In this document: positions 1 through 64,000 of the stretch, piece by piece | Layout of the letters: each line of letters begins with the position of its first letter | How positions within the stretch are numbered: position 1 is the stretch's first letter | NCBI GenBank assembly: GCA_028714455.1 | Contig: JAQTMG010000004.1 | Span: 5,425 to 69,424 of the forward strand | Length of the DNA stretch: 64,000 bases | Source: Patescibacteria group bacterium | GTDB lineage: Bacteria; Patescibacteriota; Patescibacteriia; CAIXNZ01 | Reading direction: 5' to 3' | The notes under the pieces: model-generated | Database searches by the model: none | Told to the model about the DNA's origin: nothing | Seen by the model: only the letters and a program-made list of their open reading frames with translations | Made by a program: the position numbers and the translations under genes

Positions 1-404
1 CAAATACCCAATTTTCTGACCCGACTGGTTTATCTTCGGGCAACAAATCAACGGCCAGTGATATCACGAAATTATTAAATATAGCGCTGGCAAATCCAGC
101 CATACAAAAGGCGACTAGTTTGGATAAGTACGGATTTACAGTTAAATATAGCGTAAAAGGCGTAGAAAAGACTCGCGATGTTAAGATAGGCAATACTGAT
201 TTGCTTTTGGGAGGTTATTTGAACGTTATCGGAGGTAAAACTGGTCACGTTGAAGAAGCGGGCTATTGTTTTGCCACAAAAATTAAAGGCGAAAAAAATC
301 AGGACGTGATAATAGTGGTACTTGGCAGTGACAGCAATTTTAATAGATTCCAGGATGTGAAGGCTGTCGCTGACTGGATTTTTTCTAATTACAATTGGCA
401 ATAA
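1..404 (+). CDS. Serine-type D-Ala-D-Ala carboxypeptidase (PBP5/6 family), C-terminal part; the gene begins upstream of the window
   Basis: The frame is open from position 3. It contains the KTG motif (GGKTGHVEEAGYCF) and the IIVVLGS segment typical of the DacA/PBP5 C-terminal region. The listed TTG/M at 120 is internal. Confidence 0.55.
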   Translation, partial: NTQFSDPTGLSSGNKSTASDITKLLNIALANPAIQKATSLDKYGFTVKYSVKGVEKTRDVKIGNTDLLLGGYLNVIGGKTGHVEEAGYCFATKIKGEKNQDVIIVVLGSDSNFNRFQDVKAVADWIFSNYNWQ

Positions 405-410
405 ATATAT

Positions 411-1535
411 ATGAGGATCGGTATTGATTGTCGTAGAATTTTAGACATTAATCATGGTGAAAATGCCGGAGTCGGTCATTATGTTTATTATTTGATAAAA
501 AATTTGTTGAAAATCGACAAGGAAAATGAATATTATTTGTTTTTATACGATCACAAAATAAAAGTTAATGAATTTCAGCAGGAAAATGTGAAAATAATAT
601 ATTTCCCCGGGCTTGAAAATATCGGTAAGATTCCATTTTTTTACCGCCATTGGTTTTTACCGCACGTGCTAAAACTTTATAAACTGGATGTTTATCACAA
701 TCCCGCCAATATTATTCCGCTATGTTACTTTCGCAAATCCGTAATCACGATTCACGATCTAGCGATTTACAAAAACGCCGATTGGTTTCCCGATCATCAA
801 TATTTTACTAAAAGCGTCACGATTCCTTTTTCAATTCGCAAGGCGAAAAAAATAATAGCCGTCTCGGAAAGCACGAAAAATGATTTAATCAAATTTTTTA
901 AGGTTAAGCCAGGGAAGATCGAGGTTATTTATGAAGGCGTTGAAGATTTTAATCAGCTTGTTATTGACGAAACAAAAATTAAACCAGAGTTAAAGGTTGC
1001 CAAGCCTTATTTTTTGTATCTGGGCACGCTTGAACCGCGCAAAAATCTGGTCCGGCTGATCGAAGCATTTAATGAATTCCAAAAAGAAAATAAAGATTTT
1101 AAATTAATCTTGGCCGGCAAAACGGGTTGGAAATATGAACCGATTTTTGAAACGATTTCTAGATTAAAACTGCAGAACAAAGTGATTAGTGTCGGCTATA
1201 TCAACAAAGAGGAAAAGATTTATTTACTTCGTAATTCTTTTGCTTTTGTTTTCCCTTCGCTCTACGAAGGTTTTGGCCTGCCGATATTGGAAGCGATGAA
1301 TTTGGGTGTGCCGATTGTGACTTCTAATATCGCTTCCATTCCGGAATTAGTTATTGACAATGCCGTTTTAGCCGACCCATACAGTGTGGGTTCAATAAGA
1401 GACGCCTTGTTTAGAATCACGAAAGATAATCAGCTTCGGGAGAAACTTACTAAAAAAGGCAGGGGCATAGCTCAAAATTTTACCTGGGAAAATTGCGCGA
1501 AAAAAACCATCGAGGTTTACAAATCAATAAAATAA
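411..1535 (+). CDS. Glycosyltransferase family 4 (GT-B, group 1)
   Basis: 374 aa. The C-terminal motif EGFGLPILEAMNLGVPIVTSNIASIPELV is typical of the GT1/GT4 nucleotide-sugar-binding domain. Confidence 0.8.
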   Translation: MRIGIDCRRILDINHGENAGVGHYVYYLIKNLLKIDKENEYYLFLYDHKIKVNEFQQENVKIIYFPGLENIGKIPFFYRHWFLPHVLKLYKLDVYHNPANIIPLCYFRKSVITIHDLAIYKNADWFPDHQYFTKSVTIPFSIRKAKKIIAVSESTKNDLIKFFKVKPGKIEVIYEGVEDFNQLVIDETKIKPELKVAKPYFLYLGTLEPRKNLVRLIEAFNEFQKENKDFKLILAGKTGWKYEPIFETISRLKLQNKVISVGYINKEEKIYLLRNSFAFVFPSLYEGFGLPILEAMNLGVPIVTSNIASIPELVIDNAVLADPYSVGSIRDALFRITKDNQLREKLTKKGRGIAQNFTWENCAKKTIEVYKSIK

Positions 1536-1542
1536 TCAAATA

Positions 1543-1572
1543 AAAAAATCGGCTCTTAGCCGGTTTTTTTTG
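1543..1572. terminator. Bidirectional intrinsic terminator between convergent genes
   Basis: A run of A, then the hairpin CGGCTCTTAGCCG, then a run of T. It sits between the + strand GT4 gene and a minus-strand gene. Confidence 0.6.
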
Positions 1573-1582
1573 TTTACTTCGT

Positions 1583-2029
1583 TTAATGCCTCAAAAGGAG
1601 ATAAAGTATAATGATTTGGTAAATTAGACTTAGATTCAGCGGTATGCTCCAATTTAGTTTCTCGTGGAAAAAGTCATGAGCTTTGCGGGCGCGATTAAAA
1701 TGTTTATGGCTGATTTCATGGACTGCCACCATAAAATCAGGTAAGACGCCGCCAATGATGCCCCAGAGCACTGACGGGCTATAGGTTAATTTATGAAAGT
1801 AGAACATTAAGCCTAAAAGAATAATTGTTGAGATAATATCAAAAACGATCAGATAAAGCATGGCCTTATTTTTAAAATTACTGCGGTAGGCTTTGATTAA
1901 CGCTTTGTCGCCGTGGGGGATTATATCTAAAATAAAATGCGATAAAAATGCCAGAGCAAAAGCAAAAAGCGAATAGTGTATTTTTTCACCGATCACGGCT
2001 CCGATTGTCGCATGAACCGAGATTAGCAT
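1583..2029 (-). CDS. Small polytopic membrane protein, possibly a membrane-bound metal-dependent hydrolase (YdjM/DUF457-like); first of two tandem paralogs
   Basis: 148 aa, hydrophobic. Motifs SHFILDIIPHGD and LPDF resemble the His/Asp motifs of DUF457. It is paralogous to the adjacent ORF. Confidence 0.45.
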   Translation of the reverse strand: MLISVHATIGAVIGEKIHYSLFAFALAFLSHFILDIIPHGDKALIKAYRSNFKNKAMLYLIVFDIISTIILLGLMFYFHKLTYSPSVLWGIIGGVLPDFMVAVHEISHKHFNRARKAHDFFHEKLNWSIPLNLSLIYQIIILYLLLRH

Positions 2030-2487
2030 AAGTAAAAGAAAATTAAATTTAAGATTACGAAAGCGGCTAGCTGAAGTCCTAGGCCGACATAAAAATTAAA
2101 TTCATATTTTTTAGAAATCAGATTATGGATTTTTTCGTGAAATTTAAAAGGTCTGATAAAAAATTTTTTGTCTGTTAAGAAATAGGCGAGTAATAAGAAA
2201 TCCGGCAGAACACTGCCCAAAAATGCCGCGCCAAAATTAAGATTGTATATGTTAATTTTTCTAAGATAAATAAGCAGGACAACATTGATGAATACAATGG
2301 TGAGATCTATGATTCCGGCTAGTGACCAATGAACTAGATTGTTAAATCTTTTTGGTAATTTAGTGTCTCCATGAGGTATTATATCACAGCAGTAGTGCGA
2401 GATTAAGCCAACAAAAAAAGCCAAAATAGGATTTGCGCTATACTTTCCGATAATCAATCCAATTGTGCTGTGGACTGATAAAAACAT
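2023..2487 (-). CDS. Small polytopic membrane protein, second of the tandem paralogs (YdjM/DUF457-like)
   Basis: 154 aa. It has the same SVH..IG...SH..CDIIPHGD and LPDF pattern as its neighbour. The two ORFs overlap by 7 nt. Confidence 0.45.
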   Translation of the reverse strand: MFLSVHSTIGLIIGKYSANPILAFFVGLISHYCCDIIPHGDTKLPKRFNNLVHWSLAGIIDLTIVFINVVLLIYLRKINIYNLNFGAAFLGSVLPDFLLLAYFLTDKKFFIRPFKFHEKIHNLISKKYEFNFYVGLGLQLAAFVILNLIFFYLC

Positions 2488-2489
2488 AG

Positions 2490-2563
2490 TACCAGGGGAG
2501 GGAGTCGAACCCTCGACCTCGGGCTTATGAGTCCCACGCTCTAACCATCTGAGCTACCCTGGC
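2490..2563 (-). tRNA. tRNA with anticodon CAU (elongator Met or Ile2/lysidine)
   Basis: The reverse complement folds as a cloverleaf: acceptor GCCAGGG/CCCTGGU, D-arm GCTC/GAGC, anticodon loop CUCAUAA, T-arm GAGGG-TTCGACT-CCCTC. CCA is not encoded. Confidence 0.8.
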
Positions 2564-2791
2564 CAGATAAAAGTTTGTGTGTTTTATAGTTTTACGCGTA
2601 TTTAAATTTTAGGCTTAAAATACGAGTTTAACGCATTGCCACATAGACTTTTATCTGGCCACTGGCCATATTATATAAACTTGTATCTGGGCTGGCCCGT
2701 TTGTTTTTGAGGCCATAAAATTTTTAATGCCGAAGGAGGGAATCCCCGCCTACACTAAAGCTTCGGCAGGGCAGGCGAACCCTCATTCTAT

Positions 2792-2875
2792 TGCCGCCGG
2801 TCGGAATCGAACCGACATGGACTTGCGCCCATACGATTTTGAGTCGTACGTGTCTACCAGTTCCACCACGGCGGC
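2792..2875 (-). tRNA. tRNA-Leu (anticodon CAA), type II with a long variable arm
   Basis: The reverse complement folds as GCCGCCG..TACGA-CTCAAAA-TCGTA..long variable arm..GTCGG-TTCGATT-CCGAC-CGGCGGC-A. Confidence 0.85.
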
Positions 2876-3135
2876 CAGATGTAAGTTTATGTATGAATCG
2901 TATGAATCGTATTTTACGATTGAAATAAAAATACGAACATAATCGTGTCTACACCTAGACTTACATCTGGCCAAGGCCATCAATAAGGCCATTAACATAA
3001 ACTTGTAACTGGCCAAGGCCCCCTATCACATTTAGGCCTTTAGCTAAATATAATCAATTTTACTATAATTTTACAAAATTGTCAAAAGAGTATAAAATGA
3101 TGTAAAGACAGCGCTAAATCCCATTTTTATCTAAT

Positions 3136-3912
3136 ATGGGCCATATTATTTCTATTGTTAATCAAAAAGGAGGGGTCGGTAAAACGACAACGGCCGTAAA
3201 TCTTGGCGCTTACCTGGCCAGTCTGGGTAAGTTTGTTCTTCTGGTTGACGTTGACCCACAGGCTAATGCCACGAGCGGTCTCGGTATTGATTATAATAAA
3301 CTTGAGCATGGAGTTTATGAAGCGCTGATGGGTGACAAACATTTTAAGGATGTTATTTTAAATACTGCAATTCCCGGCTATAAAATTGCCCCTGCCAATG
3401 CGAATCTGGCCGGTGCTAATGTTGAGTTGGTAAATATGGAAAACCGAGAGTCGCGACTCGAACAGGCACTGCTGCCCATCAGGAACGATTTTGACTATAT
3501 AATAATCGATTGTCCGCCGTCGCTTGGTCTACTTACGCTTAACAGCCTAGTAGCTGCAGAAAAACTTTTGATACCAGTGCAGGCAGAGTATTATGCGCTT
3601 GAAGGTTTGGGTCAATTGATGAATACGATAAACTTGATTAAGGGGAATATTAAACCTAGTCTAGAAGTCATGGGAGCTGTTCTGACTATGTATGATAAGC
3701 GAACAAAACTTTCAGACGAGGTTCTACACCAACTTTATCAATATTTCCCAAATCGCATCTTTCGTTCGGTCATCCCGAGAAATGTACGCCTGACTGAATC
3801 GCCGAGCTTTGGTAAATCCATTTACGAATATGATCCGAAATCAAAAGGCGCTAAGGCCTATGAGCGACTGGCTCGTGAGATTTTAGATATAACCAATTTT
3901 AACTATATTTAA
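3136..3912 (+). CDS. parA: Chromosome partitioning ATPase ParA/Soj
   Basis: Deviant Walker A motif IVNQKGGVGKTTTAVNLGA, characteristic of the ParA/MinD family. It lies immediately upstream of parB. Confidence 0.9.
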   Translation: MGHIISIVNQKGGVGKTTTAVNLGAYLASLGKFVLLVDVDPQANATSGLGIDYNKLEHGVYEALMGDKHFKDVILNTAIPGYKIAPANANLAGANVELVNMENRESRLEQALLPIRNDFDYIIIDCPPSLGLLTLNSLVAAEKLLIPVQAEYYALEGLGQLMNTINLIKGNIKPSLEVMGAVLTMYDKRTKLSDEVLHQLYQYFPNRIFRSVIPRNVRLTESPSFGKSIYEYDPKSKGAKAYERLAREILDITNFNYI

Positions 3913-3930
3913 ATAATTTTTTTAAACTTT

Positions 3931-4797
3931 ATGCCACTGGGCCGGGGGCTTGACGCGCTTTTGCCATCAAAACCAATAAAAACAAAATTTTCCAACGAAG
4001 AAATCAATAAGATCGATGAAAAAAATAAGATCCTTGATATTGAATTAGATAAAATTCAGGTTAATCCCCATCAGCCGCGCAAAAGATTTGACCACGGCGA
4101 CCTCGATGATTTAATCAACTCAATTAAGGCACATGGCATAATCCAGCCGCTGATCGTCACGAGATTGTCTGACAATAGATTTCAGCTGATCGCCGGCGAA
4201 AGAAGATTGCGAGCTGCCCAGTATTTACAATTGCCAACAGTGCCAGTGATTGTCAGGGAAGCTAAGGAATTGGAAAAACTTGAACTCGCCTTGATTGAAA
4301 ATCTGCAGAGAAAAAATTTAAATCCACTCGAAGAGGCCTTGTCATATAAACGTTTGATAGATGAATTTAATTTGACCCAAGAGGAAGTCTCCAAGAAAAT
4401 AGGTAAGAAAAGGTCAACCGTGGCTAACACGCTTCGGCTCTTGACTCTGCCAGAAGACGCCCAAAAAGCTATCTTGGATGAGAAAATTTCAGAGGGTCAT
4501 GCCAGAACAATTGCCGCGCTTGATAATGAGAAACAGCAGACAGAACTTTTGAAAAAGATTTTACGCAATCAGATGTCTGTCAGAGAAGCGGAAAACCAGG
4601 TAAAAAAAGTTAAAGTCAGGGGTCATGTCAGAATAATAAGCGTTGACCCCCTTAATGCGGAAAAAGAATTGAAATTGAGAAACGTTCTTGGGCACAAGGT
4701 TATTATAAAGAAAAAAGGTCGCGGCGGTGAAATTGTCATACAATTCAATTCGCAGGAAGATTTTAACGATGTGTTTAGAAAATTAACTGAATTATAA
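3931..4797 (+). CDS. parB: Chromosome partitioning protein ParB/Spo0J
   Basis: Contains the ParB box LIAGERRLRAA and a helix-turn-helix region. It pairs with the adjacent parA. Confidence 0.9.
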   Translation: MPLGRGLDALLPSKPIKTKFSNEEINKIDEKNKILDIELDKIQVNPHQPRKRFDHGDLDDLINSIKAHGIIQPLIVTRLSDNRFQLIAGERRLRAAQYLQLPTVPVIVREAKELEKLELALIENLQRKNLNPLEEALSYKRLIDEFNLTQEEVSKKIGKKRSTVANTLRLLTLPEDAQKAILDEKISEGHARTIAALDNEKQQTELLKKILRNQMSVREAENQVKKVKVRGHVRIISVDPLNAEKELKLRNVLGHKVIIKKKGRGGEIVIQFNSQEDFNDVFRKLTEL

Positions 4798-4952
4798 AAA
4801 CGCCTTGTCATCCAAAGCCCCTCATTAATATTCGGGGCAAGCTCCGCGAAGGATCTATAACATTAGGGGTTATGGATTCCTCACGTTCGTTCGGCCTTCG
4901 CCGACAGTAGTCGGCTTAAGCCGACGAAGGTCGGAATGACAAGGCGTTTTTT
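4796..4952. repeat. Palindromic intergenic element (about 157 bp) that acts as a bidirectional terminator between parB and rel
   Basis: Outer inverted repeat of 16 bp: AAAAACGCCTTGTCAT ... ATGACAAGGCGTTTTT. It has internal hairpins and a core AGGATCTATAACAT. It exactly fills the gap between the two stop codons. Confidence 0.6.
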
Positions 4953-6423
4953 ATTTTTTCAAGAATTTTTCAAATAGTGTTCTCTTGGACAAGATGGTCC
5001 TGATTTTATTTTTGGCCACGCTGGTCTTGGCAAATTTCAGCCAGTCCTGATTGGGATATTTGCGATTTTTATCAATTAATATCTCGATCATATCGCCGCT
5101 TTTAAGAGAAGTATCAAGCGAGGCGATGTGATTATTAATAAGAGCACCCACGCATTTGTTGCCGATTTCAGTGTGAACATGATAAGCAAAATCAATCGGC
5201 GTGGATTCCTTGGGCAAGTCAATAACATCGCCCTTGGGCGTGAAAACAAATATTCTGTCTTGAAAAACATCTATTTTTAAACGTTCAAGCAACTTTTGAT
5301 TTTCAAACACTTCTTTCTGCCACTTGGTCAGTTCTTTAATCCACTTCATTTTTTTGTCAGGCTTAATGGATCCCTTTTCATCATAGTACCAGTGTGCGGC
5401 GATTCCGTATTCTGATTCCTCATCCATTTCTTGAGTGCGAATCTGAACTTCGACGATTTCTCCCTCGGGCGTGAAAACCGTGGTGTGTAAAGAGGTATAG
5501 CCATTTGGCTTGGGCTGGGCGATGAAATCTTTTATGCGGCCCTTGAGCGGCTTCATCTCTTTATGAACCACACCCATGACTTCATAACAAGTCGGAATAT
5601 CTTTGACAATTACTCTCAAGGCCACCAGATCATAGACACGATTAATGTCCTTGTCGTATTTTATTAATTTTTGGTAGAGGCTATAGAGTTGTTTGACTCG
5701 ACCCTTAACTTCTATAAAATCAATCTTTTCTTTTTTAAGAAGTTGTTTTATAAAATCAATATTTTTTTGCAGATTCTTCTCCTTGAGTTTGCCCTGCTCT
5801 TCGATTATTTGTTTAATCCAGTTGTATTCTTTAGGGTAAAGATATTTGAACGCTTCTTCTTCAAGTTGTCCCTTCATTTCATACATGCCTAATCGATTGG
5901 CAATCGGCGCATATATCTCCAGCACTTCCGAGGCGATGCGGATTTGTTTGTTGCGGGGCAGAGCGTAGAGTGTTTTAAGATTGTGAAGCCGATCCGCGAA
6001 TTTAATCAAGATGACGCGCAGGTCCTCGGCCATGGAGATAAACATTTTGCGTAAATTTTCGATGTAGCGTTCCATACCTCGGTATTTGATGGTCCCTAAT
6101 TTGGTGATGCCGTTGACCAGCTCGGCTACTTCACTGCCAAAATCTTTCTCAATGTCTTTGAGGGTCATTTTTGTATCTTCGGGTACATCGTGAAGCAATC
6201 CGGCGATAATCATGGTCGGGCTCAACCTCAAATCAGCCAATGTCTGGGCCGTGGCCAGTGGATGAAAAATATAATCCTCGCCGCTCATTCTTTTTTGACC
6301 GGCATGAGCCTTCTGGGCAAATTCAAAAGCCAGTTTGACCAGTTCGGTATCGGCCTGGGGCTGATATTCCTTGATTGTCTTGAGTAATTTCTGAAATACT
6401 TTTTCAATTGATTGGTTTTCCAT
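4951..6423 (-). CDS. rel: (p)ppGpp synthetase/hydrolase of the Rel/SpoT family, short form
   Basis: The N-terminal HD domain (HDVPEDT, HPLATAQTLADL) is followed by a RelA_SpoT synthetase region. At 490 aa it lacks the long C-terminal regulatory domains. Confidence 0.85.
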   Translation of the reverse strand: MENQSIEKVFQKLLKTIKEYQPQADTELVKLAFEFAQKAHAGQKRMSGEDYIFHPLATAQTLADLRLSPTMIIAGLLHDVPEDTKMTLKDIEKDFGSEVAELVNGITKLGTIKYRGMERYIENLRKMFISMAEDLRVILIKFADRLHNLKTLYALPRNKQIRIASEVLEIYAPIANRLGMYEMKGQLEEEAFKYLYPKEYNWIKQIIEEQGKLKEKNLQKNIDFIKQLLKKEKIDFIEVKGRVKQLYSLYQKLIKYDKDINRVYDLVALRVIVKDIPTCYEVMGVVHKEMKPLKGRIKDFIAQPKPNGYTSLHTTVFTPEGEIVEVQIRTQEMDEESEYGIAAHWYYDEKGSIKPDKKMKWIKELTKWQKEVFENQKLLERLKIDVFQDRIFVFTPKGDVIDLPKESTPIDFAYHVHTEIGNKCVGALINNHIASLDTSLKSGDMIEILIDKNRKYPNQDWLKFAKTSVAKNKIRTILSKRTLFEKFLKK

Positions 6424-6478
6424 ACTACAACAATCATTATAATTTATTTTTGATTAAATATAAAGGATCATTTCACCC

Positions 6479-6507
6479 TTGACATATTTTTTTATTTGTG
6501 ATATACT
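6479..6507 (+). promoter_or_regulatory. Near-consensus sigma70-type promoter: TTGACA, 17-bp spacer, TATACT
   Basis: TTGACA at 6479-6484 and TATACT at 6502-6507 with a 17-nt spacer. No CDS lies downstream on this strand, so it may drive a small RNA. Confidence 0.4.
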
Positions 6508-6612
6508 ACAAACAAATGTAAGGGGTCTGTAACAAGACCTAATTGCAATGGGAAGAAGTCCGGCACTCACGTGTTGGATTTTTTCTTTTACAAATTTTTT
6601 TAACGTCCAGCA

Positions 6613-6641
6613 TTGACAAATCGATTTTTTTTTGCTATAAT
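6613..6641 (+). promoter_or_regulatory. Consensus sigma70-type promoter: TTGACA, 17-bp spacer, TATAAT
   Basis: TTGACA at 6613-6618 and TATAAT at 6636-6641. The predicted transcript of about 95 nt contains a GGGAGAG...CTCTCCC stem and ends at the terminator at 6710-6745. Confidence 0.4.
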
Positions 6642-6709
6642 TTTTATGATGGGAGAGTTGACACCCTTACATTTACATTGTAATTGGGGTTTAATCCTCT
6701 CCCGTCACT

Positions 6710-6745
6710 AAAAAATCCCCATTTTGTGCTTGGGGATTTTTTATT
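6710..6745. terminator. Bidirectional intrinsic terminator. It serves topA on the minus strand and the putative + strand small RNA.
   Basis: A run of A, then the hairpin ATCCCCA-loop-TGGGGAT, then a run of T. It lies just 3' of the topA stop codon. Confidence 0.65.
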
Positions 6746-6753
6746 TTATATTA

Positions 6754-8889
6754 TTATTCTTCTTTAGTTTTTTGGGGAGCATTGGGGTTTTCCCAGGTAG
6801 CATAGTCACATTCGGGATAGCGATTGCAGGCAAAAAAGATTTTGCCCCGCTTGCTTCTTTTTATAACAATATCACCAATGCCGCACTTGGGACATTTGAC
6901 ACCGATTGGTTTTTGAATATTTTTTGTGAATTTACATTTTGGGTAGTCAGAACAAGCTAGAAATTTGCCAAAGCGCCCAGTCTTTACTTTTAGGGCGGAA
7001 CCGCACTTTGGGCATTTCTCGTTTGTTTCTTCAGCCGCAGATTCTTCTTTGGTTTCAAAAAGAGGTCTTGTGTTTTTGCATTCTGGATAATTGGAACAAG
7101 CTAGAAATTTGCCAAACCGTCCCAATTTAATAACCATAGGCGAACTGCATTTATCGCATTTAATATCAGTTTTTTCTTCAGTTATCTCTTTTTTGTTAAT
7201 TTCTTTTTCCTTTTCCTTCAAAAGCTTGGCAAAAGGATTATAAAATTCAGTAATGACTTTTTGCCATTTCATTTTACCCTCGGCAATGTCATCCAGCTCT
7301 TTTTCAACCGAGGCAGTGAAATTTAAATCAACAATATTTGGAAAATGTTCAACCAATAAGTCGGTTACTATGGTGCCGATTTCAGTTGGTCTTAATTTTT
7401 TCTCTTCGTCTTTATTTACATAATTTCTTTCCTGAATCGTGGAAAGAGTCGGCGCATAAGTGGAAGGACGGCCAATACCATTTTTTTCTAGGGCTTTAAT
7501 TAGAGTTGCTTCAGTGTAGCGGGCAGGCGGTTGAGTAAAGTGCTGCAATTTTTCAAGTTTAATTAATTCTAGAACATCTTTTTCTTTGAGCGTTGGTAAG
7601 ATATTCTCTTTGATCGCGGCTTTGTAGACTTTCATAAAGCCGTCAAATTTGACGATTGAGCCAGTGGCCTGAAAAGTATAATCATTGGCTTTAATATCAA
7701 CAATGGTTGAATCCATAATGGCAGGCTGCATCTGGCTGGCTAGAGTTCTTTGCCAGATTAATTTGTAGAGTTTTAGCTGTCTTGGTTCGAGATAGCTGGC
7801 GATCTCATCTGGAGTATGAAAAACATCGGTTGGGCGGATTGCTTCGTGCGCTTCTTGCGCGCCTTTTGATTTCGTCTTGTAAATTTTTGCGTTTTCCGGC
7901 AAATAATTATTGCCGATTTTTTCCTTGATAAAAGATCTGATGTTTTCTAATGAATAAGTAGAAAGATTTAGGGAATCTGTTCTCATGTAGGTGATTAAAC
8001 CGACTGAACCCTCTGAACCAAGTTCTACGCCCTCGTAAAGCCGCTGGGCCAACATCATGGTTTGCTTGGCTGAAAAGCCAAGCTTGCGCGCGGCTTCTTG
8101 TTGTAAGGTGCTGGTAGTAAATGGAGTCGGTGGCGTTTTAAGACTTTCTTTTCTTTCGACTTTCTCAACAATGTACTTGGCGCTGTTTAAGCCATCTAAA
8201 ATTGATTGGGCGTGTTTTTCATCCTTAATACCCAGCTTAGTAATCGGTTTGCCATTTTCTTTGTTGAGTTGCGCGACAAAATTTTGCTTGTTTTTATCCA
8301 GCGTTGCTTCAACTGTCCAATATTCTTCTTTTTTGAATTTTTCAATTTCGCGTTCGCGGTCCACGACTAAACGCACGGCCACTGATTGGACGCGGCCGGC
8401 TGAAAGTCCCTTGGCCACCTTTTTCCAAAGCAGGGGAGAAAGTTTATAACCGACCAGGCGATCAAGTATCCTGCGCGCCTGCTGGGCATCGATTAAATTA
8501 ATATCAAGATGGCGCGGATGAGTGAGCGCCTCGTCAATCGCTTTTTTTGTAATCTCATGAAAAGTAATCCTCTCCGAATTATCGTCGTTTAATTTTAAAA
8601 TCTGGGCGAGGTGCCAGGCAATGGCCTCGCCTTCACGGTCTTCGTCAGTCGCCAGAATAATTCTGTCAGATTTTTCAGCGAGTTTCTTTAGCTTGGAAAC
8701 GGTATTTTTAGCTTTGATCGGCACAACATATTTGGGTTCAAAATCATGCTCCACGTCAACGCCAAGCTCTTTTTGCGGCAGATCCCGCACATGACCAAAA
8801 GAGGACTCCACCTTGAAGTCCTTGCCTAAAAATTTGGTAATTGTTTTAGCTTTGGTCGGAGATTCTACTATGACTAATGATTTTGGCAT
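6754..8889 (-). CDS. topA: DNA topoisomerase I
   Basis: 711 aa with TOPRIM and Topo IA core motifs. The C-terminus carries tandem Cys4 zinc ribbons (CDKC..C..C, CPKCG). Confidence 0.9.
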   Translation of the reverse strand: MPKSLVIVESPTKAKTITKFLGKDFKVESSFGHVRDLPQKELGVDVEHDFEPKYVVPIKAKNTVSKLKKLAEKSDRIILATDEDREGEAIAWHLAQILKLNDDNSERITFHEITKKAIDEALTHPRHLDINLIDAQQARRILDRLVGYKLSPLLWKKVAKGLSAGRVQSVAVRLVVDREREIEKFKKEEYWTVEATLDKNKQNFVAQLNKENGKPITKLGIKDEKHAQSILDGLNSAKYIVEKVERKESLKTPPTPFTTSTLQQEAARKLGFSAKQTMMLAQRLYEGVELGSEGSVGLITYMRTDSLNLSTYSLENIRSFIKEKIGNNYLPENAKIYKTKSKGAQEAHEAIRPTDVFHTPDEIASYLEPRQLKLYKLIWQRTLASQMQPAIMDSTIVDIKANDYTFQATGSIVKFDGFMKVYKAAIKENILPTLKEKDVLELIKLEKLQHFTQPPARYTEATLIKALEKNGIGRPSTYAPTLSTIQERNYVNKDEEKKLRPTEIGTIVTDLLVEHFPNIVDLNFTASVEKELDDIAEGKMKWQKVITEFYNPFAKLLKEKEKEINKKEITEEKTDIKCDKCSSPMVIKLGRFGKFLACSNYPECKNTRPLFETKEESAAEETNEKCPKCGSALKVKTGRFGKFLACSDYPKCKFTKNIQKPIGVKCPKCGIGDIVIKRSKRGKIFFACNRYPECDYATWENPNAPQKTKEE

Positions 8890-9008
8890 TGTTTATAATT
8901 TAGAATTATGAATTATGAAGTCTGAAATTTTTATCACAATTCATAATTCATATTTCAGCTTTCATAATTATTATTATTAATAACAGTAAAAAAAGCTTTT
9001 GTCAAATT

Positions 9009-10106
9009 TTACACCAAAGAGATGTAATTTTGTCCGCCCAGATTCTTGACCATGCCTTTCATTTCCATCAGGCTCAAAGTGCCGCTGATCGTCGCAGCCG
9101 AGAGATTTGTTTCCTTGATAAGCTGGTCAATATGCTTGGGTTCTTTGGTTAGATTCTCAATGATCACTTTTTCTCCCAGTGTCTCGGGCAAGACCTTTTT
9201 ATTTGAGACAAAATGTTTAACTTCCTGAAGATTTAGCTCGTCCAAAATATCTTGAAACGAAGTCACCAGTTTAGCGCCTTTTTGGATTAACTTGTGGGTG
9301 CCGACTGAATTAGGATTGAAAAGTGAGCCGGGCACGGCAAAGACCTCGCGATTTTGTTCCAGTGAGCAATAAGCGGTAATAAGCGCGCCGGAACTTTCAG
9401 CGGCCTCAATAACCAGTGTGCCAAGTGATAGGCCGGCTATGACCCTGTTTCGCGTAGGGAAGTTATGTTTTAAAGGCAGGGTGCCAATAGGAAATTCACT
9501 GATTATCGTACCGCTATTATCCAAAATGTTTTGGGCCAAGTAGCGATTTGAAGCTGGATAAATACTTTGGTTATCAAGGCCGCTGCCCAAGACAGCGATT
9601 GTTTTGCCCCTAGCCTCCAGCGCGGCCTGATGGGCTAGAGCATCAGTGCCCAAGGCTAAACCGCTGACAATCGTAAACCCATTTTGAGCCAGGGGTTTGA
9701 CTATTTCTAAAGTTATTTGCCGGCCGTAATTAGAAACTTTGCGGGCTCCGACGGCCGCCAGCTTGTAATCGTTATTTAAGTTCGCCAGTTCGCCCTTGAC
9801 ATATAAAAGCGCTGGCGGCCCATAAATTTCTTTCAAGAGCTTAGGATACGTTTCATCTTTGATTGTGATAACTTTAATATTTTCTCTTTCAACTTTTTCC
9901 ATCTCAAGATCCGGATTTATTTCGCCGCGGATTAAAATAAATTCCTCGGCGATTTTTTGTTCTAGGCCGCTTTTTAAAAGTTCGGCATAAGGCGCGCGCC
10001 AGGCAGTTTCCATATCAGGAAAATAATTATAAAATTTGGCAAACCTGGCGGCGCCGATTTTGGCAAATTGCGAAATGGCAACCCAATATTTTAAATCGTT
10101 GGACAT
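9009..10106 (-). CDS. dprA: DNA processing protein DprA (Smf)
   Basis: The Rossmann-like DprA core GLALGTDALAHQAALEARGKTIAVLGSGLD is present. The dprA-topA gene order is widely conserved. Confidence 0.85.
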   Translation of the reverse strand: MSNDLKYWVAISQFAKIGAARFAKFYNYFPDMETAWRAPYAELLKSGLEQKIAEEFILIRGEINPDLEMEKVERENIKVITIKDETYPKLLKEIYGPPALLYVKGELANLNNDYKLAAVGARKVSNYGRQITLEIVKPLAQNGFTIVSGLALGTDALAHQAALEARGKTIAVLGSGLDNQSIYPASNRYLAQNILDNSGTIISEFPIGTLPLKHNFPTRNRVIAGLSLGTLVIEAAESSGALITAYCSLEQNREVFAVPGSLFNPNSVGTHKLIQKGAKLVTSFQDILDELNLQEVKHFVSNKKVLPETLGEKVIIENLTKEPKHIDQLIKETNLSAATISGTLSLMEMKGMVKNLGGQNYISLV

Positions 10107-10453
10107 AAATATAATCTACAATTCACAATTAACAATTCACAATAAATTAGCAATTATCAATTTTCAATATAGCATGGAGTTAGCAATATTGACAAAAGCA
10201 TTTAATTTTGGTATAATGTTTTATACAGCAAAATAATAATTTAGCCTTCGCTAACCGAAGTTAGCTACGGCTAACGAAGGTTAGTATCCAGAATTCTATT
10301 CGCCAGCCAGGCGAAACGAAACAGATAACCTCCTTTTTCTAAAGTAGGAGTAGCCATAAGTTAGGGCCCAAGCTTTATGCGAAAGGTTCTACGCTGGCGG
10401 GTAGTGTTCTGGATATTTAAAATTGGTCTTTAATAAAAAAGAAGGAGGACGAA

Positions 10454-10882
10454 ATGAAGGACATTAAAGCTTTTCTGTTTTTTCTTGGATATTGCTTAGG
10501 GGTGGGAGGCGCAATTGTCATGCTGAGTTCTATTTTGTTTCAAAATTATCGCTTGCACAGCATTTGTTTTTATGTAGGATGTGTTGGTTTTGGACTAGTA
10601 ATTTTGTCCGTCATCTTACCGCCTCGGTCACTTTTCAAACAGTCTAGAATTAATACCAGCGGAAAAGAGGCTATTTTAAAAAATGGCATGAAGGCATTGA
10701 AAAAGAAAATTATTTGGCTGGCATTCGTCGATCTTGCCTTGCTTGTCTGGTATAATTTGTATGTTGTATTCCCGCTCGTCAGTTTGCACCATCTCCTATT
10801 CGTTGTTGCGATGGTCGAGTGGAATATTGCATTGTTTGGTATTATACTTTATATGATTTTCCGCAATTTTTTTAGCGAGTAA
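10454..10882 (+). CDS. Hypothetical membrane protein with about 4 transmembrane helices
   Basis: 142 aa. A strong Shine-Dalgarno AAGGAGGA lies 6 nt upstream. A strong terminator follows. A 350-nt structured leader precedes it. Confidence 0.6.
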   Translation: MKDIKAFLFFLGYCLGVGGAIVMLSSILFQNYRLHSICFYVGCVGFGLVILSVILPPRSLFKQSRINTSGKEAILKNGMKALKKKIIWLAFVDLALLVWYNLYVVFPLVSLHHLLFVVAMVEWNIALFGIILYMIFRNFFSE

Positions 10883-10896
10883 CCTAGCCGCATAAA

Positions 10897-10926
10897 CCCG
10901 GTCGCAAGATCGGGTTTTTTTATTTT
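10897..10926 (+). terminator. Intrinsic terminator
   Basis: Stem CCCGGTC, tetraloop GCAA, stem GATCGGG, followed by T8. Confidence 0.7.
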
Positions 10927-10963
10927 GATACGAATATACAAATAATTTATTAATGATGCGAAT

Positions 10964-11054
10964 AAAAAAGCACCCTGTCATTCCGAATGTAATGAGGAAT
11001 CTATAACATCGATGTAATAGATCCTTCGCTGCGCTCAGGATGACAGGGTGCGTT
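10964..11054. repeat. Palindromic intergenic element, second member of the family seen at 4796-4952
   Basis: Outer inverted repeat GCACCCTGTCAT...ATGACAGGGTGC. It shares the core GTCATTCCGA and AGGAATCTATAACAT with the parB-rel element. It ends at the pth stop codon. Confidence 0.5.
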
Positions 11055-11629
11055 TAATTAAGTTTACTTTGAATTTTTTCAAGCGGTTCATTTTCGCAAA
11101 ACATTTTGATGGCTTCAATTGTGTCGGGAATAATTCCTTCCAATATCTCCTCATCTTCCTCACTGAATTTTTGGAGTACGAATTTGTCAGCCGGAATTAT
11201 TTCCTTGAGCTCATTGGCAATACCGACACGAATGCGAATAAAAGTTTTAGATTTTAATTTTTGAATGATTGAGTCAATGCCTTTGTGGCCGGCCGAGCTG
11301 GATTCAGTGGAGATTCTGATTTTACCAATGGGTAAATCCAAATCGTCTTGAATAACAATTATTTCACTCGATTTGATTTTATAAAATGTTTTCAGCGCTA
11401 AAACAGCGGCGCCAGAATCATTCATAAAAGTTGTGGGTTTGGCCAGGATAATTTTTTCAGCGCCAAAAGTACCCTCCGAGACTTCCGCATTGAATTTTTT
11501 TTCTGTCTTAAATTCCGACAAATCAAAAAGGCCATGAATCATTAATTCGTCAAGCAGGCGAAAGCCGACATTGTGTCTGGTGTTTTTGTAGTCAGGGCCA
11601 GGATTTCCTAATCCGATTATAAGTTTCAT
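11054..11629 (-). CDS. pth: Peptidyl-tRNA hydrolase
   Basis: The N-terminus MKLIIGLGNPGPDYKNTRHNVGF is the canonical Pth signature. Confidence 0.9.
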   Translation of the reverse strand: MKLIIGLGNPGPDYKNTRHNVGFRLLDELMIHGLFDLSEFKTEKKFNAEVSEGTFGAEKIILAKPTTFMNDSGAAVLALKTFYKIKSSEIIVIQDDLDLPIGKIRISTESSSAGHKGIDSIIQKLKSKTFIRIRVGIANELKEIIPADKFVLQKFSEEDEEILEGIIPDTIEAIKMFCENEPLEKIQSKLN

Positions 11630-11633
11630 ATAT

Positions 11634-13121
11634 TTAATAGGAGCTAAAGGTTTTAGAGGGGCTAGAGGTCGAAAGGCTTGTAGATTTTTGAATTTTTTTC
11701 TTGCCTCGGCTTGTAAATTTTCTGGGCTTGGTCGGTTCTGTTTTGTCGCTTCCCAGTTTAAGATTTACTTTTATGGGCGTGCCAATGATTTTAAATTTGG
11801 CGCGCAAGGAATTTTCCAGATATCTTAAATAGGAAGAGGCCAGCACGTCTTTTTTTCTAACCTGCACTTCAAAGATCGGAGGATTAGTGCGAACTTGTTT
11901 AAAGTTTGTCAGATAGGGGTGCAAAAACAAGCGTGAACTATTAGGTCTTTGTTTCTTTATGGCATTTTTTAAAAATTTACCCAAGGCATTCGTGTTTAAC
12001 TTGATATGCCGGCCGTCATAAACCTCTTTGGCTATATCCAATATATCATGGACATGTTTGCCTGTCTTGGCTGAAGTGAAAACAATTGGCGCCCACCTTA
12101 AATAAGGAAAAAAATGATTAATTAAGCGTTTATATTCATCGGCGGTCTTGGATTCTTTTTCTTCGACTAGATCCCATTTATTAGCCACCATGATAATACT
12201 GACTTGTTCGTCAAGTAAAAGTTGAGTCAAGCGATTGTCTTGGACAGTAATCGGCTGGGAAATATCAATGACCAAAAGACAAACATCTGAATTTCTGGCG
12301 TTGGCGATAGCTTTACCTACCGAAGCTTTTTCCAGCTCGCCGCCTTCTTTGGCGTGCTTGCGAATGCCGGCCGTGTCAACTAGCGTGTAATTTTGATCTT
12401 TGTAAATGAAATCGGTATCAATTGATTCTCTAGTCGTGAAAGCAATTGGTGAAACAATAACGCGTTCTTCGCCCAGAATTGAATTTAGCAATGATGATTT
12501 GCCGACATTGGGTTTGCCGATGATTGTGACGCGGATGGCTTTGGGAAATTCGTATTTTTTTCCTTTCCTAACCTTCTTCTGCTTTTTTAAATTATTCACA
12601 ATTTCGTCAAGCAGATCGCCGGTGCCGCCGCCGTTTTTGGCCGAGACAAAACTTATGTCGCCCAGACCCAGTTTATAAAAATCAGCGGCTCTTTCGCGCA
12701 TCTTAACATCGTCAGCTTTATTGGCGACTAGTAGAATCGGTTTTTTATATTTTTTTACTGCCTGCGCGAGTTCGCGGTCTTGCGGCATTAACCCTTCTTG
12801 CAAATCAACGACAAAAAGTATTAGGTCGGCTTCGGTTAGCGCGGCTTGGGTTTTCCTGATGATGTCCAGCGCGAAATCAACGTTTAAATCAGGGGAAAGT
12901 TTTTTGAGGCGCCTTGAGGGTACAATTGTCTCTATGCCTCCGGTATCTATCAATTCAAAATTATAGCCCTGCCAATAAACGGGGCTTATATTCATGTCGC
13001 GAGTCGTACCCGCGATTTTTGAAGTGATGGCCTTGGGTCTCTCGATGAGCCGATTAAAAAGAGTTGACTTGCCGACATTGGCTCGACCCAGGATTAAAAT
13101 TTTTGGTAATTTTTTTATCAT
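11634..13121 (-). CDS. der: Ribosome-associated GTPase Der (EngA), with tandem GTPase domains
   Basis: Two G-domains (GRANVGKSTLFN and GKPNVGKSSLLN) are followed by a KH-like domain. The C-terminus is a basic, Ser-rich tail. Confidence 0.9.
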   Translation of the reverse strand: MIKKLPKILILGRANVGKSTLFNRLIERPKAITSKIAGTTRDMNISPVYWQGYNFELIDTGGIETIVPSRRLKKLSPDLNVDFALDIIRKTQAALTEADLILFVVDLQEGLMPQDRELAQAVKKYKKPILLVANKADDVKMRERAADFYKLGLGDISFVSAKNGGGTGDLLDEIVNNLKKQKKVRKGKKYEFPKAIRVTIIGKPNVGKSSLLNSILGEERVIVSPIAFTTRESIDTDFIYKDQNYTLVDTAGIRKHAKEGGELEKASVGKAIANARNSDVCLLVIDISQPITVQDNRLTQLLLDEQVSIIMVANKWDLVEEKESKTADEYKRLINHFFPYLRWAPIVFTSAKTGKHVHDILDIAKEVYDGRHIKLNTNALGKFLKNAIKKQRPNSSRLFLHPYLTNFKQVRTNPPIFEVQVRKKDVLASSYLRYLENSLRAKFKIIGTPIKVNLKLGSDKTEPTKPRKFTSRGKKKIQKSTSLSTSSPSKTFSSY

Positions 13122-13125
13122 TTGT

Positions 13126-14541
13126 TTAATTGGTGGCGTAGTTGCCCTGATCTTTACCCAGGATAATTAAAAAATCAATTTTTTGATTTTGATCATAAGA
13201 GAGCCAGTCGGGTTTTTCCGTTGAGACATTGGCATTCAGCTTGCTTTTTAGATTTTCAAGCGCGTCTGACTGCTGACCGCCGGTCAGATCGTAGATAACC
13301 GTTTTTTCGAAATCTTGTTTAACGCAGTTTCCTATTCTAACAACGTCATAGCCGCCGTTTTTAAGCCCCGTGCTTGTTTTAGTGGCGAGGCCTTCTATCT
13401 TTGTGCCGTTTTGCACCTCCAGTTTAATTTTTTCTTTTATTTTTGTTTCCTGCTGCGGGTCAAAAACATATTTAACCATTTGTTGAAGCTGGAAAAAGGA
13501 CATGTCCTTGGGCAGGAGCAAGAATTGGCCGTTGATATTCGTGGCGTAGAGCTGGCCGTTGGGACCGTCATCCAAAACCAGATTAGTGATGCTTTCTTTG
13601 TCCACTTTCTTAGCCAGTTTGGCGAATTTGAAAATTTCCCAGGCGGTTAAATTCGTTTCCACGTTATTTTTATAAAAATCAAGCAGGGCATTGACCTTGC
13701 TGTAGCTGAAAAATGTGGTAAATGAAGTGGCCTGGTCTTTTATCGCCTGCAGGACGTTTTGCTGCCGTTTGCTCCTGGCAAAATCAGAACTCTCGCCGTT
13801 ATTGCCGTGACGAGAACGGACGTAATTCAAAGCTGTTTCGCCGTTCATTTTTTGCCAGCCGGCTTTGAACGAAACAGTTTTATAGCCATTTGTGTCAACT
13901 ACGCCATTGGTTGAAACTGTTTCAACCGGGAACTCATTGTCGGTAAATTCGTTGTTGACGTATATTTTTATCCCGCCCAACTCATCGATTAGTTTTTCAA
14001 AACCGGCGAAGTCCACGCGCACATAATAATCGACCGGCACGTCAAGAGTTTTGGCGACCACTTCGGCGGCCAGCTCACTGCCGTGACCGGGATTTTTCAT
14101 TTCGCCGAAATGATTGGCATAGTTTATTTTGTACCAGCCATAGCCAGGCATTGGTACGGCCAGATCGCGGGGAATTGAAATGAGCGCCACATCTCCAGTC
14201 GAAGGTTTGAGTGAGGCCAAAATCATCGTGTCTGTAAGATAGGGTCCATCGTGGCCTTTGCCGCCCATGCCTAAAAGTAAAATGTTAATGCGGTCAGAAG
14301 TCTCGCCTTTGAGGGCTCTGTCGGCGCCCACTGACAGGCCGAACAAATTCATTCTTTCCAGATTTTCACCCAGGCTGTCTCCCGAAATTATTATTTGGAA
14401 AGAAAAAGCCGAGATGAAAACTATCAAAAAAATAATTGGATAAAAATATTTTTTCGAAAATGGTTTTTTATGTCTTGATTTTTTGATAAATTCCTTTTCG
14501 AGGTGAGAAAGGAAATTCACTTTATGACTGGTCATTTTCAA
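13126..14541 (-). CDS. LytR-CpsA-Psr (LCP) family cell-envelope phosphotransferase
   Basis: N-terminal transmembrane helix. The LCP core is LLLGMGGKGHDGPYLTDTMILASL...ISIPRDL. The C-terminus carries a LytR_C-like domain. Confidence 0.8.
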   Translation of the reverse strand: MKMTSHKVNFLSHLEKEFIKKSRHKKPFSKKYFYPIIFLIVFISAFSFQIIISGDSLGENLERMNLFGLSVGADRALKGETSDRINILLLGMGGKGHDGPYLTDTMILASLKPSTGDVALISIPRDLAVPMPGYGWYKINYANHFGEMKNPGHGSELAAEVVAKTLDVPVDYYVRVDFAGFEKLIDELGGIKIYVNNEFTDNEFPVETVSTNGVVDTNGYKTVSFKAGWQKMNGETALNYVRSRHGNNGESSDFARSKRQQNVLQAIKDQATSFTTFFSYSKVNALLDFYKNNVETNLTAWEIFKFAKLAKKVDKESITNLVLDDGPNGQLYATNINGQFLLLPKDMSFFQLQQMVKYVFDPQQETKIKEKIKLEVQNGTKIEGLATKTSTGLKNGGYDVVRIGNCVKQDFEKTVIYDLTGGQQSDALENLKSKLNANVSTEKPDWLSYDQNQKIDFLIILGKDQGNYATN

Positions 14542-14713
14542 ATAAAAAATTAATGAAGCAGATGTTTACTCATTTTTGTGGAATTTTTTTATTCCTTATA
14601 GTATATTAAACCAGTTTAAACGAAAAATTTCAAGTTTAAATCGGGATTTGCCCGAATCGATTTTTTGTGATACAATTTACGTAATCTTTGTTTCTAATTA
14701 TTAAAGGATAATT

Positions 14714-15343
14714 ATGAATAATAGCGATAAAGGCGGCAATCAGTTTGAATGGAAAACCGGTTCGGCTTACGATTCGCTTTGGCATTCCTTTGCTGATTTT
14801 TTTGTGGAAATCGTCAAGGTCGTCATTATATCCCTAGCCATTATTATACCGATTAGATATTTCTTGATTCAGCCCTTTTATGTTAAGGGCGCTTCCATGG
14901 AACCGAATTTTCACGATCACGAATATCTGATAATCAATGAAATCGGCTACCGCCTCGAACAGCCCAGCCGAGGCGACGTGGTCGTTTTTCGTTATCCGAA
15001 AGATCCCAGTCAATATTTCATTAAGAGAATTATCGGTTTGCCCGGCGAGAAAGTGAAAATCAAAGACAATAAGGTCTATATCTACAATGAGAAATATCCC
15101 GGCGGTATCGCCTTGAATGAAGAAGTCTATCTGCCCGAAGATACGCAGACGACTTATTTCGGCAAGTCCGAATTTGATCTGGGGACAGATGAATATTTTG
15201 TCATGGGCGACAATCGAGAAGCGAGTCTGGATTCAAGAAGATTCGGTCCAGTGCCGCGCAGATTGATAATCGGCGACACCTGGGTCAGGGGCTGGCCCTT
15301 TGATAAAATCACTGTCTTTGGAAAGCCACAATATAATTTATAA
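14714..15343 (+). CDS. lepB: Signal peptidase I
   Basis: S26 boxes are present: GASMEP (catalytic Ser), RGDVVVF, IKRIIGLPGE (catalytic Lys), and YFVMGDNREASLDSR. Confidence 0.9.
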   Translation: MNNSDKGGNQFEWKTGSAYDSLWHSFADFFVEIVKVVIISLAIIIPIRYFLIQPFYVKGASMEPNFHDHEYLIINEIGYRLEQPSRGDVVVFRYPKDPSQYFIKRIIGLPGEKVKIKDNKVYIYNEKYPGGIALNEEVYLPEDTQTTYFGKSEFDLGTDEYFVMGDNREASLDSRRFGPVPRRLIIGDTWVRGWPFDKITVFGKPQYNL

Positions 15344-15346
15344 ATT

Positions 15347-16720
15347 ATGCCAAAGGTTAAAAATAAAATCATAAAAAAGGTTCAAGAAAAAAAAGCAAAA
15401 GTCGCCGGAGTTCCCGAACTGATAAACGAACCGATCAAATCAAATAAAAAAACCCCGCAGCTAGTTCGAGGATTTAAAGATATTTTGCCGTCAGAGCAAA
15501 AATATTTTAGATTTATTGGAAACAGGCTAGAATCACTCGCCCAGGATTATGGTTTTGAAAAAATAGACCCACCAATCTTGGAGGAGACCAGTCTTTTTTC
15601 ACGCGCGGTCGGCAAGGAAACGGACATTGTTTCAAAGGAAATGTTTTCTTTTGAAACGCCGGGGGGAGAGAGAGTAAGTTTGAGACCGGAAGCCACGGCT
15701 TCGGTTGTCAGGGCCTATATAAATCACGGCATGCTCAACCTGCCGCAACCGGTTAAACTGTACTATACCGGCCCGATGTTTAGATATGAACGTCCGCAAT
15801 CAGGTCGCTACCGTCAATTCAGTCAGTTCGGCTTTGAGATCTTGGGCGATAAACACCCGGTTCTTGACGCGCAGCTGATAATTCTTGCCAATAATTTTTT
15901 TCAAGAGATTGGTCTTAAAACCTCGGTTCAGATCAATAGCATCGGCTGTGCGGTTTGCAGGAAAGAATATAAGACGCAACTCGTTAATTATTATAAAACT
16001 CAAAAAGCCAATCTCTGTGTTGATTGCAAAGAGAGGTTGTACAAAAATCCTCTGCGACTTTTGGATTGTAAGGAAGAGAAGTGTTCTATTATTAAAGAGG
16101 AGGCGCCGCAGATAGTCGATTGGTTGTGCGATGAATGCAAAAACCATTTTGTTAAAGTCTTAGAATTTTTGGACGAGGTTCAGCTGCCATACAACTTGAA
16201 TCCCAGCTTAGTTCGCGGACTGGATTATTACACCAACACAGTGTTTGAAATATGGCCAGAGGGCGAGGAGAAAAAATCGCAGAGCGCTTTATGCGGCGGC
16301 GGACGCTATGATAATTTAATCGAGCTTTTGGGCGGCAGACCGACTCCTGCTCTGGGAGTCTCTGTTGGCATCGAGAGAACCATCTTAAAACTTAAAGAAT
16401 TGAATATTGAGATTCCAGACAGAGAAAAAAGAGATATTTTCGTGGCCCAACTTGGCGAGGCAGCCAGAAAAAAGTGCTTGCCGCTGTATGAATCTTTAAG
16501 AAAAGAAGGAATCAGAGTGGCTGAAAATTTTTCCAAGGACGGCTTGAAGGCACAGCTTGAAATCGCGGGCAAACTCGGTGTTAGATATTCGCTGATTCTC
16601 GGGCAGAAGGAACTTTCGGAAGGCACTATCTTGTTGCGCGACATGGAGGCAGGGGTGCAGGAAACGCTGAATTTCAACAAGGTTATTAAAGAGGTTAAGA
16701 AAAGATTGGAAAATCAGTAA
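15347..16720 (+). CDS. hisS: Histidine--tRNA ligase
   Basis: Class II aminoacyl-tRNA synthetase motifs and HisS-specific signatures (LVRGFKDILP, YYTGPMFRYERPQSGRYRQFSQFGFE). A C-terminal anticodon-binding domain is present. Confidence 0.9.
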   Translation: MPKVKNKIIKKVQEKKAKVAGVPELINEPIKSNKKTPQLVRGFKDILPSEQKYFRFIGNRLESLAQDYGFEKIDPPILEETSLFSRAVGKETDIVSKEMFSFETPGGERVSLRPEATASVVRAYINHGMLNLPQPVKLYYTGPMFRYERPQSGRYRQFSQFGFEILGDKHPVLDAQLIILANNFFQEIGLKTSVQINSIGCAVCRKEYKTQLVNYYKTQKANLCVDCKERLYKNPLRLLDCKEEKCSIIKEEAPQIVDWLCDECKNHFVKVLEFLDEVQLPYNLNPSLVRGLDYYTNTVFEIWPEGEEKKSQSALCGGGRYDNLIELLGGRPTPALGVSVGIERTILKLKELNIEIPDREKRDIFVAQLGEAARKKCLPLYESLRKEGIRVAENFSKDGLKAQLEIAGKLGVRYSLILGQKELSEGTILLRDMEAGVQETLNFNKVIKEVKKRLENQ

Positions 16721-16744
16721 TAATAAGGAAATTTAGCTTAACTA

Positions 16745-16766
16745 AGCCCAAAAATGGGCTTTTGTT
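16745..16766 (+). terminator. Weak intrinsic terminator after hisS
   Basis: Hairpin AGCCC-AAAAAT-GGGCT followed by TTTGTT. Confidence 0.4.
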
Positions 16767-16783
16767 ATGTATTTAAGGTATTT

Positions 16784-16812
16784 TTGACTTTATTCAGTTT
16801 TATTGCTATTAT
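16784..16812 (+). promoter_or_regulatory. Sigma70-type promoter for the rpsU operon: TTGACT, 17-bp spacer, TATTAT
   Basis: TTGACT at 16784-16789 and TATTAT at 16807-16812. A Shine-Dalgarno AAAGGAG lies upstream of the rpsU ATG. Confidence 0.5.
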
Positions 16813-16837
16813 TTAAGTAATTTAAAGGAGATGGAAA

Positions 16838-17059
16838 ATGACTGAAGTTAAAAGAAGAAAGGGGGAAACATTTGAGAGCCTGCTTAGACGGTTTAATAAG
16901 CGGATTATTCAGGGTGGCAAGATTCTTCAGGCCAAGAAAATTAGGTTTTTAGAAAAAGAACCTAATAAGAATTTATCAAAAAAATTAGCCTTGAGAAGAC
17001 TAAAAATCAAGAATCAGAAAGAATATTTGAAAAAAATCGGTAAGCTGATCGAGGAATAA
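16838..17059 (+). CDS. rpsU: 30S ribosomal protein S21
   Basis: 73 aa and basic. LRRFNKRIIQGGKILQAKKIRFLEKE matches the bS21 family. Confidence 0.85.
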   Translation: MTEVKRRKGETFESLLRRFNKRIIQGGKILQAKKIRFLEKEPNKNLSKKLALRRLKIKNQKEYLKKIGKLIEE

Positions 17060-17069
17060 AAATTATAAA

Positions 17070-17510
17070 ATGCCAATTTTGGATAAAATTAATTCTGACT
17101 TCACGCGGGTATACAAAGAGCAAAAGCAAGATGCGGTTTCAACTTTGCGTCTACTTTTAGCTGCTTTTAAAAACGAACGCATCAAAAAAATGACCGATCT
17201 CAATGATGACGATGTCATAAAGATTATTAAGTCAGAGATAAAGAAAAGAAAAGAAGCGATAGAGGAATACGAAAAAGCAGGTAGAAAAGATTTGGCCGAA
17301 AAAGAAAAAAGAGAATTGGCTATCCTTAATCCCTATCTCCCGGAACAAATGGGTGAAGCGGAAATAAAAGTAGTAGTCGAGAAAATTATTAAAGAAGTCG
17401 GCGAGGGAGAAAATGAAGGAAAGATTATGGGGAGAGTGATGGCCGAATTAAAGGGGAAAGCTGATGGCACATTAGTTAAAAAAGTAGTTCAAGAGATATT
17501 AAAAAAATAA
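17070..17510 (+). CDS. GatB/YqeY domain protein
   Basis: 146 aa with the YqeY-like motif (LRLLLAAFKNERIKK...LNPYLPEQM). It follows rpsU, as it does in many bacteria. Confidence 0.8.
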   Translation: MPILDKINSDFTRVYKEQKQDAVSTLRLLLAAFKNERIKKMTDLNDDDVIKIIKSEIKKRKEAIEEYEKAGRKDLAEKEKRELAILNPYLPEQMGEAEIKVVVEKIIKEVGEGENEGKIMGRVMAELKGKADGTLVKKVVQEILKK

Positions 17511-17528
17511 TCCTTTGCCTAAATACCC

Positions 17529-19298
17529 ATGCTCAAGTCATTTACAAAGGAAATGAAATATAAAAAAACTGCCAAGGCACTGAAAATAGTTGTTTTGATT
17601 TTGGCGGTTTTTTTGTTTGCCCAAATCGCCCAGGCAGCCAATCTTGAGGTGGGTTTAAATTACGCTACGGCCACGGGGCTGGGAACACAAGACATCAGAG
17701 TCACCATTGCCAATGTTATCAGGGCATTTTTGGGTCTGCTTGGCCTATTGGCTATTGCCGTCCTGCTTTATGGCGGTTATGTCTGGATGACGGCTGCCGG
17801 TAATGAGGAAAAAGTGAAAAAGGCGAAACAGATTTTGATAAACGGAGTAATTGGATTATTGATAATTCTTTCGGCTTACGGAATCGCTTCGTTCATAATC
17901 GGTTCAATCCTGGGAGGCGGCGGAGCCGGCGGCGGCGGTGGCGAAGGAGCAGTTCCACCTGGCGGAGGCGGTGGTGCTCTCGGAGCTGGAATTATCGAGA
18001 GTCATTATCCTGGCAGAAATGCCACGGGCATACCTCGCAATACTAGCATAGTCATTACTTTTAAGGAGCCGATGGATGTAAACAGCCTGGAAACGGCCGG
18101 CGAAATAAATTCAGCAAATGTAAAAGTTCATCCGAGTGCAAGCTCGACTAATGTCGTTGACATTAGCGCCCATCATACGCAGGATTTGAAAACCTTTGTT
18201 TATAAGCCGACGAATTTGCTTGGCGAGGCTGGCTCCAACACAACTTATGTCATTGAGCTCTCCAATGCGATAAAAAAATCTGACGGCAGCAATGCGTTTG
18301 GGCTGGAAGGCTACAATTGGCAGTTTGAAATTTCAACTTTAGTGGATAACACTCCGCCCCAAATTATCGGGATTATTCCAGTTCCTGGTACGGCCACCTA
18401 TCCCAGAAATACAGTGGTGCAAATAAATTTTAGCGAGCCGATTAATCCGATGACGATTCGCGGGAAAAGCGATTCTTATAACATCATCAGCGTGAAAAAC
18501 GGACAAGCTGTAGTGGCTGGCGAATTTTTTTACGGCAACCAATATCAGACCGTTGAATTTGTAACCAATGACTTGTGCGGAAAAAATAGCTGTGGCGGCA
18601 ATGTTTACTGCCTGCCCGGGCCTGCTTCACTATCAGTTTTGGTAAAAGCGGCCACCATTGATAACTCGGGGAAGGCGAATTTTGGAGCCAACGGATATGA
18701 TGGAATTGTGGACATGGCTGACAATTCTTTGGATGGCAACGGAAACAACAAATCAGAAGGTCCGCAATCTCAAACTGCCAAACTACCATTTGACGCAAAT
18801 AATCCTGGTCCGCTGACGCAAGGCGACGATTACACCTGGAGTTTCAGTACAAGCAGCGTTATTGATTTGATTCCGCCAGAAATAATAAATTATTCCCCAG
18901 ACGCTAATAGCAGCGGAGTCAGTCCTTTGGGTGATTTTTTGGTGACGTTTTCTAAAATAATGATGGCCACGACCCTAAAACCGGGCAGCGGTTATGGCGA
19001 CGGGCTAAATTATATTACCCTGACGCAGCCCCAGAATCTGCCAGTCACCGGCTATTGGATTTCAAGCACAAACAATTTTGGAAATAACCAGACGACGGCT
19101 TCAATCGGCCACTCGACTCTTTTTGAGAATTCTAATTATGGATTAAGTTTAGGTTCTGGCTTGAAAGATATTACACAAAATTGTTATTCTCCCTGCTCGG
19201 GACCTAATTGTGTTAGAGTACCGACTTCAACCCCGGGCCAATATCAGCAAGGTTCGCCGTGGCAGGGAACTTATCCCTCGTGTAATCTAGGACAATAA
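17529..19298 (+). CDS. Secreted protein with an N-terminal T4SS-pilin/VirB2-like hairpin domain, a Gly-rich linker and Ig-like domains
   Basis: A signal peptide is followed by two hydrophobic helices (NVIRAFLGLLGLLAIAVLLYGG...GVIGLLIILSAYGIASFIIG), then a poly-Gly stretch, then beta-rich repeats. The N-terminal domain is paralogous to that of the next ORF. Confidence 0.55.
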   Translation: MLKSFTKEMKYKKTAKALKIVVLILAVFLFAQIAQAANLEVGLNYATATGLGTQDIRVTIANVIRAFLGLLGLLAIAVLLYGGYVWMTAAGNEEKVKKAKQILINGVIGLLIILSAYGIASFIIGSILGGGGAGGGGGEGAVPPGGGGGALGAGIIESHYPGRNATGIPRNTSIVITFKEPMDVNSLETAGEINSANVKVHPSASSTNVVDISAHHTQDLKTFVYKPTNLLGEAGSNTTYVIELSNAIKKSDGSNAFGLEGYNWQFEISTLVDNTPPQIIGIIPVPGTATYPRNTVVQINFSEPINPMTIRGKSDSYNIISVKNGQAVVAGEFFYGNQYQTVEFVTNDLCGKNSCGGNVYCLPGPASLSVLVKAATIDNSGKANFGANGYDGIVDMADNSLDGNGNNKSEGPQSQTAKLPFDANNPGPLTQGDDYTWSFSTSSVIDLIPPEIINYSPDANSSGVSPLGDFLVTFSKIMMATTLKPGSGYGDGLNYITLTQPQNLPVTGYWISSTNNFGNNQTTASIGHSTLFENSNYGLSLGSGLKDITQNCYSPCSGPNCVRVPTSTPGQYQQGSPWQGTYPSCNLGQ

Positions 19299-19321
19299 GT
19301 TGAAAGTTTATAAAGTTTGAT

Positions 19322-22300
19322 ATGAATAAGAATTGGCGAAAAATTTTACTTTTAATCCCCATAATTTTGTTGGGAATGTTTGTGTTTGCCAATTTTGTTA
19401 GCGCGGCAACATTAGAAATCGGATTGAATTATGCCGGTGGCACCGGACTCGGTTCAACTGACATTCGCATAACAATTGCCAATGTCATTCGGGCATTTTT
19501 GGGACTCTTGGGTATTGTGGCCATAGCCATGATTTTGTATGGTGCTGTGATTTTTATGACTGCCCAGGGCGTACCGGAAAAAATTGACAAGGCCAAGAAA
19601 ATTTTAATCGCCGCCGTGATTGGTTTAGTTATTATTTTGTCGGCTTTTGCCATAGCCAGTTTTATTATAGGTAGAATTCTTGAGGCAACGGGACCAGGCG
19701 GCGGAGGTGACGGAGGCGGCGGCGGTGGAGGTGGCGGAGGAACGCCACCACCAACTTTTGGTTATTGTCAGGATCCAGATGTGGCGAGCGCAGGTCCCTA
19801 TATTTGTCGTTTAGCTCCCGCAGCCGGAGAAAGCGGTTCTTTCGTTACAATCTACGGAGGAAAATTTGATTCTTACGATTCAAATAATAGTAAGGTCGTG
19901 TTTAGTAAGGATGGCGCTGACACCGACGCTGTCATCGCCCTGTGTAACGGTAATCCCTCGTGGTCAGACAGTACCATTGTAATTGAAGTTCCTAATTTAA
20001 CAGATCTTGGTGATTACGACCTCGCTGTTATCACCTCAAATGGCAGTAGTAATGATAAACCAACTGGCACATCAATAGCACCGAACAATAGATTCACTTT
20101 GCAATCAGGCAACCCCGGGCCCGGAATCGCTTGTATGATGCCAAACGAAGGCAATGAAACAACCAGCGTTGAAGTTTATGGCAAGCGTTTTGGGGCTGCG
20201 GCTGGAGTCTTAAAATTTCAAAACAACGTATCAGCAGAAACTTCTACTTGGAGCGATATTCACATAACAAGCGCTGTACCGGCCGGAGCTCAAAGCGGCG
20301 AAGTTTTTGTTTATAATTCCAATAATGTTAAAAGCGATAACGGTTATAATTTTACCGTGACCTGCGGTGGTAATAACGATTGCTCAATTTCTAAATGCTG
20401 TCTTGGCCAATCCTGTGTTGCGGCAGGTTATTGCGCTCCAAATGTGGGAGAAAATTGCGATACTGATGCGGCGCTTGCCGGTTGTCAGGCGGGTGGTTGT
20501 ACAACGGGTTTATTTTGTGACCCCAATAATAATTGTACTTGCCAACCGCGCGGGGTTGGCTCGCCCTGCAGTTTAAGCGCAACTAGCTGTCAGGCAGATA
20601 ACACATTGTGCGGTTCCGGTCTTTATTGTTCAGCCTCAAGTTGTACTTGCCAGAATCTCCCCTCAATAACAAAAGTTGATCCCGATAATGGCGCACCAGG
20701 AAACTATGTAACAATTTTTGGCAGCGGTTTTGGAAATTCAGAAGGGCAGGTCTTTTTTGCCTCGACAAGAGCATCTTTGCCGACTGGCTGTGGCGCGGCC
20801 CAATTATGGACTGACAATCAGGTAGTCGTAGAAGTACCTAATGAGGCTACAAGCGGAAAGATAAGATTGGTTACAGCTGACAGCCACGAAGCGCTTTCGC
20901 CATCAGATTTTACTGTTAATGATACTGTCAGGCCATCGCTTTGCGGAGTAAATCCTAATTCCGGAAAATTTGGCGAGGCCATAACTTTAAACGGCAAGAA
21001 TTTTGGCAGTTCTATTTCTGACGCTTTAATCGGGGGGATTGATTTTAACAACAAGAGCGGCTGGACGTGGGCTGATGATTTAATTGGCAATCTGACTGTG
21101 CCCAATATTCAGCCAGCAACTTTGTCCGCACAAGTTAAGGTTGGAAATAATTTTAGCAACTCTTTAAATTTTTCTGTTTTGAGCACAGTAGGCGCACCCA
21201 AAATTGATTACATAGATCCAACGACTGGACGAGTTGGTCAATACATCACAATTTTTGGCAGCGGCTTTGGCGTTGAAGCGGGTACTGTCTATTTTCAAAA
21301 TAATTCGGCCGAGCCGAATTATAAAAATTGGGCCAAGGCCGACACTAATTTTCCCCAAGAATGTCTGGCCGCCGGATTTTGGCGTGACAGCAGCATCACC
21401 GTGAAAGTGCCGAGCGGGACAATCGAGAGCGGCAAGATAGTGGTTGAGGCAAAAAGCGGCGTCAGCAGCAACACTGCGGATTTTAGTTCTTGTACAAATT
21501 GCGCGTTGAGACCGGGCATATGCGCGGTTATTCCCAATCAAGCACCGGCTAATACTCAAAATATTTCAATCTTGGGCGATAACTTTGGCGACTATAACGC
21601 GCCAAACAGCAAGATATTATTTTGGAATAATCAGGCAAGTTCCGATAACCTTCAATCATTTTGGACTAATAATAAAGTAAGTTCTGTCACAGTTCCGGCC
21701 AATGCCACAACCGGCCCTTTGCAATTGGTTAATAGCGCGGGTATAAAAAGCAACCAGGTAAATTTCACTGTCTCGGATTGTCGCGTAAATTCTGGCATTT
21801 GCACCCAGGGACAAATTTGCTGTCAGACAGACGGTATTTGCAAAACAGCCTCCGAATGCTCGGGAGCAGCCGCCCAGACCTGCAGTTATGACTTTTCTTT
21901 TACGACTGGCAGATTGCCGGCCGGGCCGCCGCAGGTAATTGAAGATTTTGCTTGCGAGACCGATACCCAGAGTCCTTCGCCTTGGAGAAATTCAACCGGA
22001 AATTGCAAAAACGCGGGTATCGGAGCCAGATTCAATCAGCCGATGATTTTCAGCTCGCTGACAAGCGCTTTTGTGATTCAAGACTGCACAAACGCAGGCG
22101 GCAATTATGATACGACAAAATGCGGAAATCAAATAAGCGCCGGCTCCTTTACGACCACAAGCGGTGAAACAGAAAGTGGTTTCACGTTTTTCCCCTCCAG
22201 CGGCTGGGCAGTGGGGCATTGGTATAGGGTTAATTTGTTGAGCCAATATCTTAAATCAGAAGAGGGAGTAAACCTTGATGGTGACCGCGACGGCTTGGCA

Positions 22301-22726
22301 GGCGGCGACTATGGCTGGTTTTTCCAGATAGATCCAAACGGTGTGGATTGTCAGCCAAGCAGCGTCCTAGTCACGCCAGCCGAACCAAATCCCATAATTT
22401 TAACCTCGCTAAATAAGGCACAGGAATATCAAGGCAGCGCCATGGCCGCGGGTTGTAATCTACTTAACTCAAATAATTTCCCCTGGCAGTGGAGCGTTGT
22501 AAGCATAGCCGATCCTTTTAATTCTGGCGTGGTTAGTCTCTCATCAACAAACACGGCGCGGACTACGGCTTCGCCCCTGGACCAGGGCCAGGTTTACGTA
22601 AAGCCGAAATTTATCCAAACGACTCTAGGAATCTTTACGATAGCGATAACGAACTTGATGTTGATTTGGGCAAGCCGCAGATTGACAGAATCTACCCGAC
22701 TGCCGGAATCGTCAGATCCGACGTAA
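19322..22726 (+). CDS. Large surface protein with the same pilin-like N-domain, a poly-Gly linker, IPT/TIG-like repeats and Cys-rich modules. The 3' end is out of frame; it probably continues into the next ORF.
   Basis: The N-terminus is about 60% identical to the preceding ORF. It has the stretch GGGGDGGGGGGGGGG and repeated (I/V)TI(F/Y)G.(G/N)FG motifs typical of IPT/TIG. The last ~40 residues read as low-complexity noise, which points to a frameshift. Confidence 0.55.
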   Translation: MNKNWRKILLLIPIILLGMFVFANFVSAATLEIGLNYAGGTGLGSTDIRITIANVIRAFLGLLGIVAIAMILYGAVIFMTAQGVPEKIDKAKKILIAAVIGLVIILSAFAIASFIIGRILEATGPGGGGDGGGGGGGGGGTPPPTFGYCQDPDVASAGPYICRLAPAAGESGSFVTIYGGKFDSYDSNNSKVVFSKDGADTDAVIALCNGNPSWSDSTIVIEVPNLTDLGDYDLAVITSNGSSNDKPTGTSIAPNNRFTLQSGNPGPGIACMMPNEGNETTSVEVYGKRFGAAAGVLKFQNNVSAETSTWSDIHITSAVPAGAQSGEVFVYNSNNVKSDNGYNFTVTCGGNNDCSISKCCLGQSCVAAGYCAPNVGENCDTDAALAGCQAGGCTTGLFCDPNNNCTCQPRGVGSPCSLSATSCQADNTLCGSGLYCSASSCTCQNLPSITKVDPDNGAPGNYVTIFGSGFGNSEGQVFFASTRASLPTGCGAAQLWTDNQVVVEVPNEATSGKIRLVTADSHEALSPSDFTVNDTVRPSLCGVNPNSGKFGEAITLNGKNFGSSISDALIGGIDFNNKSGWTWADDLIGNLTVPNIQPATLSAQVKVGNNFSNSLNFSVLSTVGAPKIDYIDPTTGRVGQYITIFGSGFGVEAGTVYFQNNSAEPNYKNWAKADTNFPQECLAAGFWRDSSITVKVPSGTIESGKIVVEAKSGVSSNTADFSSCTNCALRPGICAVIPNQAPANTQNISILGDNFGDYNAPNSKILFWNNQASSDNLQSFWTNNKVSSVTVPANATTGPLQLVNSAGIKSNQVNFTVSDCRVNSGICTQGQICCQTDGICKTASECSGAAAQTCSYDFSFTTGRLPAGPPQVIEDFACETDTQSPSPWRNSTGNCKNAGIGARFNQPMIFSSLTSAFVIQDCTNAGGNYDTTKCGNQISAGSFTTTSGETESGFTFFPSSGWAVGHWYRVNLLSQYLKSEEGVNLDGDRDGLAGGDYGWFFQIDPNGVDCQPSSVLVTPAEPNPIILTSLNKAQEYQGSAMAAGCNLLNSNNFPWQWSVVSIADPFNSGVVSLSSTNTARTTASPLDQGQVYVKPKFIQTTLGIFTIAITNLMLIWASRRLTESTRLPESSDPT

Positions 22727-25700
22727 CCACAAACATAACCATTTACGGCAAAAATTTCGGCGCCATTAAGGGCGAGACAAGAGTTCTGTTTGCCGCTCCT
22801 CCCTATAAAGAAGCGGAATTAGTCGATTGTAAAAATAATTGGTCAGACACTATTATAATGATAAAAGCGCCAGTCGCGGTTTTGCCGCTAAACATGAACA
22901 CGGCGTCTTTTAAAATATCAAAACCAGCCAAGGGTGATTCCAATTCGGTTATTTTTAAAAGGGATGATAGCAAAATTTATCCCTTCCTTTGCTCGCTTGA
23001 TCCGAGTCATGGCCTGAAAGGGGATGCTCTAGTTGCCACAGGCACAAATTTTGGCAATTCAAATGTGAGCGTTGTTAATGGTAAGACTTATAATTTACAG
23101 AGTAATGTTGATTTTGTATTTTCACAAAACCTCGGGGACGATGCTATTGTTTCCCCGGATAATATTAAAAGTTGGACCACTACAGCGCTTAACTTTTTAA
23201 CTCCCGATAATAATATAAATTCGGCCAGCGCTAATGTGAGTGTTCAAATTAATCCCTCGGCTTATCCTTATATTGATACAAACAAAAACGGAATCTGGAA
23301 TGCTGGTGAAACATTTTTTAACACTCAAACCGGCAGAGAAAATGACGGAAGTTACAATCCGGGTGCTCAATTTAACAGCAATGATTTGCCTTTTGATTTT
23401 AATCCCGTGATTACTTCGGTAACCCCTGATAATGGACCCAATAAATCATGGATTACGATAACCGGTTACAATTTTGGCAAGACGGCAGGAACCGTTTGTT
23501 TTGATTCAACCTGTGCCGCTTATTTTCCGCCGTTACCTTGCAAAAACAATTGGTCAAATACTCAAATCATTGTGGCGGTTCCTGATAATCTTTCCCTCGG
23601 AGGAATTCAGCTCTCCATTAAAACCACTAAAAATCTGCAGAGTAATTTCGTGAATTTTACCGTGAACGCGAATCCTCTCGCGCCCGGTATCTGCGATATC
23701 ACTCCGGCCGTCAATTATATTGGTTATTATCCATACATTTACGGCACAAGATTTGGAGACACGCAGGGAGCGAGTCAGGTGATTTTTAACAGCAATAAAT
23801 CTTCGGCTATTTATTATAGTCCCCCCGGCTGGACTGACACTTATTTGAGGCCGCGTATTGAAGTAGGCTCGACAAGTGGTTTTGCGTATGTCAGTAAAAA
23901 GGTGCAAGTCGGTCAGGCCTGCGTCGGCTTTAGTATTGGTTCTTTTTGTCCTTCGGGGCAATACAGTCCAATCTACCAAACGTTATTAAGTAATCCTTTC
24001 TTTGTTACTATTTTACAAAATCCGCCGCCTCCAAGTTCGGGAACAGGCGCAAAATGTACTTCAGACGCCGAGTGTCAGCAAAATAATCCCAACTGTTTAA
24101 GTAAATGCGTGGAAGGTATTTGTGAACCTTATATAGCAGATTTTTCTCCAAAGCAGGGACCTTTGGGCACTTGGGTTACGATAAACGGTTGCCACTTTGG
24201 TTGCGCCAAAGGAAACGTATATTTTACGGGTCTTAAACAATCAAATTATACCAATAACGAGACAGCCTTCTTTGATTTTAAAAACAACACCAACGATGTC
24301 TCTGGTCACGACAACAATGTTACTCCCATTAATTCCGTAACTGGTGCTATTGATAATTCTATACTGAAAGATGGTTATGTTGACTTGAACGGAACCAATC
24401 AATGCTTAATTTCAAATTACAACTGCACAGTCGCCAACCCCTGTTTTAATTCTGGGAGCGCTGATGGAGTTGACGGGATAACCGTAGCGGCCTGGATAAA
24501 AATACCGGAACAGCCCACTGGTAATTACGTAATCGCTTCGCAGGGCGGCGGTAATTATGGCGGTTATGATTTCTGGGACTTATTCGTTAGCTCTGATCGT
24601 AGACTTTATATTTATCTTAATAATTATCCCACGGCAAGTCTTCAGGCGGGAACGGCAGCCTTAACTATCCCCCTAAACACTTGGGTGCATGTGGCCGCGG
24701 TAGCCTGGACCGATGTCTCTAAAAATACCACCTACTTAAGAGTTTATATTAATGGGGTAGAGCACACTTTAAATATCAACAGCCTGAATGCCATCGCCTT
24801 GCCACAGACTCGAATTAATCCTCTACTAATCGGAGCGATCTCCTGGTTTACCCCGTCGTTATTTGGACAGACCTATTATAAAAAAGATTTGTTTAAAGGG
24901 CAGATTGATGATGTCAGGTTTTATAACCGCCCCCTATCGCCCGATGATGTTAAGAGAATAAATGACTTTGGTAATGAAAATGTCAACGGCGGTCTTGGTT
25001 ATAATGTCTTGGGCCTGCAGCCCGGTAATGCCAATTGTACTTTCTGGAATTGTTCGGCTAACGGGTTCAATGATCAGATAACTATTGAAGTGCCGAACAA
25101 AAATACCGAAACGACAAATGACGACGCGCATACCGGACCGATTGAGGTGGTAACCGGCGATAAGCTGGTCGAAAATACTTCCCATTTGGCTTCAGGCAAT
25201 TTTACCGTGAACGCCGATTCGTTGCCGCCCAACATCTGCAAAGTGGAACCCGGCCTCGGTTCCGCCGGTCAGATAGTCAAGATTTTCGGAGATAATCTAA
25301 AATTTTCAGATTTTGTCAGTTTAATCCCCAAGACCATTTTGGGCTTTCTTGACGAGCCGTATCTGGACTTGAACAATAATTTTTCATTTGATAACGGCGA
25401 AAATTACATCGACATTAACAACAACGGACAATATGACACCAGCACCTCGGCTTCGGCCCCGATAAAATCGGCCTTTACTTTTTCCATAGATTCTTCGCTT
25501 TACATCACAAGTTCCGAACAAGGCGGCTGTCCGGATAATTACAGCAATCCCACAAACGGCGTTGATTCCGATAAGACTCTTTGTTTTAAGGTGCCTGCTG
25601 GAGCGGCAGGTGAAGGACAGCCAGATCTGACTGCTAAAAATTCAGTCAGCGTCAAGAGAAATAACTCGACGAGCAATGATTTGGATTTCTCGGTTAATTT

Positions 25701-26805
25701 TCCAAGCGGCAGCACAGCTGACGCGCTAAGAGTGGAATCAACCATACCCGCGGCAGATCAAGCCAATTTTTGCAGAAACGGTTTATCTAATATTTATTTC
25801 GATAGCTTGGTCGATCCGAAAACGATCACAAAAACAAATTTTTCTCTGGAGTGCAGCACAACACCGCTGGGTTATGAAAATAAAAGCGGCTGGAAAAAGG
25901 GTTTGGCGTTTTTTAAAAATATTTTCGGCAAATTATTGGGTACAGACAGCTCTGCTTTAGCCGCCAATAAATGTCCAAGCGATTTTAGTCTAAATGATTA
26001 TGCTCTTAACTCTATTGTCTATCAGGGAAAAACAGTTGTCACTGTTTCTCCCAACGAATTATTGGATGCCGGGACCGTTTTTCAGGTAACGATTAATGGC
26101 GGCGATAGCGGCGTGAAAAAGATTAATGGGGCAAAACTTGAAGTAGAGAAATATGTTTTTAAATTTGAGACTGCTGGCGATCCTAATCTCGGCGACGCCG
26201 AGACCAACGGCATCTGTCAGGTTGATAATATTTTCGTCTTTGTCGCGAATACGGCAGACACCAATGCCGAAGATTTGAGAGAAAATTACACGGATTTATT
26301 CACTTGCGCCGGCGACAACTGCCAAACAAGCGTGGACTTTGATCAGAGCAGCCTTGCGGGTAACCAGCACAGATATCACGCGGTCGCCAAATCAATCGGC
26401 GGCGTAACAATTAGGTCCAATTATACCTGGTCCAGATCAGACGATTTGGATCCCAGACGCGCTTTGAGTTTCCACGAAGTTGACAGCAGCGGAGAAAACG
26501 CAGACACAAATTCCGACCAAAATAAATTCACCAACACCAGCGGCCAGGTTTATGTTACCAACGCGCCCATTTCGGAGACGGTTTCAAAATTAATTATTCA
26601 GGCCCAGGCCGAGGGTGTCAGTAGCAATGTCAAACAACGAGACTTTACAGTTTACCTGTTACTCTGCAGAAATCCCTGGCCCTCGCTCGACCAGAGGACT
26701 TTTCCGGAAGCTCAAATCAACGCTTATAATTTCGGGACCTGGTATTGCCGCGACGCGCCGCCTGGCTTTAACGAGGATTTGCCGGCCGCCAAAATTATCC
26801 AATAA
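22666..26805 (+). CDS. IPT/TIG-repeat surface protein lacking its own signal peptide; likely the C-terminal continuation of the 19322-22726 ORF
   Basis: It begins at a TTG in a region that stays open for >100 nt upstream in this frame. There is no signal peptide. IPT-like repeats (ITIYGKNFG, ITITGYNFG, KIFGDNL) continue. Confidence 0.5.
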   Translation: MGKPQIDRIYPTAGIVRSDVTTNITIYGKNFGAIKGETRVLFAAPPYKEAELVDCKNNWSDTIIMIKAPVAVLPLNMNTASFKISKPAKGDSNSVIFKRDDSKIYPFLCSLDPSHGLKGDALVATGTNFGNSNVSVVNGKTYNLQSNVDFVFSQNLGDDAIVSPDNIKSWTTTALNFLTPDNNINSASANVSVQINPSAYPYIDTNKNGIWNAGETFFNTQTGRENDGSYNPGAQFNSNDLPFDFNPVITSVTPDNGPNKSWITITGYNFGKTAGTVCFDSTCAAYFPPLPCKNNWSNTQIIVAVPDNLSLGGIQLSIKTTKNLQSNFVNFTVNANPLAPGICDITPAVNYIGYYPYIYGTRFGDTQGASQVIFNSNKSSAIYYSPPGWTDTYLRPRIEVGSTSGFAYVSKKVQVGQACVGFSIGSFCPSGQYSPIYQTLLSNPFFVTILQNPPPPSSGTGAKCTSDAECQQNNPNCLSKCVEGICEPYIADFSPKQGPLGTWVTINGCHFGCAKGNVYFTGLKQSNYTNNETAFFDFKNNTNDVSGHDNNVTPINSVTGAIDNSILKDGYVDLNGTNQCLISNYNCTVANPCFNSGSADGVDGITVAAWIKIPEQPTGNYVIASQGGGNYGGYDFWDLFVSSDRRLYIYLNNYPTASLQAGTAALTIPLNTWVHVAAVAWTDVSKNTTYLRVYINGVEHTLNINSLNAIALPQTRINPLLIGAISWFTPSLFGQTYYKKDLFKGQIDDVRFYNRPLSPDDVKRINDFGNENVNGGLGYNVLGLQPGNANCTFWNCSANGFNDQITIEVPNKNTETTNDDAHTGPIEVVTGDKLVENTSHLASGNFTVNADSLPPNICKVEPGLGSAGQIVKIFGDNLKFSDFVSLIPKTILGFLDEPYLDLNNNFSFDNGENYIDINNNGQYDTSTSASAPIKSAFTFSIDSSLYITSSEQGGCPDNYSNPTNGVDSDKTLCFKVPAGAAGEGQPDLTAKNSVSVKRNNSTSNDLDFSVNFPSGSTADALRVESTIPAADQANFCRNGLSNIYFDSLVDPKTITKTNFSLECSTTPLGYENKSGWKKGLAFFKNIFGKLLGTDSSALAANKCPSDFSLNDYALNSIVYQGKTVVTVSPNELLDAGTVFQVTINGGDSGVKKINGAKLEVEKYVFKFETAGDPNLGDAETNGICQVDNIFVFVANTADTNAEDLRENYTDLFTCAGDNCQTSVDFDQSSLAGNQHRYHAVAKSIGGVTIRSNYTWSRSDDLDPRRALSFHEVDSSGENADTNSDQNKFTNTSGQVYVTNAPISETVSKLIIQAQAEGVSSNVKQRDFTVYLLLCRNPWPSLDQRTFPEAQINAYNFGTWYCRDAPPGFNEDLPAAKIIQ

Positions 26806-26830
26806 TGCTAAAAAGAGTTAAAATATATAT

Positions 26831-29800
26831 ATGAAAAATACTGGTAAAAATTTAATAATCTTTTTCCTCGCATTAGCTGTTATAATATTCCCTAATTTGT
26901 CTAAGGCCCAGGCGGCCGATGACCTTTTGCACGAATATATTTTACCAATCAGCTCTTATCAGGATTTGGGCACTGTCGTAGCCAAGAAAGGCGCCGAATG
27001 CGATACGGCCATTCTTTACGATAATCTGGGCACAGGCAGTCCGACAAACTGTGCCGCCTTGAGTCAGAGCGGCGACATAAAAAAAGCCGACAGCGTAAAT
27101 AATTATTTAGAGGTAGATAAACCGGCTGTCGTCTCTTACAGATTTAACATTAAAGAAGCGGGCAACTATATTTTTAAAATTCAGACGGCAAACCTGGCTG
27201 ACAATTTTTCAAATTTTTCCAATCAAGAAATCGATTATCTGCTGCAAGGCGCGAATATCCGTAATTTTATTAAGGAGAACGACGGCCTGGATTCTTCTTT
27301 CGACCAGTACGCCCTGGCCAGAAGTTTAATTTTCAGCGTCTACGTGAACGGCCAGAGAAAAGGCTATGTCATCGTGCCCGACACTGATTTTGCCACGCAG
27401 ATACAGACGGGGATAGTTGAGATAGGTAATCTCCAGCCCGGCGATCAGCAGATTGAATTGCGGTTTTTAAATGACTACAATCTGGATTTTTCCGGTTTGA
27501 CCTTGCCGGATTATTTTAATAATTTTTTAAACGTCGATTTGGATAGAAATAAAATTCTTGACGTAAACCCGATAATTTTCACCGCAGCCGTTGACAGCAT
27601 TTTGCCGATTGAAGACGTAATCGGCATCCGCATTTATTCCAATAACGAGAATAAATATCCAGCGGATTGGTATCGGGATAACGTTTTAAACCCCAACTCG
27701 AACCCGGAGAATGTAATGGTTGATGGTTATCAGGGCGTTTTAGATGGACGAACTGTCTATGTTTCCGCCGCCAATGTCGATATTAATACAGGCAAGATTT
27801 ATACCAATATTTATGTAATTGCTTATAATGAGAACGCCGCGCCGGCCACCACGGAGATATATAAATTAATGCTGGCGAATTTTAATTTTAATACAAATCT
27901 GCAGGTTTTTTATCCCGGGGATTATGTCAAGAAAAAAGATCAATTGAGAAGAGATACAATCAGAAAGGCGGACGTCAACCGTTTGAATCAGCTGCTGGCG
28001 TCTTACCGCCAAAAGAACGGCAGCTTCCCGGCGATGAGCGCGGGAACGTTCGTGCCTGGCCATACGATCTCGACCTGGCCTTCCTGGCAGGCGAATTTAG
28101 GAAACGCGCTTGGTTTTGGTCTGCCCGCGGACCCGTTGAATTATATGTCAACGACGATTTTTCAAAATGATTGCACCGGCAGCAATTCTACTTCTGAAAA
28201 TTGCGCCAATGTCTGCAGTAGGGATGCGAGCAGTAATCCCTTGACCGGTTGTCCGGCCAATCAGCAATGCGTTGATGGACAGTTTTGCTCAATCTGTCCG
28301 CCGGGTTATGACGCCCTAACGTGCTGGGATCAAAATAATTTGAGATTTGCTTTCGAAACCTATAATTCGCAAAATTGCAGCAACACAAATCTGCTGGGCG
28401 CTTTTAATCTCGGAGGAAGCGTGCCGTGTTCTTATGATGGCTCTTTTGTCTACCAATATACCGCCCTAAACGGGGGCAAGGCGTATCTTTTGAATTATCG
28501 CCTGGAATATCAGACCAGCGAAACCTGTCGGCCAGGGCAGTGTTTCAATTCGGAGAACGGCCAGTGTTACAATCCAGGCCAATGCGTTGATCCAATAGCG
28601 CATTCATATTGTCTGGCGGGCAGTCTGCTTTCTTCCTGCGGCGACGGTTTTCTGCAATCTGATTGCGGAGAAGAGTGCGACGGCAAATTGGGTTCTTCCA
28701 ATCTTTGCGCCGACAGCTTTGGCAATCACAATTTTTATACTCCGGTTTCCGGCACCTGCAGCTCGGATTGCAAAATTCAATCAAATACCGGTTTAACGCC
28801 GGCTGATTGCGGCGGTTATTGCGGCGACGCCATTATCCAAAGAGATCACGGAGAGACGTGCGATAATACGAGCGCTTATTGCGTAAACTGTCGCTGTCTT
28901 CCCAATTGCCAGGGCAGGTGCGGAGGCGCAGATGACGGCTGCGGAGGCAAATGTACGGCCAATTGCGGCTCTGGGCAAGTTTGCAGTACAAACGGCAATT
29001 GCGTGCCGCAAGATTGTTCGTTGGTTTGCTCGGGGAAATGCGGCATAGTCAGCACCTGCGACTGCGGCGGCTGCGTCACTGGTCAGGATTGCGTTAAAAA
29101 TACCTGCACAGTTTCGGCTGAACCCCCTTGTGTAGTTAATTGCAATGGCAAAAAGTGCGGTACTGATAATTGCGGCAATGAAAATGGCTGCGGTATTTGC
29201 GGCATCGGCAAAAAATGCGATGGGGCGAGCGGCCAGTGCGTTAGCGATTGCGCGTCGACATGCGTACCCTATAATTTAGAATCAAAAATTTACCCCTGCG
29301 GTTATGATGGCTGCACCAACCGATATGGCTGTTTCTATTTAACCGAAGAAAATAAATATAACACAACTAATACGGCAACTGATTGCCAAACAGATTACAA
29401 ACTGGGCGGTTCGGCTTGGACCTGCAATCAATTTTTGGGTCGCTGTACCTGCGAGCTGTCGCCGACCGATCCTCGCTCCTGCCTAGACAGGTGCTCTGGC
29501 TATGACGGCTGCGGACGCATCTGCGGCGTGTCCGGTCAATGTAAGGAAGGGCCATGCAATACCAACGGCCTAGTGAAACCGGGCGCTGACAAATCAACAT
29601 TAAATAGATGTTTAACTTGTTCCAATTATTGTCAGATCTGGAAGGGCGAGGGAGGCAGTTCAAGTTGTTACGATTATAAGATAGTTACCGTACCTCCATT
29701 TGATTTTGTTGATACCGACGGGACCGGTTATCCAGTGACTGTTTACGTACCAAATAATATAGTAAGCACGGGTATTAGATTTGTCGATAAAGATGACAGA

Positions 29801-30751
29801 ATTAAATTTTTTCCATATTTTGTCGACGTGAACGGTCTGGATGCCGTTAAATCTAACGCGCCGGCGGGTTATTCAAAAGTGCTGGTAAAAATACCGCCCG
29901 GTACTCAAGAGATGCACATGATTTATAATGTCAATCAAAATGTCGCGGCGCGAATAGCCGCCGGAGGTTCAGCCGATGCGCCTCCGGAGACGAATTCGGC
30001 TACTTCAGTATTTGAGCTTTGGGATGATTTTAACGGCACCCTTGATACTTCAAAGTGGACTATACAACAAGGTGATGGTGCTAGCGTAAGAATTGAAGGT
30101 GGTAAGCTACTTATATCGGGGCAAGATACAAGCGCAAATAATGATAGGTTTTTTGGGGTCACAAACGGCAAGGTAATGCAAAATAACACCTTGGTAAAAG
30201 TAGATTTTGCCGAGAGCACTGCTGATGGATTTGTATCTGGTAATTGGAAATCAACAATGGGTTTAAGTGGGTTGAGTCTTAATGCTGAAAGGCAGGAATT
30301 TTGCTGTTGGAATGGCCATGGGCTTTGCGGAGGGGCAATTCAGTGCTGGACCAGCGTAGTTAATAATGGTGGTAGCACTAATCGCTATGTTTCTCGCTGG
30401 GCCTCTTCTGGCGGTTGCGGAGGTAAGCCGACGTGGTGGGTCTGTGAAAAGAAATCTAATTTTCAGAATTATACTGGCCTTCAAGCCGCGACAATATACA
30501 CGATGCTTGATAATAACGGCAAATTAGTTTATAGCGAAAAAAATTTAAACGATCCCTCCAGAACGGTTGTGGATTCACCAGGTTCCCAGACCGTCAGTTT
30601 GCTATTTGGGCCCGATGAATATGGCAGACAGTTTAGCGCCAGTTTTGATAATTTAGTCGCCAGAAAATATATAGAATCAGAACCCGTGGCTACATTAAGC
30701 AATCCCTCGGGCACGAATTGTCCCTCGCAGACCGCGATTCCGTTACCTTGA
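26831..30751 (+). CDS. Secreted protein with Cys-rich repeats (Myxococcus cysteine-rich repeat/DUF4215-like) and a C-terminal concanavalin-A-like lectin/LamG-like domain
   Basis: Has a signal peptide. Repeats CGDGFLQSDCGEECDG and CGDAIIQRDHGETCDN are present, with many CxxxC modules. The C-terminus has FELWDDFNGTLDTSKWT, as in LamG or glycoside-hydrolase-16-like beta-sandwiches. Confidence 0.55.
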   Translation: MKNTGKNLIIFFLALAVIIFPNLSKAQAADDLLHEYILPISSYQDLGTVVAKKGAECDTAILYDNLGTGSPTNCAALSQSGDIKKADSVNNYLEVDKPAVVSYRFNIKEAGNYIFKIQTANLADNFSNFSNQEIDYLLQGANIRNFIKENDGLDSSFDQYALARSLIFSVYVNGQRKGYVIVPDTDFATQIQTGIVEIGNLQPGDQQIELRFLNDYNLDFSGLTLPDYFNNFLNVDLDRNKILDVNPIIFTAAVDSILPIEDVIGIRIYSNNENKYPADWYRDNVLNPNSNPENVMVDGYQGVLDGRTVYVSAANVDINTGKIYTNIYVIAYNENAAPATTEIYKLMLANFNFNTNLQVFYPGDYVKKKDQLRRDTIRKADVNRLNQLLASYRQKNGSFPAMSAGTFVPGHTISTWPSWQANLGNALGFGLPADPLNYMSTTIFQNDCTGSNSTSENCANVCSRDASSNPLTGCPANQQCVDGQFCSICPPGYDALTCWDQNNLRFAFETYNSQNCSNTNLLGAFNLGGSVPCSYDGSFVYQYTALNGGKAYLLNYRLEYQTSETCRPGQCFNSENGQCYNPGQCVDPIAHSYCLAGSLLSSCGDGFLQSDCGEECDGKLGSSNLCADSFGNHNFYTPVSGTCSSDCKIQSNTGLTPADCGGYCGDAIIQRDHGETCDNTSAYCVNCRCLPNCQGRCGGADDGCGGKCTANCGSGQVCSTNGNCVPQDCSLVCSGKCGIVSTCDCGGCVTGQDCVKNTCTVSAEPPCVVNCNGKKCGTDNCGNENGCGICGIGKKCDGASGQCVSDCASTCVPYNLESKIYPCGYDGCTNRYGCFYLTEENKYNTTNTATDCQTDYKLGGSAWTCNQFLGRCTCELSPTDPRSCLDRCSGYDGCGRICGVSGQCKEGPCNTNGLVKPGADKSTLNRCLTCSNYCQIWKGEGGSSSCYDYKIVTVPPFDFVDTDGTGYPVTVYVPNNIVSTGIRFVDKDDRIKFFPYFVDVNGLDAVKSNAPAGYSKVLVKIPPGTQEMHMIYNVNQNVAARIAAGGSADAPPETNSATSVFELWDDFNGTLDTSKWTIQQGDGASVRIEGGKLLISGQDTSANNDRFFGVTNGKVMQNNTLVKVDFAESTADGFVSGNWKSTMGLSGLSLNAERQEFCCWNGHGLCGGAIQCWTSVVNNGGSTNRYVSRWASSGGCGGKPTWWVCEKKSNFQNYTGLQAATIYTMLDNNGKLVYSEKNLNDPSRTVVDSPGSQTVSLLFGPDEYGRQFSASFDNLVARKYIESEPVATLSNPSGTNCPSQTAIPLP

Positions 30752-30789
30752 TTAAATTAAAAATTTTTAATAAATAATATTTAACAAAT

Positions 30790-31788
30790 ATGGCAATGTT
30801 TAACCAGCCAAACCAACAAGGAAATTCCGGACAAGCGCCGGCTCCGACCAGAATAGCGCCGCCGCCGATTCGCCCGCCCATGCCGTCTCGAGAACCGGAA
30901 GATATTTTCGCCAATATTCCCTCACGGCAGACAGGGTCAACGGGAGCATCACAGACGCCGACACCGCCCAGAAGAGGGGGTCGTAGGATTGCTTTAGTTT
31001 TTATTATTTTTATCATCATCATTTTGCTGGTGGTGGGCGGAGCACTGGCTTATTTAAGTTTTGTCAGACAACCCGCTGCTCCAGTCGTTAATCTGCCCAA
31101 CATAAACGTTCCGCTAGTAAATCAGAATGCCAATGTGAATCAAAACGTGAATTTGAATGCGCCGATCAATTCGAATGTCAACACGAATGTCAATCAACCG
31201 GTCGCGCCGAGCCTGGGTTACGCAATCGGAATAGATTCGGATAATGATGGCCTGACTAACATCGAAGAAACGCTTTATGGCACGGAGCCAAATAATCCAG
31301 ACACTGATAAGGATGGTTTTTCCGACGGCAGCGAGCTAATCAATCTTTATGACCCGACAAAAGGAGCCGGGGCTTTGTTGGCCAATTCAACGCTAATCAA
31401 GATTTATACAAATTCTAAATTCACTCATTCGATTTTTTATCCGGCGAAATGGTCTGCGGAGGCAAATTCAGATGGTACGCAGACAGTCTTTCAGTCAAGC
31501 GATGAAGAAAACATTAAGGTCAGCGTTCAGAATAATCCCGCCAAGGTCACGCTTTATGAATTTGTGCTGTCCAAAAATCCGACGGCTGATTTGACTCAAT
31601 ACACCAAGACGACCACAAAAGGCGGGTATGACGATCTCGTTAGCCCTGACAAATTGACGCATTTTGTCACGCGGGAAAGCCAAATCGACAAGGTCTATGT
31701 CATTACTTATACTCTGGGCGCCGAAGAGGTGGCTTATTATCTCTCGACTCTACAAATGATGGTTAACAGCTTTAAACTTACTAAATAA
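30790..31788 (+). CDS. Membrane-anchored protein with Pro-rich N-terminus, Asn/Val-rich linker and acidic DxDxDG (thrombospondin-type-3-like) motifs; first of two tandem paralogs
   Basis: Single transmembrane helix. The linker is NVNQNVNLNAPINSNVNTNVNQ. The motif is DSDNDGLTNIEETLYGTEPNNPDTDKDGFSDGSE. Confidence 0.5.
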   Translation: MAMFNQPNQQGNSGQAPAPTRIAPPPIRPPMPSREPEDIFANIPSRQTGSTGASQTPTPPRRGGRRIALVFIIFIIIILLVVGGALAYLSFVRQPAAPVVNLPNINVPLVNQNANVNQNVNLNAPINSNVNTNVNQPVAPSLGYAIGIDSDNDGLTNIEETLYGTEPNNPDTDKDGFSDGSELINLYDPTKGAGALLANSTLIKIYTNSKFTHSIFYPAKWSAEANSDGTQTVFQSSDEENIKVSVQNNPAKVTLYEFVLSKNPTADLTQYTKTTTKGGYDDLVSPDKLTHFVTRESQIDKVYVITYTLGAEEVAYYLSTLQMMVNSFKLTK

Positions 31789-31814
31789 TTTTTAGCGCAA
31801 GCAATCATAAAATT

Positions 31815-32816
31815 ATGGCCGATCAAAACTTACAGCAGGAAATTTCCAAACCCAAACTCGAACCGTACGAAATCCACACCATGCCAACAAAATATCTGAA
31901 AGCCAATTCTCCCCAAAAAGGCGGTCTTGGCCGAACCATCATTATAATATTGGCAGTTGTTGTTTTTCTCGGTTTGGCGGGTTTTGGCGCCTATTATTTC
32001 TTTACTTTCCTGCAAGGCCAGACCGGCGCACCAGCCATTACAAATTTATCGACGGTTAATTTGAACACGAATGTTAACCAAACGCCGCTCAATGTCAACA
32101 CAGCGCCGACAAATACCGGCCTGGGTTTTGGCAACGAGAATTTAAACTTGGCCACGAACGTTAATCTTTTGCCGGAAGTGAATCTCAACATAAACGCAGG
32201 AATCAATACAAATTCGGCAGGTACCGCGGCGGTTACTTATTTCAGCAGTCTGGATTCGGATAGAGATGGGTTGACTGACGTCGAGGAAGATCTTTACGGC
32301 ACAGAAGTAAATAAGCCGGACACAGACGAGGATGGGTTTATTGATGGTTCTGAATTGGTAAATCTTTTCAACCCCAAAGCGGGTAACGGTTCGCTCTTGG
32401 TTACTTCGGGTCTCATCAACCCTTATGATAATCCGTCATTCAACTACGAAATTTTTTACCCGGCCAAGTGGCTGGCGCGCCCGACCGATCAGAGTTTGAG
32501 AGAAGTAATTTTCCAGTCAGCGACCGATGAATACGTCTCGGTCAGAGTGGCCGATAACGCCAGCAAACTCTCTCTGGTTGATTGGTATGTCAGTCAATTT
32601 GGCAGTGAAGATCTGGGCGCACTCACCCAAAACACTACAAAAAATGGGATGCAAGCGCTGCTCTCGGAGAATAAATTAACGTATTATATGTATTCCGATA
32701 AAACTCCTGATCTTGTTTATGTTATTTCTTATTTTATTGGCAACAGGACACAGGTGAATTTTTCGACCACCTTTCAGATGATGGCAAGCAGTTTCAAAAT
32801 AGTGCCAAAACCCTAG
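31815..32816 (+). CDS. Second tandem paralog of the membrane-anchored protein with DxDxDG motifs
   Basis: Same architecture as its neighbour. The motif is DSDRDGLTDVEEDLYGTEVNKPDTDEDGFIDGSE. Confidence 0.5.
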   Translation: MADQNLQQEISKPKLEPYEIHTMPTKYLKANSPQKGGLGRTIIIILAVVVFLGLAGFGAYYFFTFLQGQTGAPAITNLSTVNLNTNVNQTPLNVNTAPTNTGLGFGNENLNLATNVNLLPEVNLNINAGINTNSAGTAAVTYFSSLDSDRDGLTDVEEDLYGTEVNKPDTDEDGFIDGSELVNLFNPKAGNGSLLVTSGLINPYDNPSFNYEIFYPAKWLARPTDQSLREVIFQSATDEYVSVRVADNASKLSLVDWYVSQFGSEDLGALTQNTTKNGMQALLSENKLTYYMYSDKTPDLVYVISYFIGNRTQVNFSTTFQMMASSFKIVPKP

Positions 32817-32818
32817 CT

Positions 32819-33268
32819 ATGGTTTTGAATTTTTATAATAAAATAAAAGAAAGGCCGCCCGTCAGCAAAGAGAAGGTTAAAAAGATTTTAGCGATGACTG
32901 CTTACGAACTGAAGATTGAAAAAAACTTTGAATTGTCGGTATTATTAGTTGGTCCTAGAGAAATAAAAGACCTGAATAAAAAATATAGACAAAGAGATAA
33001 AGTTACTGATGTTTTATCTTTCAGTCAAAAAGAGGGAGAGAAGATGAAGTTACCCCAAGAAGCTGAAAATTATTTGGGCGATATAGTCATTTGTCTGGCT
33101 CAGGCGAAAAAGCAATCAAAGAATTTCAACTTCACCTTTGCCGAAGAATTTTCTCTACTCCTGATTCATGGTTTTTTACACCTTAATGGTTATGACGATG
33201 AAACTTTAAAAGGATGCAGGCGGATGGAAAAAATTCAAAATAAAGTTCTATCTAGAATTTATGGCTAA
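32819..33268 (+). CDS. ybeY: rRNA maturation endoribonuclease YbeY
   Basis: The zinc-binding motif HGFLHLNGYDDE (H..H....D.) is present. Confidence 0.8.
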   Translation: MVLNFYNKIKERPPVSKEKVKKILAMTAYELKIEKNFELSVLLVGPREIKDLNKKYRQRDKVTDVLSFSQKEGEKMKLPQEAENYLGDIVICLAQAKKQSKNFNFTFAEEFSLLLIHGFLHLNGYDDETLKGCRRMEKIQNKVLSRIYG

Positions 33269-33632
33269 ACAAAATAGATTATTAAAAAGTTTTGGCTTCG
33301 CCCTAATCGGTTTGGCTAAAGTATTCAAAGAAGAAAAGAATTTTCAGATACACACGGCCGTAACTCTGATCGTTTTATTTTTCGCCTTTTATTTTCAGAT
33401 CGCCATTTGGCAATGGGTCGTTTTGATTTTAATAATCGCTCTGGTTATGGTTTTAGAGATAATCAACAGTATTTTTGAACGTCTGCTGGATTTGATTAAG
33501 CCGCGCCTCCATGAATACGTCGGCGATATTAAAGACATGACGGCAGCCGCCGTCTTAGTCGGCGCCGTGTCAGCGGCGATTATAGGTTTGATAATTTTTA
33601 TTCCTTATATCGTAGCTAAATTTTTTAGTTAA
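33261..33632 (+). CDS. dgkA: Diacylglycerol kinase / undecaprenol kinase (DgkA family)
   Basis: 123 aa with 3 transmembrane helices. The motif LEIINSIFERLLD is present. It overlaps ybeY by 8 nt, and ybeY-dgkA linkage is common. Confidence 0.7.
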   Translation: MAKQNRLLKSFGFALIGLAKVFKEEKNFQIHTAVTLIVLFFAFYFQIAIWQWVVLILIIALVMVLEIINSIFERLLDLIKPRLHEYVGDIKDMTAAAVLVGAVSAAIIGLIIFIPYIVAKFFS

Positions 33633-33644
33633 GTTAGATAATTT

Positions 33645-34889
33645 ATGGCACAAGAAGAAATAATAGTTGGTTTGGACATCGGCTCTTCTTCCGTTAAGAT
33701 TGCTATCGCGCAGAGCGTGGCTGAAAATAAAGAGAGGGGTACGAAAATAAACATCGTCGGCGCGGTGGAACAGGTCGCGGAAGGCATTAATCGTGGCGTG
33801 GTGACTAGCATCGAAGACGCCTCACAAAGCGTAGCCAAGGCGCTGGATAAAGCCGAAAAGACTACAGGGTTGCCTATAGCCTCGGCTTACGTTAGTATTT
33901 CAGGCGGTCACATTATCACGCAAATTAGCAAGGGTGTAGTCGCGGTTTCCAAGACGGACGGCGAAGTCAGGCCGGAAGACGTGGAAAGGGCCATCGAAGC
34001 CGCTAAGACCGTCACTACGCCGCCAAACTATGAGATTTTGCACGTCATACCACGCAGCTTCACGGTTGACGGCCAGAGCGGTATTAAAGACCCCGTGGGC
34101 ATGACTGGCGTGCGTCTTGAGGTTGAAACCTATATTATTGAGGGCTTGAGTTCTCAAATAAAGAATTTAACCAAATGCGTTTATCAGACCGGCCTGGATA
34201 TTGAAGATCTTGTCTTGTCCAGCTTGGCCACCAGTGAAGCCGTTTTGACAAACAGGCAAAAAGAATTGGGCGTAGCTGTTATTAACATCGGCGGCGCTAC
34301 TACGAGCTTTGCCGTTTTTGAAGAGGGTGATTTATTATCAACTGGTGTAATACCAATTGGTTCAGAACATATAACTTCTGACATAGCCATTGGTTTAAGA
34401 ACTTCAATTGAAGTTGCTAACGCCGTTAAATTAAAATATGGTATAGCCAGCGCCAGAGAAACAGACAGACGAGAAGAATTTGATTTGCATGAATTCGATG
34501 AAAACGAAGAGGGTATGATTTCCAGAAGGTACTTGGCCGAAATAATAGAAGCCAGGATAGAAGAAATTTTTGAAAAAGTGGATCAGGAATTAAAAAAGAT
34601 AGATCGTAGTGGCTCTCTGCCGGGCGGTTGCGTCTTGACCGGCGGCGGTTCCAAACTACCAAAAATAATTGACGTGTGTAAGAGAAAGCTGCGTCTGCCC
34701 GCCTCGCTCGGTTACCCTTATGATATTATCAGCGTAATTGATAAAGTAAACGATTTGTCTTTCACAACGGCCGTTGGCTTAGTTAAGTGGGGGAATCAAA
34801 TTTCAAAAAATCAAGGCGGCTCAAAATTTAAAAGCGTGACAAACGCAACCAATAAAATGAAAAAGTGGTTTAAATCTCTGATGCCTTAA
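33645..34889 (+). CDS. ftsA: Cell division protein FtsA
   Basis: Actin-like ATPase. The N-terminus is IVGLDIGSSSVKIAI. It lies immediately upstream of ftsZ. Confidence 0.85.
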   Translation: MAQEEIIVGLDIGSSSVKIAIAQSVAENKERGTKINIVGAVEQVAEGINRGVVTSIEDASQSVAKALDKAEKTTGLPIASAYVSISGGHIITQISKGVVAVSKTDGEVRPEDVERAIEAAKTVTTPPNYEILHVIPRSFTVDGQSGIKDPVGMTGVRLEVETYIIEGLSSQIKNLTKCVYQTGLDIEDLVLSSLATSEAVLTNRQKELGVAVINIGGATTSFAVFEEGDLLSTGVIPIGSEHITSDIAIGLRTSIEVANAVKLKYGIASARETDRREEFDLHEFDENEEGMISRRYLAEIIEARIEEIFEKVDQELKKIDRSGSLPGGCVLTGGGSKLPKIIDVCKRKLRLPASLGYPYDIISVIDKVNDLSFTTAVGLVKWGNQISKNQGGSKFKSVTNATNKMKKWFKSLMP

Positions 34890-34998
34890 AATCGGGTGAA
34901 CACATTATTTGTCCATAAGTGTGTAAAAAGCGGTTTACAGCCGCTTCTTTTTGTTCTAAAATATAAGTAAACAATAACTAATTTAAACTTTTAAAAAT

Positions 34999-36168
34999 AT
35001 GGAAATAAAACCAGAGATAGAAACCTTTGCTAAGATAAAAGTAATAGGTGTCGGAGGCAGCGGCGGTTCTACGGTTAATAACATGGTTAACTCCAAAATT
35101 AAAGGAGTTGAATTTGTTAATATCAACACCGATGTTCAGGCCTTGCATCATTCGCAAGCCGCCAAAAAACTCCACATCGGCAAAACTATTACTCGTGGTT
35201 TGGGCGCGGGCATGAATCCGGAACTGGGCGGTAAGGCGGCGGAAGAATCACAAAACGAAATTAGAGAAATCCTAAAAGGAGCTGACATGGTTTTTATAAC
35301 TTGCGGACTTGGCGGCGGTACAGGCAGCGGTGCTTCTCCCTTGATTGCCGAGATAGCCAGAGAGTCAGGCGCTCTGACAGTAGCCGTGGTTACAAAACCA
35401 TTTTCGTTTGAAGGCGCTCAAAGAAAAAATATCGCAGATGCGGCTTGGGGTAATTTAAAAGACAAGGTTGATACTTTAATAACAATTCAAAATGATCGTC
35501 TGCTTCAGATAACAGACAAAAAGACTTCGATGCTTGAAGCTTTTTCAATCGCCGATGATATTTTAAAGCAAGCGATTTCTGGACTTTCGGAAATTATCAC
35601 CGTGCCCGGCAGAATTAACGTTGACTTTGCCGATGTCAAAGCGATAATGTCCGGCCAGGGTACTGCCTTGATGGGGCTTGGTCAGTCTAGCGGTGAAAAT
35701 AGAGCGATCGAAGCTGCCAAGGCAGCCATCTCCAGTCCGCTTTTGGAACTTTCAATGGATGGCGCCAAAGGAGTTCTATTTATTATCTCTGGCAGTTCGG
35801 ATTTGAGCATGCACGAGGTTCACGAGGCGGCCAAAATTATTACTAGTTCGGCCGATTCCGACGCCAAGGTTATTTGGGGAGCCGTGATTGATGATAAACT
35901 GGGCGACGTGGCTAAGATTACAGTAATTGCCACTGGTTTTGAAGGAAAAAGCCTGAAAGGCAAAGAAGCAGAAACAAAGATTTTCACCAAGGAAGCCAAC
36001 ATTTATAAACCAAATCAATTTTTATCAGAAAATTCCAGAAAAGAGGATAATGAAGAAATTAAACCAAAAAAGAAAATCAGAGATGATTACAAAATTCAGC
36101 AACCGACTAAAGAGGCAGAAGAAGACATTGACATCCCGGCTTTCATTCGAAAAAAAATGGATAAATAA
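34999..36168 (+). CDS. ftsZ: Cell division GTPase FtsZ
   Basis: The tubulin signature GGGTGSGA and the N-terminal GVGGSGGSTVNNM are present. Confidence 0.95.
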   Translation: MEIKPEIETFAKIKVIGVGGSGGSTVNNMVNSKIKGVEFVNINTDVQALHHSQAAKKLHIGKTITRGLGAGMNPELGGKAAEESQNEIREILKGADMVFITCGLGGGTGSGASPLIAEIARESGALTVAVVTKPFSFEGAQRKNIADAAWGNLKDKVDTLITIQNDRLLQITDKKTSMLEAFSIADDILKQAISGLSEIITVPGRINVDFADVKAIMSGQGTALMGLGQSSGENRAIEAAKAAISSPLLELSMDGAKGVLFIISGSSDLSMHEVHEAAKIITSSADSDAKVIWGAVIDDKLGDVAKITVIATGFEGKSLKGKEAETKIFTKEANIYKPNQFLSENSRKEDNEEIKPKKKIRDDYKIQQPTKEAEEDIDIPAFIRKKMDK

Positions 36169-36180
36169 AATATAAAATAA

Positions 36181-36210
36181 AAAATCTTCCGGTCGTCGGA
36201 AGATTTTTTA
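36181..36210 (+). terminator. Intrinsic terminator after ftsZ
   Basis: Hairpin ATCTTCCG-GTCGT-CGGAAGAT followed by T5. Confidence 0.7.
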
Positions 36211-36309
36211 ATTAAAAATATATATTTTTTATCCACAGCTTTTTTACGACACTCACGAAAAGTAAATTTTTTAGGGTTAAAGTGGGACTCGGATAAAAAA
36301 ATAGTCGAG

Positions 36310-36365
36310 TTGACAAACACAATATCTAGTATAAAATTAATATTAGGATACACTAAATATTGTGT
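36310..36365 (+). promoter_or_regulatory. Two NrdR boxes overlapping a TTGACA promoter element, upstream of nrdR-nrdD-nrdG
   Basis: ACACAATATCTAGTAT at 36317-36332 and the palindromic ACACTAAATATTGTGT at 36350-36365. Their starts are 33 bp apart. TTGACA lies at 36310-36315. Confidence 0.5.
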
Positions 36366-36416
36366 CTTTAATTTTAGAGCAAAGTCATTTGCTAAGTTGT
36401 TTTGCTCCCTAAAAAT

Positions 36417-36890
36417 ATGAAGTGTCCAGTTTGCAGTTACAAGGAAACAAAGGTCATTGATTCCAGAATAGCCCTAGACGGCATAACCGTTCGGCGCAGA
36501 CGCGAATGTCTAAAATGCGGTTTTCGCTTTAGCACGTACGAGGAGGTCGAGCTCCTTGATTTGATGGTTTTGAAGCGCGATGGTTCGAAACAGGCTTATT
36601 CTAGAGAAAAACTCGAACAAGGATTGAGAAAATCATTAGAAAGAAGGCCTATCTCTGAAGAGCAGTTTCGCCTGCTGGTCAACAAAATCGAAAGAGACAT
36701 CCAGGCCCTGAAGAAAAGCGAAATTTCCAGCAAAGAGATTGGCGAGATTGTCATGAAAGAACTTAAAAAAAAGGATCCAGTCGCTTATATAAGATTTGCC
36801 TCCGTTTATCGCGCCTTTCAGGATCTGGAGAGCTTTCAAAAAGAAATTAATGCCGTTTTTAAAAGTAAAAAGAAGAGAGATAAGAACTAA
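36417..36890 (+). CDS. nrdR: Transcriptional repressor NrdR
   Basis: An N-terminal zinc ribbon (MKCPVCSYKETKVIDSR...CLKCGFRF) is followed by an ATP-cone. The true start is probably the ATG at 36417 (MKCP); the listed ORF starts at an upstream TTG. Confidence 0.9.
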   Translation: MKCPVCSYKETKVIDSRIALDGITVRRRRECLKCGFRFSTYEEVELLDLMVLKRDGSKQAYSREKLEQGLRKSLERRPISEEQFRLLVNKIERDIQALKKSEISSKEIGEIVMKELKKKDPVAYIRFASVYRAFQDLESFQKEINAVFKSKKKRDKN

Positions 36891-37001
36891 TGGCCCAAAA
36901 GAGCTATAGCCAAAAGGCAAATTGGTTTGGTTTTAACCTTTTAGCCTATTAGCCCATAGTTCCTATAATTCCTATAAATAAAATAATTTTAGTAAATAAA
37001 T

Positions 37002-39056
37002 ATGGGTAAGATTTCTAAGCTTAAAAAAAGAGATGATCGCATCGTAGACTTTGATTTGAGTAAGGTTGAATTGGCGATTTACAAGGCCATGGAGGGAGTG
37101 GGAGATCCGAACAAGAAGAAGGCCAAAAAAATCGCTCTTGATGTTGAGAAAGAACTGAATAAGAAATTCCACGAGAGAAGTATTCCGGCCGTAGAAGAAG
37201 TCCAAGATCTTGTTGAGGTTGCTTTGATAAAAAATAAGCAGATAAAAACGGCCAAGGCCTATATCTTATACCGCGATCAGCACGCCCAGATTAGAAATCT
37301 GAAAGCCATGATCGATTCTGATTCTTTGATCGAAGGCTACCTGTTTCAGAGCGACTGGCGAGTCAAGGAAAATAGCAACATGGCCTATTCGTTGCAGGGC
37401 TTAAATAACCACGTGGCTTCGGCCGTCTCCTCTCATTACTGGCTGCACAAGGTGTACCCGCAGGAAGTGCGTGATGCCCATTTGAATGCCGATATTCATA
37501 TACATGATTTGCAGACGCTGGCTTCTTATTGTTGCGGCTGGGATTTGCGTGATTTATTGATGAGAGGCTTTGGCGGCGTTGAGGGCAAAGTAAGCTCAAA
37601 ACCACCGAAGCATTTTAGAACCGCCCTGGGCCAGATGGTGAACTTTTTTTACACTGTGCAGGGAGAAATAGCCGGCGCCGTGGCTTTCTCAAATTTTGAC
37701 ACTTATTTGGCTCCCTTTATCGCTTATGACAATCTAACATACGATGACGTGAAGCAATGCATTCAGGAATTTATTTTTAACATGAACGTGCCGACTCGCG
37801 TAGGCTTTCAGACGCCGTTTACCAATCTTACCCTTGATTTAAAAGTGCCTGACATGATGAAGGAGGAGCCTGTCATTATCGGTGGTAAATTTCAGGAAAA
37901 GACTTATAAGGATTTTCAGAAAGAAATGGATTTGCTCAATAACGCTTTTACCGAAGTCATGATCGCCGGCGATGCTCACGGTCGCGTCTTTACCTTTCCC
38001 ATCCCGACTTATAATATTACCAAGGATTTTGACTGGCAAAACGAGGTAGTTGATAAGATTATGGAGATGACCGCCAAATACGGTATTCCTTATTTTTCAA
38101 ATTTTGTTAACAGCGACATGAAGCCCGAAGACGCGCGCAGCATGTGCTGCCGCCTTCGCCTGGATAATCGCGAGTTAAGGAAAAAGGGCGGCGGTCTTTT
38201 CGCTGCCAACCCGCTGACCGGTTCAATCGGCGTAGTGACTATTAATCTCGCTCGCATCGGCCACTTGGCGAAGAATAAAGAAGAATACAAAGAACGCCTA
38301 GAGAGGATGATGATTATTTCGAAAACCAGCCTGGAACAAAAACGCAAGATAGTAGAAAAATTTACCGAGGAGGGTCTTTATCCTTACTCCCGTTATTACT
38401 TGCAGGATATCAAAAATAAATACGGTGAATATTGGAAGAACCATTTTAATACCATCGGCATCAACGGTATGAATGAAGCAGCCCAAAATCTTCTTGGCAA
38501 AGACATCACTACGCCAGAGGGTCGAGAATTTGCGCTCGAGATACTGAATTTTATGAGGGAAAAGATGATGGATTATCAATTAGAGACAAACAGCTTGTTC
38601 AATCTGGAAGCCACGCCAGCCGAAGGCACCTCTTATCGCTTTGCCAAGGCTGATAAAGAGAGATTCCCTGATATTATTTGCGCCAATGAGCAGGCTTATC
38701 GAGAAAAAGGCGCGGAACCATACTATACTAACTCATCCCAACTGCCGGTTAGCTTTACTGATGATATGTTTGAGGCTCTTGATTTGCAAGATGATCTGCA
38801 GACGCGCTATACTGGAGGTACAGTCTTCCACGGTTTTGTCGGCGAGAAGATGCCCTCGATTGAGGCGACGAAAAGCTTAGTTAAAAAAATCGCCGAGAGA
38901 TATCATCTGCCTTACTTTACCATCACGCCGACATTCAGCATATGTCCCGTTCACGGCTATATAGCGGGAGAACATTTTTTCTGTCCTAAATGCGATCAGG
39001 AGATCGGTTATATCGAGGCGGAACCGGAAAAGAAGCTAGAATTTGCCAATAATTAA
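37002..39056 (+). CDS. nrdD: Anaerobic ribonucleoside-triphosphate reductase NrdD (class III), truncated before the glycyl-radical domain
   Basis: An N-terminal ATP-cone and the class III RNR core are present. The C-terminus has a zinc site (CPVHG...CPKC) but ends without the RVxGY glycyl-radical loop. Confidence 0.85.
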   Translation: MGKISKLKKRDDRIVDFDLSKVELAIYKAMEGVGDPNKKKAKKIALDVEKELNKKFHERSIPAVEEVQDLVEVALIKNKQIKTAKAYILYRDQHAQIRNLKAMIDSDSLIEGYLFQSDWRVKENSNMAYSLQGLNNHVASAVSSHYWLHKVYPQEVRDAHLNADIHIHDLQTLASYCCGWDLRDLLMRGFGGVEGKVSSKPPKHFRTALGQMVNFFYTVQGEIAGAVAFSNFDTYLAPFIAYDNLTYDDVKQCIQEFIFNMNVPTRVGFQTPFTNLTLDLKVPDMMKEEPVIIGGKFQEKTYKDFQKEMDLLNNAFTEVMIAGDAHGRVFTFPIPTYNITKDFDWQNEVVDKIMEMTAKYGIPYFSNFVNSDMKPEDARSMCCRLRLDNRELRKKGGGLFAANPLTGSIGVVTINLARIGHLAKNKEEYKERLERMMIISKTSLEQKRKIVEKFTEEGLYPYSRYYLQDIKNKYGEYWKNHFNTIGINGMNEAAQNLLGKDITTPEGREFALEILNFMREKMMDYQLETNSLFNLEATPAEGTSYRFAKADKERFPDIICANEQAYREKGAEPYYTNSSQLPVSFTDDMFEALDLQDDLQTRYTGGTVFHGFVGEKMPSIEATKSLVKKIAERYHLPYFTITPTFSICPVHGYIAGEHFFCPKCDQEIGYIEAEPEKKLEFANN

Positions 39057-39100
39057 TCAATTTTATATCTATCTGCCCGCGGCAGGTAGCCAGGAGGAGT

Positions 39101-39241
39101 ATGAATACCAAGATGACAAGAACTCCATGCGAAGTGTATTCCAGAGTTGTGGGATACATCCGTCCGGTCAATCAGTGGAACAAGGGCAAGCGCGCTGAAT
39201 TCACGGATCGTAAGGAGTTTAACAAACAACTCGAGCAGTAG
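39101..39241 (+). CDS. Stand-alone 46-aa glycyl-radical domain of class III ribonucleotide reductase (NrdD C-terminal peptide)
   Basis: Translation MNTKMTRTPCEVYSRVVGYIRPVNQWNKGKRAEFTDRKEF. The RVVGY glycyl-radical motif and the WNKGK..E..DR signature are present. It has its own Shine-Dalgarno AGGAGGA 5 nt upstream. It is in a different frame from nrdD, after a 44-nt spacer containing a GC hairpin. Confidence 0.6.
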   Translation: MNTKMTRTPCEVYSRVVGYIRPVNQWNKGKRAEFTDRKEFNKQLEQ

Positions 39242-39332
39242 TTCTTTCAATCTTCAAGTTCTTTAAGTTATGCCCCGTTCTGGTTCTTGCTCCGGGGCTT
39301 TTTTCGTTATAAGATGTTCATACCAGGATTTA

Positions 39333-40049
39333 ATGATTAAAAGGATGATTAAAATAGCGGGTTTACAAAAGATGACGCTCATCGATTATCCAGGCAAAGT
39401 GGCTGCCATTGTTTTTTTGGCTGGCTGTAATTTTCGTTGCGGTTATTGTCACAATTCTGAACTAGTCCAACCTGATGGCGAAAAGGATTTTTTTTCAGAA
39501 CAAGATTTTTTTAATTTTTTGAAAAAGAGAAAAGGGCTCTTAGACGGCGTTTGCATCACAGGCGGTGAGCCGCTTTGTCACGAAGAAAAAGAGCTGGCCG
39601 AATTTTTTAAAAAAATTAAGGGATTGGGTTTTTTGATTAAGCTGGATACGAATGGCTACAATTTTTTGACGCTCAAGAATCTGGTCGCCAAAAAGGGCCT
39701 CATTGATTATATCGCCATGGACGTGAAAGTTCCGCTCGACAAATATGGCGAACTGACAAGCCTGGACGGCGACTTTGAAAATATACAAAAAAGCATCGAT
39801 TTGATTATGAAGAGCGACGTTGATTATGAATTTAGAACAACGATTTTGCCGAAGTTTCATAGCGGCTTTGAATTTGAAAAACTACTTTGCCTGATAAAAG
39901 AGGCGAAGATATTATATCTGCAGAATTTTAGAAATAGAAAAACTCTTGATGAAAAATATGGGAAGGAGCTCGCTTTTAAAAGCGGTGATTTAGAGCGCAT
40001 GAAGGAGCTGGCCCTTAAATTCGTTAAAAAATGTGAGATTAGAAATTAG
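39333..40049 (+). CDS. nrdG: Anaerobic ribonucleotide reductase activating protein NrdG (radical SAM)
   Basis: The radical SAM cluster motif CNFRCGYCHN is present. The likely start is the ATG at 39333 (MIKRMIKIAG), preceded by AGGA. The listed ORF starts at 39270 and would include a terminator-like hairpin. Confidence 0.8.
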   Translation: MIKRMIKIAGLQKMTLIDYPGKVAAIVFLAGCNFRCGYCHNSELVQPDGEKDFFSEQDFFNFLKKRKGLLDGVCITGGEPLCHEEKELAEFFKKIKGLGFLIKLDTNGYNFLTLKNLVAKKGLIDYIAMDVKVPLDKYGELTSLDGDFENIQKSIDLIMKSDVDYEFRTTILPKFHSGFEFEKLLCLIKEAKILYLQNFRNRKTLDEKYGKELAFKSGDLERMKELALKFVKKCEIRN

Positions 40050-40352
40050 ATGACCAATTTTCAAAAAAAAGTCTTGAAATTAGTTTCGAATATTCCAAGA
40101 GGGAAAGTCTCGACTTATCAATTTTTAGCCAAGAAATTGGGCAACAAAAAATTAGCCCGAGCCGTGGGCAATGCCTTGAATAAAAATCAGAAATTAATAA
40201 CCATTCCTTGTCACCGCGTTGTCAAAAGCAATGGTTTAGTTGGCGGCTATAAACTCGGGACGGCTAGAAAAATTAAACTATTGGACAGCGAAGGGATAAT
40301 AATTAAAAAAGAAAAAATTGTTTGTTTGGCTGAATGTTTTTATAAATTTTAA
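40050..40352 (+). CDS. ogt: Methylated-DNA-protein-cysteine methyltransferase (Ogt/MGMT), DNA-binding/active-site domain only
   Basis: The active-site motif IPCHRVV and a helix-turn-helix are present. At 100 aa it is the C-terminal domain alone. Confidence 0.8.
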   Translation: MTNFQKKVLKLVSNIPRGKVSTYQFLAKKLGNKKLARAVGNALNKNQKLITIPCHRVVKSNGLVGGYKLGTARKIKLLDSEGIIIKKEKIVCLAECFYKF

Positions 40353-40363
40353 ATTAATTTTAT

Positions 40364-40507
40364 ATGGCTAAAAAATGTAAAGAGTGCGGAGTTCCTTTTG
40401 AGGGATTTTTATACAACACACTGGGTAGGTTGTTCAGAATCAAACCTTCAGAAAAAAATCCCGAGATTTGTAATAAATGCGATAAGGATCCGGCTCCACT
40501 TTTTTAA
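40364..40507 (+). CDS. Small zinc-ribbon protein (47 aa), hypothetical
   Basis: Translation MAKKCKECGVPF...ICNKCDKDPAPLF, with two CxxC pairs. It falls below the ORF-track size cutoff. No clear Shine-Dalgarno sequence is present. Confidence 0.3.
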   Translation: MAKKCKECGVPFEGFLYNTLGRLFRIKPSEKNPEICNKCDKDPAPLF

Positions 40508-40533
40508 AGGACATTTTAGAAGAATGGATAGGG

Positions 40534-40562
40534 TTGACAAAATGTTTATTTTGCGATACGAT
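40534..40562 (+). promoter_or_regulatory. Sigma70-type promoter: TTGACA, 17-bp spacer, TACGAT
   Basis: TTGACA at 40534-40539 and TACGAT at 40557-40562. A Shine-Dalgarno AAGGAGGGG follows, then the ATG at 40622. Confidence 0.45.
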
Positions 40563-40621
40563 AATTAATCGATACATTGTTTTAAAATTTTCTACCAAAA
40601 ACCCAAAAAAGGAGGGGAAGA

Positions 40622-40975
40622 ATGCGGGACAGGGTAGAAGTACCAAAATCATTGACGGATCTGGGCGGCACTTTCCAGGAAGATCCCACCCTAAGATTGG
40701 CGGGTAATTCGCAGGCGGCCGAAGCGCCACTGGCTGAAGAAGGAGGCGTTTATGCCGATGTGGTCGAGACAGCGGTGTGCGCTGGCGATGGTCGCTGCAT
40801 GGCTGGCCTTCGAGGTGAGCCGATCAGTAATTGTTTTGAATTCGATTGGCCGTGCGTGAGTCAGAACGGACGCCAAAAATCAATCGCCAAGCAGGGAATA
40901 AAGAGGATTCCCGTGGCCACGGTGAACGGAGTTCCTTTGGCTACTTATCTCGCGGGAAAAACAGGCGAGAAATAA
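40622..40975 (+). CDS. Hypothetical 117-aa protein encoded in a GC-rich island
   Basis: It has a strong Shine-Dalgarno sequence, its own promoter and a strong terminator. Local GC is markedly above the window average. The protein contains 6 Cys and no transmembrane helix. It has no recognisable family. Confidence 0.4.
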   Translation: MRDRVEVPKSLTDLGGTFQEDPTLRLAGNSQAAEAPLAEEGGVYADVVETAVCAGDGRCMAGLRGEPISNCFEFDWPCVSQNGRQKSIAKQGIKRIPVATVNGVPLATYLAGKTGEK

Positions 40976-40986
40976 TATTTTTAAAA

Positions 40987-41024
40987 GGCGGCGCATCAGA
41001 AATGATGCGCCGTTTTTCTTTTTC
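40987..41024 (+). terminator. Strong intrinsic terminator
   Basis: Stem GGCGGCGCATCA, loop GAAA, stem TGATGCGCCG, followed by T5CT5. Confidence 0.75.
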
Positions 41025-41065
41025 AAGGTCTTTTCAAAAGAGTCTTTTTTTGTTAGAATTGGCAT

Positions 41066-42164
41066 ATGAAAGAAGCTGAATTAATAAATAAACTCAAGGA
41101 GTTAAACATCAAGATCTCCGAGGCCTGGGAGTTTCTTTGACATTGGCAAAAAGATTGATGAAGTCAAAAAATTAGATAAAGAAATAGCCGAAAAAGATTT
41201 TTGGTCAGACACAAAAAAAGCCAAAGCCATTAGTCAAAAAACTAGTGACCTAAAAAGCGAGATAGATATTTGGCAGAAATTGAAAAAAGAAATTGATGAT
41301 TTATCTGATTTAGCTAGAACAGATCAAGAAGATAAATCGGTGAATTTGCGTGAAGAGGTTGAAAAAGAATATGAGAAATTAAAAAAAGAATTTAAAAAGT
41401 TAGAATTTCAATTATTGTTCGGTGAAAAAAATGATGTCAATAACGCCATTTTGGCTGTTCACGCGGGTACGGGCGGCGTTGACGCTATGGATTGGACTCA
41501 GATGCTTTTGCGCATGTATCTGCGCTACTGCGAGCGAAAAGGATTTAAAACAAAAATAGTTGATGAAACTTTTGGTTCAGAAGCAGGCGTCAAAAGCGCC
41601 GTGGTCGAGATCTCCGGCAAATACGCCTATGGCAATTTAAAATCCGAAAACGGCGTGCATCGACTGGTGCGCATTTCACCATTTGACGCGGAAGCCATGA
41701 GGCACACATCTTTCGCTCTCGTTGAGGTAATTCCGGAGATTGCCGAGGACGCGGAAATAGAAATTAAACCAGAAGATTTAAAAATTGATACTTTTCGCGC
41801 TTCGGGTCATGGCGGTCAAAATATTCAAAAAACAGAATCAGCCGTGCGCATTACCCATTTGCCCACAAAAATTACTGTCGTTTGTCAGAGTGAGCGTTCA
41901 CAAGCACAAAACAAAGAGCGCGCCTTAAAAATTTTAAAATCAAAGTTATTTCAACTATCGCAAGCCATAGCCGAGGCGGAAAAAAAACAACTGCGTGGTG
42001 AATATTCTGAAGCGGCCTGGGGCAACCAGATTCGCTCCTATGTTTTGCAGCCATATCATTTGGTTAAAGATCATAGAACTGAATATGAGGAGGGCGACGT
42101 AGATTCTGTGTTAGATGGTAAATTGGATGGGTTTGTAGGAGCATATTTGAAACTTAAACGCTAA
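41066..42164 (+). CDS. prfB: Peptide chain release factor 2 with a programmed +1 ribosomal frameshift (join 41066..41137, 41139..42164)
   Basis: ORF0 reads MKEAELINKLKELNIKISEAWEFL and ends at the canonical site GGGAG-TTT-CTT-TGA-C. The +1 frame continues DIGKKIDEV... through SPF (RISPFDAE) and GGQ (RASGHGGQNIQ). Confidence 0.9.
41126..41141 (+). promoter_or_regulatory. RF2 autoregulatory +1 frameshift site (internal Shine-Dalgarno-like GGGAG, then CUU UGA C)
   Basis: The sequence CTGGGAGTTTCTTTGAC matches the conserved prfB recoding cassette. Confidence 0.85.
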
Positions 42165-42220
42165 ACCCTAAACTCTAAATACCGCCGAATATAACAAATA
42201 TTGAAATCAGCAGGTAATTA

Positions 42221-42451
42221 ATGCGATCCGGTTGCTCTATCGGAGCTAACTATATTGAAGCAAATGAATCGTTGAGTAAAAAAGATTTTGTCATGAGGGT
42301 GAAAATAAGTAAAAAAGAAGCAAAAGAAACTATCTATTGGTTAAATTTGAGTCAGCCAAATTTAGAGTTAGAGTCAACGAAGGAAAAGTTAATTCGTGAG
42401 AGTATGGAACTCATGAAGATTTTGGGCGCAATAGTTGAGAAATCAAAATAA
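42221..42451 (+). CDS. Four-helix-bundle protein (23S rRNA intervening-sequence protein family), N-terminally truncated
   Basis: Contains the motif SIGANYIEANESLSKKDF...KETIYWL. Family members are about 115-125 aa. The upstream frame is closed by stop codons, so only about 76 aa remain. Confidence 0.55.
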   Translation: MRSGCSIGANYIEANESLSKKDFVMRVKISKKEAKETIYWLNLSQPNLELESTKEKLIRESMELMKILGAIVEKSK

Positions 42452-42513
42452 GTATTTAAAATTTAGGATTTGTTATTTGTTTAGAGTTTAGATATTAGAA
42501 ATTAGAATTTGCT

Positions 42514-43188
42514 ATGTTAGACCAAAATGTCTGGATCGTTATTCCAGCGCACAATGAGGAAAAAAATATCAGCGGCGTTATTTCTGGCCTTAAAATTTTA
42601 ACGCCCAATATTATTGTTGTGAATGATGGCTCGACTGACGGGACTTCGGAAGTTTGTAAGGTTAATGAGGTTTATGTCATTGATCATTTGGTTAACCGAG
42701 GCCAGGGCGCTGCTTTACAAACAGGTACTGAATTTGCCTTAAATAAAGGCGCGGAGATTGTCGTGCATTTTGACGCTGATGGTCAGCATCAGGTTCAAGA
42801 TATTGAAAAAATAATTCAGCCGCTTTTACAAAACGAGGCCGATATTGTTTTTGGCTCGCGTTTTTTAGAAAATAAATCAAAAGTTCCCTGGTTTAAAAAA
42901 TATTTTATACTTAAGCCCGCCGCGTTTTTCAATTGGTTTTTCACGGGATTGAAATTGAGCGATGCGCACAATGGCTTTCGCGCGCTAAATAAAGAGTCAG
43001 CCAGAAAAATCAGGATAGAGCAGGATGGCATGGCCCACGCTACTGAAATTATGGAACAAGTTGTACGTCACGGCTTGCGCTTCAAGGAAGCACCCGTCGA
43101 AATAATTTACACGGACTATGGGCAGGGTTTTGTCGGCGGTTTGAAAATTTTAGAAGATTTATTTATCTCAAAAATAATTAAAAAATAA
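42514..43188 (+). CDS. Glycosyltransferase family 2 (polyprenyl-phosphate sugar transferase, GtrB/DPM1-like)
   Basis: Contains IVIPAHNEEKNI and the DxD motif DADGQH. At 224 aa it is a single-domain GT-A. Confidence 0.8.
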   Translation: MLDQNVWIVIPAHNEEKNISGVISGLKILTPNIIVVNDGSTDGTSEVCKVNEVYVIDHLVNRGQGAALQTGTEFALNKGAEIVVHFDADGQHQVQDIEKIIQPLLQNEADIVFGSRFLENKSKVPWFKKYFILKPAAFFNWFFTGLKLSDAHNGFRALNKESARKIRIEQDGMAHATEIMEQVVRHGLRFKEAPVEIIYTDYGQGFVGGLKILEDLFISKIIKK

Positions 43189-43189
43189 T

Positions 43190-43522
43190 ATGCTCATCAA
43201 AATAGTTTTAATTCTCTTTATAGTTTTTGTCATCAGCAAAGTAGCTCTGCGCTACAAAGACAAAGCCATTTCTTTGCAAGAATTTATTTTGTGGACGATT
43301 TTTTGGCTGCTGGTCGGCTTTGTGGTGATTTTTCCCGAGACCACTTCTTACGTGGCCAATCTGCTCGGAGTAGGCAGGGGAGTTGATCTGGTCATTTACG
43401 TTTCCATTTTGATCTTGTTTTATCTGGTTTTCCGCGTGCTGACCAGACAGGATAAAATCGAAAAAGACGTTACCAGGATAGTTAGAGAAATCGCGCTAAA
43501 TGAGAAAAAGGCAAAGCAATAA
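43190..43522 (+). CDS. Small membrane protein (3 transmembrane helices) coupled to the GT2 gene; hypothetical (DUF2304-like?)
   Basis: 110 aa. Its start lies 2 nt after the GT2 stop. Hydrophobic helices are followed by a basic tail. Confidence 0.45.
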   Translation: MLIKIVLILFIVFVISKVALRYKDKAISLQEFILWTIFWLLVGFVVIFPETTSYVANLLGVGRGVDLVIYVSILILFYLVFRVLTRQDKIEKDVTRIVREIALNEKKAKQ

Positions 43523-43531
43523 TTTTTTACG

Positions 43532-44374
43532 ATGGTTATTAAGCCCGAAGAAATAAAATTATTGGTTAAGGAATATGGAATTTGGCCCAGCAAAAATATG
43601 GGCCAAAACTTTTTAATTAATGAGGCGGTTTTGGAAAAAATTGTCAGAGCGGCTGATCTTCGCGCTGATGATTGTGTTTTGGAAATAGGACCGGGTTTTG
43701 GCATCTTAACCGAGGAACTTATTGAAAAAGTAAAAAAAGTTTTGGCCATTGAACTAGACAAACGTCTAGTTTATTTTTTAAAGCAGAAATTCAAGAGGCA
43801 AAATAATCTGGAAATTTTACAAAGCGATGTTTTAAAAATAAAAAATCAGGAAATTTTTGACAAGCTGGCTGGTGGTAGCGGCGGTTATAAAATCGTCGCC
43901 AACTTGCCTTATAACATCACCGGCGCCGCGCTGAAAAAATTTTTGTCTTATAATCCCAAACCCACGGAGATGATTTTACTGCTGCAAAAAGAAGTGGCTC
44001 AAAGAATTTTGGCCAAACCCCGTAAGATGAGTCTACTCTCGCTGTCGGTGCAATTTTATGGCGAGGCAGAGTTGGTTAGTTTGGTGAGTAAAGAAAGTTT
44101 TTACCCCAGGCCAAAAGTTGACAGCGCGATTATCAAAATTAGAATAAAAAAAGAGGCCATTTCCGGCTTGGTTGAGAACGAATTTTGGCGGTTGGCCAGA
44201 ATAGGTTTTAGTTCGCCCAGAAAACAGTTGCAAAACAATCTGTCCTCGGGCTTAAAAATAGACAAGGAAAAGGCGAAAAATGCTTTAAAGTACGCCAAGC
44301 TTGAACCCAATTGCCGCCCCTCTGATTTGAATCTGGCGCAGTGGATATCTTTATACCAAAAAATCATGGTTTGA
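43532..44374 (+). CDS. rsmA: 16S rRNA (adenine1518/1519-N6)-dimethyltransferase RsmA/KsgA
   Basis: Contains GQNFL, the SAM-binding motif VLEIGPGFGILT, and NLPYNI. Confidence 0.9.
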   Translation: MVIKPEEIKLLVKEYGIWPSKNMGQNFLINEAVLEKIVRAADLRADDCVLEIGPGFGILTEELIEKVKKVLAIELDKRLVYFLKQKFKRQNNLEILQSDVLKIKNQEIFDKLAGGSGGYKIVANLPYNITGAALKKFLSYNPKPTEMILLLQKEVAQRILAKPRKMSLLSLSVQFYGEAELVSLVSKESFYPRPKVDSAIIKIRIKKEAISGLVENEFWRLARIGFSSPRKQLQNNLSSGLKIDKEKAKNALKYAKLEPNCRPSDLNLAQWISLYQKIMV

Positions 44375-44433
44375 CCGCATTTTTTATGGTATAATTAAAT
44401 AAGATTTAATGATATAATATAACCAACAGGCTG

Positions 44434-45090
44434 ATGCCCGAAAACAAAGGAAAAATCAAAGAGTTTTTTGAGCAAGAAGCCGATAAACTAGCGGAAAAAA
44501 TCGAGAGAACTCCGATAGAGAAGTTTTTTATATTTTTTTTGATAATGGTGACGGCCGCGGCTCTGGTCATGGGCTATTTGCAATTCAGAAAAAACATTGA
44601 CCAGCCGCTTTTTTCAAGTTATTTGAGTCAGAAAAGGGCGATCGAACAACAAAACTATTTAAATTCGACGCAGAACACAAATTCGGTTATTTTTTCACCG
44701 GCGGCTTTGAACTCGTCCGTGAATTTGAACGGCAATGTAAACGCCGAGTCAAATTCAAACACGAATGCAGCGGGGACTACTTTAAGCACCGATGATCTGG
44801 CAAAAATAGAGCAGATGCTTTTAAGCGGAGACGTTAGCCTTAAGGATTTGGGCATTGACGATCCCGCCTTACAGCAGCAGCTGGATGAAATTCGAACTAG
44901 CGGTTTAGCAGGCGCGCAACTTAGTCAGGCCGATCAGGAGGTTTTGGACAATTTGAAGAACCTGACTCCGGCCCAGATTCGTGATGAACTTGTAAAGCAA
45001 GGCATAGACAAAAATACCCTGGATCAGATTAGCGATGAGGATCTTAAAAATTTATTTCTACAAACCTTGAGTCAATATCAAAGCCAGTAA
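44434..45090 (+). CDS. Hypothetical membrane-anchored protein with an Asn-rich low-complexity segment
   Basis: Single transmembrane helix. The stretch NSSVNLNGNVNAESNSNTNAAG resembles the linkers of the 30790 and 31815 paralogs. Confidence 0.45.
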   Translation: MPENKGKIKEFFEQEADKLAEKIERTPIEKFFIFFLIMVTAAALVMGYLQFRKNIDQPLFSSYLSQKRAIEQQNYLNSTQNTNSVIFSPAALNSSVNLNGNVNAESNSNTNAAGTTLSTDDLAKIEQMLLSGDVSLKDLGIDDPALQQQLDEIRTSGLAGAQLSQADQEVLDNLKNLTPAQIRDELVKQGIDKNTLDQISDEDLKNLFLQTLSQYQSQ

Positions 45091-45110
45091 CATAATTAAT
45101 TTTTCCAGCC

Positions 45111-48100
45111 ATGCTCGGTCAAAAAAATTCAAAAATTAATAAGGTCGCGCTGATAACGCTCTCCTTGATTTTTATTTTTTCTTCTTCCTATCTCGCCTTT
45201 GGCTGGAACGTTCGTCAGTCTCATGCCCAAGCGCTTGTTTTTGACGCGCCGGCCTTTGCTCATCTGACGGGTACCGAGATTTTAACCAAGATTTACGATG
45301 AAATAAAGGCCGTATTTTTTAAGAACGTGTTAGGTAGTTTTGCCAACAAGATCGCGGAACAGACGGCGATCTGGGTCGCTTCGGGAGGCAATGGCGCCAA
45401 GCCGCAATTTGTGACAAATTTTACCGAATTTACGCAAGGCTTTGCTGACGCGGCCGTCGGAGATTTTGTTCAGAACATCATGAAAGATCTGACCGGGTTG
45501 GATGTCTGTACGTTGGATCCGCGCTTGGCCATAAACATCGTCCTAAACATTCCAACGTTTCCAGGCAATGAAAATAACAAGCCGAGCTGCACCTGGACGC
45601 AAATGAAAAATCATTGGGAGGAAATAGGCAAATCCCAGCTTTTGACTTTAAACGCGACTCTGCAACCGGGCGGTCAATTCGGCCAGAATGTTCAACAACA
45701 AAACGCGGCCGTGCAAAACAACCCAACTCTGCGTTGCTGGACAAGTGATTTATACTCTGGCCATTACGTGAGCGCCACGAGCTGCACTCCTTCCTCTTGT
45801 TCCAATTCGAGTGACATTTTCACGTGTCCGGCGCCAGCCGTACAGGGGGCTCTTGAATTAAGCGGCAAAACACTTTCTGATTATTCGACCGTATTAAGTC
45901 AGGATGTAAGTCTCATGTCTGCGCACGCCCTGGATGGGACTACTCAAGCTTTTAGCGCCGGTATCGGCTCGTATGAAGTGGTCCCCGAAAATATTCCTCT
46001 GGTCAGAGATAAGTGGCTGGCCAAGATTGACGCTCAAATCGCGCCGCTGACCGCGTTAATTAATAAATATGGCCCCTGCCAGGGCGTTGACGCGGTGCAA
46101 TTTATTTCAGGCGGTAACTGCAATTCAGTTGCCCAAGAATTGGGTTTAAACATCCAGGGAACTGACTTGGGCAATCCAAACTTTCCAACCCTGGCCGCCA
46201 AGGTCAAGGGTGATCTGGGTCAAAAAACCAGCTACGTCTATAACAGCGCGCAGTCAATCAAGAGCGGTTACGATTATTTAAAATCACAGATAACCCAATA
46301 TTTTAGTCCTGAAAATTTTCAGGGCGGCGCTGCCTACAACTCCAATATGGCCAAGGATTTTTTTAATCCCGACGCCTTTGAATTCAACGCTTACGCGACT
46401 CTGACTCAAAAAATAAACGAAGTCGGTTTACAGACATTCACCCAGCAGCAGATTGATTTAACCGTCAATCAGGGCTGGAAAAGCGCCACAGACAAAATCG
46501 GGGGATATATCGAGACTCCTTCAAATCTCTTAAGAGATAAAGCAAGCGAAGATTTGAAGCAAGGCAAAACCGCCTCGGCGTACACAAATAACATTGCGGC
46601 TGACGCCTTAGGCGTATTTTTGGAGACTCTCTGGAATCAATATACCCAGCGTTTACTGCAGGGCATTGCCAATCCCAAACAAGCTCAAGAGTCCAAAAAA
46701 ATATCTATTCCCGGCACCCTGGGCCAAGGCACGCAAGGCACAACCTCCAGATATTCTCAAGACATTACGACACCCGAGGGCGTCACAAAATACATTCAGG
46801 ATATAGGCAAACAATTCCAGGCCAGCTACACGTACAAAGACGTGAATTTATTGGCCGATTTTCAACTGCAGATCACGGGCTTAGTTAATCCAAACATATA
46901 TAACAATGTTATTGATTCCAATTTTGCTTTGGCGATTAACGATCAGCAGACAATCCAAGAAGCCCTTGACGCGGGGCGTTTGGTTGGAAATTACAGATTT
47001 TCCTGGGGGTCGCAGCTTGAATCGGGGACGTATAGTCTGGCCAATATCAAAAAATTGAGAAAAGCCAGGGCCGTGCCCATCGGCTTGGAGTTGGCCGTGG
47101 AATTAATTAGGGACTGTAGTTTAAATCCGATTGGTCCGCTCTGTGCTAGCAACAAACTCCCGGCCGGCGCAAGCCCTTCAGATATCGCCAAATTTACTTT
47201 GCAGGAGGTGATAAAAGGATTTGACAAGTCGGGTAATGACGGCATCTGCGGCACGCTTGATAGTAACGAATCAGCGTTTTGCAATCTTGTCAATCCGAAC
47301 TGGGTGCTGAAAATTCCATTAACCAAATGTTCTTATGAATCTGATTTAGAGCCATTTGGCGAGATTTTACAAAGTAATGATAGTAGCGAAAGATATTCAC
47401 GCTGTACTGATTTCGCTTCTTGTCTCCAGGAAGACGGTAAGGGCGGCTGTCAAGATGAACAATATGGCTTTTGCGTAAAAGAAAAAAATGTTTGGCGTCT
47501 GGGCGCCGAAACCTGTCCGGCTGATTACGACAGTTGCCGCACTTATACTGTTAGACAAGGCGAAACAACAACAACCGTTTCATATTTAAAAAACACTCTG
47601 CCAGGTTCGGGCGTCTGCGGACCGGATAACGCCGGTTGTCAGCCGTACGCTTACGAGCGAGTCGGAACAAGCTGGAATGCCGAGAAAAAAATATATCTGG
47701 ATGCGAATGCCGAGACCTGTGATAGAACGAGTGAGGGTTGCTCGCTTTTCTGGCCGAGCGGCGATTTAAAAACGGCGATCGGCGAGAAGGCGCCTCTTTA
47801 TTATCGTAAGCCGCCAGCCTACCTGGGTTGTACTGGCAGCACTAATGATAATCCGCTCTGTCAAAACTATATGCAAATTTGCAACGCCGCCGAAGTGGGT
47901 TGCCAGCTTTACAAACCATTAAATGGCGACCCGAGCGTGCCTGCGGTGGCCAAATCTACTGATCTTTGTCCGGCCGAGTGCGTCGGTTACAGTGTCTATG
48001 TTCAGCAGCCGACTGCTTATGAACCGGAGCCTGTAAATTTATATAATTATTTTATTGCCGGCGCAGTCTCTCGCTGCTCACTGGAACAAATCGGCTGTTC

Positions 48101-51100
48101 TCAATTTACTAACCTTGATGAGGTTTCGCAGGGGGGTGAGGGTTTGCATTATTATACGTATCTAAAACAGTGCATCAAGCCGAACATAGGTCTTGGTGAG
48201 AAGGCCTACTTTACCTGGCAGAGCTCGGCGACCGGTTCGCCCAAAATTATCAGATATCAATTAAAACAAGTATTGGTCAGCGATCAGCAAAAATACCCGG
48301 AGGCAAATCTTGCCCTGGGTTCACCGATGACGATTGATTTGAGCGGCGAGTGTGATTCGGCCGGCAATCCCAATTGTCTGGAATTTTTTGACGACGGCGG
48401 CAACACTTATAGGCGCGATTTAACTCTCACGATATCGGTTTCCGATGATTGTCATCCTCTGCGAAAAGAAGATTCTGATGAGACAAATTGCACAGCGACT
48501 AACGGGAACTGGCTGAACAACGCTTGTATTTATAACGCTATTCCTTCGGAAAATACTTCTTGTGGCGCCGAGGCCGTTGGCTGCCGTGCTTATACGGGTA
48601 ATCGGGGGAATAATATTTTCAATTTGATAAATGACGATTTTGAAAATGCCAGCGCGGCTTCAGCCGGCTGGTCAAGCGGTTCTCGATCAAACGAATCAAT
48701 CGCGCTGGGTGGTCATTCATTATTCGTGGGGTCAGGCAGCACTTCCAAAAGCGCGCCGCTGGCAGCCAATAATTTGTACACGATTTCTTTCTGGGCTAAA
48801 ACCGATAACACTTCGTTGGAAAACATAAGCGCTGGTTTTGATAAGATCGCCAACAGCCCAAGCCAATTCAGCGTCAGCGCGGTCTGGCAAAATTTTACTG
48901 TCGGACCCATTTCAATTAATTCTAATTATCCGGATAACAATCTTATTTTTTCCGGCATCAACCAAAATATTTATCTGGACAATATAATAGTCAAGAGAAC
49001 GAGCGACCAGCTTTACGCCGTTAAAAACAGCTGGGTCGGCAAGATTCCCGCCTCCTGCGATACGCCGAGTGTCGGCGCCATGCTCGGCTGCGAGGCCTAT
49101 CAAAATACAGCCGGTCAGAATTTTTATTTCAAATCATTTACGAATCTTTGCGCCGAGAATAAAGTCGGTTGCCAGCTTTTGATTGATACGCAAAATTCTT
49201 TAAGCCCGGAGGCGCAGACATTCAGCCAATCAAATAATCCGGCCGATGATTATGTCGTGCCCGCCGATTCACAGGATGTACCTTATGTGCTTAACGATCA
49301 ATACAAGTGTCTGCCGGCGGATAAGGGTTGCCAGCTGCTGGGCAAACCGGTTTCGGTAAATTTTATCGATGTCTATTTGAAAAATGATCCGGATAAATAT
49401 ACTAACGTGGCTAATCCGATAATGTGTAAAGCCGAAGCGGTCGGCTGCACGGAATTGATAAATGACACGGGCGGCAGCGAGTTTTACCAGATCGATTCAA
49501 CCAAAATTTGTGCTTTCGACGAGCAAGCCGGCCAGTGGCTCTTGGGCGGTTCCGGCTGTTACGCTTCAAGCCAGAATTTAAATCCCTACACGATACTGCC
49601 CACGACAGATCAAAATTATGACGGCAAGGTCGGAGCTTGTCCCGGCCGCTATAACGGTTGCACGCAATTTTCCACCTACAGCCAGACTCAAGGCAATGAG
49701 GCCGAAAAATTGCTCGACGATAATTATTTTGCGCTGGACACCGGCAATACTTTAGACCGCTCAAGCTGCAGTTCAGTTGATTGGAATTCCGGCTGCGTCA
49801 GATTCCAAAACAGAGTAACCAACGCTCCGGAAGTTATTAAAGTAGACCGGGACCGCGATTGCGCGGAGTGGCTGGTCTGTAAAGAAAAAGACGCCAACGG
49901 ACTTTGTTTAAAAACCGGAGTCTGCGATCAGATGCAAAACGGCCAGTGCGCCGCCGGGCACATATTGGAATCGTGTAAAAAGTACGATAATCCTTGCGAT
50001 TTGGCCGCCTGGAGCGATTGCGAAAATTGTTTACTTGAGAATCAATGTTTATCTCCTTCAAATTGTCCAAATTGCGACGCGCAAAATTGCTCCACCATAG
50101 TTACAAACTGCAGGCAAAACGGTTCGTGTCTCGCTACTCAACCCACTTGCGCCTTTGATCCGATTACTCATGTTTGTTCTCCGCAGGGAGATTGCGAAGT
50201 TGACAGTCTCGGCAACTGCGTCTCGATCTACGACAAACTTAAAGATGACGTCCGTTATAATTACGCGGGCGTGGCCATTCCGCTTCAAAGAATCGCCGCC
50301 CAAAATCAGGGCTATATCTACAGACTGGCCAGCGGTTCGGCTCTGGCGACAGACTTGAACACCTGGCAGGCCGGCGATTTCTCGGGCTACAGCGTGCCAG
50401 ACAGATATCCTGTCGAAGTCGAACTTGAATCGCCTCTGGGCCAAGGCTTTACTCTCTATCCAAAAGTTGCCGACATCGGTCAAAATTTGGACGGCCGTTA
50501 CGAAGAGCCTATCTGCAAGGTTTTCCCCTCATCTAATTCCCCGATGCCTTATGAAATGTCAGGTGTTTCCAAGACTAAACAACTCAATAACCTTTACAGC
50601 CCCAGTTATCAGGCGGATTTGAGCAGTCTGGGCAGCATGTGCTCTTATGGAGAAGTGACTGCTGGCGGAGTTACGACCAATTTCCCGATATCCATGGTTT
50701 ATCCAAGCCTGGATGCCAGCGGCAATATTCTCAAAGATGCCAACGGAAATATCATATATAAAACAAGCGGAGTACAAGATGTCACAAATATCTGCACGAC
50801 GCCGGCTTACCGCCAGGGCAAGTGGTGTACTGTAAATGGCGCACCAAAAACAGGTGATGATCCGGGCCAAACTTGTCCTTACAGCGATTCCAATCCGGCT
50901 AATGCCGCTTCAACATGTTCTCCTGTTGAAAATGTTAAGATTTATAACGGCATTGAGAATATGTGCCTGGAATACGATACCTTGAGCCCGGTTTATGCCG
51001 ATCTTTATAAAAATAGTTATGATGGGCCATACACGTGTTCGGGCGCCGCTGGTTTTGACGCAAATGTCTACGATAAAATATTGGTTGGCGGCAAAGAAAA

Positions 51101-51386
51101 GAGCGCTTACTGCACAAAAAATGACGGTCTTTATGACAACGGCAGTGCGCCAAAATATAATTATCAGACCTACGCCTGCCTGACCTATTTCCCGCTGGCC
51201 ATCGACGTTTGTCCATATTACAAGACAAAAGCCAGTTGTCTGAATAATCCGGTTTGCAATTGGGGATTTTGCTATAGTTTTGATGCCAATGGCCGCCAGG
51301 TGATACAAACAAATTATTCAACGCAGGTAATTTGCGAAAAACAACCGGGATTTATCTGGCAGGATGAGCCGTGCCTAAGAAGATAA
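45111..51386 (+). CDS. Giant (2091 aa) secreted/surface protein, Cys-rich, with a lectin-like (LamG/CBM-like) module; first gene of the T4SS-like cluster
   Basis: N-terminal signal/anchor helix and more than 90 Cys. A central segment (...GGHSLFVGSGS...NLYTISFWAKTDN...) resembles a concanavalin-like beta-sandwich. Its stop lies 9 nt before the VirB6-like gene. Confidence 0.55.
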   Translation: MLGQKNSKINKVALITLSLIFIFSSSYLAFGWNVRQSHAQALVFDAPAFAHLTGTEILTKIYDEIKAVFFKNVLGSFANKIAEQTAIWVASGGNGAKPQFVTNFTEFTQGFADAAVGDFVQNIMKDLTGLDVCTLDPRLAINIVLNIPTFPGNENNKPSCTWTQMKNHWEEIGKSQLLTLNATLQPGGQFGQNVQQQNAAVQNNPTLRCWTSDLYSGHYVSATSCTPSSCSNSSDIFTCPAPAVQGALELSGKTLSDYSTVLSQDVSLMSAHALDGTTQAFSAGIGSYEVVPENIPLVRDKWLAKIDAQIAPLTALINKYGPCQGVDAVQFISGGNCNSVAQELGLNIQGTDLGNPNFPTLAAKVKGDLGQKTSYVYNSAQSIKSGYDYLKSQITQYFSPENFQGGAAYNSNMAKDFFNPDAFEFNAYATLTQKINEVGLQTFTQQQIDLTVNQGWKSATDKIGGYIETPSNLLRDKASEDLKQGKTASAYTNNIAADALGVFLETLWNQYTQRLLQGIANPKQAQESKKISIPGTLGQGTQGTTSRYSQDITTPEGVTKYIQDIGKQFQASYTYKDVNLLADFQLQITGLVNPNIYNNVIDSNFALAINDQQTIQEALDAGRLVGNYRFSWGSQLESGTYSLANIKKLRKARAVPIGLELAVELIRDCSLNPIGPLCASNKLPAGASPSDIAKFTLQEVIKGFDKSGNDGICGTLDSNESAFCNLVNPNWVLKIPLTKCSYESDLEPFGEILQSNDSSERYSRCTDFASCLQEDGKGGCQDEQYGFCVKEKNVWRLGAETCPADYDSCRTYTVRQGETTTTVSYLKNTLPGSGVCGPDNAGCQPYAYERVGTSWNAEKKIYLDANAETCDRTSEGCSLFWPSGDLKTAIGEKAPLYYRKPPAYLGCTGSTNDNPLCQNYMQICNAAEVGCQLYKPLNGDPSVPAVAKSTDLCPAECVGYSVYVQQPTAYEPEPVNLYNYFIAGAVSRCSLEQIGCSQFTNLDEVSQGGEGLHYYTYLKQCIKPNIGLGEKAYFTWQSSATGSPKIIRYQLKQVLVSDQQKYPEANLALGSPMTIDLSGECDSAGNPNCLEFFDDGGNTYRRDLTLTISVSDDCHPLRKEDSDETNCTATNGNWLNNACIYNAIPSENTSCGAEAVGCRAYTGNRGNNIFNLINDDFENASAASAGWSSGSRSNESIALGGHSLFVGSGSTSKSAPLAANNLYTISFWAKTDNTSLENISAGFDKIANSPSQFSVSAVWQNFTVGPISINSNYPDNNLIFSGINQNIYLDNIIVKRTSDQLYAVKNSWVGKIPASCDTPSVGAMLGCEAYQNTAGQNFYFKSFTNLCAENKVGCQLLIDTQNSLSPEAQTFSQSNNPADDYVVPADSQDVPYVLNDQYKCLPADKGCQLLGKPVSVNFIDVYLKNDPDKYTNVANPIMCKAEAVGCTELINDTGGSEFYQIDSTKICAFDEQAGQWLLGGSGCYASSQNLNPYTILPTTDQNYDGKVGACPGRYNGCTQFSTYSQTQGNEAEKLLDDNYFALDTGNTLDRSSCSSVDWNSGCVRFQNRVTNAPEVIKVDRDRDCAEWLVCKEKDANGLCLKTGVCDQMQNGQCAAGHILESCKKYDNPCDLAAWSDCENCLLENQCLSPSNCPNCDAQNCSTIVTNCRQNGSCLATQPTCAFDPITHVCSPQGDCEVDSLGNCVSIYDKLKDDVRYNYAGVAIPLQRIAAQNQGYIYRLASGSALATDLNTWQAGDFSGYSVPDRYPVEVELESPLGQGFTLYPKVADIGQNLDGRYEEPICKVFPSSNSPMPYEMSGVSKTKQLNNLYSPSYQADLSSLGSMCSYGEVTAGGVTTNFPISMVYPSLDASGNILKDANGNIIYKTSGVQDVTNICTTPAYRQGKWCTVNGAPKTGDDPGQTCPYSDSNPANAASTCSPVENVKIYNGIENMCLEYDTLSPVYADLYKNSYDGPYTCSGAAGFDANVYDKILVGGKEKSAYCTKNDGLYDNGSAPKYNYQTYACLTYFPLAIDVCPYYKTKASCLNNPVCNWGFCYSFDANGRQVIQTNYSTQVICEKQPGFIWQDEPCLRR

Positions 51387-51395
51387 AATTATTTA

Positions 51396-54377
51396 ATGAA
51401 AAATTTGAAAAAAAATAAAATATACTTGATGATTTTGCCGATCTGCATTTTTTCGTTATTTTTTGTTTGTCGGGAAACATTCGCGGCGGCAATAGCCTCG
51501 TCCGTATCGATTGTTGATGTTCTGCCAAGCATTCTAGCGCCGATTGTCATGGTTTTTGTGTCTTTCTTCGGGCAGCTTTTAATAACTTCTTTTAAGCTAT
51601 TAGTTTATGTGAGTAAATTTAATGATTTTATTAATTTTCCTTACGTAACAGTCGGCTGGACAATGTTGAGGGACGTGGTAAATATGCTTTTTATCGTCGG
51701 CTTGCTTTTCATCGCCTTTGTCACGGTTTTAAATGTGCAAAAATATGAATGGACCAAACTGCTTTTCCGCTTGCTGGTGATGGCGATTTTGGTCAATTTC
51801 AGCCGCACCATCTTGGGCCTGCTCATTGACGCCTTTCAGATAATAATGCTGACCTTTGTCAACGCTTACAAAGATATTGCCGAGGGAAATTTATTTGCCA
51901 TTTTAGGAATTCCAAATCTGGGAACATTTATACAGAACCCCGACAAAATTACAGACACACAAACGCTGGTGAGTATGCTGATGTCGTTAATTTTCATTGT
52001 TGTTTCTTTGATTGTAGTATTCATTTATTGTATTATCTTGGCGTTTAGAATAGTTGTTTTGTGGATTTTGATAATCGTTTCTCCACTGGCGTTTTTTTCC
52101 TGGGTTTTCGAGGGAGCCGTCAGCCAGTTGGGCAGTTTTTCCGGACAATTTTGGAGATATTTGTGGCAATATTTGTCAGTCGGGCCCATGCTGGCTTTTT
52201 TCCTTTGGCTGTCTCTCTCAACTCTGACCAACATGAACCTGCCCGTGGAAACTGGTTCGACAACCCAAGTCGGTTTGGGCTTGGCCGGTACTTTTGATAA
52301 TATCGCCAAATATTTATTTGCCATCTTGACTCTCGTAGCCGCTCTTGTGCTTACTTCGAGTTTTCAAGTCGCGGGCGCTTCTTACGCGGGCAGAGCAGTG
52401 AACTGGATGAAAGACCAGAGCGTCGGGCGCCTGGAAAGAGGCGCCAGGCGGGCCGCGGCCGGAGCAGGCTATATGGCCACCACACCAGTTCGTGCGCTTA
52501 AGCCCTATGCGACAGGAGTTGCCGAGGGTGTATCCCAAAAGCTGCAAGCCGGCAGATTTACCAAACTTTTGACAAGCGCGGGCCGAAAACGTACTTCTGA
52601 AGCCATGAGAGCCGATGCCGAGTCTTTGGTTTTATCTGGTCGCGCCGGTACTGCCGAACAAAGGAAAATTCAAGCCGAAAACGCGGAGAGTTATAAGAAA
52701 AACAGGCCAGATATCAACTGGGAAAATCCCAACGAAGTGCGGGAAAAGATTTTGGACAAAGAAATGAAAAAAACACCGGCAATTTTAAGAGATAAAGCAG
52801 CTCTGGAAGCCGCCTATACTGCTTTAGCTGATAAGGGTCAGCTGCAATACAATGATCTTAAAGAGATGCAGGGCAGCGGAGGGCTTTTGGATGGTAAAGG
52901 CAGAAGGAACAAGCAAATATTTCTTGAGGACATGGAGAAGCGGGTGGAAAAAGAAACAGGACGGCACAAATCATTTTCCGATTTGATATATAACGAAGAC
53001 ACAAACGAATACGAAGTCGTCAGCGATCTAATAGAAAAGGCAAAGATAGCAACGGCGGATACAAAAGATGAGGATTTATTAAATAGAATTGCAGACTTGG
53101 ATCCCAGCAAAATTACGAAAAAAGATACCGAAGGCATATACAAACTTGATAAGGATAGTGACGAATATAAGAGATTAGAAAGTTCAGACAATAAAAAAGA
53201 CGTAGATTTTCTCAATTATCTTAAAGGAAAGGAAGACAAGGGTGTACAAAAAGATTCCGAATTTTGGACAATAATGCGATCGAGTCAGGCAAAAAGTAGC
53301 AGGCGCAAAGAGGTGCAAAAAGGCATTGGTACTGCTAATCAGGAAAGGCTCAACAAATCTGCCAAGCAGACAGATTTATTGGATATTATGAAAAATCCAG
53401 TTGATTACGTGATGGCAGAGGGAAGGGGTCTTTTACAACAAATCCCCAGAATCGGCGGTTTGGATCAGCCAGGCCGTGACAATATTAAAACAAAGTTGCA
53501 ATTCATGTTTGGCTCTGGCGAAGAAAGAGCCAAGTTGATTGATAAAAATAAAAATTTGTTTGATCCATCATTGCACAATAAATCAGCAGATGAATTGGCC
53601 AAAATGGCTCAAATTAAAGAACTTGATAGACAGGTTAGTAATTTGAGCCTCGATGATTTGGAGAAATACCAAGACTTGGCAGTAGAGGTGTCTAGTAAAT
53701 TTAATACTATAGGTCAGAAACTCGACGGCGGTGAAGGTCAAAAAGATGATCATATTGAAGATAGAATTAAAACAAAACGCAAAAAAGAAACATTTACAGT
53801 GGGGGTTGAGCAGGAATTAGGCAAAGTCCTTGTTGGCTCTGGTTTTGCAGATGAAAGAAATAAAGCCATTAAATTTATTGACGTGCAGGCGGCTGATATG
53901 CTAAAGGCCACCGAGGGTATGGGGAAGGATGAAAGAGTTATAGAAATTGCCGATAGAATGGCGGGGGAACCTGATTCAGGGTTATTTGGTAGAGGAGAAA
54001 TCGCTCAAGAGATGACTAAATATTTATTGCAGAAAGAAAGCGAGATAAAAGCAAGGGATAAAATAGTAAAAGATAAGCAAAAAGAACTTGCTCAAAAAAT
54101 AAAACAAGGCTTAAGAAATGTGACAAATCAATTTAATTCAGGTCAAAAGAATCCCAAAGCGTTGCAGTTTTATTTTAAGGCATTGAGCAAAAATTTATCT
54201 AGTGATATAGAAAAAAATGCCCTGAATAAAGAACTTTTTAGTTATGATGCCTTGCAAAAACAATTTGACGATGCGATAAATTTAATAGAAGAAAAAGACA
54301 AAGCCGAATTTAATAAGAAGATGAAGGACATCAGGGATACATTTGACGGTTTGGGTCTTAAAGTAAAAGAAAAATAA
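51396..54377 (+). CDS. VirB6/TrbL-like polytopic membrane protein with a long charged C-terminal extension
   Basis: At least 6 predicted transmembrane helices lie in the first ~330 aa. A 650-aa Lys/Glu-rich coiled-coil-like tail follows. Its position before the PrgI-like and VirB4 genes matches Gram-positive T4SS gene order. Confidence 0.45.
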   Translation: MKNLKKNKIYLMILPICIFSLFFVCRETFAAAIASSVSIVDVLPSILAPIVMVFVSFFGQLLITSFKLLVYVSKFNDFINFPYVTVGWTMLRDVVNMLFIVGLLFIAFVTVLNVQKYEWTKLLFRLLVMAILVNFSRTILGLLIDAFQIIMLTFVNAYKDIAEGNLFAILGIPNLGTFIQNPDKITDTQTLVSMLMSLIFIVVSLIVVFIYCIILAFRIVVLWILIIVSPLAFFSWVFEGAVSQLGSFSGQFWRYLWQYLSVGPMLAFFLWLSLSTLTNMNLPVETGSTTQVGLGLAGTFDNIAKYLFAILTLVAALVLTSSFQVAGASYAGRAVNWMKDQSVGRLERGARRAAAGAGYMATTPVRALKPYATGVAEGVSQKLQAGRFTKLLTSAGRKRTSEAMRADAESLVLSGRAGTAEQRKIQAENAESYKKNRPDINWENPNEVREKILDKEMKKTPAILRDKAALEAAYTALADKGQLQYNDLKEMQGSGGLLDGKGRRNKQIFLEDMEKRVEKETGRHKSFSDLIYNEDTNEYEVVSDLIEKAKIATADTKDEDLLNRIADLDPSKITKKDTEGIYKLDKDSDEYKRLESSDNKKDVDFLNYLKGKEDKGVQKDSEFWTIMRSSQAKSSRRKEVQKGIGTANQERLNKSAKQTDLLDIMKNPVDYVMAEGRGLLQQIPRIGGLDQPGRDNIKTKLQFMFGSGEERAKLIDKNKNLFDPSLHNKSADELAKMAQIKELDRQVSNLSLDDLEKYQDLAVEVSSKFNTIGQKLDGGEGQKDDHIEDRIKTKRKKETFTVGVEQELGKVLVGSGFADERNKAIKFIDVQAADMLKATEGMGKDERVIEIADRMAGEPDSGLFGRGEIAQEMTKYLLQKESEIKARDKIVKDKQKELAQKIKQGLRNVTNQFNSGQKNPKALQFYFKALSKNLSSDIEKNALNKELFSYDALQKQFDDAINLIEEKDKAEFNKKMKDIRDTFDGLGLKVKEK

Positions 54378-54379
54378 AT

Positions 54380-55687
54380 ATGGATTTAGTAAAAATAAAA
54401 AAAGGCGACCTTGGTCAGCTGGAACCAATTTTTGACAAAATTATACAAGATAGCCGGTTGGGAGAGAAGAACGATGTTATATTAGACATCTTGGGCGATG
54501 TTATATCGGGAGCAACCGATATTTTAGATGTGCCGACGATTTTCAGCGACGCATTAAAAATTGATTTTGGCAGAGCTGTTGAGTTGGCATATGAGTTAGA
54601 TACTCAAATAGTGCAAAAAAAATCGCAACTGGAATCGATAAAAAAGAATTTAATGAAAAAAAATTTAGTTGCCTTTTCACCCCAGACCATTGCCGATGAA
54701 TTTTTAGCAGAAATAAATTATAAGTTCACGGATTCTGCGTTAAAAAAAAGATACGATGATGCGATTTTAAGCTGGCTAAAAGGGACTAGGAAAGAAAATG
54801 ATTTAAGAGATGTTTTAACTCGTTCTGTAAAAATTGGCGGAGTCGGTATGAGCGAGGAAGCATATGGTAAACTGGCAGCACTTTTGGGAGAAAAGCAGCA
54901 GCAGATTGAATCAGGTCAAATAAATATGCCGCAGATAATCAGTGAGTACGAGGGTGGGGGAAATACCGAAGAGACAAATTTGTCAGAACCAGATATTGAT
55001 GTCTCGGCTAAAATAAAATTGGGCAAAGAGAGGCCGACTCAAGAAAACGGAGTCGGGATTCACCAGCTCCTGCAAGAGAAAGGAATAAATTTTAATGAGC
55101 TGTCCAGAATTGAGAAAATAAAGCGTGAGCTGGGAGACATTGAGAGGGTACCGGAAGTCAGCGGCGATTTTGCCAAAGACGTGGTTGAGGAGGAAGAATT
55201 TTTAGCCAGCAAAAAAGAAATCGCGCCGCCCGCCTTTGCGCCAAAACCGTCAGCAGCGCCGAGACAAACCGTCCAGAAAAATTTCAACGTTAAAAACGAA
55301 TCTCCTGTCCAGTTTAAGCCAAGACCGGCGGTCAGAGAAAGACCAAGGATGGAAGACGTTAAATTTACCGAGCAGAAATTATACGGACCGATTGACGAGT
55401 TGGCGGCGCTGACCATCACTGATTTTCGCCGACTGTCTAGAGATCCCGGGGAAGCGGCTTTGAAAATTTTGGGCAAGCTGGATTTACTAGAAGACGAGTC
55501 TCTGGTGAAAAAAACGCAGGGAATCGAAGCGCTAAAAAGCAGCCCACTTTATAAACTTTACGCGCAGACAATGAATCTGGCCATGAGTCAATCAAAGTCG
55601 ATTGAACAAGTGATTAATGAAAATAAAAATATTTCGCTGCCCGAGTATAAGGCGATAGTGGAATTAAATCAAAAATTAAAGTACTGA
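54380..55687 (+). CDS. Hypothetical acidic soluble protein within the T4SS-like cluster
   Basis: 435 aa with no transmembrane helix. Translationally coupled: its start lies 3 nt after the upstream stop. Confidence 0.5.
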   Translation: MDLVKIKKGDLGQLEPIFDKIIQDSRLGEKNDVILDILGDVISGATDILDVPTIFSDALKIDFGRAVELAYELDTQIVQKKSQLESIKKNLMKKNLVAFSPQTIADEFLAEINYKFTDSALKKRYDDAILSWLKGTRKENDLRDVLTRSVKIGGVGMSEEAYGKLAALLGEKQQQIESGQINMPQIISEYEGGGNTEETNLSEPDIDVSAKIKLGKERPTQENGVGIHQLLQEKGINFNELSRIEKIKRELGDIERVPEVSGDFAKDVVEEEEFLASKKEIAPPAFAPKPSAAPRQTVQKNFNVKNESPVQFKPRPAVRERPRMEDVKFTEQKLYGPIDELAALTITDFRRLSRDPGEAALKILGKLDLLEDESLVKKTQGIEALKSSPLYKLYAQTMNLAMSQSKSIEQVINENKNISLPEYKAIVELNQKLKY

Positions 55688-55688
55688 T

Positions 55689-56108
55689 ATGCCCGGACCA
55701 TTCGCGGTGCCACAATTTATAGACGCGGAAAATAAAATCTTCGGCCCGATCACGACCAGACAATTTTTGATTATGATGGTGGCGGGGATGCTGGATTTTA
55801 TTTTTTACAAGATATTCTTTTTTAATATTTTTATAGTAATAGCGGTAATTACGACAGGTGTTTTCGGCATATTTGCGTTTTTACGCATCAACGGCGTGGC
55901 CTTTCATATTTTTTTCCTGAATCTCGTCTTGACATTGAGAAGACCGAGACTGCGCCTCTGGCACAAAGAAGAAATAAAATCGCTGCCGCCCGTTGAAAAA
56001 GTTGAAATAAAAAAGGAATTTATACCCAAGCCGGCGATTTCGAGTTCGCGCTTAACGAGCTTGTCGCTGGTCGTTAACACGGGCGGCGCCTATAAAGAAG
56101 AAGAATAA
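55689..56108 (+). CDS. PrgI/VirB3-like small membrane protein
   Basis: 139 aa. The N-terminus VPQFIDAENKIFGPITTRQFLIM is followed by two transmembrane helices, the pattern of PrgI-family proteins that precede VirB4 in Gram-positive T4SS. Confidence 0.4.
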   Translation: MPGPFAVPQFIDAENKIFGPITTRQFLIMMVAGMLDFIFYKIFFFNIFIVIAVITTGVFGIFAFLRINGVAFHIFFLNLVLTLRRPRLRLWHKEEIKSLPPVEKVEIKKEFIPKPAISSSRLTSLSLVVNTGGAYKEEE

Positions 56109-56173
56109 TGAACCACTAAAATATAATCACTAAATACACGAAAATTTAGCGGTTGTTATAAAAAATAATTACT

Positions 56174-56830
56174 ATGGCAAAAACTTCAACGCAACAATAT
56201 CTGGATATCGCCGAGATAAGAGACAACACGGTTGTGCTTAAAGACGGCACCTTAAGAAGCATAATTTTGTGTTCCAGCATTAATTTCGCCCTTAAATCAG
56301 AAGATGAGCAGAACGCCTTGATTATGGGCTACGTTGAATTCTTAAATTCGCTGGAACATCCGCTGCAGATAGTCGTGCAATCTAGGAAACTAGACATCGA
56401 AGAATATATAAATCGCCTGAAAGAAGCCGAGAAAAAACAAGCGAATGAATTATTACGGATCCAGATCAACAGCTATCTAGATTTCATTAATCAGCTGGTT
56501 GAGATTGGTGAGATTATGACGAAGCGTTTTTTTCTGGTTGTGCCGTACAATCCCTTGGGCAATAAGGGCAAAGGTTTTTTTGCGCGTTTAAAGGAGGCAT
56601 TTAGTCCCAGCGCCCAGATAAAAATAAAGAGAGAGAAATTTATTCAATATAAGCAAGAGCTGGATCAGCGAGTCGCCAATATACAATCATCCCTCAATTC
56701 GATGGGGCTCGACAGTGCTACTTTAGACACCCAGGGATTAATAGAACTTTTTTATAACATATATAACCCCAAGACCAGTCAGAATCAGAGGCTCCGTGAC
56801 GTGAGTCAGCTTGGAGTTGAAATCGTTTAA
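56174..56830 (+). CDS. VirB4 N-terminal domain, encoded as a separate ORF
   Basis: The sequence QQYLDIAEIRDNTVVLKDGTLRSIILCSSINFALKSEDEQ...FLNSLEHPLQIVVQS matches the N-terminal domain of PrgJ/TraC/VirB4 proteins. An in-frame TAA is followed 9 nt later by the ATPase ORF. Confidence 0.55.
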   Translation: MAKTSTQQYLDIAEIRDNTVVLKDGTLRSIILCSSINFALKSEDEQNALIMGYVEFLNSLEHPLQIVVQSRKLDIEEYINRLKEAEKKQANELLRIQINSYLDFINQLVEIGEIMTKRFFLVVPYNPLGNKGKGFFARLKEAFSPSAQIKIKREKFIQYKQELDQRVANIQSSLNSMGLDSATLDTQGLIELFYNIYNPKTSQNQRLRDVSQLGVEIV

Positions 56831-56839
56831 TATATTTTT

Positions 56840-58780
56840 ATGGCTCTACCCCTACCGACAGAGACAAATAAAACAGAGAATCAGGTTGAGGCTCAATTGA
56901 CGCCCAGCCAGCGAAGAGCGCAGGAAGCGGCCCAACTTAAGGCCGAGGCGATTACTCTTGAAGAGGAGCGAATTTACAGAAAGGGCGTCGTTGATATAAA
57001 GGATCTGATAGCTCCGGCTGCTTTTGAAGTCAAGCCGACTTTTCTGCTTTTGGGCGACACATATTTACGCACCTTTTTTGTCCTGAATTATCCGCGCTAC
57101 ATAAGCGTCGGCTGGTTTACGCCGATTATTAATTTTTCCAAGACTCTAGACGTCTCCATGTTTTTTTATCCCGTGAAATCGGACGTGATTTTAAAACAGC
57201 TTAAAAAAAGAGTCGGCAACATGGAGGCGCAGCTGATGACTGACCGTGAAAAAGGCGCGCCTCGCGATCCCATTCTCGAGACCGGTCTGTCCGACATAGA
57301 AAAACTTCGCGACGATCTGACTCAAGGAACAGAGAAATTTTTTCAGTTCGGCCTCTATATAACAATCTACGCCGATTCGATGGATGAGCTTGACAAGCTG
57401 ACTTCGGAGATAGAGTCGGTGCTGGGCGGCAAATTGATTTACAGCAAGAGAGTCTTTTATCAGGCCGAGCAGGGATTTAATTCCACTCTGCCGCTGGCCA
57501 ACGACGAGATCACGGTATCATTCAACATGAATACCTCGCCAGTCGCTTCGTCTTTCCCCTTTATCTCCTCGGAGCTGACTTCGGACGAAGGCATATTGTA
57601 CGGCATCAACAGACACAATAACAGCTTAATTCTTTTTGATCGCTTCTCTTTGCAAAACGCCAATTTTGCGGTTTTCGCCACGGCCGGCGCCGGCAAAAGC
57701 TACGCCATAAAGCTAGAAGTCCTGCGCAGCCTGATGCTCGGCTCCGACGTGATTATCATCGATCCGGAAAGAGAATATTTGCACCTGGCTGAAGCGGTGG
57801 GCGGCAGCTACATCGACATTTCTCTCTCTTCAAAAAGCAAGATTAACCCCTTTGATCTGCCGCGCGGCATCGGCGACGCTTCAACCGAAGACATAATCAG
57901 AAGCGCCGTTATAACTCTAAAAGGTTTATTGCGCATCATGCTCGGCAAGATGACGGTTGAGGAGGATAATATTCTCGACCGTGCTTTATTGGAGACATAT
58001 GCCAGCAAGGATATTACGGCCAATTCCGACCTCTCAACCGTTGAGGTGCCCGTGATGCAGGATTTACAAAATATTCTCGAAGGTCTGGAAGGAGCCAAGA
58101 GCTTAAGCCTGCGATTGAGAAAATATACGGAAGGAACTTTTTCCGGCCTTTTCAATAATCCCACCAACGTCGACATGAAAAATCAGCTGGTGGTTTTCAG
58201 CGTCAGGGATCTGGAAGACGAGCTAAGGCCGCTCGCCATCTACAGCATTATAAATTACATCTGGAATGTCGTGCGTTCTGAAATAAAGCGCAGAATTTTG
58301 GTGATTGACGAGGCCTGGTGGCTGATGACTCAAGAGGATTCGGCCAAATTCATTTACGCCCTGGTTAAGAGATGCAGAAAATATTATTTGGGCGTGACCA
58401 CCATAACTCAAGACGTCAACGATTTTTTAAATAGTCCTTACGGCAAAGCGATCGTCACTAATTCCGCGCTGCTTTTATTGCTCAAACAATCGCCGGCTTC
58501 GATTGATAACATCCAAAAGGTTTTTTTGCTGACCCAGGGCGAGAAATATCTTTTGCTGGAGGCGGGCGTTGGAGAGGGAATATTTTTCGCCGGTAGAAAA
58601 CACGCGGCAATTAAAATCGTCGCTTCTTACAGCGAGGATCAGTTGATCACCACCGATCCTAAACAACTTTTGGAAATTGAAGCCGCTAAGCGGGAATTTG
58701 AGCAGGCAGGCGGAAACGAAGAACAAAAACCGGCAGCTCCGGCCGCCAAAGCAGAGGGCGTTGAAGAAATGAAAATTTAA
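56840..58780 (+). CDS. virB4: VirB4-family T4SS ATPase (C-terminal two-thirds)
   Basis: Walker A is FATAGAGKS and Walker B is ILVIDEAWWL. The middle domain YPRYISVGWFTPIINF...DVSMFFYP is typical of VirB4/TrbE. Confidence 0.8.
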   Translation: MALPLPTETNKTENQVEAQLTPSQRRAQEAAQLKAEAITLEEERIYRKGVVDIKDLIAPAAFEVKPTFLLLGDTYLRTFFVLNYPRYISVGWFTPIINFSKTLDVSMFFYPVKSDVILKQLKKRVGNMEAQLMTDREKGAPRDPILETGLSDIEKLRDDLTQGTEKFFQFGLYITIYADSMDELDKLTSEIESVLGGKLIYSKRVFYQAEQGFNSTLPLANDEITVSFNMNTSPVASSFPFISSELTSDEGILYGINRHNNSLILFDRFSLQNANFAVFATAGAGKSYAIKLEVLRSLMLGSDVIIIDPEREYLHLAEAVGGSYIDISLSSKSKINPFDLPRGIGDASTEDIIRSAVITLKGLLRIMLGKMTVEEDNILDRALLETYASKDITANSDLSTVEVPVMQDLQNILEGLEGAKSLSLRLRKYTEGTFSGLFNNPTNVDMKNQLVVFSVRDLEDELRPLAIYSIINYIWNVVRSEIKRRILVIDEAWWLMTQEDSAKFIYALVKRCRKYYLGVTTITQDVNDFLNSPYGKAIVTNSALLLLLKQSPASIDNIQKVFLLTQGEKYLLLEAGVGEGIFFAGRKHAAIKIVASYSEDQLITTDPKQLLEIEAAKREFEQAGGNEEQKPAAPAAKAEGVEEMKI

Positions 58781-58797
58781 TTATTAATAATTTAGAT

Positions 58798-59412
58798 ATG
58801 GCCAATCCAGATTCAAATCGAAGAAGAAGATTAATACTTTTGATAGTTTTGATTTTGTTGATTCTGATCATTAGCTTCGCCATTTATTATTTTTATTTTT
58901 TTCAGCAACTATCGCCGCTTTCGAATTCAAACATTCAGAATACCAACACCGCTCAAAATTTTAACACAAACGGCCTGCCGACGATTATCGCCAACGTGAA
59001 CATGACTCCGGCCCAGATTCAACAACAGGCGAATGAGAACGAGGTGTTGTTTTTTGCCATGCCTTTCGCGGAAAGATTCGGCACATTTTCTAACCAAAGC
59101 GATTTTGTTAATTTCAGCGAGTTAAAAAGCCAGATGACGGCAGCGACAATAAACTGGGTGCAAAATACTTATATTCCAAGCCTGATTAAACTGTATCCCA
59201 AATCAAGTTATTACGGCATTGAGACCAAGGCGCTCTCCAGCGACTTTAACTCGTTAGATGAAAATCAGGGCACCGCTGACGTGCTCGTGAAGACGCAGAG
59301 AATCGAGTATAAAGTCTCTCTCTCGAACCCGAGGATTTTTTATCAGAATATTCTTTTGAAATTAGTAAAAAGCGGCCAGATCTGGAAAGTGAATGGCGTT
59401 TATTGGCAATAG
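58798..59412 (+). CDS. Membrane-anchored protein, possible VirB8/PrgL-like component
   Basis: 204 aa. An N-terminal Arg-rich segment and one transmembrane helix are followed by a soluble domain of NTF2-like size. The assignment rests on position after VirB4 and is inferred, not supported by motifs. Confidence 0.3.
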   Translation: MANPDSNRRRRLILLIVLILLILIISFAIYYFYFFQQLSPLSNSNIQNTNTAQNFNTNGLPTIIANVNMTPAQIQQQANENEVLFFAMPFAERFGTFSNQSDFVNFSELKSQMTAATINWVQNTYIPSLIKLYPKSSYYGIETKALSSDFNSLDENQGTADVLVKTQRIEYKVSLSNPRIFYQNILLKLVKSGQIWKVNGVYWQ

Positions 59413-60139
59413 CATGTCTTTTTTAGAAAAAATAAAAAATGTCATCCTGGATCTGATTTTCCCTAGGGAATGCATTGGCTGCGGAACCGAGGGTTCGTAT
59501 CTGTGTGGAGATTGTCAACGGAAAATAAAAATCAACAGAAATTTTTATTGTGTTGTCTGTAAAAAGCCGACTCATCTTCCAAGAATTTGCGAAGATTGCG
59601 GTAAAGAGTACCGCTTGAAAGCTGTTTTTGTGGCCGCTGATTATAATGACAAAGCTCTCCATGACCTGATTCATCTGCTCAAGTATAAATTTATCGAAGA
59701 GGCGAGTTCGGGCTTGGGTGAAATTGTAATAAATTATCTTGAACAAAATAAAATTTTCCAAAATTTTGATTTTGGGCCTGACAATACCGTCTTTGTGCCA
59801 GTTCCACTTCACCGAAAAAGATTTTTAAATCGCGGCTTTAATCAAAGTGATTTGATAGCGAATCACTTAAGTGAATTTTATAAAATTCCTAAAAAAGTTT
59901 TGATCTCGAGGATCAGAAACACGCAGAGTCAGGTGGAATTGAAAAAGTCGGAGCGACGAGAAAACGTCAGAGACGCCTTTATTCTTTCAGCAGATAAAAG
60001 TTTTGATAAAAATAAAAAAATCATCCTCGTGGATGATGTGGTTACGACAGGCAGTACCTTGAATGAATGCGCGAAAGTATTTTTAAAAGAGGGGTTTGTT
60101 GATGTTTACGGACTAGTCGTTGCGCAAAGGGAAGATTAG
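59393..60139 (+). CDS. comFC: ComF family protein (ComFC-like phosphoribosyltransferase)
   Basis: N-terminal zinc-finger pairs (CIGCG..CGDC, CVVC..C) and a C-terminal PRTase motif IILVDDVVTTGSTL. Confidence 0.8.
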   Translation: MAFIGNSMSFLEKIKNVILDLIFPRECIGCGTEGSYLCGDCQRKIKINRNFYCVVCKKPTHLPRICEDCGKEYRLKAVFVAADYNDKALHDLIHLLKYKFIEEASSGLGEIVINYLEQNKIFQNFDFGPDNTVFVPVPLHRKRFLNRGFNQSDLIANHLSEFYKIPKKVLISRIRNTQSQVELKKSERRENVRDAFILSADKSFDKNKKIILVDDVVTTGSTLNECAKVFLKEGFVDVYGLVVAQRED

Positions 60140-60140
60140 T

Positions 60141-60494
60141 CCGGAGAGGGGGATTCCGCTCATCTTTAAACCGATCTTAATTAGAATTAAGATAGTAAAA
60201 GCGCCTGGGCTCGCTGTGCCCTTGGCACATCGCTCGCCCTTCGAAACCCAACGCAAGCAAAGCAGTTTGCTTGCTCCCCTTGAAAGTTTTTTAAATATTT
60301 CGGAGGTTTAAAAATTCGGAAGGGGTGGGATTCCGCTCATCTTTGAGACGATTTTAATCAAAATTATGATAGTAAAAGCGCCTGGGCTCGCTGTGCCCTT
60401 GGCACATCGCTCGCCCTTCGAATCCCAACGCAAACAAAGCAGTTTGTTTGCTCCCCTTGAAAGTTTTTTAAATATTTCGGAGATTTAAAAATTC
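60141..60494. repeat. Tandem direct repeat of two 177-bp units at about 90% identity, each beginning with a copy of the tRNA-Ser 3'-terminal sequence
   Basis: GGATTCCGCTCATC recurs at 60151 and 60328, and the related GGATTC(GAACC) at 60505, giving a 177-bp period. Internal hairpins GCAAGCAAAGCAGTTTGCTTGC and GTGCCCTTGGCAC are present. Confidence 0.8.
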
Positions 60495-60545
60495 GGAAGG
60501 GGTGGGATTCGAACCCACGGTCCCGTTGCCAGGACTCCAGTTTTT
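60494..60545 (-). pseudogene. 3' fragment of tRNA-Ser(TGA), from the anticodon loop to the 3' end
   Basis: 52 nt identical to positions ~36-88 of the intact tRNA 32 nt upstream of it on the same strand. It is preceded by GGTGCGGGG. Confidence 0.7.
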
Positions 60546-60577
60546 CTGCGACCCCGCACCGTTTTCTTACGGAAAAA

Positions 60578-60664
60578 CGGAAGGGGTGGGATTCGAACCC
60601 ACGGTCCCGTTGCCAGGACTCCAGTTTTCAAGACTGGTACATTCGACCGCTCTGTCACCCTTCC
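60578..60664 (-). tRNA. tRNA-Ser (anticodon UGA), type II
   Basis: Folds as GGAAGGG..CCAGT-CTTGAAA-ACTGG, long variable arm, GTGGG-TTCGAAT-CCCAC-CCCTTCC-G. Confidence 0.85.
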
Positions 60665-60727
60665 CTTTCGTTTTTCCATAAGATTATTTGATATTTTAAA
60701 ATACTTGCAAAATTGGTGCGGGGCAGG

Positions 60728-60759
60728 CTGGTACATTCGACCGCTCTGTCACCCTTCCC
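60728..60759 (-). pseudogene. 5' fragment of tRNA-Ser(TGA), from the acceptor stem to the 5' strand of the anticodon stem
   Basis: 32 nt identical to the 5' end of the intact tRNA 63 nt downstream of it on the same strand. It is followed by CCTGCCCCGCACC. Confidence 0.7.
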
Positions 60760-60800
60760 TAAATTCGCTATTGGTTAATCGGCCCGGAAAATCAACTGGG

Positions 60801-60892
60801 CGGAGAGGGGGGGATTCGAACCCCCGCGCCGGCTAAAACGCCGACCTACAGGTTTAGCAAACCCGCCCCTTCAGCCTCTTGGGTACCTCTCC
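60801..60892 (-). tRNA. tRNA-Ser (anticodon GCU), type II
   Basis: Folds as GGAGAGG..CGGGT-TTGCTAA-ACCTG, long variable arm, GGGGG-TTCGAAT-CCCCC-CCTCTCC-G. Confidence 0.85.
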
Positions 60893-60961
60893 AAAGCCTG
60901 CTTATTTACAAATTTTACTATAAAAAAATCAAAAAGTCAAACTAACATTTCATTTTAAAAT

Positions 60962-61462
60962 ATGGCAGAAAAAAACGAAAATACGCGAGGCGACTTTGGG
61001 GAAATCTTCTTTCAATGGCATACCCCAGAGTTTACAAGATATCCCAGGGGCTGGTCCTGGTATCTGTTAACCATCGTTATCGGTCTTGTTTTGATTATTT
61101 ACAGCATTTTCACGGCCAATTTTTTGTTTGCCCTGATTATTATTTTGGCCGGCTTTATTGTGTTTCTGAAAAGCTACAAGCAGCCGGTCGACTTGCTTTT
61201 TCAGATTACGGAGAGCGGCCTGGTACTTGGCAATCAATTTTTCGATTACGACAGAATTAAGAATTTCTATTTTATTTATGACCCTCCGGTTGTAAAAAAA
61301 CTTTTTTTTAATCTTAAGGGCCTCGCTCCCACAGTCTCTATACAGCTTAATGATAAAAATCCTCTGCTCGTGAGGGAGAGGCTGTTAAAATATTTGAAGG
61401 AAGATGTAGACAAAAAACATCAGGCTCTGGATGATCAGTTGGAATCGATATTGAAACTTTAA
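60962..61462 (+). CDS. Hypothetical membrane protein with two transmembrane helices (bacterial PH-like?)
   Basis: 166 aa. Two adjacent hydrophobic helices are followed by a soluble C-terminal domain. Confidence 0.5.
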   Translation: MAEKNENTRGDFGEIFFQWHTPEFTRYPRGWSWYLLTIVIGLVLIIYSIFTANFLFALIIILAGFIVFLKSYKQPVDLLFQITESGLVLGNQFFDYDRIKNFYFIYDPPVVKKLFFNLKGLAPTVSIQLNDKNPLLVRERLLKYLKEDVDKKHQALDDQLESILKL

Positions 61463-61475
61463 CCAGCATTTAAAA

Positions 61476-61506
61476 TAAAGGAGATTTTTAACATCTCCTT
61501 TTATTA
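61476..61506 (+). terminator. Intrinsic terminator
   Basis: Hairpin AAGGAGAT-TTTTAAC-ATCTCCTT followed by TTATT. Confidence 0.7.
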
Positions 61507-61651
61507 TTAGTCTTGATTTTTTCGTAAAAAAATAGTACCATTTGACCATTAGCTCTCGAGCAGATAAAAGTCTATGTGGCAATGCGCTTGATTCGTTTTT
61601 ACACAAGAAATAAAAATATAAGTTTAGGCATGGATTACATAAACTTTTATC

Positions 61652-61704
61652 TGCTCTCGTAGTTTCCGCCAAAGGCGGACCCGCCTCCGGCGGGCAACGG
61701 ATAG
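61652..61704 (+). pseudogene. 5' fragment of tRNA-Arg (positions 1-22) interrupted in the D-loop by a 31-nt GC-rich insertion
   Basis: GCTCTCGTAGTT, then TCCGCCAAAGGCGGACCCGCCTCCGGCGGGC (two small hairpins), then AACGGATAG. The intact tRNA 16 nt downstream reads GCTCTCGTAGTTCAACGGATAG. Confidence 0.5.
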
Positions 61705-61719
61705 TAAAAATATAATCTA

Positions 61720-61791
61720 GCTCTCGTAGTTCAACGGATAGAATATGGGTTTGCGGAACCCAGGATTGAGGTTCGATTCCTCACGAGAGCA
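61720..61791 (+). tRNA. tRNA-Arg (anticodon GCG)
   Basis: Folds as GCTCTCG-TA-GTTC..GAAT-A-TGGGT-TTGCGGA-ACCCA-GGAT-TGAGG-TTCGATT-CCTCA-CGAGAGC-A. TATAAT lies 3 nt upstream. recG starts 4 nt downstream. Confidence 0.7.
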
Positions 61792-61794
61792 CAA

Positions 61795-63861
61795 ATGTAT
61801 CCTCTTAATACTCCAATAGAAAAACTGACCAGAGTTGGCAAAGCGACGGCCAGGTATTTAAAGGCGCTTGGAATTTTTACTGTTTTTGATTTGATCTATA
61901 ATTTCCCCTTTCGCTATGAGGATTTTTCTCATCTGGCGAAAATTAAAGATTTAAAACTTGGACAAATCGTCACGGTCAGGGGAAAAATTATTCTGATCAA
62001 AAATAGACGCAGTTATCGAAGAAGGATGTATATTACCGAAGCATTGATCGGGGATGAAACAGGCGATATCAAAGTTGTCTGGTTTAATCAGCCGTTTCTG
62101 ACAAAAAATCTGAAAAGCGGCGATGGGATTTTTATCTCGGGTAGGGTTGACGCCGATAATTTATTGAGCCCGCAATTTGTTTCGCCGAGCTACGAAAAAA
62201 TAAACGGCGCTAAAAGTTTGAATACGGCCAAGATTGTTCCGATTTATTCATTGAGCGGAAATTTAACCTTGAAACAATTACGTTTTTTGGAAAATCTGGC
62301 ACTTGGTTCGATTAAGCTGGTGAAAGAATGGTTGCCCAAAAATATTTTACAGAAAAACAAGCTATTATCACTAACTTCAGCTCTTGAGGAGATTCATTTC
62401 CCTAAAAATTTTAAGAGTTTGGAAAAAGCGCGTTATCGTTTAAAATTTGACGAGCTTTTTTTAATTGCCCTACAGAGTCAAATAATCAGAAGATATTTGG
62501 CTAAAAACCAAGCGCCTGGTATTGAGTTTAAAGAAAAGGATATTAAAAATTTTGTCAGTTCGTTAAGCTTTCAACTGACAAATGACCAGAAAAAAGCAGC
62601 TTGGCAAATACTTTTAGATATGCAAAAAGAAACGCCCATGAACCGTTTGCTTGAAGGTGACGTGGGCTCTGGCAAGACGATCGTCGTCGCTTTGGCCGTT
62701 TTGAACACGGTTTTAAACGGTTATCAGGCAGTCTTTATGGCGCCAACTGAAATTCTGGCCAAGCAGCACTTTCAAACCTTCAAAAAATTACTAACGCCAA
62801 GAAACGTAAAAATCGCGCTTTTGAGCGGCAGCGAGAAAAGTCTTGGTGACAGTTTTGATGTACCCGGAAACAAATTAATGAAAGTAATAAAAAATGGCAG
62901 GGCAGACTTGGTTATTGGTACGCATGCTCTTATTCAAGAAAAAGTTGAATTTAATAATTTGGGCCTGGCCATAATTGATGAACAGCATCGTTTTGGCGTG
63001 GAGCAACGTAAAAAATTAAAAGATAAGAGCGAAAAATTGACGCCGCATTTTTTATCCCTGACCGCCACCCCCATACCGCGTTCACTGGCCCTGATTTTTT
63101 ATGGCGATTTGGATTTATCAATAATTCGTGAAATGCCAGCCGGCCGCAAAAAAATTATCACCAAATTAGTTAGTGAAGCCAACCGGTCCAAGGCTTATCA
63201 TTTTATTAGAGCGGAAATAAAATCCGGCAGGCAGGTTTTTGTCATCTGCCCCCTGATTGACCCGTCAGACAAGCTGGGAGTCAAATCAGTCACCGATGAA
63301 TTCAAAAAATTGAGCAAGCAGATTTTTCCTGATTTAAAAATAGGATTACTTCACGGCAAATTAAAAGCTGAAGAGAAAGACGGGGTCATGCGGGAATTTA
63401 AAGAAAATAAAATCCAGATTTTAGTTTCCACTTCGGTTATTGAAGTTGGTATTGATATTCCTAATGCGACAATAATGATGATTGAAGGGGCTGACAGATT
63501 TGGCTTGGCGCAGCTGCATCAATCTCGCGGTCGCGTGGGCAGGGGAGAACATCAGTCGTATTGCTTTTTGTTCACTGATAACGATTCCGAAAAAACAGCA
63601 GAAAGATTATCGGCTTTGCTAAAATCCAATGACGGTTTCAGGCTGGCTGAATACGATTTGAAATTTCGCGGGCCAGGTGAGGTTTACGGCCTAAGGCAGT
63701 CGGGTCTGCCTGATTTTAAAATCGCCAGTTTAGGCGATATAGATTTGATAAATCTGACAAAATATGAAGCTGGAAATTTTTTGGACAGATATGACATTAA
63801 TGATTTTCCAGAATTAAAAGTTAAGCTAGATGAAATAAAAATTATTGACCACCCAGAATGA
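61795..63861 (+). CDS. recG: ATP-dependent DNA helicase RecG
   Basis: An N-terminal wedge/OB domain is followed by SF2 helicase motifs (GDVGSGKT, DEQHRFGV, QLHQSRGRVGRG). Confidence 0.9.
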   Translation: MYPLNTPIEKLTRVGKATARYLKALGIFTVFDLIYNFPFRYEDFSHLAKIKDLKLGQIVTVRGKIILIKNRRSYRRRMYITEALIGDETGDIKVVWFNQPFLTKNLKSGDGIFISGRVDADNLLSPQFVSPSYEKINGAKSLNTAKIVPIYSLSGNLTLKQLRFLENLALGSIKLVKEWLPKNILQKNKLLSLTSALEEIHFPKNFKSLEKARYRLKFDELFLIALQSQIIRRYLAKNQAPGIEFKEKDIKNFVSSLSFQLTNDQKKAAWQILLDMQKETPMNRLLEGDVGSGKTIVVALAVLNTVLNGYQAVFMAPTEILAKQHFQTFKKLLTPRNVKIALLSGSEKSLGDSFDVPGNKLMKVIKNGRADLVIGTHALIQEKVEFNNLGLAIIDEQHRFGVEQRKKLKDKSEKLTPHFLSLTATPIPRSLALIFYGDLDLSIIREMPAGRKKIITKLVSEANRSKAYHFIRAEIKSGRQVFVICPLIDPSDKLGVKSVTDEFKKLSKQIFPDLKIGLLHGKLKAEEKDGVMREFKENKIQILVSTSVIEVGIDIPNATIMMIEGADRFGLAQLHQSRGRVGRGEHQSYCFLFTDNDSEKTAERLSALLKSNDGFRLAEYDLKFRGPGEVYGLRQSGLPDFKIASLGDIDLINLTKYEAGNFLDRYDINDFPELKVKLDEIKIIDHPE

Positions 63862-63863
63862 GG

Positions 63864-63892
63864 TTGACAAATTATAAAAAGTTTGCTAAATT
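63864..63892 (+). promoter_or_regulatory. Candidate promoter: TTGACA, 17-bp spacer, TAAATT
   Basis: TTGACA at 63864-63869 with a 17-nt spacer. It lies upstream of an ORF preceded by a Shine-Dalgarno sequence at the window edge. Confidence 0.35.
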
Positions 63893-63951
63893 TTTTATAT
63901 ATAAAAAATCGGTTCTCTGATAAACCCAAACCCAAAGGAAGGAGGAAGCTG

Positions 63952-64000
63952 ATGTCGAAACGGGAAACGCAAAGCGGAAACAGAGGAGCCCTCACCAAAA
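63952..64000 (+). CDS. 5' end of an unidentified gene running off the window
   Basis: A Shine-Dalgarno AGGAGG lies 6 nt before the ATG. The translation begins MSKRETQSGNRGALTK and the segment is GC-rich. Confidence 0.35.
   Translation, partial: MSKRETQSGNRGALTK

Follow-up and report, generated by a model that had tools for sequence, protein, structure and literature searches.

The window analysed here, a stretch of 64,000 nucleotides from an uncultivated, ultrasmall bacterium of the Patescibacteria group, carries on its forward strand two consecutive genes, A and B+C, whose products are each predicted to begin with a signal peptide and a pilin-like helical hairpin and to continue into a large extracellular part. 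The features of this locus, and the type IV secretion system (T4SS) core that lies further along the window, are listed below with the evidence for each assignment.

16838-17059, + strand: S21-like gene (translation; the orthologous gene has a weak PF01165 match)
17070-17510, + strand: yqeY (PF09424, E 8.8e-43)
17529-19298, + strand: gene A, 589 aa
17529-17636, + strand: predicted signal peptide of gene A, aa 1-36 (translation, hydrophobic segment 12-41, model helix 12-36, charges)
17637-17912, + strand: VirB2-like pilin hairpin of gene A, aa 37-128 (PF18895, AlphaFold, hhalign, identity to stand-alone pilins)
17913-17978, + strand: Gly-rich linker of gene A, aa 129-150 (low pLDDT, orthologue alignment)
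17979-19298, + strand: predicted extracellular part of gene A, aa 151-589 (PF13205, all-beta model)
19322-22726, + strand: ORF B, 1134 aa as a split ORF
19322-19681, + strand: predicted signal peptide (aa 1-28) and VirB2-like hairpin (aa 29-120) of gene B (PF18895, identity to A)
19682-19759, + strand: linker of gene B, EATGPGGGGDG10TPPP (translation)
19760-26805, + strand: predicted extracellular part of B+C (TIG, Laminin_G_3, Big_5, collinearity with P0246)
22600-22604, + strand: frameshift (1-nt deletion) in B+C (comparison with the orthologue)
22666-26805, + strand: ORF C, second half of the B+C gene
26831-30751, + strand: gene D, 1306 aa, secreted and Cys-rich (translation)
55689-56108, + strand: PrgI/VirB3-like gene of the T4SS core
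56174-56830, + strand: TrsD-like gene of the T4SS core
56840-58780, + strand: VirB4 gene of the T4SS core

Gene A starts 18 nt past yqeY, which is itself preceded by the S21-like gene, in agreement with the original prediction that the pair adjoins rpsU-yqeY in an operon-like run. The S21-like gene and yqeY probably share a transcription unit with A and B; the top promoter-like site, a pattern match only, is at 16784-16812, 3' of a terminator-like hairpin (16744-16761). The interval 17529-26805 had been described as two ORFs; it holds three ORFs but two genes, since comparison with an orthologue shows B and C to be a single gene of about 2494 aa once repaired. Residues 1-1094 of B and 1-1378 of C line up in order along that orthologue, P0246 (2506 aa), and from the junction, which reads VYVK/AEIY here and FVKAEIY in the orthologue, we placed a 1-nt deletion at about 22600-22604. 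The deposited 1134-aa protein record (P0241) carries the identical break.

Hydropathy analysis identified three hydrophobic segments in A and three in B, and together with the translations it bears out the expectation that both ORFs start alike, with a signal peptide and two long hydrophobic helices. For gene A, AlphaFold modelled a signal-peptide helix at residues 12-36 followed by helices at 56-88 and 93-128, with a hairpin pLDDT of 82.8. The hairpin thus comprises a mature N-segment, helix 1 (33 residues), a short basic loop and helix 2 (36 residues), an arrangement distinct from a cleaved signal followed by a single stop-transfer segment. Net charges are +6 (gene A) or +3 in the signal n-region, -2 in the mature N-segment and +2 in the loop. 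The predicted signal-peptide ends are classical (AQA or VSA), with cleavage of A predicted at AQA/A. Neither protein has the class III signal peptide, prepilin-peptidase site or single N-terminal helix of type IV pilins, having a classical signal peptide and two helices instead, and domain searches of A and B returned no match to type IV pilin (T4P) families. Gene A ends in YPSCNLGQ and B+C in DLPAAKIIQ, neither with the LPXTG motif or hydrophobic tail of a sortase anchor.

The N-terminus had also been likened to T4SS pilins of the TrbC/VirB2 type, and the profile searches agree. Both A (44.5 bits) and B (37.3 bits) exceed the curated cut-off of PF18895 (T4SS_pilin; 26.6 bits), the isolated A hairpin domain reaches 50.0 bits, and the mature 92-aa segments of A and B align without gaps at 71% identity. 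Against PF04956 (TrbC/VirB2; curated cut-off 27.9 bits), gene A scores below threshold (17.5 bits, E 0.0049); 45 of 81 close family members match this profile at E <= 0.01, and two sister fusion proteins have hairpins that exceed the cut-off (P0307 with 39.4 bits, P0275 with 30.7 bits), the former being encoded in the same hisS-S21-yqeY locus of another genome. Profile-profile alignment of the A hairpin with 36 true VirB2 sequences (hhalign; probability 75.6%, E 2.4e-5) covered 71 columns that are collinear across the whole mature pilin, including the W-M motif that closes helix 1. Sequence searches of solved structures with the hairpin gave no match, and a structure search with the hairpin alone returned only generic helical hairpins at E >= 3.7, none of them specific.

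Downstream of the hairpin the two proteins diverge in composition and in length (461 aa after helix 2 in A, about 2370 aa in B+C). A run of 10-15 Gly followed by more than 1000 aa of IPT/TIG and Cys-rich modules had been predicted for both, which describes B+C but not A. The linker of B has 16 Gly in 32 residues with a longest run of 10, whereas that of A, with 17 Gly in 30 residues, is interrupted (longest run 5) and disordered in the model (pLDDT < 50). Among 53 A orthologues the linker measures 17-25 aa (median 21), is 43% Gly and has a conserved end, GGGALGxGII; B orthologues have a Pro-rich or Cys/Gly-rich linker at the same position. The extracellular part of A (about 440 aa, 7 Cys) consists of three Big_5 (PF13205) Ig-like domains (E 1.2e-24, 3 stretches), is modelled as all-beta with pLDDT > 90, and contains no IPT/TIG domain by Pfam search. 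That of B+C holds IPT/TIG repeats (5 TIG stretches in B and 2 in C), Cys-rich modules, a lectin-like Laminin_G_3 domain at about 24469-24954 (E 1.3e-20), Big_5 and a conserved C-terminal region; over the last 360 aa the protein shares 38-43% identity with the C-terminal ends of giants of 3251-3771 aa.

The hairpin-giant fusion is a widespread and conserved family and no oddity. A survey of other genomes recovered the PF18895 plus Big_5 architecture in more than 400 orthologues of A, and relatives are encoded in at least 278 species genomes. The gene pair is retained by at least 70 related species. In 65 of 70 loci the A orthologue is followed on its 3' side by another giant gene with a hairpin (up to 3450 aa), S21/YqeY lies directly 5' of the fusion genes in 58 of 74 related loci, and the locus is flanked by hisS-rpsU-yqeY on one side and ybeY-dgkA-ftsA-ftsZ on the other. 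Within this locus family the hairpin-headed proteins are between 570 and more than 3400 aa long, and across relatives the domains fused to the hairpin include Big_5, TIG, Big_7, GEVED, PKD and Laminin_G. The fusion had been called unusual, which holds for the literature that we searched, where we found no description of pilin-hairpin/giant-stalk fusions, but is wrong as to frequency because the family is so widespread and conserved.

As predicted, the gene pair is remote from the T4SS core, which lies 25 kb downstream and whose VirB4 belongs to the CD1110 family (368 bits against a cut-off of 325). No pilin gene adjoins this core, no other hairpin ORF was found in the whole window, and no T4SS core gene (virB4) occurs within 10 kb of the fusion locus in 79 related genomes or loci. 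The A hairpin shares 57-65% identity with stand-alone pilins 120-130 aa long, the closest of which are encoded in arrays that likewise do not adjoin virB4. In one genome with an orthologous fusion locus, the members of a nine-gene pilin array are 23-53% identical to one another, and only one of them, which belongs to the same subfamily as the A/B hairpins, is 59-63% identical to the hairpins of two larger fusion proteins and 50% identical to that of a 360-aa one. Such a pilin array is essential in Southlakia epibionticum (PMC10633639), and the patescibacterial T4SS is essential in the one species tested, with a function that reviews describe as completely unknown (PMC11665869, PMC12857230). 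The name "pilin" is itself a prediction in Patescibacteria, and a VirB2-type pilus has been seen in none of them (PMC12102498, PMC12857230, PMC11665869).

Sequence conservation is highest in the hairpin. Among A orthologues the mean pairwise identity is 61% in the hairpin, 52% in the extracellular part and 37% in the signal peptide and linker, and the conserved hairpin segment includes the cytoplasmic loop and the extracellular N-segment. A-type and B-type hairpins of the same genome are 62.5% identical, compared with 48-50% across genomes, equally for A-A, B-B and A-B comparisons. In the window the A and B hairpins use the same codon at 31% of identical residues (34% expected), so that synonymous sites are random, and in no genome does the same-codon fraction exceed 0.8; on these grounds recent gene conversion was excluded. 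An older conversion event, its trace at synonymous sites since lost, could account for the within-genome similarity.

We put at about even the chance that both proteins, A and B+C, are VirB2-type pilins of modular build (hairpin, flexible spacer and large extracellular stalk), with the hairpins mediating co-assembly and the stalks displaying Ig-like and lectin domains. The precursor would enter the Sec pathway by its N-terminal signal peptide and is predicted to be cut by signal peptidase I after AQA or VSA. From the charges and the model, both helices are predicted to insert with the termini outside and the basic loop in the cytoplasm, as in the VirB2 topology; helix 2 may then act as an export signal for the downstream part, which would leave the linker of about 21 residues and the domains that follow outside the cell, a location that the 71 Cys of the B+C stalk fit. 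As its conservation and co-variation suggest, the hairpin may retain the surface through which one specific type of stand-alone pilin packs, and A, B+C and probably the related stand-alone pilin may assemble into a membrane platform or a VirB2-type filament. To judge from their domain types, the stalks at the surface would most likely serve host-cell contact or form part of the outer envelope. Weighing against modular pilins are the distance from virB4 both of the fusion locus and of the arrays with the closest stand-alone pilins, the failure of the structure search to give a specific match, and the fact that no VirB2-type pilus is reported from Patescibacteria. For A, the good conservation of the extracellular part and the housekeeping neighbourhood are more in keeping with a structural protein of the envelope than with an adhesin that evolves fast and is specific to its host.

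The further proposal that A and B+C are genuine building blocks of a VirB2-type filament made by the T4SS, in which they would co-polymerise with the stand-alone pilin while their stalks decorate or cap it, is possible but on balance doubtful. Peptides fused to the C-terminus of F-pilin appear on the pilus surface, and a C-terminal extension is therefore geometrically compatible with such a filament. Tight packing would be impossible, however, if each subunit bore a stalk of 440 to about 2370 aa, and only sparse or terminal incorporation is conceivable; extraction of the A and B+C hairpins into a pilus by the T4SS 25 kb away would be the part with the least support. Were the filament reading true, these proteins would be the first "modular conjugative pilins", found in single-membrane Patescibacteria, the patescibacterial T4SS and pilin arrays would constitute a host-attachment organelle, and A and B+C would be the adhesin that surveys have missed.

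Among the alternatives, a passive role of the hairpin survives best, and we regard it as possible without favouring it. A VirB2-derived hairpin would have been reused as a two-pass membrane anchor in place of a sortase or lipid anchor, with no link to pilins or T4SS, and A and B+C would be ordinary membrane-tethered surface fibrils or adhesins. That the fusion locus is never near virB4 is consistent with this, as are the linker, which resembles a wall-spanning spacer, and the variety in size (up to 6860 aa among relatives) and content of the proteins that the hairpin heads, as expected of a general-purpose anchor. Such an anchor should nevertheless drift faster than the extracellular part, yet the hairpin is the most conserved segment, still matches one specific stand-alone pilin type at 57-65% identity and, in the absence of recent gene conversion, varies in step in the two genes of each genome. 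By this comparative evidence the hairpin appears to be under constraints beyond those of a passive anchor.

It is improbable that the proteins, and A especially, form a housekeeping S-layer-like envelope lattice, a layer of Ig-domain chains held to the membrane by the hairpin. Gene A is mostly single-copy, 40-57% identical across several candidate phyla, located between rpsU-yqeY and ftsA-ftsZ and possibly co-transcribed with rpsU, and its model is structurally closest to the S-layer proteins SbsC (E 1.4e-9) and Bacillus anthracis Sap, along with other Ig-domain chains. These two matches have low TM-scores (0.13-0.16) at 8-14% sequence identity, however, and the same search returns any Ig chain, for example titin and receptor ectodomains. 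SbsC and Sap likewise consist of Ig-like beta-domain chains but attach via SLH or other wall-binding domains, whereas A would attach via its membrane hairpin, and a Pfam search found no SLH or other S-layer anchoring domain in A or B+C. A lattice would also leave unexplained the giant, length-variable partner gene and the need for a conserved pilin hairpin.

We consider it more improbable still that the hairpin is a pro-region which a signal-peptidase-type enzyme cuts off at the Gly-rich linker, releasing the stalk as a secreted protein and leaving a pilin of normal, small size. RP4 TrbC is trimmed by the S26 peptidase TraF, a conserved S26 signal peptidase gene is located four genes upstream of the pair, stand-alone pilins end exactly where the linker starts, and helix 2 resembles a signal sequence in layout, being basic on its N-side and followed by small residues. 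At 36 residues, however, helix 2 is far longer than the core of a cleavable signal peptide, and the S26 gene, the sole one in the window, probably encodes a housekeeping enzyme. An artefact in which mis-assembly or a frameshift joined a small pilin gene to a downstream gene, as the one frameshift present in this assembly (B/C) might suggest, is refuted by the in-frame fusion in two independent paralogues of the window and in the more than 400 orthologues, which come from many assemblies and sequencing projects, and by the conserved linker length.

Modular pilins of the kind favoured here can be set against several known systems. Canonical VirB2, TrbC and TraA (PF04956) share with A and B+C a long signal peptide and a hairpin whose two long hydrophobic helices are joined by a short loop in the cytoplasm. 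They are 7-10 kDa when mature, often cyclised or acetylated, and encoded inside a T4SS operon of double-membrane bacteria, whereas the host of A and B+C has a single membrane and the genes are unlinked to virB4. Small mature pilins (about 70-100 aa) have nothing after helix 2, in contrast to A and B+C, for which the huge C-terminal extension rules out cyclisation; to our knowledge, conjugative VirB2-type pilins are tiny proteins without appended domains. The stand-alone patescibacterial VirB2-like pilins (PF18895; PMC12102498) share with A and B the signal peptide, the N-segment motif LGLNYA..GLGTQDIR, the two helices and the basic loop, but end a few residues past helix 2 (120-135 aa) where A and B+C run on for 460 and about 2370 aa, and the fusion genes form a conserved two-gene module of their own among housekeeping genes. 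PilB and PilC of Streptococcus sanguinis are modular type IV pilins that occur as minor subunits in a filament of plain major pilin (PMC8179133, PMC9934059). They follow the same design, a small polymerisation module with a bulky C-terminal adhesive module, but belong to an unrelated filament superfamily with a class III signal peptide, a prepilin peptidase site and a single helix, which makes the parallel an analogy only.

Surface proteins used by T4SS for target contact include the VirB5 tip protein and PrgB of enterococcal pCF10, neither of which A and B+C resemble in sequence or domain content. No pilin hairpin occurs in either of the two; PrgB is attached to the cell wall by sortase, and VirB5 is a soluble subunit at the tip. 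The main survey of Patescibacteria found pilins and no adhesins, with no PrgB-like adhesin detected (PMC12102498), a gap that A and B+C could fill. The conserved fusion physically joins a pilin module to adhesin-type domains and offers a testable idea for what the patescibacterial pilin module does, namely that it anchors or polymerises surface stalks for host contact. It also supplies an annotation for genes labelled "Ig-like domain-containing protein" or "hypothetical", and the within-genome co-variation of the hairpins is a signal open to structural or cross-linking work.

Gene D, which starts 25 nt past the end of B+C, is a separate gene with no hairpin and no similarity to the hairpin-bearing giants. 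Its domain search gave a weak DUF2341 match only, and relatives of it lie 3' of the giant in 5 related loci.

The interval 17529-26805 had been read in the original prediction as two consecutive ORFs with a common N-terminus. It holds three ORFs on the + strand, not two, and a fourth follows:

17529-19298, + strand, ORF A, 589 aa
19322-22726, + strand, ORF B, 1134 aa
22666-26805, + strand, ORF C, 1379 aa, no signal peptide, TTG start artificial
26831-30751, + strand, ORF D, the fourth ORF, after C, 1306 aa

B and C are one gene: P0246, a 2506-aa relative, is collinear with residues 1-1094 of B (58% identity) and 1-1378 of C (55% identity). The junction reads ...PLDQGQVYVK/AEIYPND... (slash, break) versus ...PLDQGKDFVKAEIYPND... 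in P0246, and this comparison places a 1-nt deletion at about 22600-22604 (GTAAAGCC; V-K-A-E in the orthologue), with both halves otherwise intact and a repaired B+C protein of ~2494 aa. The deletion, in or beside a short A run, reflects an assembly error or a (very) recent mutation, and the break recurs in the deposited protein record P0241 (1134 aa). A programmed frameshift is unlikely, since the site, GUA-AAG-CCG, matches no known slippery motif. Neither A nor B+C has an LPXTG sorting signal at its C-terminus.

The common N-terminus itself was confirmed: A and B each begin with a signal peptide, then ~19 extracellular residues, then the hairpin, in which a short basic loop connects two long hydrophobic helices. 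An ungapped alignment of their mature segments (92 aa) gives 71% identity. The predicted linker of 10-15 Gly after helix 2 applies to B (Gly at 16 of 32 residues, longest run 10) and not to A, which is Gly-rich with a longest run of 5 (17 of 30 residues).

The proposed resemblance to T4SS pilins was borne out by profile comparison. PF18895 (T4SS_pilin) was matched by A at 44.5 bits and by B at 37.3 bits (cut-off 26.6), and by the isolated A domain at 50 bits. Taken by itself, the module is closest to stand-alone proteins 117-135 aa long (52-65% identical), which stop a few residues past helix 2; all carry PF18895 and some also PF04956 (TrbC/VirB2). The PF04956 score of A (17.5 bits, E 0.0049) is below the 27.9 threshold; 45 of 81 family members match this profile at E ≤ 0.01, and two sister fusion proteins exceed the cut-off, namely P0307 (39.4 bits; the giant gene of a hisS-S21-yqeY locus in another genome) and P0275 (30.7 bits). 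A VirB2 profile was built from 36 true VirB2 proteins, with an A. tumefaciens sequence (98% identical to the database entry) as seed, and hhalign aligned the hairpin family to it with 75.6% probability (E 2.4e-5, 71 columns), collinearly from the mature N-terminus through both helices. NCBIfam gave only a sub-threshold match, to the mycoplasma ICE 'Mbov_0395 pilin-like' family (37.7 and 31.3 bits, cut-off 40).

AlphaFold modelled the hairpin alone as two helices of 33 and 37 residues (pLDDT 82.8). In the full-length A model (pLDDT 82.9, pTM 0.72) the helices span 33 (56-88) and 36 residues (93-128), the linker has no ordered structure, and the extracellular part is modelled confidently as an all-beta chain. 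Searches of PDB chains with the hairpin, by profile and by single sequence, returned nothing meaningful, and Foldseek, given the hairpin model, matched generic helical hairpins only, ATP synthase subunit c among them; these searches were uninformative, a two-helix hairpin being too simple for fold comparison to discriminate. The charge pattern (signal n-region +6 or +3, extracellular N-segment -2, loop +2) fits VirB2 topology, and the signal peptide is predicted to be cleaved, both hairpin ends to face outward and the stalk to be extracellular. We regard homology of the hairpin to VirB2-type pilins, at the profile level, as well supported.

A search with full-length A returned at least 400 proteins. 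The best 120, excluding the window's own record P0121 (100%), are 481-936 aa long and 39-57% identical, with PF18895 and PF13205 annotated in nearly all; the taxa named among them are Uhrbacteria, Buchananbacteria, Falkowbacteria and Parcubacteria, and the public records are named 'Ig-like domain-containing protein' or 'hypothetical'. An exhaustive search with the hairpin profile matched 33,822 cluster representatives at E ≤ 0.001 and 8,579 at ≤ 1e-10.

Table. Protein lengths for 143 of the best 150 hairpin profile matches.
Up to 200 aa: 16
201-500 aa: 37
501-1000 aa: 37
1001-3000 aa: 28
Over 3000 aa: 25

The longest hairpin-bearing protein among the best matches has 6860 aa, and the hairpin occupies residues ~30-125 of the matches. 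Each of ten mid-size relatives combines it with Big_5, TIG, Big_7 or GEVED domains, and at one locus it is joined to PKD. Some proteins (P0242, P0243) carry up to eight tandem VirB2-like hairpins per chain; in L088 (9925-16481) the gene for an eight-hairpin protein precedes those for a small pilin, a 383-aa fusion of pilin and PKD, and a 718-aa protein rich in PKD.

The survey of other CPR genomes suggested by the original prediction found at least 278 stretches of species-representative genomes that encode an A relative, a lower bound given that the scan relied on two peptide patterns. For context comparison 79 of these loci were retrieved, labelled Uhr-, Falkow-, Buchanan-, Komeili-, Magasanikbacteria and Parcubacteria. 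Many related records (L009, L013, L015 and others) bear the title 'uncultured Gammaproteobacteria bacterium'; judged by gene content and synteny they are clearly Patescibacterial, and the titles are evidently placeholders or mislabels. S21/YqeY lies directly upstream of the A-type gene in 58 of 74 evaluable loci, and a second hairpin-bearing ORF comes next within 1.5 kb in 65 of 70 (complete ORFs: median 1843 aa, maximum 3450 aa). The recurrent order is DprA ... Pth-Der-LytR, then signal peptidase-HisRS-S21-YqeY-[A type]-[giant B type]-two TSP3/EF-hand-like proteins-YbeY-DgkA-FtsA-FtsZ. The two genes form a conserved family, robust as an observation, in which a short flexible spacer links a VirB2/TrbC-homologous hairpin, in frame, with large Ig-like/lectin-like domains. 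Pilin-ectodomain fusions are not described in the literature searched, which covered few subscription journals.

Conservation within the A orthologues was compared by segment; their linker, 17-25 residues long, closes with a conserved GGGALGxGII.

Table. Mean pairwise identity by segment, 53 A orthologues.
Whole hairpin: 61%
Helix 1: 64%
Loop: 64%
Helix 2: 65%
Extracellular part: 52%
Signal peptide: 37%
Linker: 37%

In 70 genomes (the window and 69 retrieved loci with both genes), the A-type hairpin averages 62.5% identity to the B-type hairpin of its own genome, compared with 48.1% (A-B), 49.2% (A-A) and 50.2% (B-B) between genomes, which indicates that the two hairpins of one genome evolve together. 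Recent gene conversion was rejected as the cause of the similarity in the window, since synonymous sites are random: the hairpins are 71% identical as protein and 62% as DNA, with the same codon at 31% of identical residues versus 34% expected from codon usage. The same-codon fraction over 69 genomes has a median of 0.49 and never exceeds 0.8, so that recent conversion is not general either; old gene conversion is a possible source. At one related locus (L003, 5774-11798, on a contig shared with L011), two A-type genes (836 and 862 aa) stand either side of S21-YqeY with 100% identical hairpins, the second also having Laminin_G_3, suggesting that this genome underwent duplication or conversion recently.

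In assembly GCA_975847985.1 an orthologous fusion locus (L001) exists alongside an array of nine pilin genes (L007), whose members are 23-53% identical to one another. Only one array member, P0036, shows 59-63% identity to the hairpins of the two larger fusion proteins; it is 50% identical to that of the 360-aa fusion protein and 59-62% to the window hairpins. The strongest rival reading is that the hairpin is a passive membrane anchor; we infer that it is more than this, and that it probably packs with its paralogue and a related stand-alone pilin.

The ectodomains depart from the >1000 aa of IPT/TIG-like and Cys-rich modules that the original prediction gave to each ORF. By Pfam, the A ectodomain (~440 aa) contains three Ig-like domains of the Big_5 type (PF13205) without any IPT/TIG. 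In B there are five IPT/TIG stretches, a single Big_5 and Cys-rich modules, and in C two TIG stretches, a single Big_5 and a lectin-like Laminin_G_3 domain. The A model matched the S-layer proteins SbsC (E 1.4e-9) and Sap best, then other Ig-domain chains, with low TM-scores as expected for flexible multi-domain rods; an S-layer-like envelope protein is accordingly a rival reading, mainly for A. B+C joins IPT/TIG repeats to a concanavalin-type lectin domain and has 71 cysteines, a make-up characteristic of fibrillar adhesins outside the cell. Over its last ~360 residues it shares 38-43% identity with the C-termini of giants 3251-3771 aa long, which suggests a conserved distal functional domain; a PDB sequence search with this domain gave no useful match.

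A T4SS core 25 kb from the fusion genes was located as anticipated: the downstream T4SS-like cluster encodes PrgI, TrsD, VirB4 (CD1110 family; 368 bits, cut-off 325) and a polytopic 993-aa protein. The last is a VirB6-like candidate, and the TrsD gene is separate from that of VirB4. The cluster (44434-59412) also has a 2091-aa secreted protein and a 435-aa protein, neither with a family match (nor did the 2091-aa protein find a useful match in a PDB sequence search), and a ComFC-like gene (59393-60139) directly follows it. No pilin gene was found in the cluster or beside it. Comparison of six-frame ORFs ≥40 aa with narrow and broad hairpin HMMs found no stand-alone pilin in the window, nor did a scan for small ORFs with several hydrophobic segments. 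Among the 79 loci, none has VirB4, TrsD, PrgI or a VirB6-like gene within 10 kb of the module. At L006 (6715-12131) and L007 (6535-13012), 7-9 stand-alone pilin genes form an array immediately after a solute-binding-protein gene (SBP_bac_1), with conserved neighbours (SpoIID, polysaccharide synthesis, DUF2079, glycosyltransferase) and no VirB4 within 10 kb.

Extraction of the fusions into a T4SS-built pilus is the least supported part of the interpretation. F-pilin displays C-terminal fusions on the surface of the pilus, so incorporation is geometrically possible; for steric reasons, only sparse or terminal positions in a filament would be open to the fusions. In this they would be comparable to modular minor pilins in type IV pili (PMC8179133, PMC9934059). 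Patescibacteria are known to have VirB2-like pilins, some encoded in arrays of 2-11 genes, and an adhesin resembling PrgB was not detected in them (PMC12102498). VirB2-like pilins are essential in one Saccharibacterium (PMC10633639), and the role of the Patescibacterial T4SS has been called completely unknown (PMC11665869).

An S26 signal peptidase gene (14714-15343) lies four genes upstream of the module and is kept in most related loci. TraF of plasmid RP4, which matures pilin, belongs to the S26 peptidase family, and by analogy processing of the hairpin by the upstream enzyme is conceivable; a further rival reading makes the hairpin a cleavable carrier cut by this conserved peptidase. The best promoter-like site (16784-16812, a pattern match only) follows a terminator-like hairpin 3' of hisS, and the transcription unit may therefore start at rpsU.

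D lacks similarity to the giants and is a separate gene. Its product is secreted and Cys-rich, with its own signal peptide and only a weak DUF2341 match (a PDB sequence search gave no useful match), and its internal motif RRDTIRKADVNRLNQLLASYRQKNGSFP resembles the conserved opening of the heads of type IV pilins from these organisms; D relatives lie 3' of the giant gene in 5 of the 79 loci. Two adjacent paralogues of ~330 aa each (30790-32816), with weak matches to TSP3 and EF-hand calcium-binding repeats, stand downstream of the module and occupy the same place before ybeY in many related loci.

Follow-up and report, generated by a model that had tools for sequence, protein, structure and literature searches.

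The window, i.e., the whole 64,000-nucleotide stretch of Patescibacteria DNA that was analysed, carries on its forward strand a set of genes for a class III ribonucleotide reductase (RNR). The gene nrdR (36417-36890), encoding the RNR-gene repressor (Pfam Zn_ribbon_NrdR, E = 1.6e-19; ATP-cone, E = 3.2e-22), starts at an ATG (36417) that is internal to the listed open reading frame (ORF) at 36402-36890. It is followed by nrdD (37002-39056), whose 684-aa product comprises an ATP-cone, a catalytic barrel and a zinc ribbon; an intercistronic gap of 44 nt (39057-39100) with an AU-rich run, a hairpin and a Shine-Dalgarno sequence; a small ORF (39101-39241) whose 46-aa product corresponds to the glycyl-radical loop of NrdD and the C-terminal tail behind it; a terminator-like hairpin (GCCCCG...CGGGGC, 39272-39298, with TTTTTT to 39304); and nrdG (39333-40049, with its start at ATG 39333 or 39345), encoding the radical-SAM activase of class III RNR. 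The first-pass annotation had described an nrdD stop codon after the zinc site, then the gap with a palindrome and a Shine-Dalgarno sequence, the small ORF, the hairpin and nrdG, and all of these were located as claimed. The nrdG product matched TIGR02495 NrdG2 (E = 2.1e-58, 197 bits; cut-off 131) as well as Pfam Radical_SAM and Fer4_12, and a dedicated NrdG activase, which is a feature of class III RNRs, is thus present beside the small ORF. The gene order around nrdR was the same at four other loci (L003, L004, L085 and L087).

The 684-aa NrdD exceeded the curated thresholds for class III RNR barrel homology, with 628 bits against Pfam NRDD (positions 1-529 of 562, E = 1.5e-188; cut-off 26.2), 1062 bits against NF006126 (positions 3-652 of 684; cut-off 548) and 541 bits against TIGR02487 (cut-off 326). 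It could be aligned with residues 100-609 of Thermotoga maritima NrdD. Fused NrdDs have 176 columns with a conservation of 95% or more, and 173 of these were retained in it. The cysteine loop, SMCCRLR, was invariant in 44 homologues, as were C648, P649, H651, C661, P662 and C664 of the predicted zinc site, for which there are no metal-binding data. Beyond the zinc ribbon there is a conserved D-x-E-I-G-Y extension and then a variable tail, and the protein ends at ...CPVHGYIAGEHFFCPKCDQEIGYIEAEPEKKLEFANN, followed by a TAA stop codon. An RVxGY motif on the same chain as the barrel is absent from this protein, and that feature of the class is met only by the two proteins jointly. The 684-aa NrdD is 100% identical to a protein from an NCBI Patescibacteria metagenome-assembled genome; among its 120 closest homologues (68-100% identity), none contained R[VI]xGY, and 119 had the C-terminal ending CxxC-D-x-E-x-G-x. 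When the large subunit was modelled alone using AlphaFold2 (mean pLDDT 75.5, pTM 0.71), the low-confidence segments were residues 117-131 (NxN-flap region), 383-385 (cysteine loop), 646-660 (zinc ribbon) and 667-684 (tail). This would fit with elements that become ordered only in the presence of the missing loop, although a model of this kind is not evidence for it.

The product of the small ORF, MNTKMTRTPCEVYSRVVGYIRPVNQWNKGKRAEFTDRKEFNKQLEQ, contains an SRVVGY loop with the predicted radical glycine (Gly18), a WNKGK segment and a C-terminal tail. It matched positions 531-562 of 562 in Pfam NRDD (E = 1.6e-10) and positions 649-683 of 684 in NF006126, and aligned with residues 610-645 of T. 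maritima NrdD. The two ORFs therefore abut on the family profiles without loss or overlap, and, on the evidence of these profile scores, the homology of both pieces to NrdD is far above chance. The small ORF had been proposed to encode the RVxGY loop that normally ends NrdD, and it does tile the C-terminal part of the NRDD profile that the large protein lacks. The description of a separate "glycyl-radical domain" was correct in that the glycine loop and C-terminal tail are detached, but the large protein keeps the zinc-ribbon half (CPVH...CPKC). Pfam Gly_radical (PF01228) gave no match to the 46-aa peptide at E ≤ 0.1, the only matching models being NRDD/NrdD, and no second copy of the glycine loop was found within the window. 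A word index yielded 571 homologues of the peptide, the best 120 of which were all 41-78 aa long, while an exhaustive HMMER search of 1.84e9 representative proteins gave 5117 matches, with 148 of the best 150 being 48-107 aa.

Within the gap, the palindrome CTGCCCGCGGCAG (39073-39085) forms the core of a 9-bp stem, in which 39069-39077 pairs with 39081-39089 around a CGC loop. The Shine-Dalgarno sequence AGGAGG lies at 39092-39097, 3 nt upstream of the ATG of the small ORF, and in the window and three relatives the small ORF was the only one among nrdR, nrdD, the small ORF and nrdG to be preceded by GGAGG. At four related loci the gap hairpin had kept its position while its sequence had changed, with double compensatory changes in three of the nine consensus pairs. 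In the minimum-energy fold for the window, 39062-39068 also pairs with 39099-39105, including the AUG. The strong Shine-Dalgarno sequence, the conserved hairpin upstream of it and the pairing of the AUG suggest that translation of the small ORF is coupled to that of nrdD, or is efficient, or both. A promoter-like sequence, TTGACA-16-TAAAAT (36310-36337, forward strand; 11 of 12 matches in a promoter scan), lies upstream of nrdR and is probably the start of the nrdR-nrdD-small-ORF transcription unit. The promoter-like region (36310-36365) is overlapped by two forward-strand palindromes, ACACAATATCTAGTAT at 36317-36332 and ACACTAAATATTGTGT at 36350-36365, which, judged from their sequence alone, are putatively NrdR-box-like. 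The nrdR, nrdD and small genes appear to form a single NrdR-controlled transcript ending at the terminator; a hairpin with a T-run is also present between the small ORF and nrdG in L003, L085 and L087, with different sequences. A direct repeat with no assigned function (AGTTCTTTCA / AGTTCTTTAA, 39240-39266, forward strand) spans the stop codon of the small ORF and extends beyond it. The GTTCTTTAA pair from this repeat also occurs in L003, L085 and L087, and the AGTTCTTTAA motif was not enriched across the window (14 matches versus 9 expected).

The same layout was found in four independent assemblies of close relatives, i.e., L003 (NCBI), L085 (ENA), L086 (JGI) and L087 (Logan). Among close relatives the small peptide was 85-96% identical, with dN values of 0.05-0.115 and saturated dS. 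Where it could be computed, dN/dS was about 0.02 for the small ORF, compared with 0.04-0.055 for nrdD and 0.13-0.22 for nrdG, although, because dS was saturated, these values are only rough. Judged by these substitution rates, the small ORF is under strong purifying selection.

In a wider comparison of 80 loci from species-representative genomes, about 25 were split at the same linker. This proportion is not a frequency, because the ranking by which the 80 loci were chosen favoured relatives of the small protein. The split loci came from Patescibacteria, Saccharibacteria, Dojkabacteria, Leptospirales, Woese-, Micr- and Nanoarchaeota and one member of the Thermoplasmatales, and one of those from Leptospirales sits on a 3.7-Mb contig. 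In 24 split loci the gaps ranged from -8 to +179 nt, the three reading frames were represented 5, 10 and 9 times, and all three stop codons were used; the start chosen for the small gene was ATG in every case, and in 23 of the 24 the next gene was nrdG. No recognisable Shine-Dalgarno sequence preceded the small gene at about half of the split loci, and the lineages concerned may not depend on one. The constraints on the barrel are intact in the split forms, which retained the 176 columns conserved in fused NrdDs to the extent of 95.6%. At two loci (L004 and L078) the small ORF adjoins the nrdD stop codon in frame, so that read-through cannot be excluded there. A frameshift at another locus (L074) is unlike the split, in that the break falls within the barrel and there is no start codon. 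The split is common to hundreds of bacterial and archaeal genomes and is under purifying selection. With regard to a phage origin or a parallel in phages, there were only three weak matches among 50,697 phage records.

The proposed comparison with NrdD orthologs thus found the split to be conserved in all four close-relative assemblies and also across other lineages. The suggestion that NrdD is naturally in two pieces, and that no point error is involved, is upheld by the retention of the split across independent assemblies and lineages, by the purifying selection and by the variation in gap lengths and frames; the same three observations refute the other suggestion, that the gene is decaying, at the window locus.

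The origins of the split were examined using a neighbour-joining tree based on corrected p-distances with 100 bootstraps, which is not a likelihood analysis. The split forms were monophyletic in none of the 100 bootstraps, and the one split member of the Thermoplasmatales was nested among three fused ones in all 100. It differs from those fused forms by an insertion of about 70 nt containing a tail, a stop codon, AGGAGG and ATG, and after the zinc site it has CDEELGL, resembling the extension in Patescibacteria. Within the limits of such a tree, this indicates that the split arose several times independently.

Related genomes also encode free-standing proteins made up of a zinc ribbon plus a glycine loop, either beside a full-length NrdD or unlinked from it. 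This extra-copy family (about 92-146 aa) was represented at L026, L028, L053, L082 and L077/L079, and the loops of its members resembled the NrdD of the same genome more than any other. Their occurrence alongside full-length NrdD is consistent with a loop acting in trans, but is no test of trans action. AlphaFold2 gave a model of the 92-aa member with a pLDDT of 75; a Foldseek search of the PDB with this model found nothing significant, only weak matches to zinc-ribbon ribosomal proteins. A 92-aa protein (WP_412732680.1) is encoded by Minisyncoccus archaeiphilus, which is in culture. One of the unlinked extra-copy genes adjoins a rubrerythrin gene.

Homology to NrdD, two pieces that complement each other exactly, conservation, selection, synteny and polyphyly are all observed, and we consider it probable that the locus encodes a functional class III RNR made of two separately translated polypeptides, for which there is no expression, proteomic or biochemical evidence. 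The 684-aa body would provide the ATP-cone, the zinc ribbon and a barrel of ten strands that contains the catalytic cysteine loop, and the 46-aa peptide would provide the glycine loop that a normal NrdD has at its C-terminus. NrdG is inferred to take a hydrogen from Gly18 while the peptide is free or after it has docked, and the glycine loop would then sit in the barrel beside the catalytic cysteine, like the covalently attached loop of solved NrdDs, where it would store the radical used in nucleotide reduction. Glycyl-radical proteins are cut by oxygen at the glycine residue. The likely benefit of the arrangement, itself inferred, is that after oxygen damage only the 46-aa peptide would be lost, and a new one could be supplied to the existing barrel. 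That the pieces assemble in trans, that NrdG activates the peptide, and that the peptide is made in excess and is replaceable remain inferences, and there are no experimental data on radical formation or NTP reduction. In a solved NrdD, the glycyl-radical domain was highly mobile and the glycine loop buried (PMC11226230).

Two pieces could also result from errors in sequencing or assembly, or from a pseudogene that was inactivated only recently in the source genome. Frameshift errors do occur in metagenome-assembled genomes, and breaks inside nrdD were seen at L074 and L008; in addition, the exact 46-aa product was not found as a called gene in an exact look-up. However, this explanation is effectively refuted by the recurrence of the architecture in independent assemblies taken from NCBI, ENA, JGI and Logan, the strong selection on the small ORF, the compensatory changes in the gap hairpin, the ending of all 120 closest homologues at the same point and the existence of hundreds of clusters of free-standing small proteins. 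We also regard as very improbable the synthesis of a single polypeptide by recoding, i.e., by frameshifting, read-through or bypass of the 44-nt gap, with the hairpin and the Shine-Dalgarno-like sequence acting as recoding signals. Translational bypass has a known example in T4 gene 60, and in the window AAT occurs both as the final sense codon of nrdD and as the second codon of the small ORF, the hairpin is present with GGAGG ahead of the landing region, and the frame of the small ORF is open through the whole gap, while in L004 and L078 the ORFs are in frame with one stop codon between them. Against this, take-off and landing codons matched in only 6 of 24 split loci, all with AT-rich codons expected by chance; the diversity of gap lengths across all three frames rules out any single shared recoding mechanism; ATG is the start chosen in all 24; the L003 gap is closed in the frame of the small ORF; and the nrdD stop codon lacks a slippery heptamer. 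Bypass and frameshifting were rejected on the codon matching and the gap diversity. A homing-endonuclease origin was rejected, since none of the gaps at the 24 split loci contains an ORF, and a split-intein origin because the tail and N-terminal extension total no more than 40 aa, which could not accommodate the halves of an intein. An intein origin was rejected as well: where related nrdD genes carry inteins, these lie near query residues 177, 270, 331, 382 and 607, and not at about 665, the position of the split.

Two readings of the two-chain enzyme itself remain. One is that the enzyme works in its split form but that the split is selectively neutral, a stop codon, ribosome-binding site and start having arisen in a permissive surface linker, with no role in repair; the glycine loop would bind the barrel tightly enough to make covalent attachment dispensable. 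We consider this unlikely, without dismissing it: every break lies in the short variable linker that connects zinc ribbon and glycine loop, as a permissive site would predict, many of the split lineages are reduced-genome symbionts under strong drift, and no barrel columns discriminate split from fused forms. What it fits less well are the recurrent origins indicated by the neighbour-joining tree, the maintenance of the split throughout a very large Patescibacteria clade with a conserved C-D-x-E-x-G-Y extension on the large subunit (and CDEELGL in the nested Thermoplasmatales), and the uniquely strong Shine-Dalgarno sequence of the small gene, while the separate extra-copy proteins of sister lineages are left unexplained by pure neutrality. 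The other reading, which we put forward only tentatively, is that the 46-aa peptide is a diffusible, consumable radical cofactor that is activated by NrdG off the enzyme, docks into a barrel that is otherwise complete, and is swapped after cleavage by oxygen. The peptide may be a cheap, replaceable part in this sense, but a tolerated neutral fission leaves the same sequence signature.

Canonical NrdDs, e.g., those of phage T4, Escherichia coli, T. maritima (4COI/4U3E) and Prevotella copri (8P23), belong to the same family, have an adjacent NrdG and share the domain order seen here, i.e., ATP-cone, barrel, zinc ribbon and RVxGY glycine loop. In all solved and characterised NrdDs the loop is on the same chain, of 605-743 aa, whereas the window chain stops at the equivalent of T. 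maritima residue 609. We did not find a split NrdD described in the full-text literature searched, although most subscription journals lay outside its coverage.

The small ORF had been likened to GrcA/YfiD, a small free-standing protein with a glycyl-radical loop that is able to occupy the barrel of a large glycyl-radical enzyme and may have a bearing on oxygen damage at the glycine (PMC8683613, PMC13450708). The likeness is valid as a concept but not as membership of that family, because the peptide is homologous to NrdD rather than to pyruvate formate-lyase (PFL) or GrcA, and is the only copy of the glycine loop. GrcA is a homologue of PFL and occurs together with a full-length PFL carrying a glycine of its own, a situation that is not seen in the window. 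Since the partner NrdD has no loop of its own, the peptide is the sole copy and hence an obligate subunit, not a spare, and a GrcA-like restoring of activity to an oxygen-cleaved enzyme is inferred only. The extra-copy proteins are closer to GrcA, being free-standing and accompanied by a full-length enzyme with a glycine loop of its own, and these spare-like copies strengthen the GrcA-like functional idea, with replacement itself still an inference. According to a review of June 2026, formate lyases are the only enzymes with known spare parts of this kind (PMC13450708).

Divided RNRs are known from the other classes. The class II enzyme NrdJa/NrdJb of Pseudomonas aeruginosa is likewise encoded by a pair of neighbouring genes, the second chain carrying a C-terminal module, but differs in class and in its dependence on adenosylcobalamin (PMC9669993). 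Small accessory chains on the barrels of glycyl-radical enzymes also occur, i.e., BSS beta/gamma, HPAD gamma and MASS beta/gamma/delta (PMC13450708), but these are Fe-S or rubredoxin-like subunits without the radical glycine, whereas the small chain in the window is the predicted radical site. Class I NrdA plus NrdB offers only a functional analogy, in that the polypeptide holding the stable radical is not the one with the active site. The ferritin-like metalloprotein NrdB operates by long-distance radical transfer; it has no homology to the 46-aa loop, which would be expected to insert directly beside the catalytic cysteine. In Aeromonas phage Aeh1, the class Ia NrdA is reportedly split by the homing endonuclease gene mobE, with pieces that reassemble into an active enzyme (Friedrich et al., 2007); there, an endonuclease gene lies between the halves and the barrel is cut, whereas splits of the window type have no gene in any gap.

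How an activase gains access to a glycine buried in a barrel is a long-standing question for glycyl-radical enzymes. A separate 46-aa glycine loop would represent a minimal, physiologically relevant substrate for NrdG, with which docking could be separated from activation. If the peptide is indeed a consumable cofactor, class III RNR would be a two-component system of radical carrier and catalytic subunit, as in class I, and, together with the extra-copy proteins, would give ribonucleotide reductases their first spare-part system, one that had arisen repeatedly, in Patescibacteria, DPANN archaea, Leptospirales and Thermoplasmatales. Spare-part repair would thereby extend from pyruvate formate-lyase to the synthesis of DNA precursors. 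CPR and DPANN organisms live at oxic-anoxic interfaces and have very small genomes. Pipelines or RNR surveys that demand the glycine motif may misjudge genomes with a split NrdD: in existing annotations the small gene was mostly unnamed or absent, and the truncated large protein was labelled as an ordinary RNR.

On the forward strand the genes lie in the order ftsZ, nrdR (36417-36890), nrdD (37002-39056) and, after a gap of 44 nt, a 46-aa ORF (39101-39241); next come a terminator-like hairpin (39272-39298) with TTTTTT behind it, nrdG (39333-40049) and a short MGMT-type gene. The 684-aa nrdD product covers positions 1-529 of 562 in the Pfam model NRDD and 3-652 of 684 in NF006126 (1062 bits), while the small ORF covers positions 531-562 (E = 1.6e-10) and 649-683 of the same models, so that together the two products tile a normal NrdD with nothing missing or doubled. 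The solved NrdD structures with which they were compared are all single chains of 605-743 aa. Alignment to these structures placed the split point directly after residue 609 of Thermotoga maritima NrdD, whose residues 610-645, containing the RIVGY glycine loop, aligned with the small ORF. These results confirm the observation made in the first-pass annotation, i.e., that NrdD is encoded here in two pieces, with one correction. The separate ORF had been described as the radical domain; what is detached is the buried glycine loop and the C-terminal tail, whereas the zinc ribbon (CPVH...CPKC) remains on the barrel.

The feature is real and conserved. A word-indexed search with the 46-aa ORF yielded 571 homologues, of which the best 120 were all 41-78 aa long and several sat on contigs of 0.2-3.7 Mb. 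When 1.84 billion representative proteins were searched exhaustively with HMMER, 5117 matched at E <= 0.001, and 148 of the best 150 had lengths of 48-107 aa. The genomic contexts of six small proteins, one of them on a 3.7-Mb contig, contained an nrdD without the glycine loop, then the small ORF and then nrdG. The large subunit of the window was 100% identical to an NCBI protein from a Patescibacteria MAG. The 120 homologues closest to it, which are 68-100% identical and belong to Falkow-, Buchanan-, Uhr-, Kuenen- and Parcubacteria, share the truncation: R[VI]xGY was absent from all of them, and 119 ended in CxxC-D-x-E-x-G-x followed by a variable tail.

That annotation had also allowed for a decaying gene, and an assembly artefact was considered as well. 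In four close relatives from independent sources (NCBI, ENA, JGI and Logan), which have the same layout, the peptide was 85-96% identical, with dN of 0.05-0.115 and saturated synonymous sites (dS > 1.3 or not computable). Where computable, dN/dS was about 0.02 for the peptide, with values of 0.04-0.055 for nrdD and 0.13-0.22 for nrdG. Of the 176 columns conserved to 95% or more in fused, i.e., single-chain, NrdDs, split-type barrels kept 95.6% and the window barrel kept 173. Purifying selection on the peptide, the independent assemblies, the free-standing small homologues and the intact barrel columns contradict an artefact or pseudogene, to which we give almost no credence. Genuine frameshift-type breaks inside nrdD do occur in two MAGs (L074:1965-4171 and L008:867-2881), but these lie within the barrel with no start codon after them, in contrast to the conserved split. 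In three small glycine-loop proteins (P0121, P0123 and P0233) the EVYSRVVGY segment is repeated internally as a short tandem duplication, probably reflecting misassembly of short contigs.

The small gene seems to have been overlooked or left unnamed in most annotations. Neither Pfam nor NCBIfam has a model for the small protein, most small proteins are unnamed, and the NCBI annotation of the large proteins is that of ordinary ribonucleoside triphosphate reductases. The exact 46-aa product is absent as a called gene from a large public collection; NCBI nr does contain the 684-aa NrdD encoded beside it in that MAG, listed as an ordinary RNR.

One genome per species was screened with a profile built from the small proteins, and the 80 best loci were kept; because the ranking favours relatives of the query, counts among them are not frequencies. 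About 25 were split at this linker and about 47 were fused, with ORFs of 700-780 aa or, where inteins were present, longer ones; an extra small copy accompanied four of these fused genes, and an unlinked copy was found in three loci. Split forms occurred in Patescibacteria, Saccharibacteria, Dojkabacteria, Leptospirales and three MAGs labelled Gammaproteobacteria, as well as in Woese-, Micr- and Nanoarchaeota, unclassified archaea and one member of the Thermoplasmatales. The junction could be resolved in 24 split loci. Their gaps ranged from -8 to +179 nt, and relative to nrdD the small gene was in frame 0 in 5 of them, in frame 1 in 10 and in frame 2 in 9. All three stop codons were represented, and the chosen start of the small gene was always ATG; nrdG came next in 23, often overlapping the small ORF stop. 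Recoding of the two ORFs into one chain appears very improbable.

A neighbour-joining tree built from 60 barrels showed the split forms as monophyletic in none of 100 bootstraps. It recovered a Leptospirales split clade (support 100) and a nine-member Patescibacteria split clade (79). Support was also 100 for a Thermoplasmatales clade in which one member is split and three are fused. Compared with its fused sisters, the split member has about 70 nt inserted after the zinc site and ahead of the glycine loop. This insertion contains a tail (DEELGLTKKVKVVARR), a stop, AGGAGG and ATG, and the peptide sequence is that of the local fused C-terminus. Only 2-8 residues link CxxC to CEVYSRVVGY in nearly all fused enzymes; the large subunits of split enzymes have acquired CxxC-D-x-E-[IL]-G-[YW] or, in Leptospirales, CPYDHxxEE..G[IV]E. 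The tree, the insertion and the linker comparison therefore indicate that the same linker was cut several times and the outcome retained. Neutral fission, which is compatible with function, is a less favoured but not negligible account.

Upstream of nrdR, the best promoter-like site (11 of 12 matches) is overlapped by two palindromes, ACACAATATCTAGTAT and ACACTAAATATTGTGT (36310-36365, including the site), which we take to resemble NrdR boxes. This resemblance suggests that an nrdR-nrdD-small gene operon is autoregulated. The gap between nrdD and the small ORF has a common plan in the window and three relatives (L003, L085 and L087): after the TAA come an AU-rich run, a hairpin and GGAGG, with 3-4 nt before the ATG. 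The hairpin (39069-39089) is constant in position and variable in sequence, with double compensatory changes in three of nine consensus pairs across the four sequences; its single-sequence z-scores are weak (about -1.6). In the minimum-energy fold of the window, 39062-39068, just past the nrdD stop, pairs with 39099-39105, including the AUG, and the outer pairings are broadly alike in folds of some relatives; by inference, such pairing would be compatible with translational coupling. In these four loci a strong Shine-Dalgarno sequence precedes the small ORF alone, none being found for nrdR, nrdD or nrdG in any of them. Each of the four also has a terminator-like hairpin and T-run after the small ORF, and the hairpin sequences all differ. 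Just after the small ORF lies a direct repeat, AGTTCTTTCA / AGTTCTTTAA (39240-39266); the three closest relatives also keep the GTTCTTTAA pair, which shows no enrichment over the window as a whole.

The two pieces complement each other, are inherited together and under constraint, and have the activase gene after them; they are best read as a naturally two-subunit class III RNR whose assembly in trans is inferred. The glycine loop of the peptide would dock in the barrel next to the SMCCRL cysteine loop, NrdG would form the radical on Gly18 of the peptide, and the pair would then act as a normal NrdD. Two observations make assembly in trans plausible. The related activase of pyruvate formate-lyase accepts short peptides with an RVSGY motif. 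In Prevotella copri NrdD, the glycyl-radical domain (a zinc site, then a buried loop and a surface tail) is very mobile, even vanishing from maps (PMC11226230). We consider a functional two-piece enzyme likely, although assembly in trans has no experimental or structural support.

O2 cuts the chain at the radical glycine, and in a two-piece enzyme only a cheap peptide would be lost. Such a replaceable-part benefit is a tentative proposal, based on analogy with GrcA/YfiD, the spare glycyl-radical protein of pyruvate formate-lyase, on the uniquely strong ribosome-binding site of the peptide, and on extra copies in related genomes. Directly after fused nrdD, four loci have an extra ORF of about 92 aa (L026:4140-4418, L028:4137-4415, L053:4153-4437 and L082:3857-4117) with its own four-cysteine zinc ribbon (CHDCG...KCxxC) and an NrdD-type glycine loop. 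Three others encode unlinked proteins of about 135-146 aa (L077:3707-4117, L029:3695-4135 and L022:3707-4114; start codons uncertain) that match Pfam NRDD from about 467-521 to 562. No nrdD lies near these three; their neighbours are rubrerythrin (L077), 2-oxoacid:ferredoxin oxidoreductase genes (L029) and mltC (L022). A full-length NrdD is encoded elsewhere in the MAG containing L077 (at L079), and its glycine loop is the most similar one. The extra-copy family comprises at least 120 clusters with lengths of 86-135 aa, most of them belonging to Paceibacterota and Minisyncoccales; one member (WP_412732680.1) is from Minisyncoccus archaeiphilus, which has been cultured. In each of the five cases that allowed the comparison, the extra glycine loop was closest, sometimes tied, to that of the NrdD in its own genome (87-100% versus a median of 77-80%). 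From their sequences, these proteins look like GrcA-type spares for RNR.

Other precedents are the split class II RNR NrdJa/NrdJb and the NrdA of phage Aeh1, reportedly split by an endonuclease. Among glycyl-radical enzymes, BSS, HPAD and MASS have Fe-S small subunits, and a review gives small subunits for these three only and spare parts for formate lyases only (PMC13450708). We found no description of a split NrdD in the full-text literature, although most subscription journals were outside our coverage and an earlier description is possible; the two-subunit enzyme is best read as a variant of a known enzyme that we have not found described.

Nine loci (L015, L024, L025, L027, L032, L033, L047, L063 and L076) have nrdD ORFs of 1000-1390 aa, with insertions of about 250-500 aa, probably inteins, at the equivalents of window NrdD residues ~177, ~270, ~331, ~382 (inside the catalytic SMC|CRL loop) and ~607. 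None of the insertions in these nine falls at the split site, and two of the ORFs (L027 and L076) are split-type large subunits. Elsewhere in the window, the release factor 2 gene prfB has a classical programmed +1 frameshift site, CTT TGA C (41134-41140), preceded by GGGAG; the listed ORF (41280-42164), which starts from TTG, is the downstream part only.

Follow-up and report, generated by a model that had tools for sequence, protein, structure and literature searches.

A tRNA-Ser(UGA) gene nested between its own broken copies in a Patescibacteria genome: most likely leftovers of insertion and copying errors, not a split tRNA

tRNA genes are the classic targets of mobile DNA, and partial copies of them are routinely annotated wrongly. 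On the minus strand of a locus from an uncultured member of the Patescibacteria (CPR), a live tRNA-Ser(UGA) gene is flanked by partial copies of itself. Are these outer halves the parts of a split tRNA, or are they scars left by rearrangements of the DNA? A first-pass annotation of the 64-kb stretch that was analysed here (the window) had offered three explanations, namely (i) a tRNA gene disrupted by an insertion carrying a second copy of the tRNA, (ii) serial integrase scars and (iii) a split or permuted tRNA. Our findings point to scars: most probably, the outer halves remain from DNA insertion and faulty copying at a recombination hotspot, rather than being pieces that the cell splices back into a tRNA.

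Every element of the described nest, an intact tRNA-Ser(UGA) between its own 5' and 3' halves on the minus strand, was confirmed. The intact gene (60664-60578, minus strand) was recognised by ARAGORN and, over the full length of the model, by the Rfam tRNA family (60.1 bits). It does not encode CCA, is identical at 87/87 positions to the tRNA of the relative L002, and is the sole functional copy at the locus. Its native leader of 50 nt (60714-60665, minus strand), which corresponds to the 50-nt spacer previously claimed between the left 9-mer and the intact tRNA, is colinear with the leader in the relative L044 and holds a promoter-like TTGCAA-16-AATAAT at 60710-60683 in a promoter scan. The upstream neighbour, tRNA-Ser(GCU) (60797-60893, minus strand; ARAGORN, Rfam and promoter scan), has a promoter-like site of its own at 60940-60912 (promoter scan) and occupies the same position in all syntenic relatives. 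Within the spacer between this gene and the 5' fragment (S0; 60759-60796, minus strand), a 17-nt block, TTAACCAATAGCGAATT, matches the native tRNA-Ser(UGA) leader of L044, TTACCGAATAACGAATT, at 14/17 positions; with a shuffle p-value of ~0.006 before correction for ~10 comparisons, this resemblance is suggestive only. A ComF-family gene (59393-60139, plus strand; Pfam DZR_2 and Pribosyltran, with homologues) is convergent with the tRNAs and served as the synteny anchor for the loci of relatives. The gene content of the window is bacterial (RecG, ComF, DprA, FtsZ), and a Pfam search of the 64 kb revealed no integrase or transposase. A spurious 83-aa open reading frame across the nest is not on record, and its homologues are read-throughs of single tRNAs.

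The 5' fragment (60760-60725, minus strand) repeats positions -2 to 33 of tRNA-Ser(UGA) in direct orientation over 36 nt, with an identity of 97%. The fragment of 32 nt that had been listed previously is present and broken in the anticodon loop, with an exact identity of 31/31 to the start of the tRNA (60758-60728); the identity also takes in 2 nt upstream (AG) and extends to U33 with T31C as the single mismatch. BLAST aligned the fragment with the intact tRNA at 33/33 positions. It is a dead copy, and it was found in none of the relatives compared. Adjoining it is the left arm of a GC-rich inverted repeat, CTG-CCCCGCACC (60726-60715, minus strand; CCCCGCACC itself at 60723-60715), and the 5' junction reads ACCAG-CCTGCCCCGCACC followed by the native leader and the tRNA. 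The left arm repeats the end of linker Y in inverted orientation, and no second copy of this arm was detected in the 64-kb window, the 55 fetched loci or the metagenome scan.

Linker Y (60577-60545, minus strand) follows the intact gene and has a length of 33 nt, not the 32 nt given earlier for this downstream spacer. It is composed of the trailer arm TTTTTCCGTAAGA (60577-60565), AAAC, the right GC-rich arm GGTGCGGGG (60560-60552) and TCG-CAG-A, in this order, and its end, GGTGCGGGG-TCGCAG-A, is as described before. Local alignment (p ~0.4) gave no support to the view that linker Y descends from the 5' half of a second, tandem tRNA that has decayed, and this view was rejected. Behind the linker lies the 3' fragment (60544-60494, minus strand), a direct copy of tRNA positions 36-76 that is identical at 51/51 positions. 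It begins in the anticodon loop with one extra A; the previously noted break point was thus correct, and the length is 51 nt instead of 52.

Further copies of the tRNA 3' end lie towards the ComF-family gene. Two tandem units of 177 bp (60510-60150, minus strand; 94% identical) each open with the 17-nt tRNA 3' end GAATCCCACCCCTTCCG, from the T loop to the discriminator, as the first-pass annotation had stated, and continue for 160 nt. Copies of tRNA positions 58-76 are found at 60510, 60333 and 60156. The units show no similarity to relatives, phages or plasmids, and they look like T-loop-type insertion scars that were duplicated later. The outermost remnant, GAATCCCCCTCTCCGG (60156-60141, minus strand), ends 1 nt from the ComF stop codon and is an old resident tRNA 3' end with an acceptor strand of the CCTCTCC type, which the tRNA-Ser(UGA) of L055 also uses. 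It occupies the site of the tRNA 3' end in clean relatives, where L044 has AATTCCACCCTCTCCG, and the junction on its ComF side was confirmed by an independent Logan contig (L001).

The GC-rich sequences at the two halves, CTG-CCCCGCACC and GGTGCGGGG-(TCG)-CAG, are indeed complementary. The 9-mers at the break points pair perfectly, as had been observed, and the pairing really comprises 12 bp with TCG as a bulge. The 9-mer is present at just these two sites in the 64 kb, and at least 9 complementary bases were encountered in 234 of 200,000 trials (1.2e-3) with random pairs of 20-mers from the window. A second inverted repeat, TCTTATGGAAAAACG (leader arm, 60683-60669) and CGTTTTTCCGTAAGA, is complementary at 14/15 positions and directly brackets the intact tRNA; the lone difference in this 15-bp helix is a G-U pair on the tRNA strand. 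Comparison of the ends of the upstream spacer X with the reverse complement of Y gave three matching blocks (3/3, 9/9 and 14/15), and the arms match at 26/27 positions. RNAfold agreed with the predicted nested fold around the intact tRNA (-111.6 kcal/mol, z = -5.2), the z-score being inflated by the tRNA copies within the sequence. RNAcofold of both junctions gave, in succession, CCAG/CUGG, a 1x5 loop, CUGC/GCAG (4 bp), a 3-nt bulge GUC and 8 bp, with both unpaired regions of at least 3 nt on the 3' strand.

No direct repeat that could represent a target-site duplication flanks the inverted repeats, and the half-site spacing is unequal between the two sides (1 nt versus 5 nt). In two exact-pattern scans of JGI metagenome contigs, there were 0 matches to the arm pair CTGCCCCGCACC N140-170 GGTGCGGGGTCGCAG and 0 matches to any broken 5' fragment of tRNA-Ser(UGA). 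A REP-like repeat family was rejected, as no further copy of the 9-mer pair is present in the 64 kb. A MITE or an IS element with terminal inverted repeats was likewise rejected: the short non-coding insert between 12-nt inverted repeats is MITE-like, but there is no target-site duplication, no other copy was found in the window, the 55 loci or the JGI metagenome scan, and the insert contains a complete tRNA gene with its native leader. As a separate observation, which is a lead and not a result, the stem of the 9-mer pair is the same in all but one base pair as that of a hairpin module at this locus in relatives.

An empty site, which the first-pass annotation had proposed to seek in related genomes, was found at seven syntenic loci (L002, L003, L047, L051, L052/53, L054 and L055). 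These clean loci have the order tRNA-Ser(GCU), a single tRNA-Ser(UGA) and ComF; between the tRNA 3' end and the ComF stop codon there are a few to ~100 nt, which contain no tRNA fragments. One relative only, L044, carries an intermediate state, in which the tRNA is followed by a Y-like linker of 33 nt and a 3' fragment with the same junction (TCGCAG/AAAAAC). In L044 a 5' fragment is missing, and the 9-mer is without a complementary partner. The L044 linker is identical to linker Y at 27/34 positions (p < 1e-5) and the junction of linker and 3' fragment, GGTCGCAGAAAAAC, at 14/14, while four-fold degenerate sites of the window and L044 are saturated (37% identical). The 3' fragment of L044 is interrupted in the T loop and bears L044's own substitutions in the anticodon stem and variable arm. 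Indeed, the inner and outer copies within each genome have lineage-specific substitutions in common. The inner leader is colinear with that of L044 (26/49 ungapped, p = 0.003), which argues that the leader, tRNA, linker Y and 3' fragment are ancestral and that the 5' fragment and left arm were added.

With respect to the reliability of these junctions, the 3' junction was confirmed in the independent JGI assembly of another species (L044), and Logan contigs (L045 and L046) independently confirmed the ComF-proximal part of L044. The 5' junction is supported by one assembly; the independent Logan contigs end inside the repeats. No relatives with a ComF identity above 63% were found in the databases searched. 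A small GIY-YIG gene that adjoins this tRNA in relatives has left no trace in the window, intact or decayed. Viral contigs contained 0 matches to the 3' half, 0 to the core of the 177-bp unit and 2 to the linker junction, the latter being chance matches in GC-rich phage DNA, and a BLAST search of 60140-60770 against phages and plasmids returned ordinary tRNA-Ser matches only.

These observations are best accommodated, we suggest tentatively and at somewhat less than an even chance, by regarding the half-copies as dead DNA that two rearrangements, one older than the other, left behind at a hotspot of tRNA recombination. In stage 1, old and common to L044, an event in the anticodon loop would have set a new 3' half and linker Y before the previous 3' half. 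Integrase insertion into a tRNA gene gives exactly such a layout, with a regenerated gene and a displaced 3' fragment; the element itself would since have been lost, and gene conversion would hold the 3' fragment similar to the live gene. Separate events of the T-loop type, one of which was later duplicated, would have produced the 177-bp units. In stage 2, younger and specific for this lineage, a patch of ~47 nt would have been inserted directly beyond the native leader, at a distance of 50 nt upstream of the gene, as a direct copy of the gene's first 31-33 nt and then the inverted last 12-15 nt of Y. Copying would have turned from direct to inverted within the anticodon stem, whose sequence is identical when read from either strand (CCAG/CTGG), and this could be the signature of template switching in replication or break repair at a quasi-palindrome.

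In quasi-palindrome template switches of the Ripley type, copying from the opposite strand perfects imperfect inverted repeats and yields inverted patches bounded by microhomology. The classical cases alter a few bases within one hairpin. The putative stage 2 patch is similar in that nearby sequence would have been copied from the opposite strand at a hairpin-forming site, but here the hairpin is a whole tRNA gene plus its flanks, and a direct copy of 33 nt accompanies the inverted patch. The complementarity of the 9-mers would accordingly reflect inverted copying of one from the other, and not selection for an RNA helix. That the arms match almost completely despite the saturation of neutral sites argues that the arms are young.

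The two-stage model is further supported by the location of the break points in the anticodon loop and T loop, by the outermost remnant at the site of the tRNA 3' end in clean relatives, and by the failure of the joined halves to yield a UGA anticodon in a 7-nt loop. In tRNA-gene islands, the anticodon loop ('A') and the T stem ('J') are the two attachment sublocations (PMC4383910). Several points count against this model. After a clean double template switch, the sequence would be expected to read CCAG-TTTTT-CTG-CGA-CCCCGCACC, whereas CCAG-C-CTG-CCCCGCACC is observed, and extra indels must therefore be assumed. As the 14/15 repeat between leader and trailer lies in the native leader, a second templated patch or selection for pairing is needed. 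The agreement of linker Y with its L044 homologue well above neutral identity would call for constraint or a more recent transfer, for which the model does not account. Moreover, there is no integrase or transposase in the 64 kb, the presumed "elements" measure only 33-160 nt, the intermediate state is known from a single relative and the 5' junction from a single assembly.

The next explanation, which we consider unlikely, is option (i) in the form of a single cassette: a unit of ~185 nt bounded by inverted repeats would have entered the anticodon loop of the resident gene, bringing the left arm, promoter and leader, a complete tRNA-Ser(UGA), the linker and the right arm (X-tRNA-Y). A recombinase or transposase encoded elsewhere would have acted on a palindromic site, GGTGCGGGG-TCG-CAG/CTG-CCCCGCACC, that mimics an anticodon stem-loop; the cassette would target the tRNA-Ser anticodon loop and replace the destroyed gene with its own tRNA, and L044 would be derived by homologous deletion between the two 33-nt 5' repeats. 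This has the merit that one event accounts for both break points and the inverted repeat, that the promoter-like site lies within the insert, and that the outer halves sit at the position of the resident gene in relatives. Recombination between the 5' direct repeats would also give the exact L044 layout, including a resident-type leader. However, the nest would then predate the split from L044, with its saturated neutral sites, and yet the arms still match at all but one position. Furthermore, L044 would be expected to keep the outer (S0) leader, and its leader is colinear with the inner one. The lineage-specific substitutions common to inner and outer copies are the opposite of what a foreign tRNA would show unless gene conversion occurred. 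The lack of a target-site duplication, the unequal half-site spacing and the absence of other arm copies from the window, the fetched loci and the metagenome scan also speak against a cassette. As explanations at the level of DNA, options (i) and (ii) were right in kind, in that the 3' fragment and the 177-bp repeats resemble scars of insertion into a tRNA gene, in the anticodon loop and the T loop, respectively, and the 9-mers are part of inverted-repeat DNA at the break points, but the evidence favours two events of different age over the insertion of a single foreign tRNA cassette.

Two independent, fully decayed integrase islands, as a form of option (ii), appear quite improbable to us. 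A crossover in the anticodon loop would have left the 5' fragment in the case of one island and the 3' fragment in that of the other, and related attachment sites would have contributed the complementary arms as mirror-image versions of their core or arm sites. Each junction does fall within the 7 nt of the anticodon loop, and the adjacent T-loop cores of 17 nt show that the locus was hit repeatedly. Among tRNA-gene islands on record, 3760 have 3' fragments and 159 have 5' fragments, and the two sublocations are likewise known (PMC4383910). The locus resembles Islander-type tDNA islands in combining an intact tRNA gene with direct partial copies that start in the anticodon or T loop. As in such islands, one tRNA gene carries a nested series of scars, the site is unoccupied in relatives, and 3' fragments occur as well as, more rarely, 5' fragments. 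The locus differs from these islands in that integrase and island cargo are absent, that the intervals between gene and fragments are only 62, 33 and 160 nt, and that fragments lie on both sides of the gene with complementary inverted arms at the break points. Each island would have had to shrink to 33-62 nt while retaining exactly complementary ends, no integrase is encoded nearby, and 50 of the 62 nt of the left "island" are native leader.

It is very unlikely that the 5' junction is an assembly or amplification artefact, such as an inverted chimera from multiple-displacement amplification (MDA) or a false join across the repeated tRNA segments. Amplification is known to create inverted chimeras, and the single assembly behind this junction, with the same-sample Logan contigs breaking in the repeats, would fit this idea. 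However, chimeras formed in vitro are exact, whereas the inverted copy is imperfect (3-nt bulge, indel, one transition, native leader in between). The repeats are just 33-51 nt long, and both the 3' junction and the ComF-side junction have the independent confirmation described above.

Least credible of all is the reading of the nest as a working RNA device, with long helices (4 + 4 + 8 bp and 13-15 bp) that were selected as processing stems. In its extreme form, the inner tRNA would be cut out of a single transcript by RNase P and RNase Z, and the outer halves, kept paired by the GC helix, would be ligated or form a two-piece tRNA-like RNA; the locus would then represent, in a bacterium, a newly arisen counterpart of the split tRNAs of archaea. 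In favour of this reading, the entire region folds as a single nested structure, the 15-bp helix deviates by a G-U pair alone, the conservation of linker Y is about that of a functional promoter, and the 4-bp junction helix adjoins a 3-nt bulge. The products of joining, however, do not support this reading. None of the 90 joins around the break points (0/90, ARAGORN) gave a UGA anticodon in a 7-nt loop. Joins of native length gave AAA or TAA anticodons, the serine anticodons AGA and CGA arose only in joins that are 4 nt too long, and the geometry of the outer halves leaves a loop of 10-12 nt without U33. A BHB or BHL motif placed for splicing has its two cleavage sites on opposite strands (PMC2237900), a description that the junction helix, with its bulges confined to the 3' strand, does not fit. 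Pfam families of splicing endonucleases and RNA ligases were not found among the open reading frames of at least 150 aa in this 64-kb part of the genome.

Conservation of the arrangement and its pairing was also not found: the device is absent from the seven clean loci, and L044 has the 3' side only, with a 9-mer that lacks its partner and a 3' fragment broken in the T loop. In addition, the native promoter lies inside the outer helix. L044, with no partner for the 9-mer, matches the condition under which the first-pass annotation had considered its proposal refuted, and option (iii) fails for want of a valid join and of a bulge-helix-bulge, in a bacterial host whose relatives have seven plain loci. 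The GC-rich complementary sequences next to the halves are a point in common with the split tRNA genes of Nanoarchaeum equitans, for which Randau is said to have reported such adjoining sequences in 2005. A further likeness to these genes is that 5' and 3' halves end and begin at the anticodon loop (PMC2237900, PMC3491384). There, however, the halves lie at separate loci, and a splicing endonuclease acting on BHB/BHL motifs gives a canonical tRNA for which there is no other gene (PMC2237900, PMC3491384), whereas here the host is bacterial, the halves flank an intact copy, no canonical loop can form, the wrong strand carries the bulges and conservation of the layout is lacking. A group I intron was rejected as well: Rfam at E <= 1 over 58000-64000 gave only tRNA matches and sub-threshold noise. 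Of the ~185-nt insert, 87 nt are an exact tRNA.

Another parallel is the tRNA-Thr(GGU) of Caldiarchaeum subterraneum, where a 5' fragment lies upstream of an intact copy and the state varies among related genomes (PMC3293823). This heterogeneity has been ascribed to integration and recombination of mobile DNA (Sugahara et al. 2012, PMC3293823). Caldiarchaeum is an archaeon that has tRNA introns, and the 1.8 kb between its fragment and the intact gene contain a recombinase gene and have further copies in the genome (PMC3293823). At the present locus, this interval is 62 nt, mostly native leader, and there is no recombinase.

The present locus is an unusual variant of displaced tRNA-gene scars, with at least four scars of the anticodon-loop and T-loop types around one live gene in a small Patescibacteria genome with no integrase nearby. 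There is no sign that the bacterium makes use of the arrangement, which is of practical value for annotation and for work on how tRNA genes evolve. DNA rearrangement alone has here yielded the architecture of a split tRNA, with halves broken at the anticodon loop and complementary GC-rich flanks. The locus thereby illustrates a possible insertion origin of split or intron-containing tRNA genes, as has been proposed for archaea.

On the minus strand, the locus begins with tRNA-Ser(GCU) (60893-60797), a 38-nt spacer (S0) and a copy of tRNA-Ser(UGA) positions -2 to 33 (60760-60725), which is exact over 31/31 positions and then carries the single mismatch T31C. Spacer X (62 nt, from 60726) reads CTG-CCCCGCACC and then 50 nt, its first two bases (CT) being also the end of the 5' copy. 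The intact tRNA-Ser(UGA) (60664-60578) follows, separated by the 33-nt linker Y (60545-60577), which terminates in GGTGCGGGG-TCG-CAG-A, from an exact (51/51) copy of positions 36-76 (60544-60494). Beyond this lie two 177-bp tandem units, 94% identical and each opened by the 17-nt tRNA 3' end GAATCCCACCCCTTCCG, and a last, divergent tRNA 3' end, GAATCCCCCTCTCCGG (60141-60156); the stop codon of ComF, a convergent gene, is 1 nt away. The arrangement of halves, spacers and intact gene claimed in the first-pass annotation was borne out to within 1 nt. The pairing of the GC-rich arms at the break points, described there as 9 bp, extends to 12 bp with a 3-nt bulge, and the intact tRNA is directly flanked by a further inverted repeat, complementary at 14/15 positions (TCTTATGGAAAAACG / CGTTTTTCCGTAAGA), that had been missed. 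The chance of at least 9 complementary bases between two random 20-mers of the window is about 1.2e-3, and a search for further copies of the 9-mers found none elsewhere in the 64 kb. Each 177-bp unit (60150-60503) folds more stably than its shuffles (z = -4.3). Within it are a hairpin of 9 bp, GCAAACAAA..TTTGTTTGC, and the motif GGGATTCGAA, which resembles a T loop in reverse complement; searches of relatives, phages, plasmids and viral contigs turned up no homologue.

The host is a Patescibacteria (CPR) bacterium near Candidatus Falkowbacteria, and the window is core chromosome, encoding ParAB, RelA, TopA, DprA, Pth, EngA, HisRS, FtsA/Z, NrdD, RF, ComF and RecG, as well as a type-IV-secretion-like cluster. 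No integrase, transposase or tRNA-splicing family was matched among window ORFs of at least 150 aa. Very large secreted or surface proteins, the longest of 2091 aa, are encoded in two blocks (17529-30751 and 45111-58780); they carry T4SS-pilin, TIG and Big_5 domains, and the blocks adjoin PrgI/TraC/VirB4-like genes. Since the VirB4-like, p204 (a neighbouring protein) and ComF genes are syntenic in the related loci L044 and L047, the system belongs to the chromosome and is not a recent island.

Eight related loci were identified by their synteny across RecG and ComF. Seven of these (L002, L003, L047, L051, L052/53, L054 and L055) contain tRNA-Ser(GCU), one tRNA-Ser(UGA) and ComF, with no tRNA fragments or 177-bp repeats; the empty site that the first-pass annotation had proposed to look for therefore exists. 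The L002 tRNA is identical to the inner tRNA of the window at 87/87 positions. The 3'-terminal CCA of tRNA-Ser(UGA) is genome-encoded in L002 (4213-4302), L003, L047 (3769-3858) and L051 (3260-3349), but not in L052 (3334-3422), L044 (3893-3979) or the window (60578-60664), the latter two being the genomes with linker and 3' fragment.

The eighth locus, L044, is the closest in ComF (63%) and p204 (64%). Its order is intact tRNA, a homologous linker TTTCTCTAGAAGAAAAACAGTGCGAGGTCGCAGA and a 3' fragment opening with AAAAACCGG; the junction GGTCGCAGAAAAAC is identical to that of the window at 14/14 positions. A 5' fragment is missing from L044, as is any upstream complement of its 9-mer. In the L044 3' fragment, a hairpin module of 54 nt interrupts the T loop, and the T-loop insertions of L044 and the window share one bond, after GGGTTCG. 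The ComF-proximal part of L044 was confirmed by Logan contigs from two other runs. Acceptor stems of tRNA-Ser(UGA) at this locus are of two types in the group, GGAAGGG/CCCTTCC and GGAGAGG/CCTCTCC (window 60141-60156; L044 ~3751-3771; L055 2821-2910). The ComF-adjoining end of L044, AATTCCACCCTCTCCG, is of the CCTCTCC type, like the outermost window remnant and the live tRNA-Ser(UGA) of L055. In the window, the first type is that of the live gene and the second that of the dead remnant beside ComF, which suggests that another allele took the gene's place in the course of the rearrangements.

These data reject the proposal that the halves form a split or intron-containing tRNA. ARAGORN found no UGA anticodon in 90 joins of the halves around the break points, and native-length joins gave AAA or TAA. 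In the cofolded junction, CCAG/CUGG is followed by a 1x5 loop, by CUGC/GCAG, by a bulge of 3 nt in the 3' strand and by 8 bp, unlike the archaeal/Nanoarchaeum BHB/BHL geometry (PMC2237900); the two unpaired regions belong to the 3' strand, and a loop of 10-12 nt lacking U33 would remain after cleavage at these sites. Rfam found no intron family, and the 9-mer lacks its pairing partner in L044, the only relative with the 3' side, a lack of conserved pairing that the first-pass annotation had named as counting against its reading.

Four-fold degenerate sites are only 37% identical between the window and L044, which amounts to saturation. Linker Y is nevertheless 79% identical to L044 3859-3892 (33-34 nt; 27/34, p < 1e-5), comparable to the functional tRNA-Ser(GCU) promoter (45/60), which may reflect a function of the linker or a recent transfer. 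Colinearity with the L044 leader extends over the 50 nt of X that adjoin the inner tRNA (26/49 ungapped, p = 0.003) and includes a promoter-like TTGCAA/TTGTAA at equal distance. This colinearity makes leader, tRNA, Y and 3' fragment one ancestral block, whereas the 5' fragment and a 12-nt arm just outside the native leader are window-specific. Leader-trailer complementarity is also improved in the window (14/15 versus 6/15 in L044). Compared with the reverse complement of Y, arms and trailer block agree at 26/27 positions; against saturated four-fold sites, this implies that, absent selection, they would have arisen long after the split from L044. The 3' fragments bear the lineage-specific substitutions of their own live tRNA (CTGG versus CCGG, and the variable arm), which points to probable gene conversion between direct repeats.

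The most likely history is a two-stage scar. In an old stage 1, an anticodon-loop event would have yielded a regenerated gene without encoded CCA, the linker and a displaced 3' half, the inserted element itself having since been lost. Integrase-mediated insertion into tRNA genes canonically leaves a regenerated gene plus a displaced 3' half; of such islands, 2083 have their centre at the anticodon and 1836 in the T-stem region, and 3760 have 3' fragments and 159 have 5' fragments (PMC4383910). We infer an integrase origin. T-loop events would then have struck the displaced half, giving the hairpin module in L044 and, in the window, a 17+160-nt unit that was duplicated afterwards. In a young stage 2, a patch was probably put upstream of the native leader, in which positions -2 to ~31 are copied directly and then the Y end in inverted orientation. 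The direct-to-inverted switch falls in the anticodon stem, which is identical to its reverse complement (CCAG/CTGG). As the acceptor stem adds to this symmetry, the gene as a whole is a quasi-palindrome and so prone to template switching, the putative mechanism.

Both break points would be accounted for in one event if a tRNA cassette with inverted repeats at its ends had been inserted once and L044 had arisen by deletion between the 33-nt 5' repeats. However, we consider this rather unlikely, as the arms look young, the inner leader is colinear with that of L044, and inner and outer copies have lineage-specific substitutions in common. Less likely again are two decayed islands, which seem improbable, and an artefact or an RNA-level function, of which the former is very improbable and the latter slightly more so.

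Four relatives have a stand-alone GIY-YIG nuclease-domain gene (85-86 aa, minus strand) between tRNA-Ser(GCU) and tRNA-Ser(UGA) (L044:4047-4304, L047:3889-4149, L051:3380-3640, L054:1705-1965). It is not present in the window, L002, L052 or L055, and tblastn found no trace in the window. Possibly a selfish nuclease gene of the tRNA locus, it may thus have caused the DNA breaks that led to the rearrangements. The same four have a GC-rich two-hairpin module, CCCCGAACC..GGTTCGGGG then CTGATCAGAACC..GGTTCTGATC, directly 3' of tRNA-Ser(GCU) (L044:4324-4393, L047:4181-4251, L051:3672-3742, L054:~2000-2067), and the second L044 copy (3772-3823) is the one that interrupts the L044 3' fragment in its T loop. 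The first stem of the module is one compensatory base pair apart from the window 9-mer pair, and the module may be a small palindromic mobile element favouring tRNA loops. Among tRNA-gene rearrangement scars, the locus is a variant with unusually many layers, and of modest interest.
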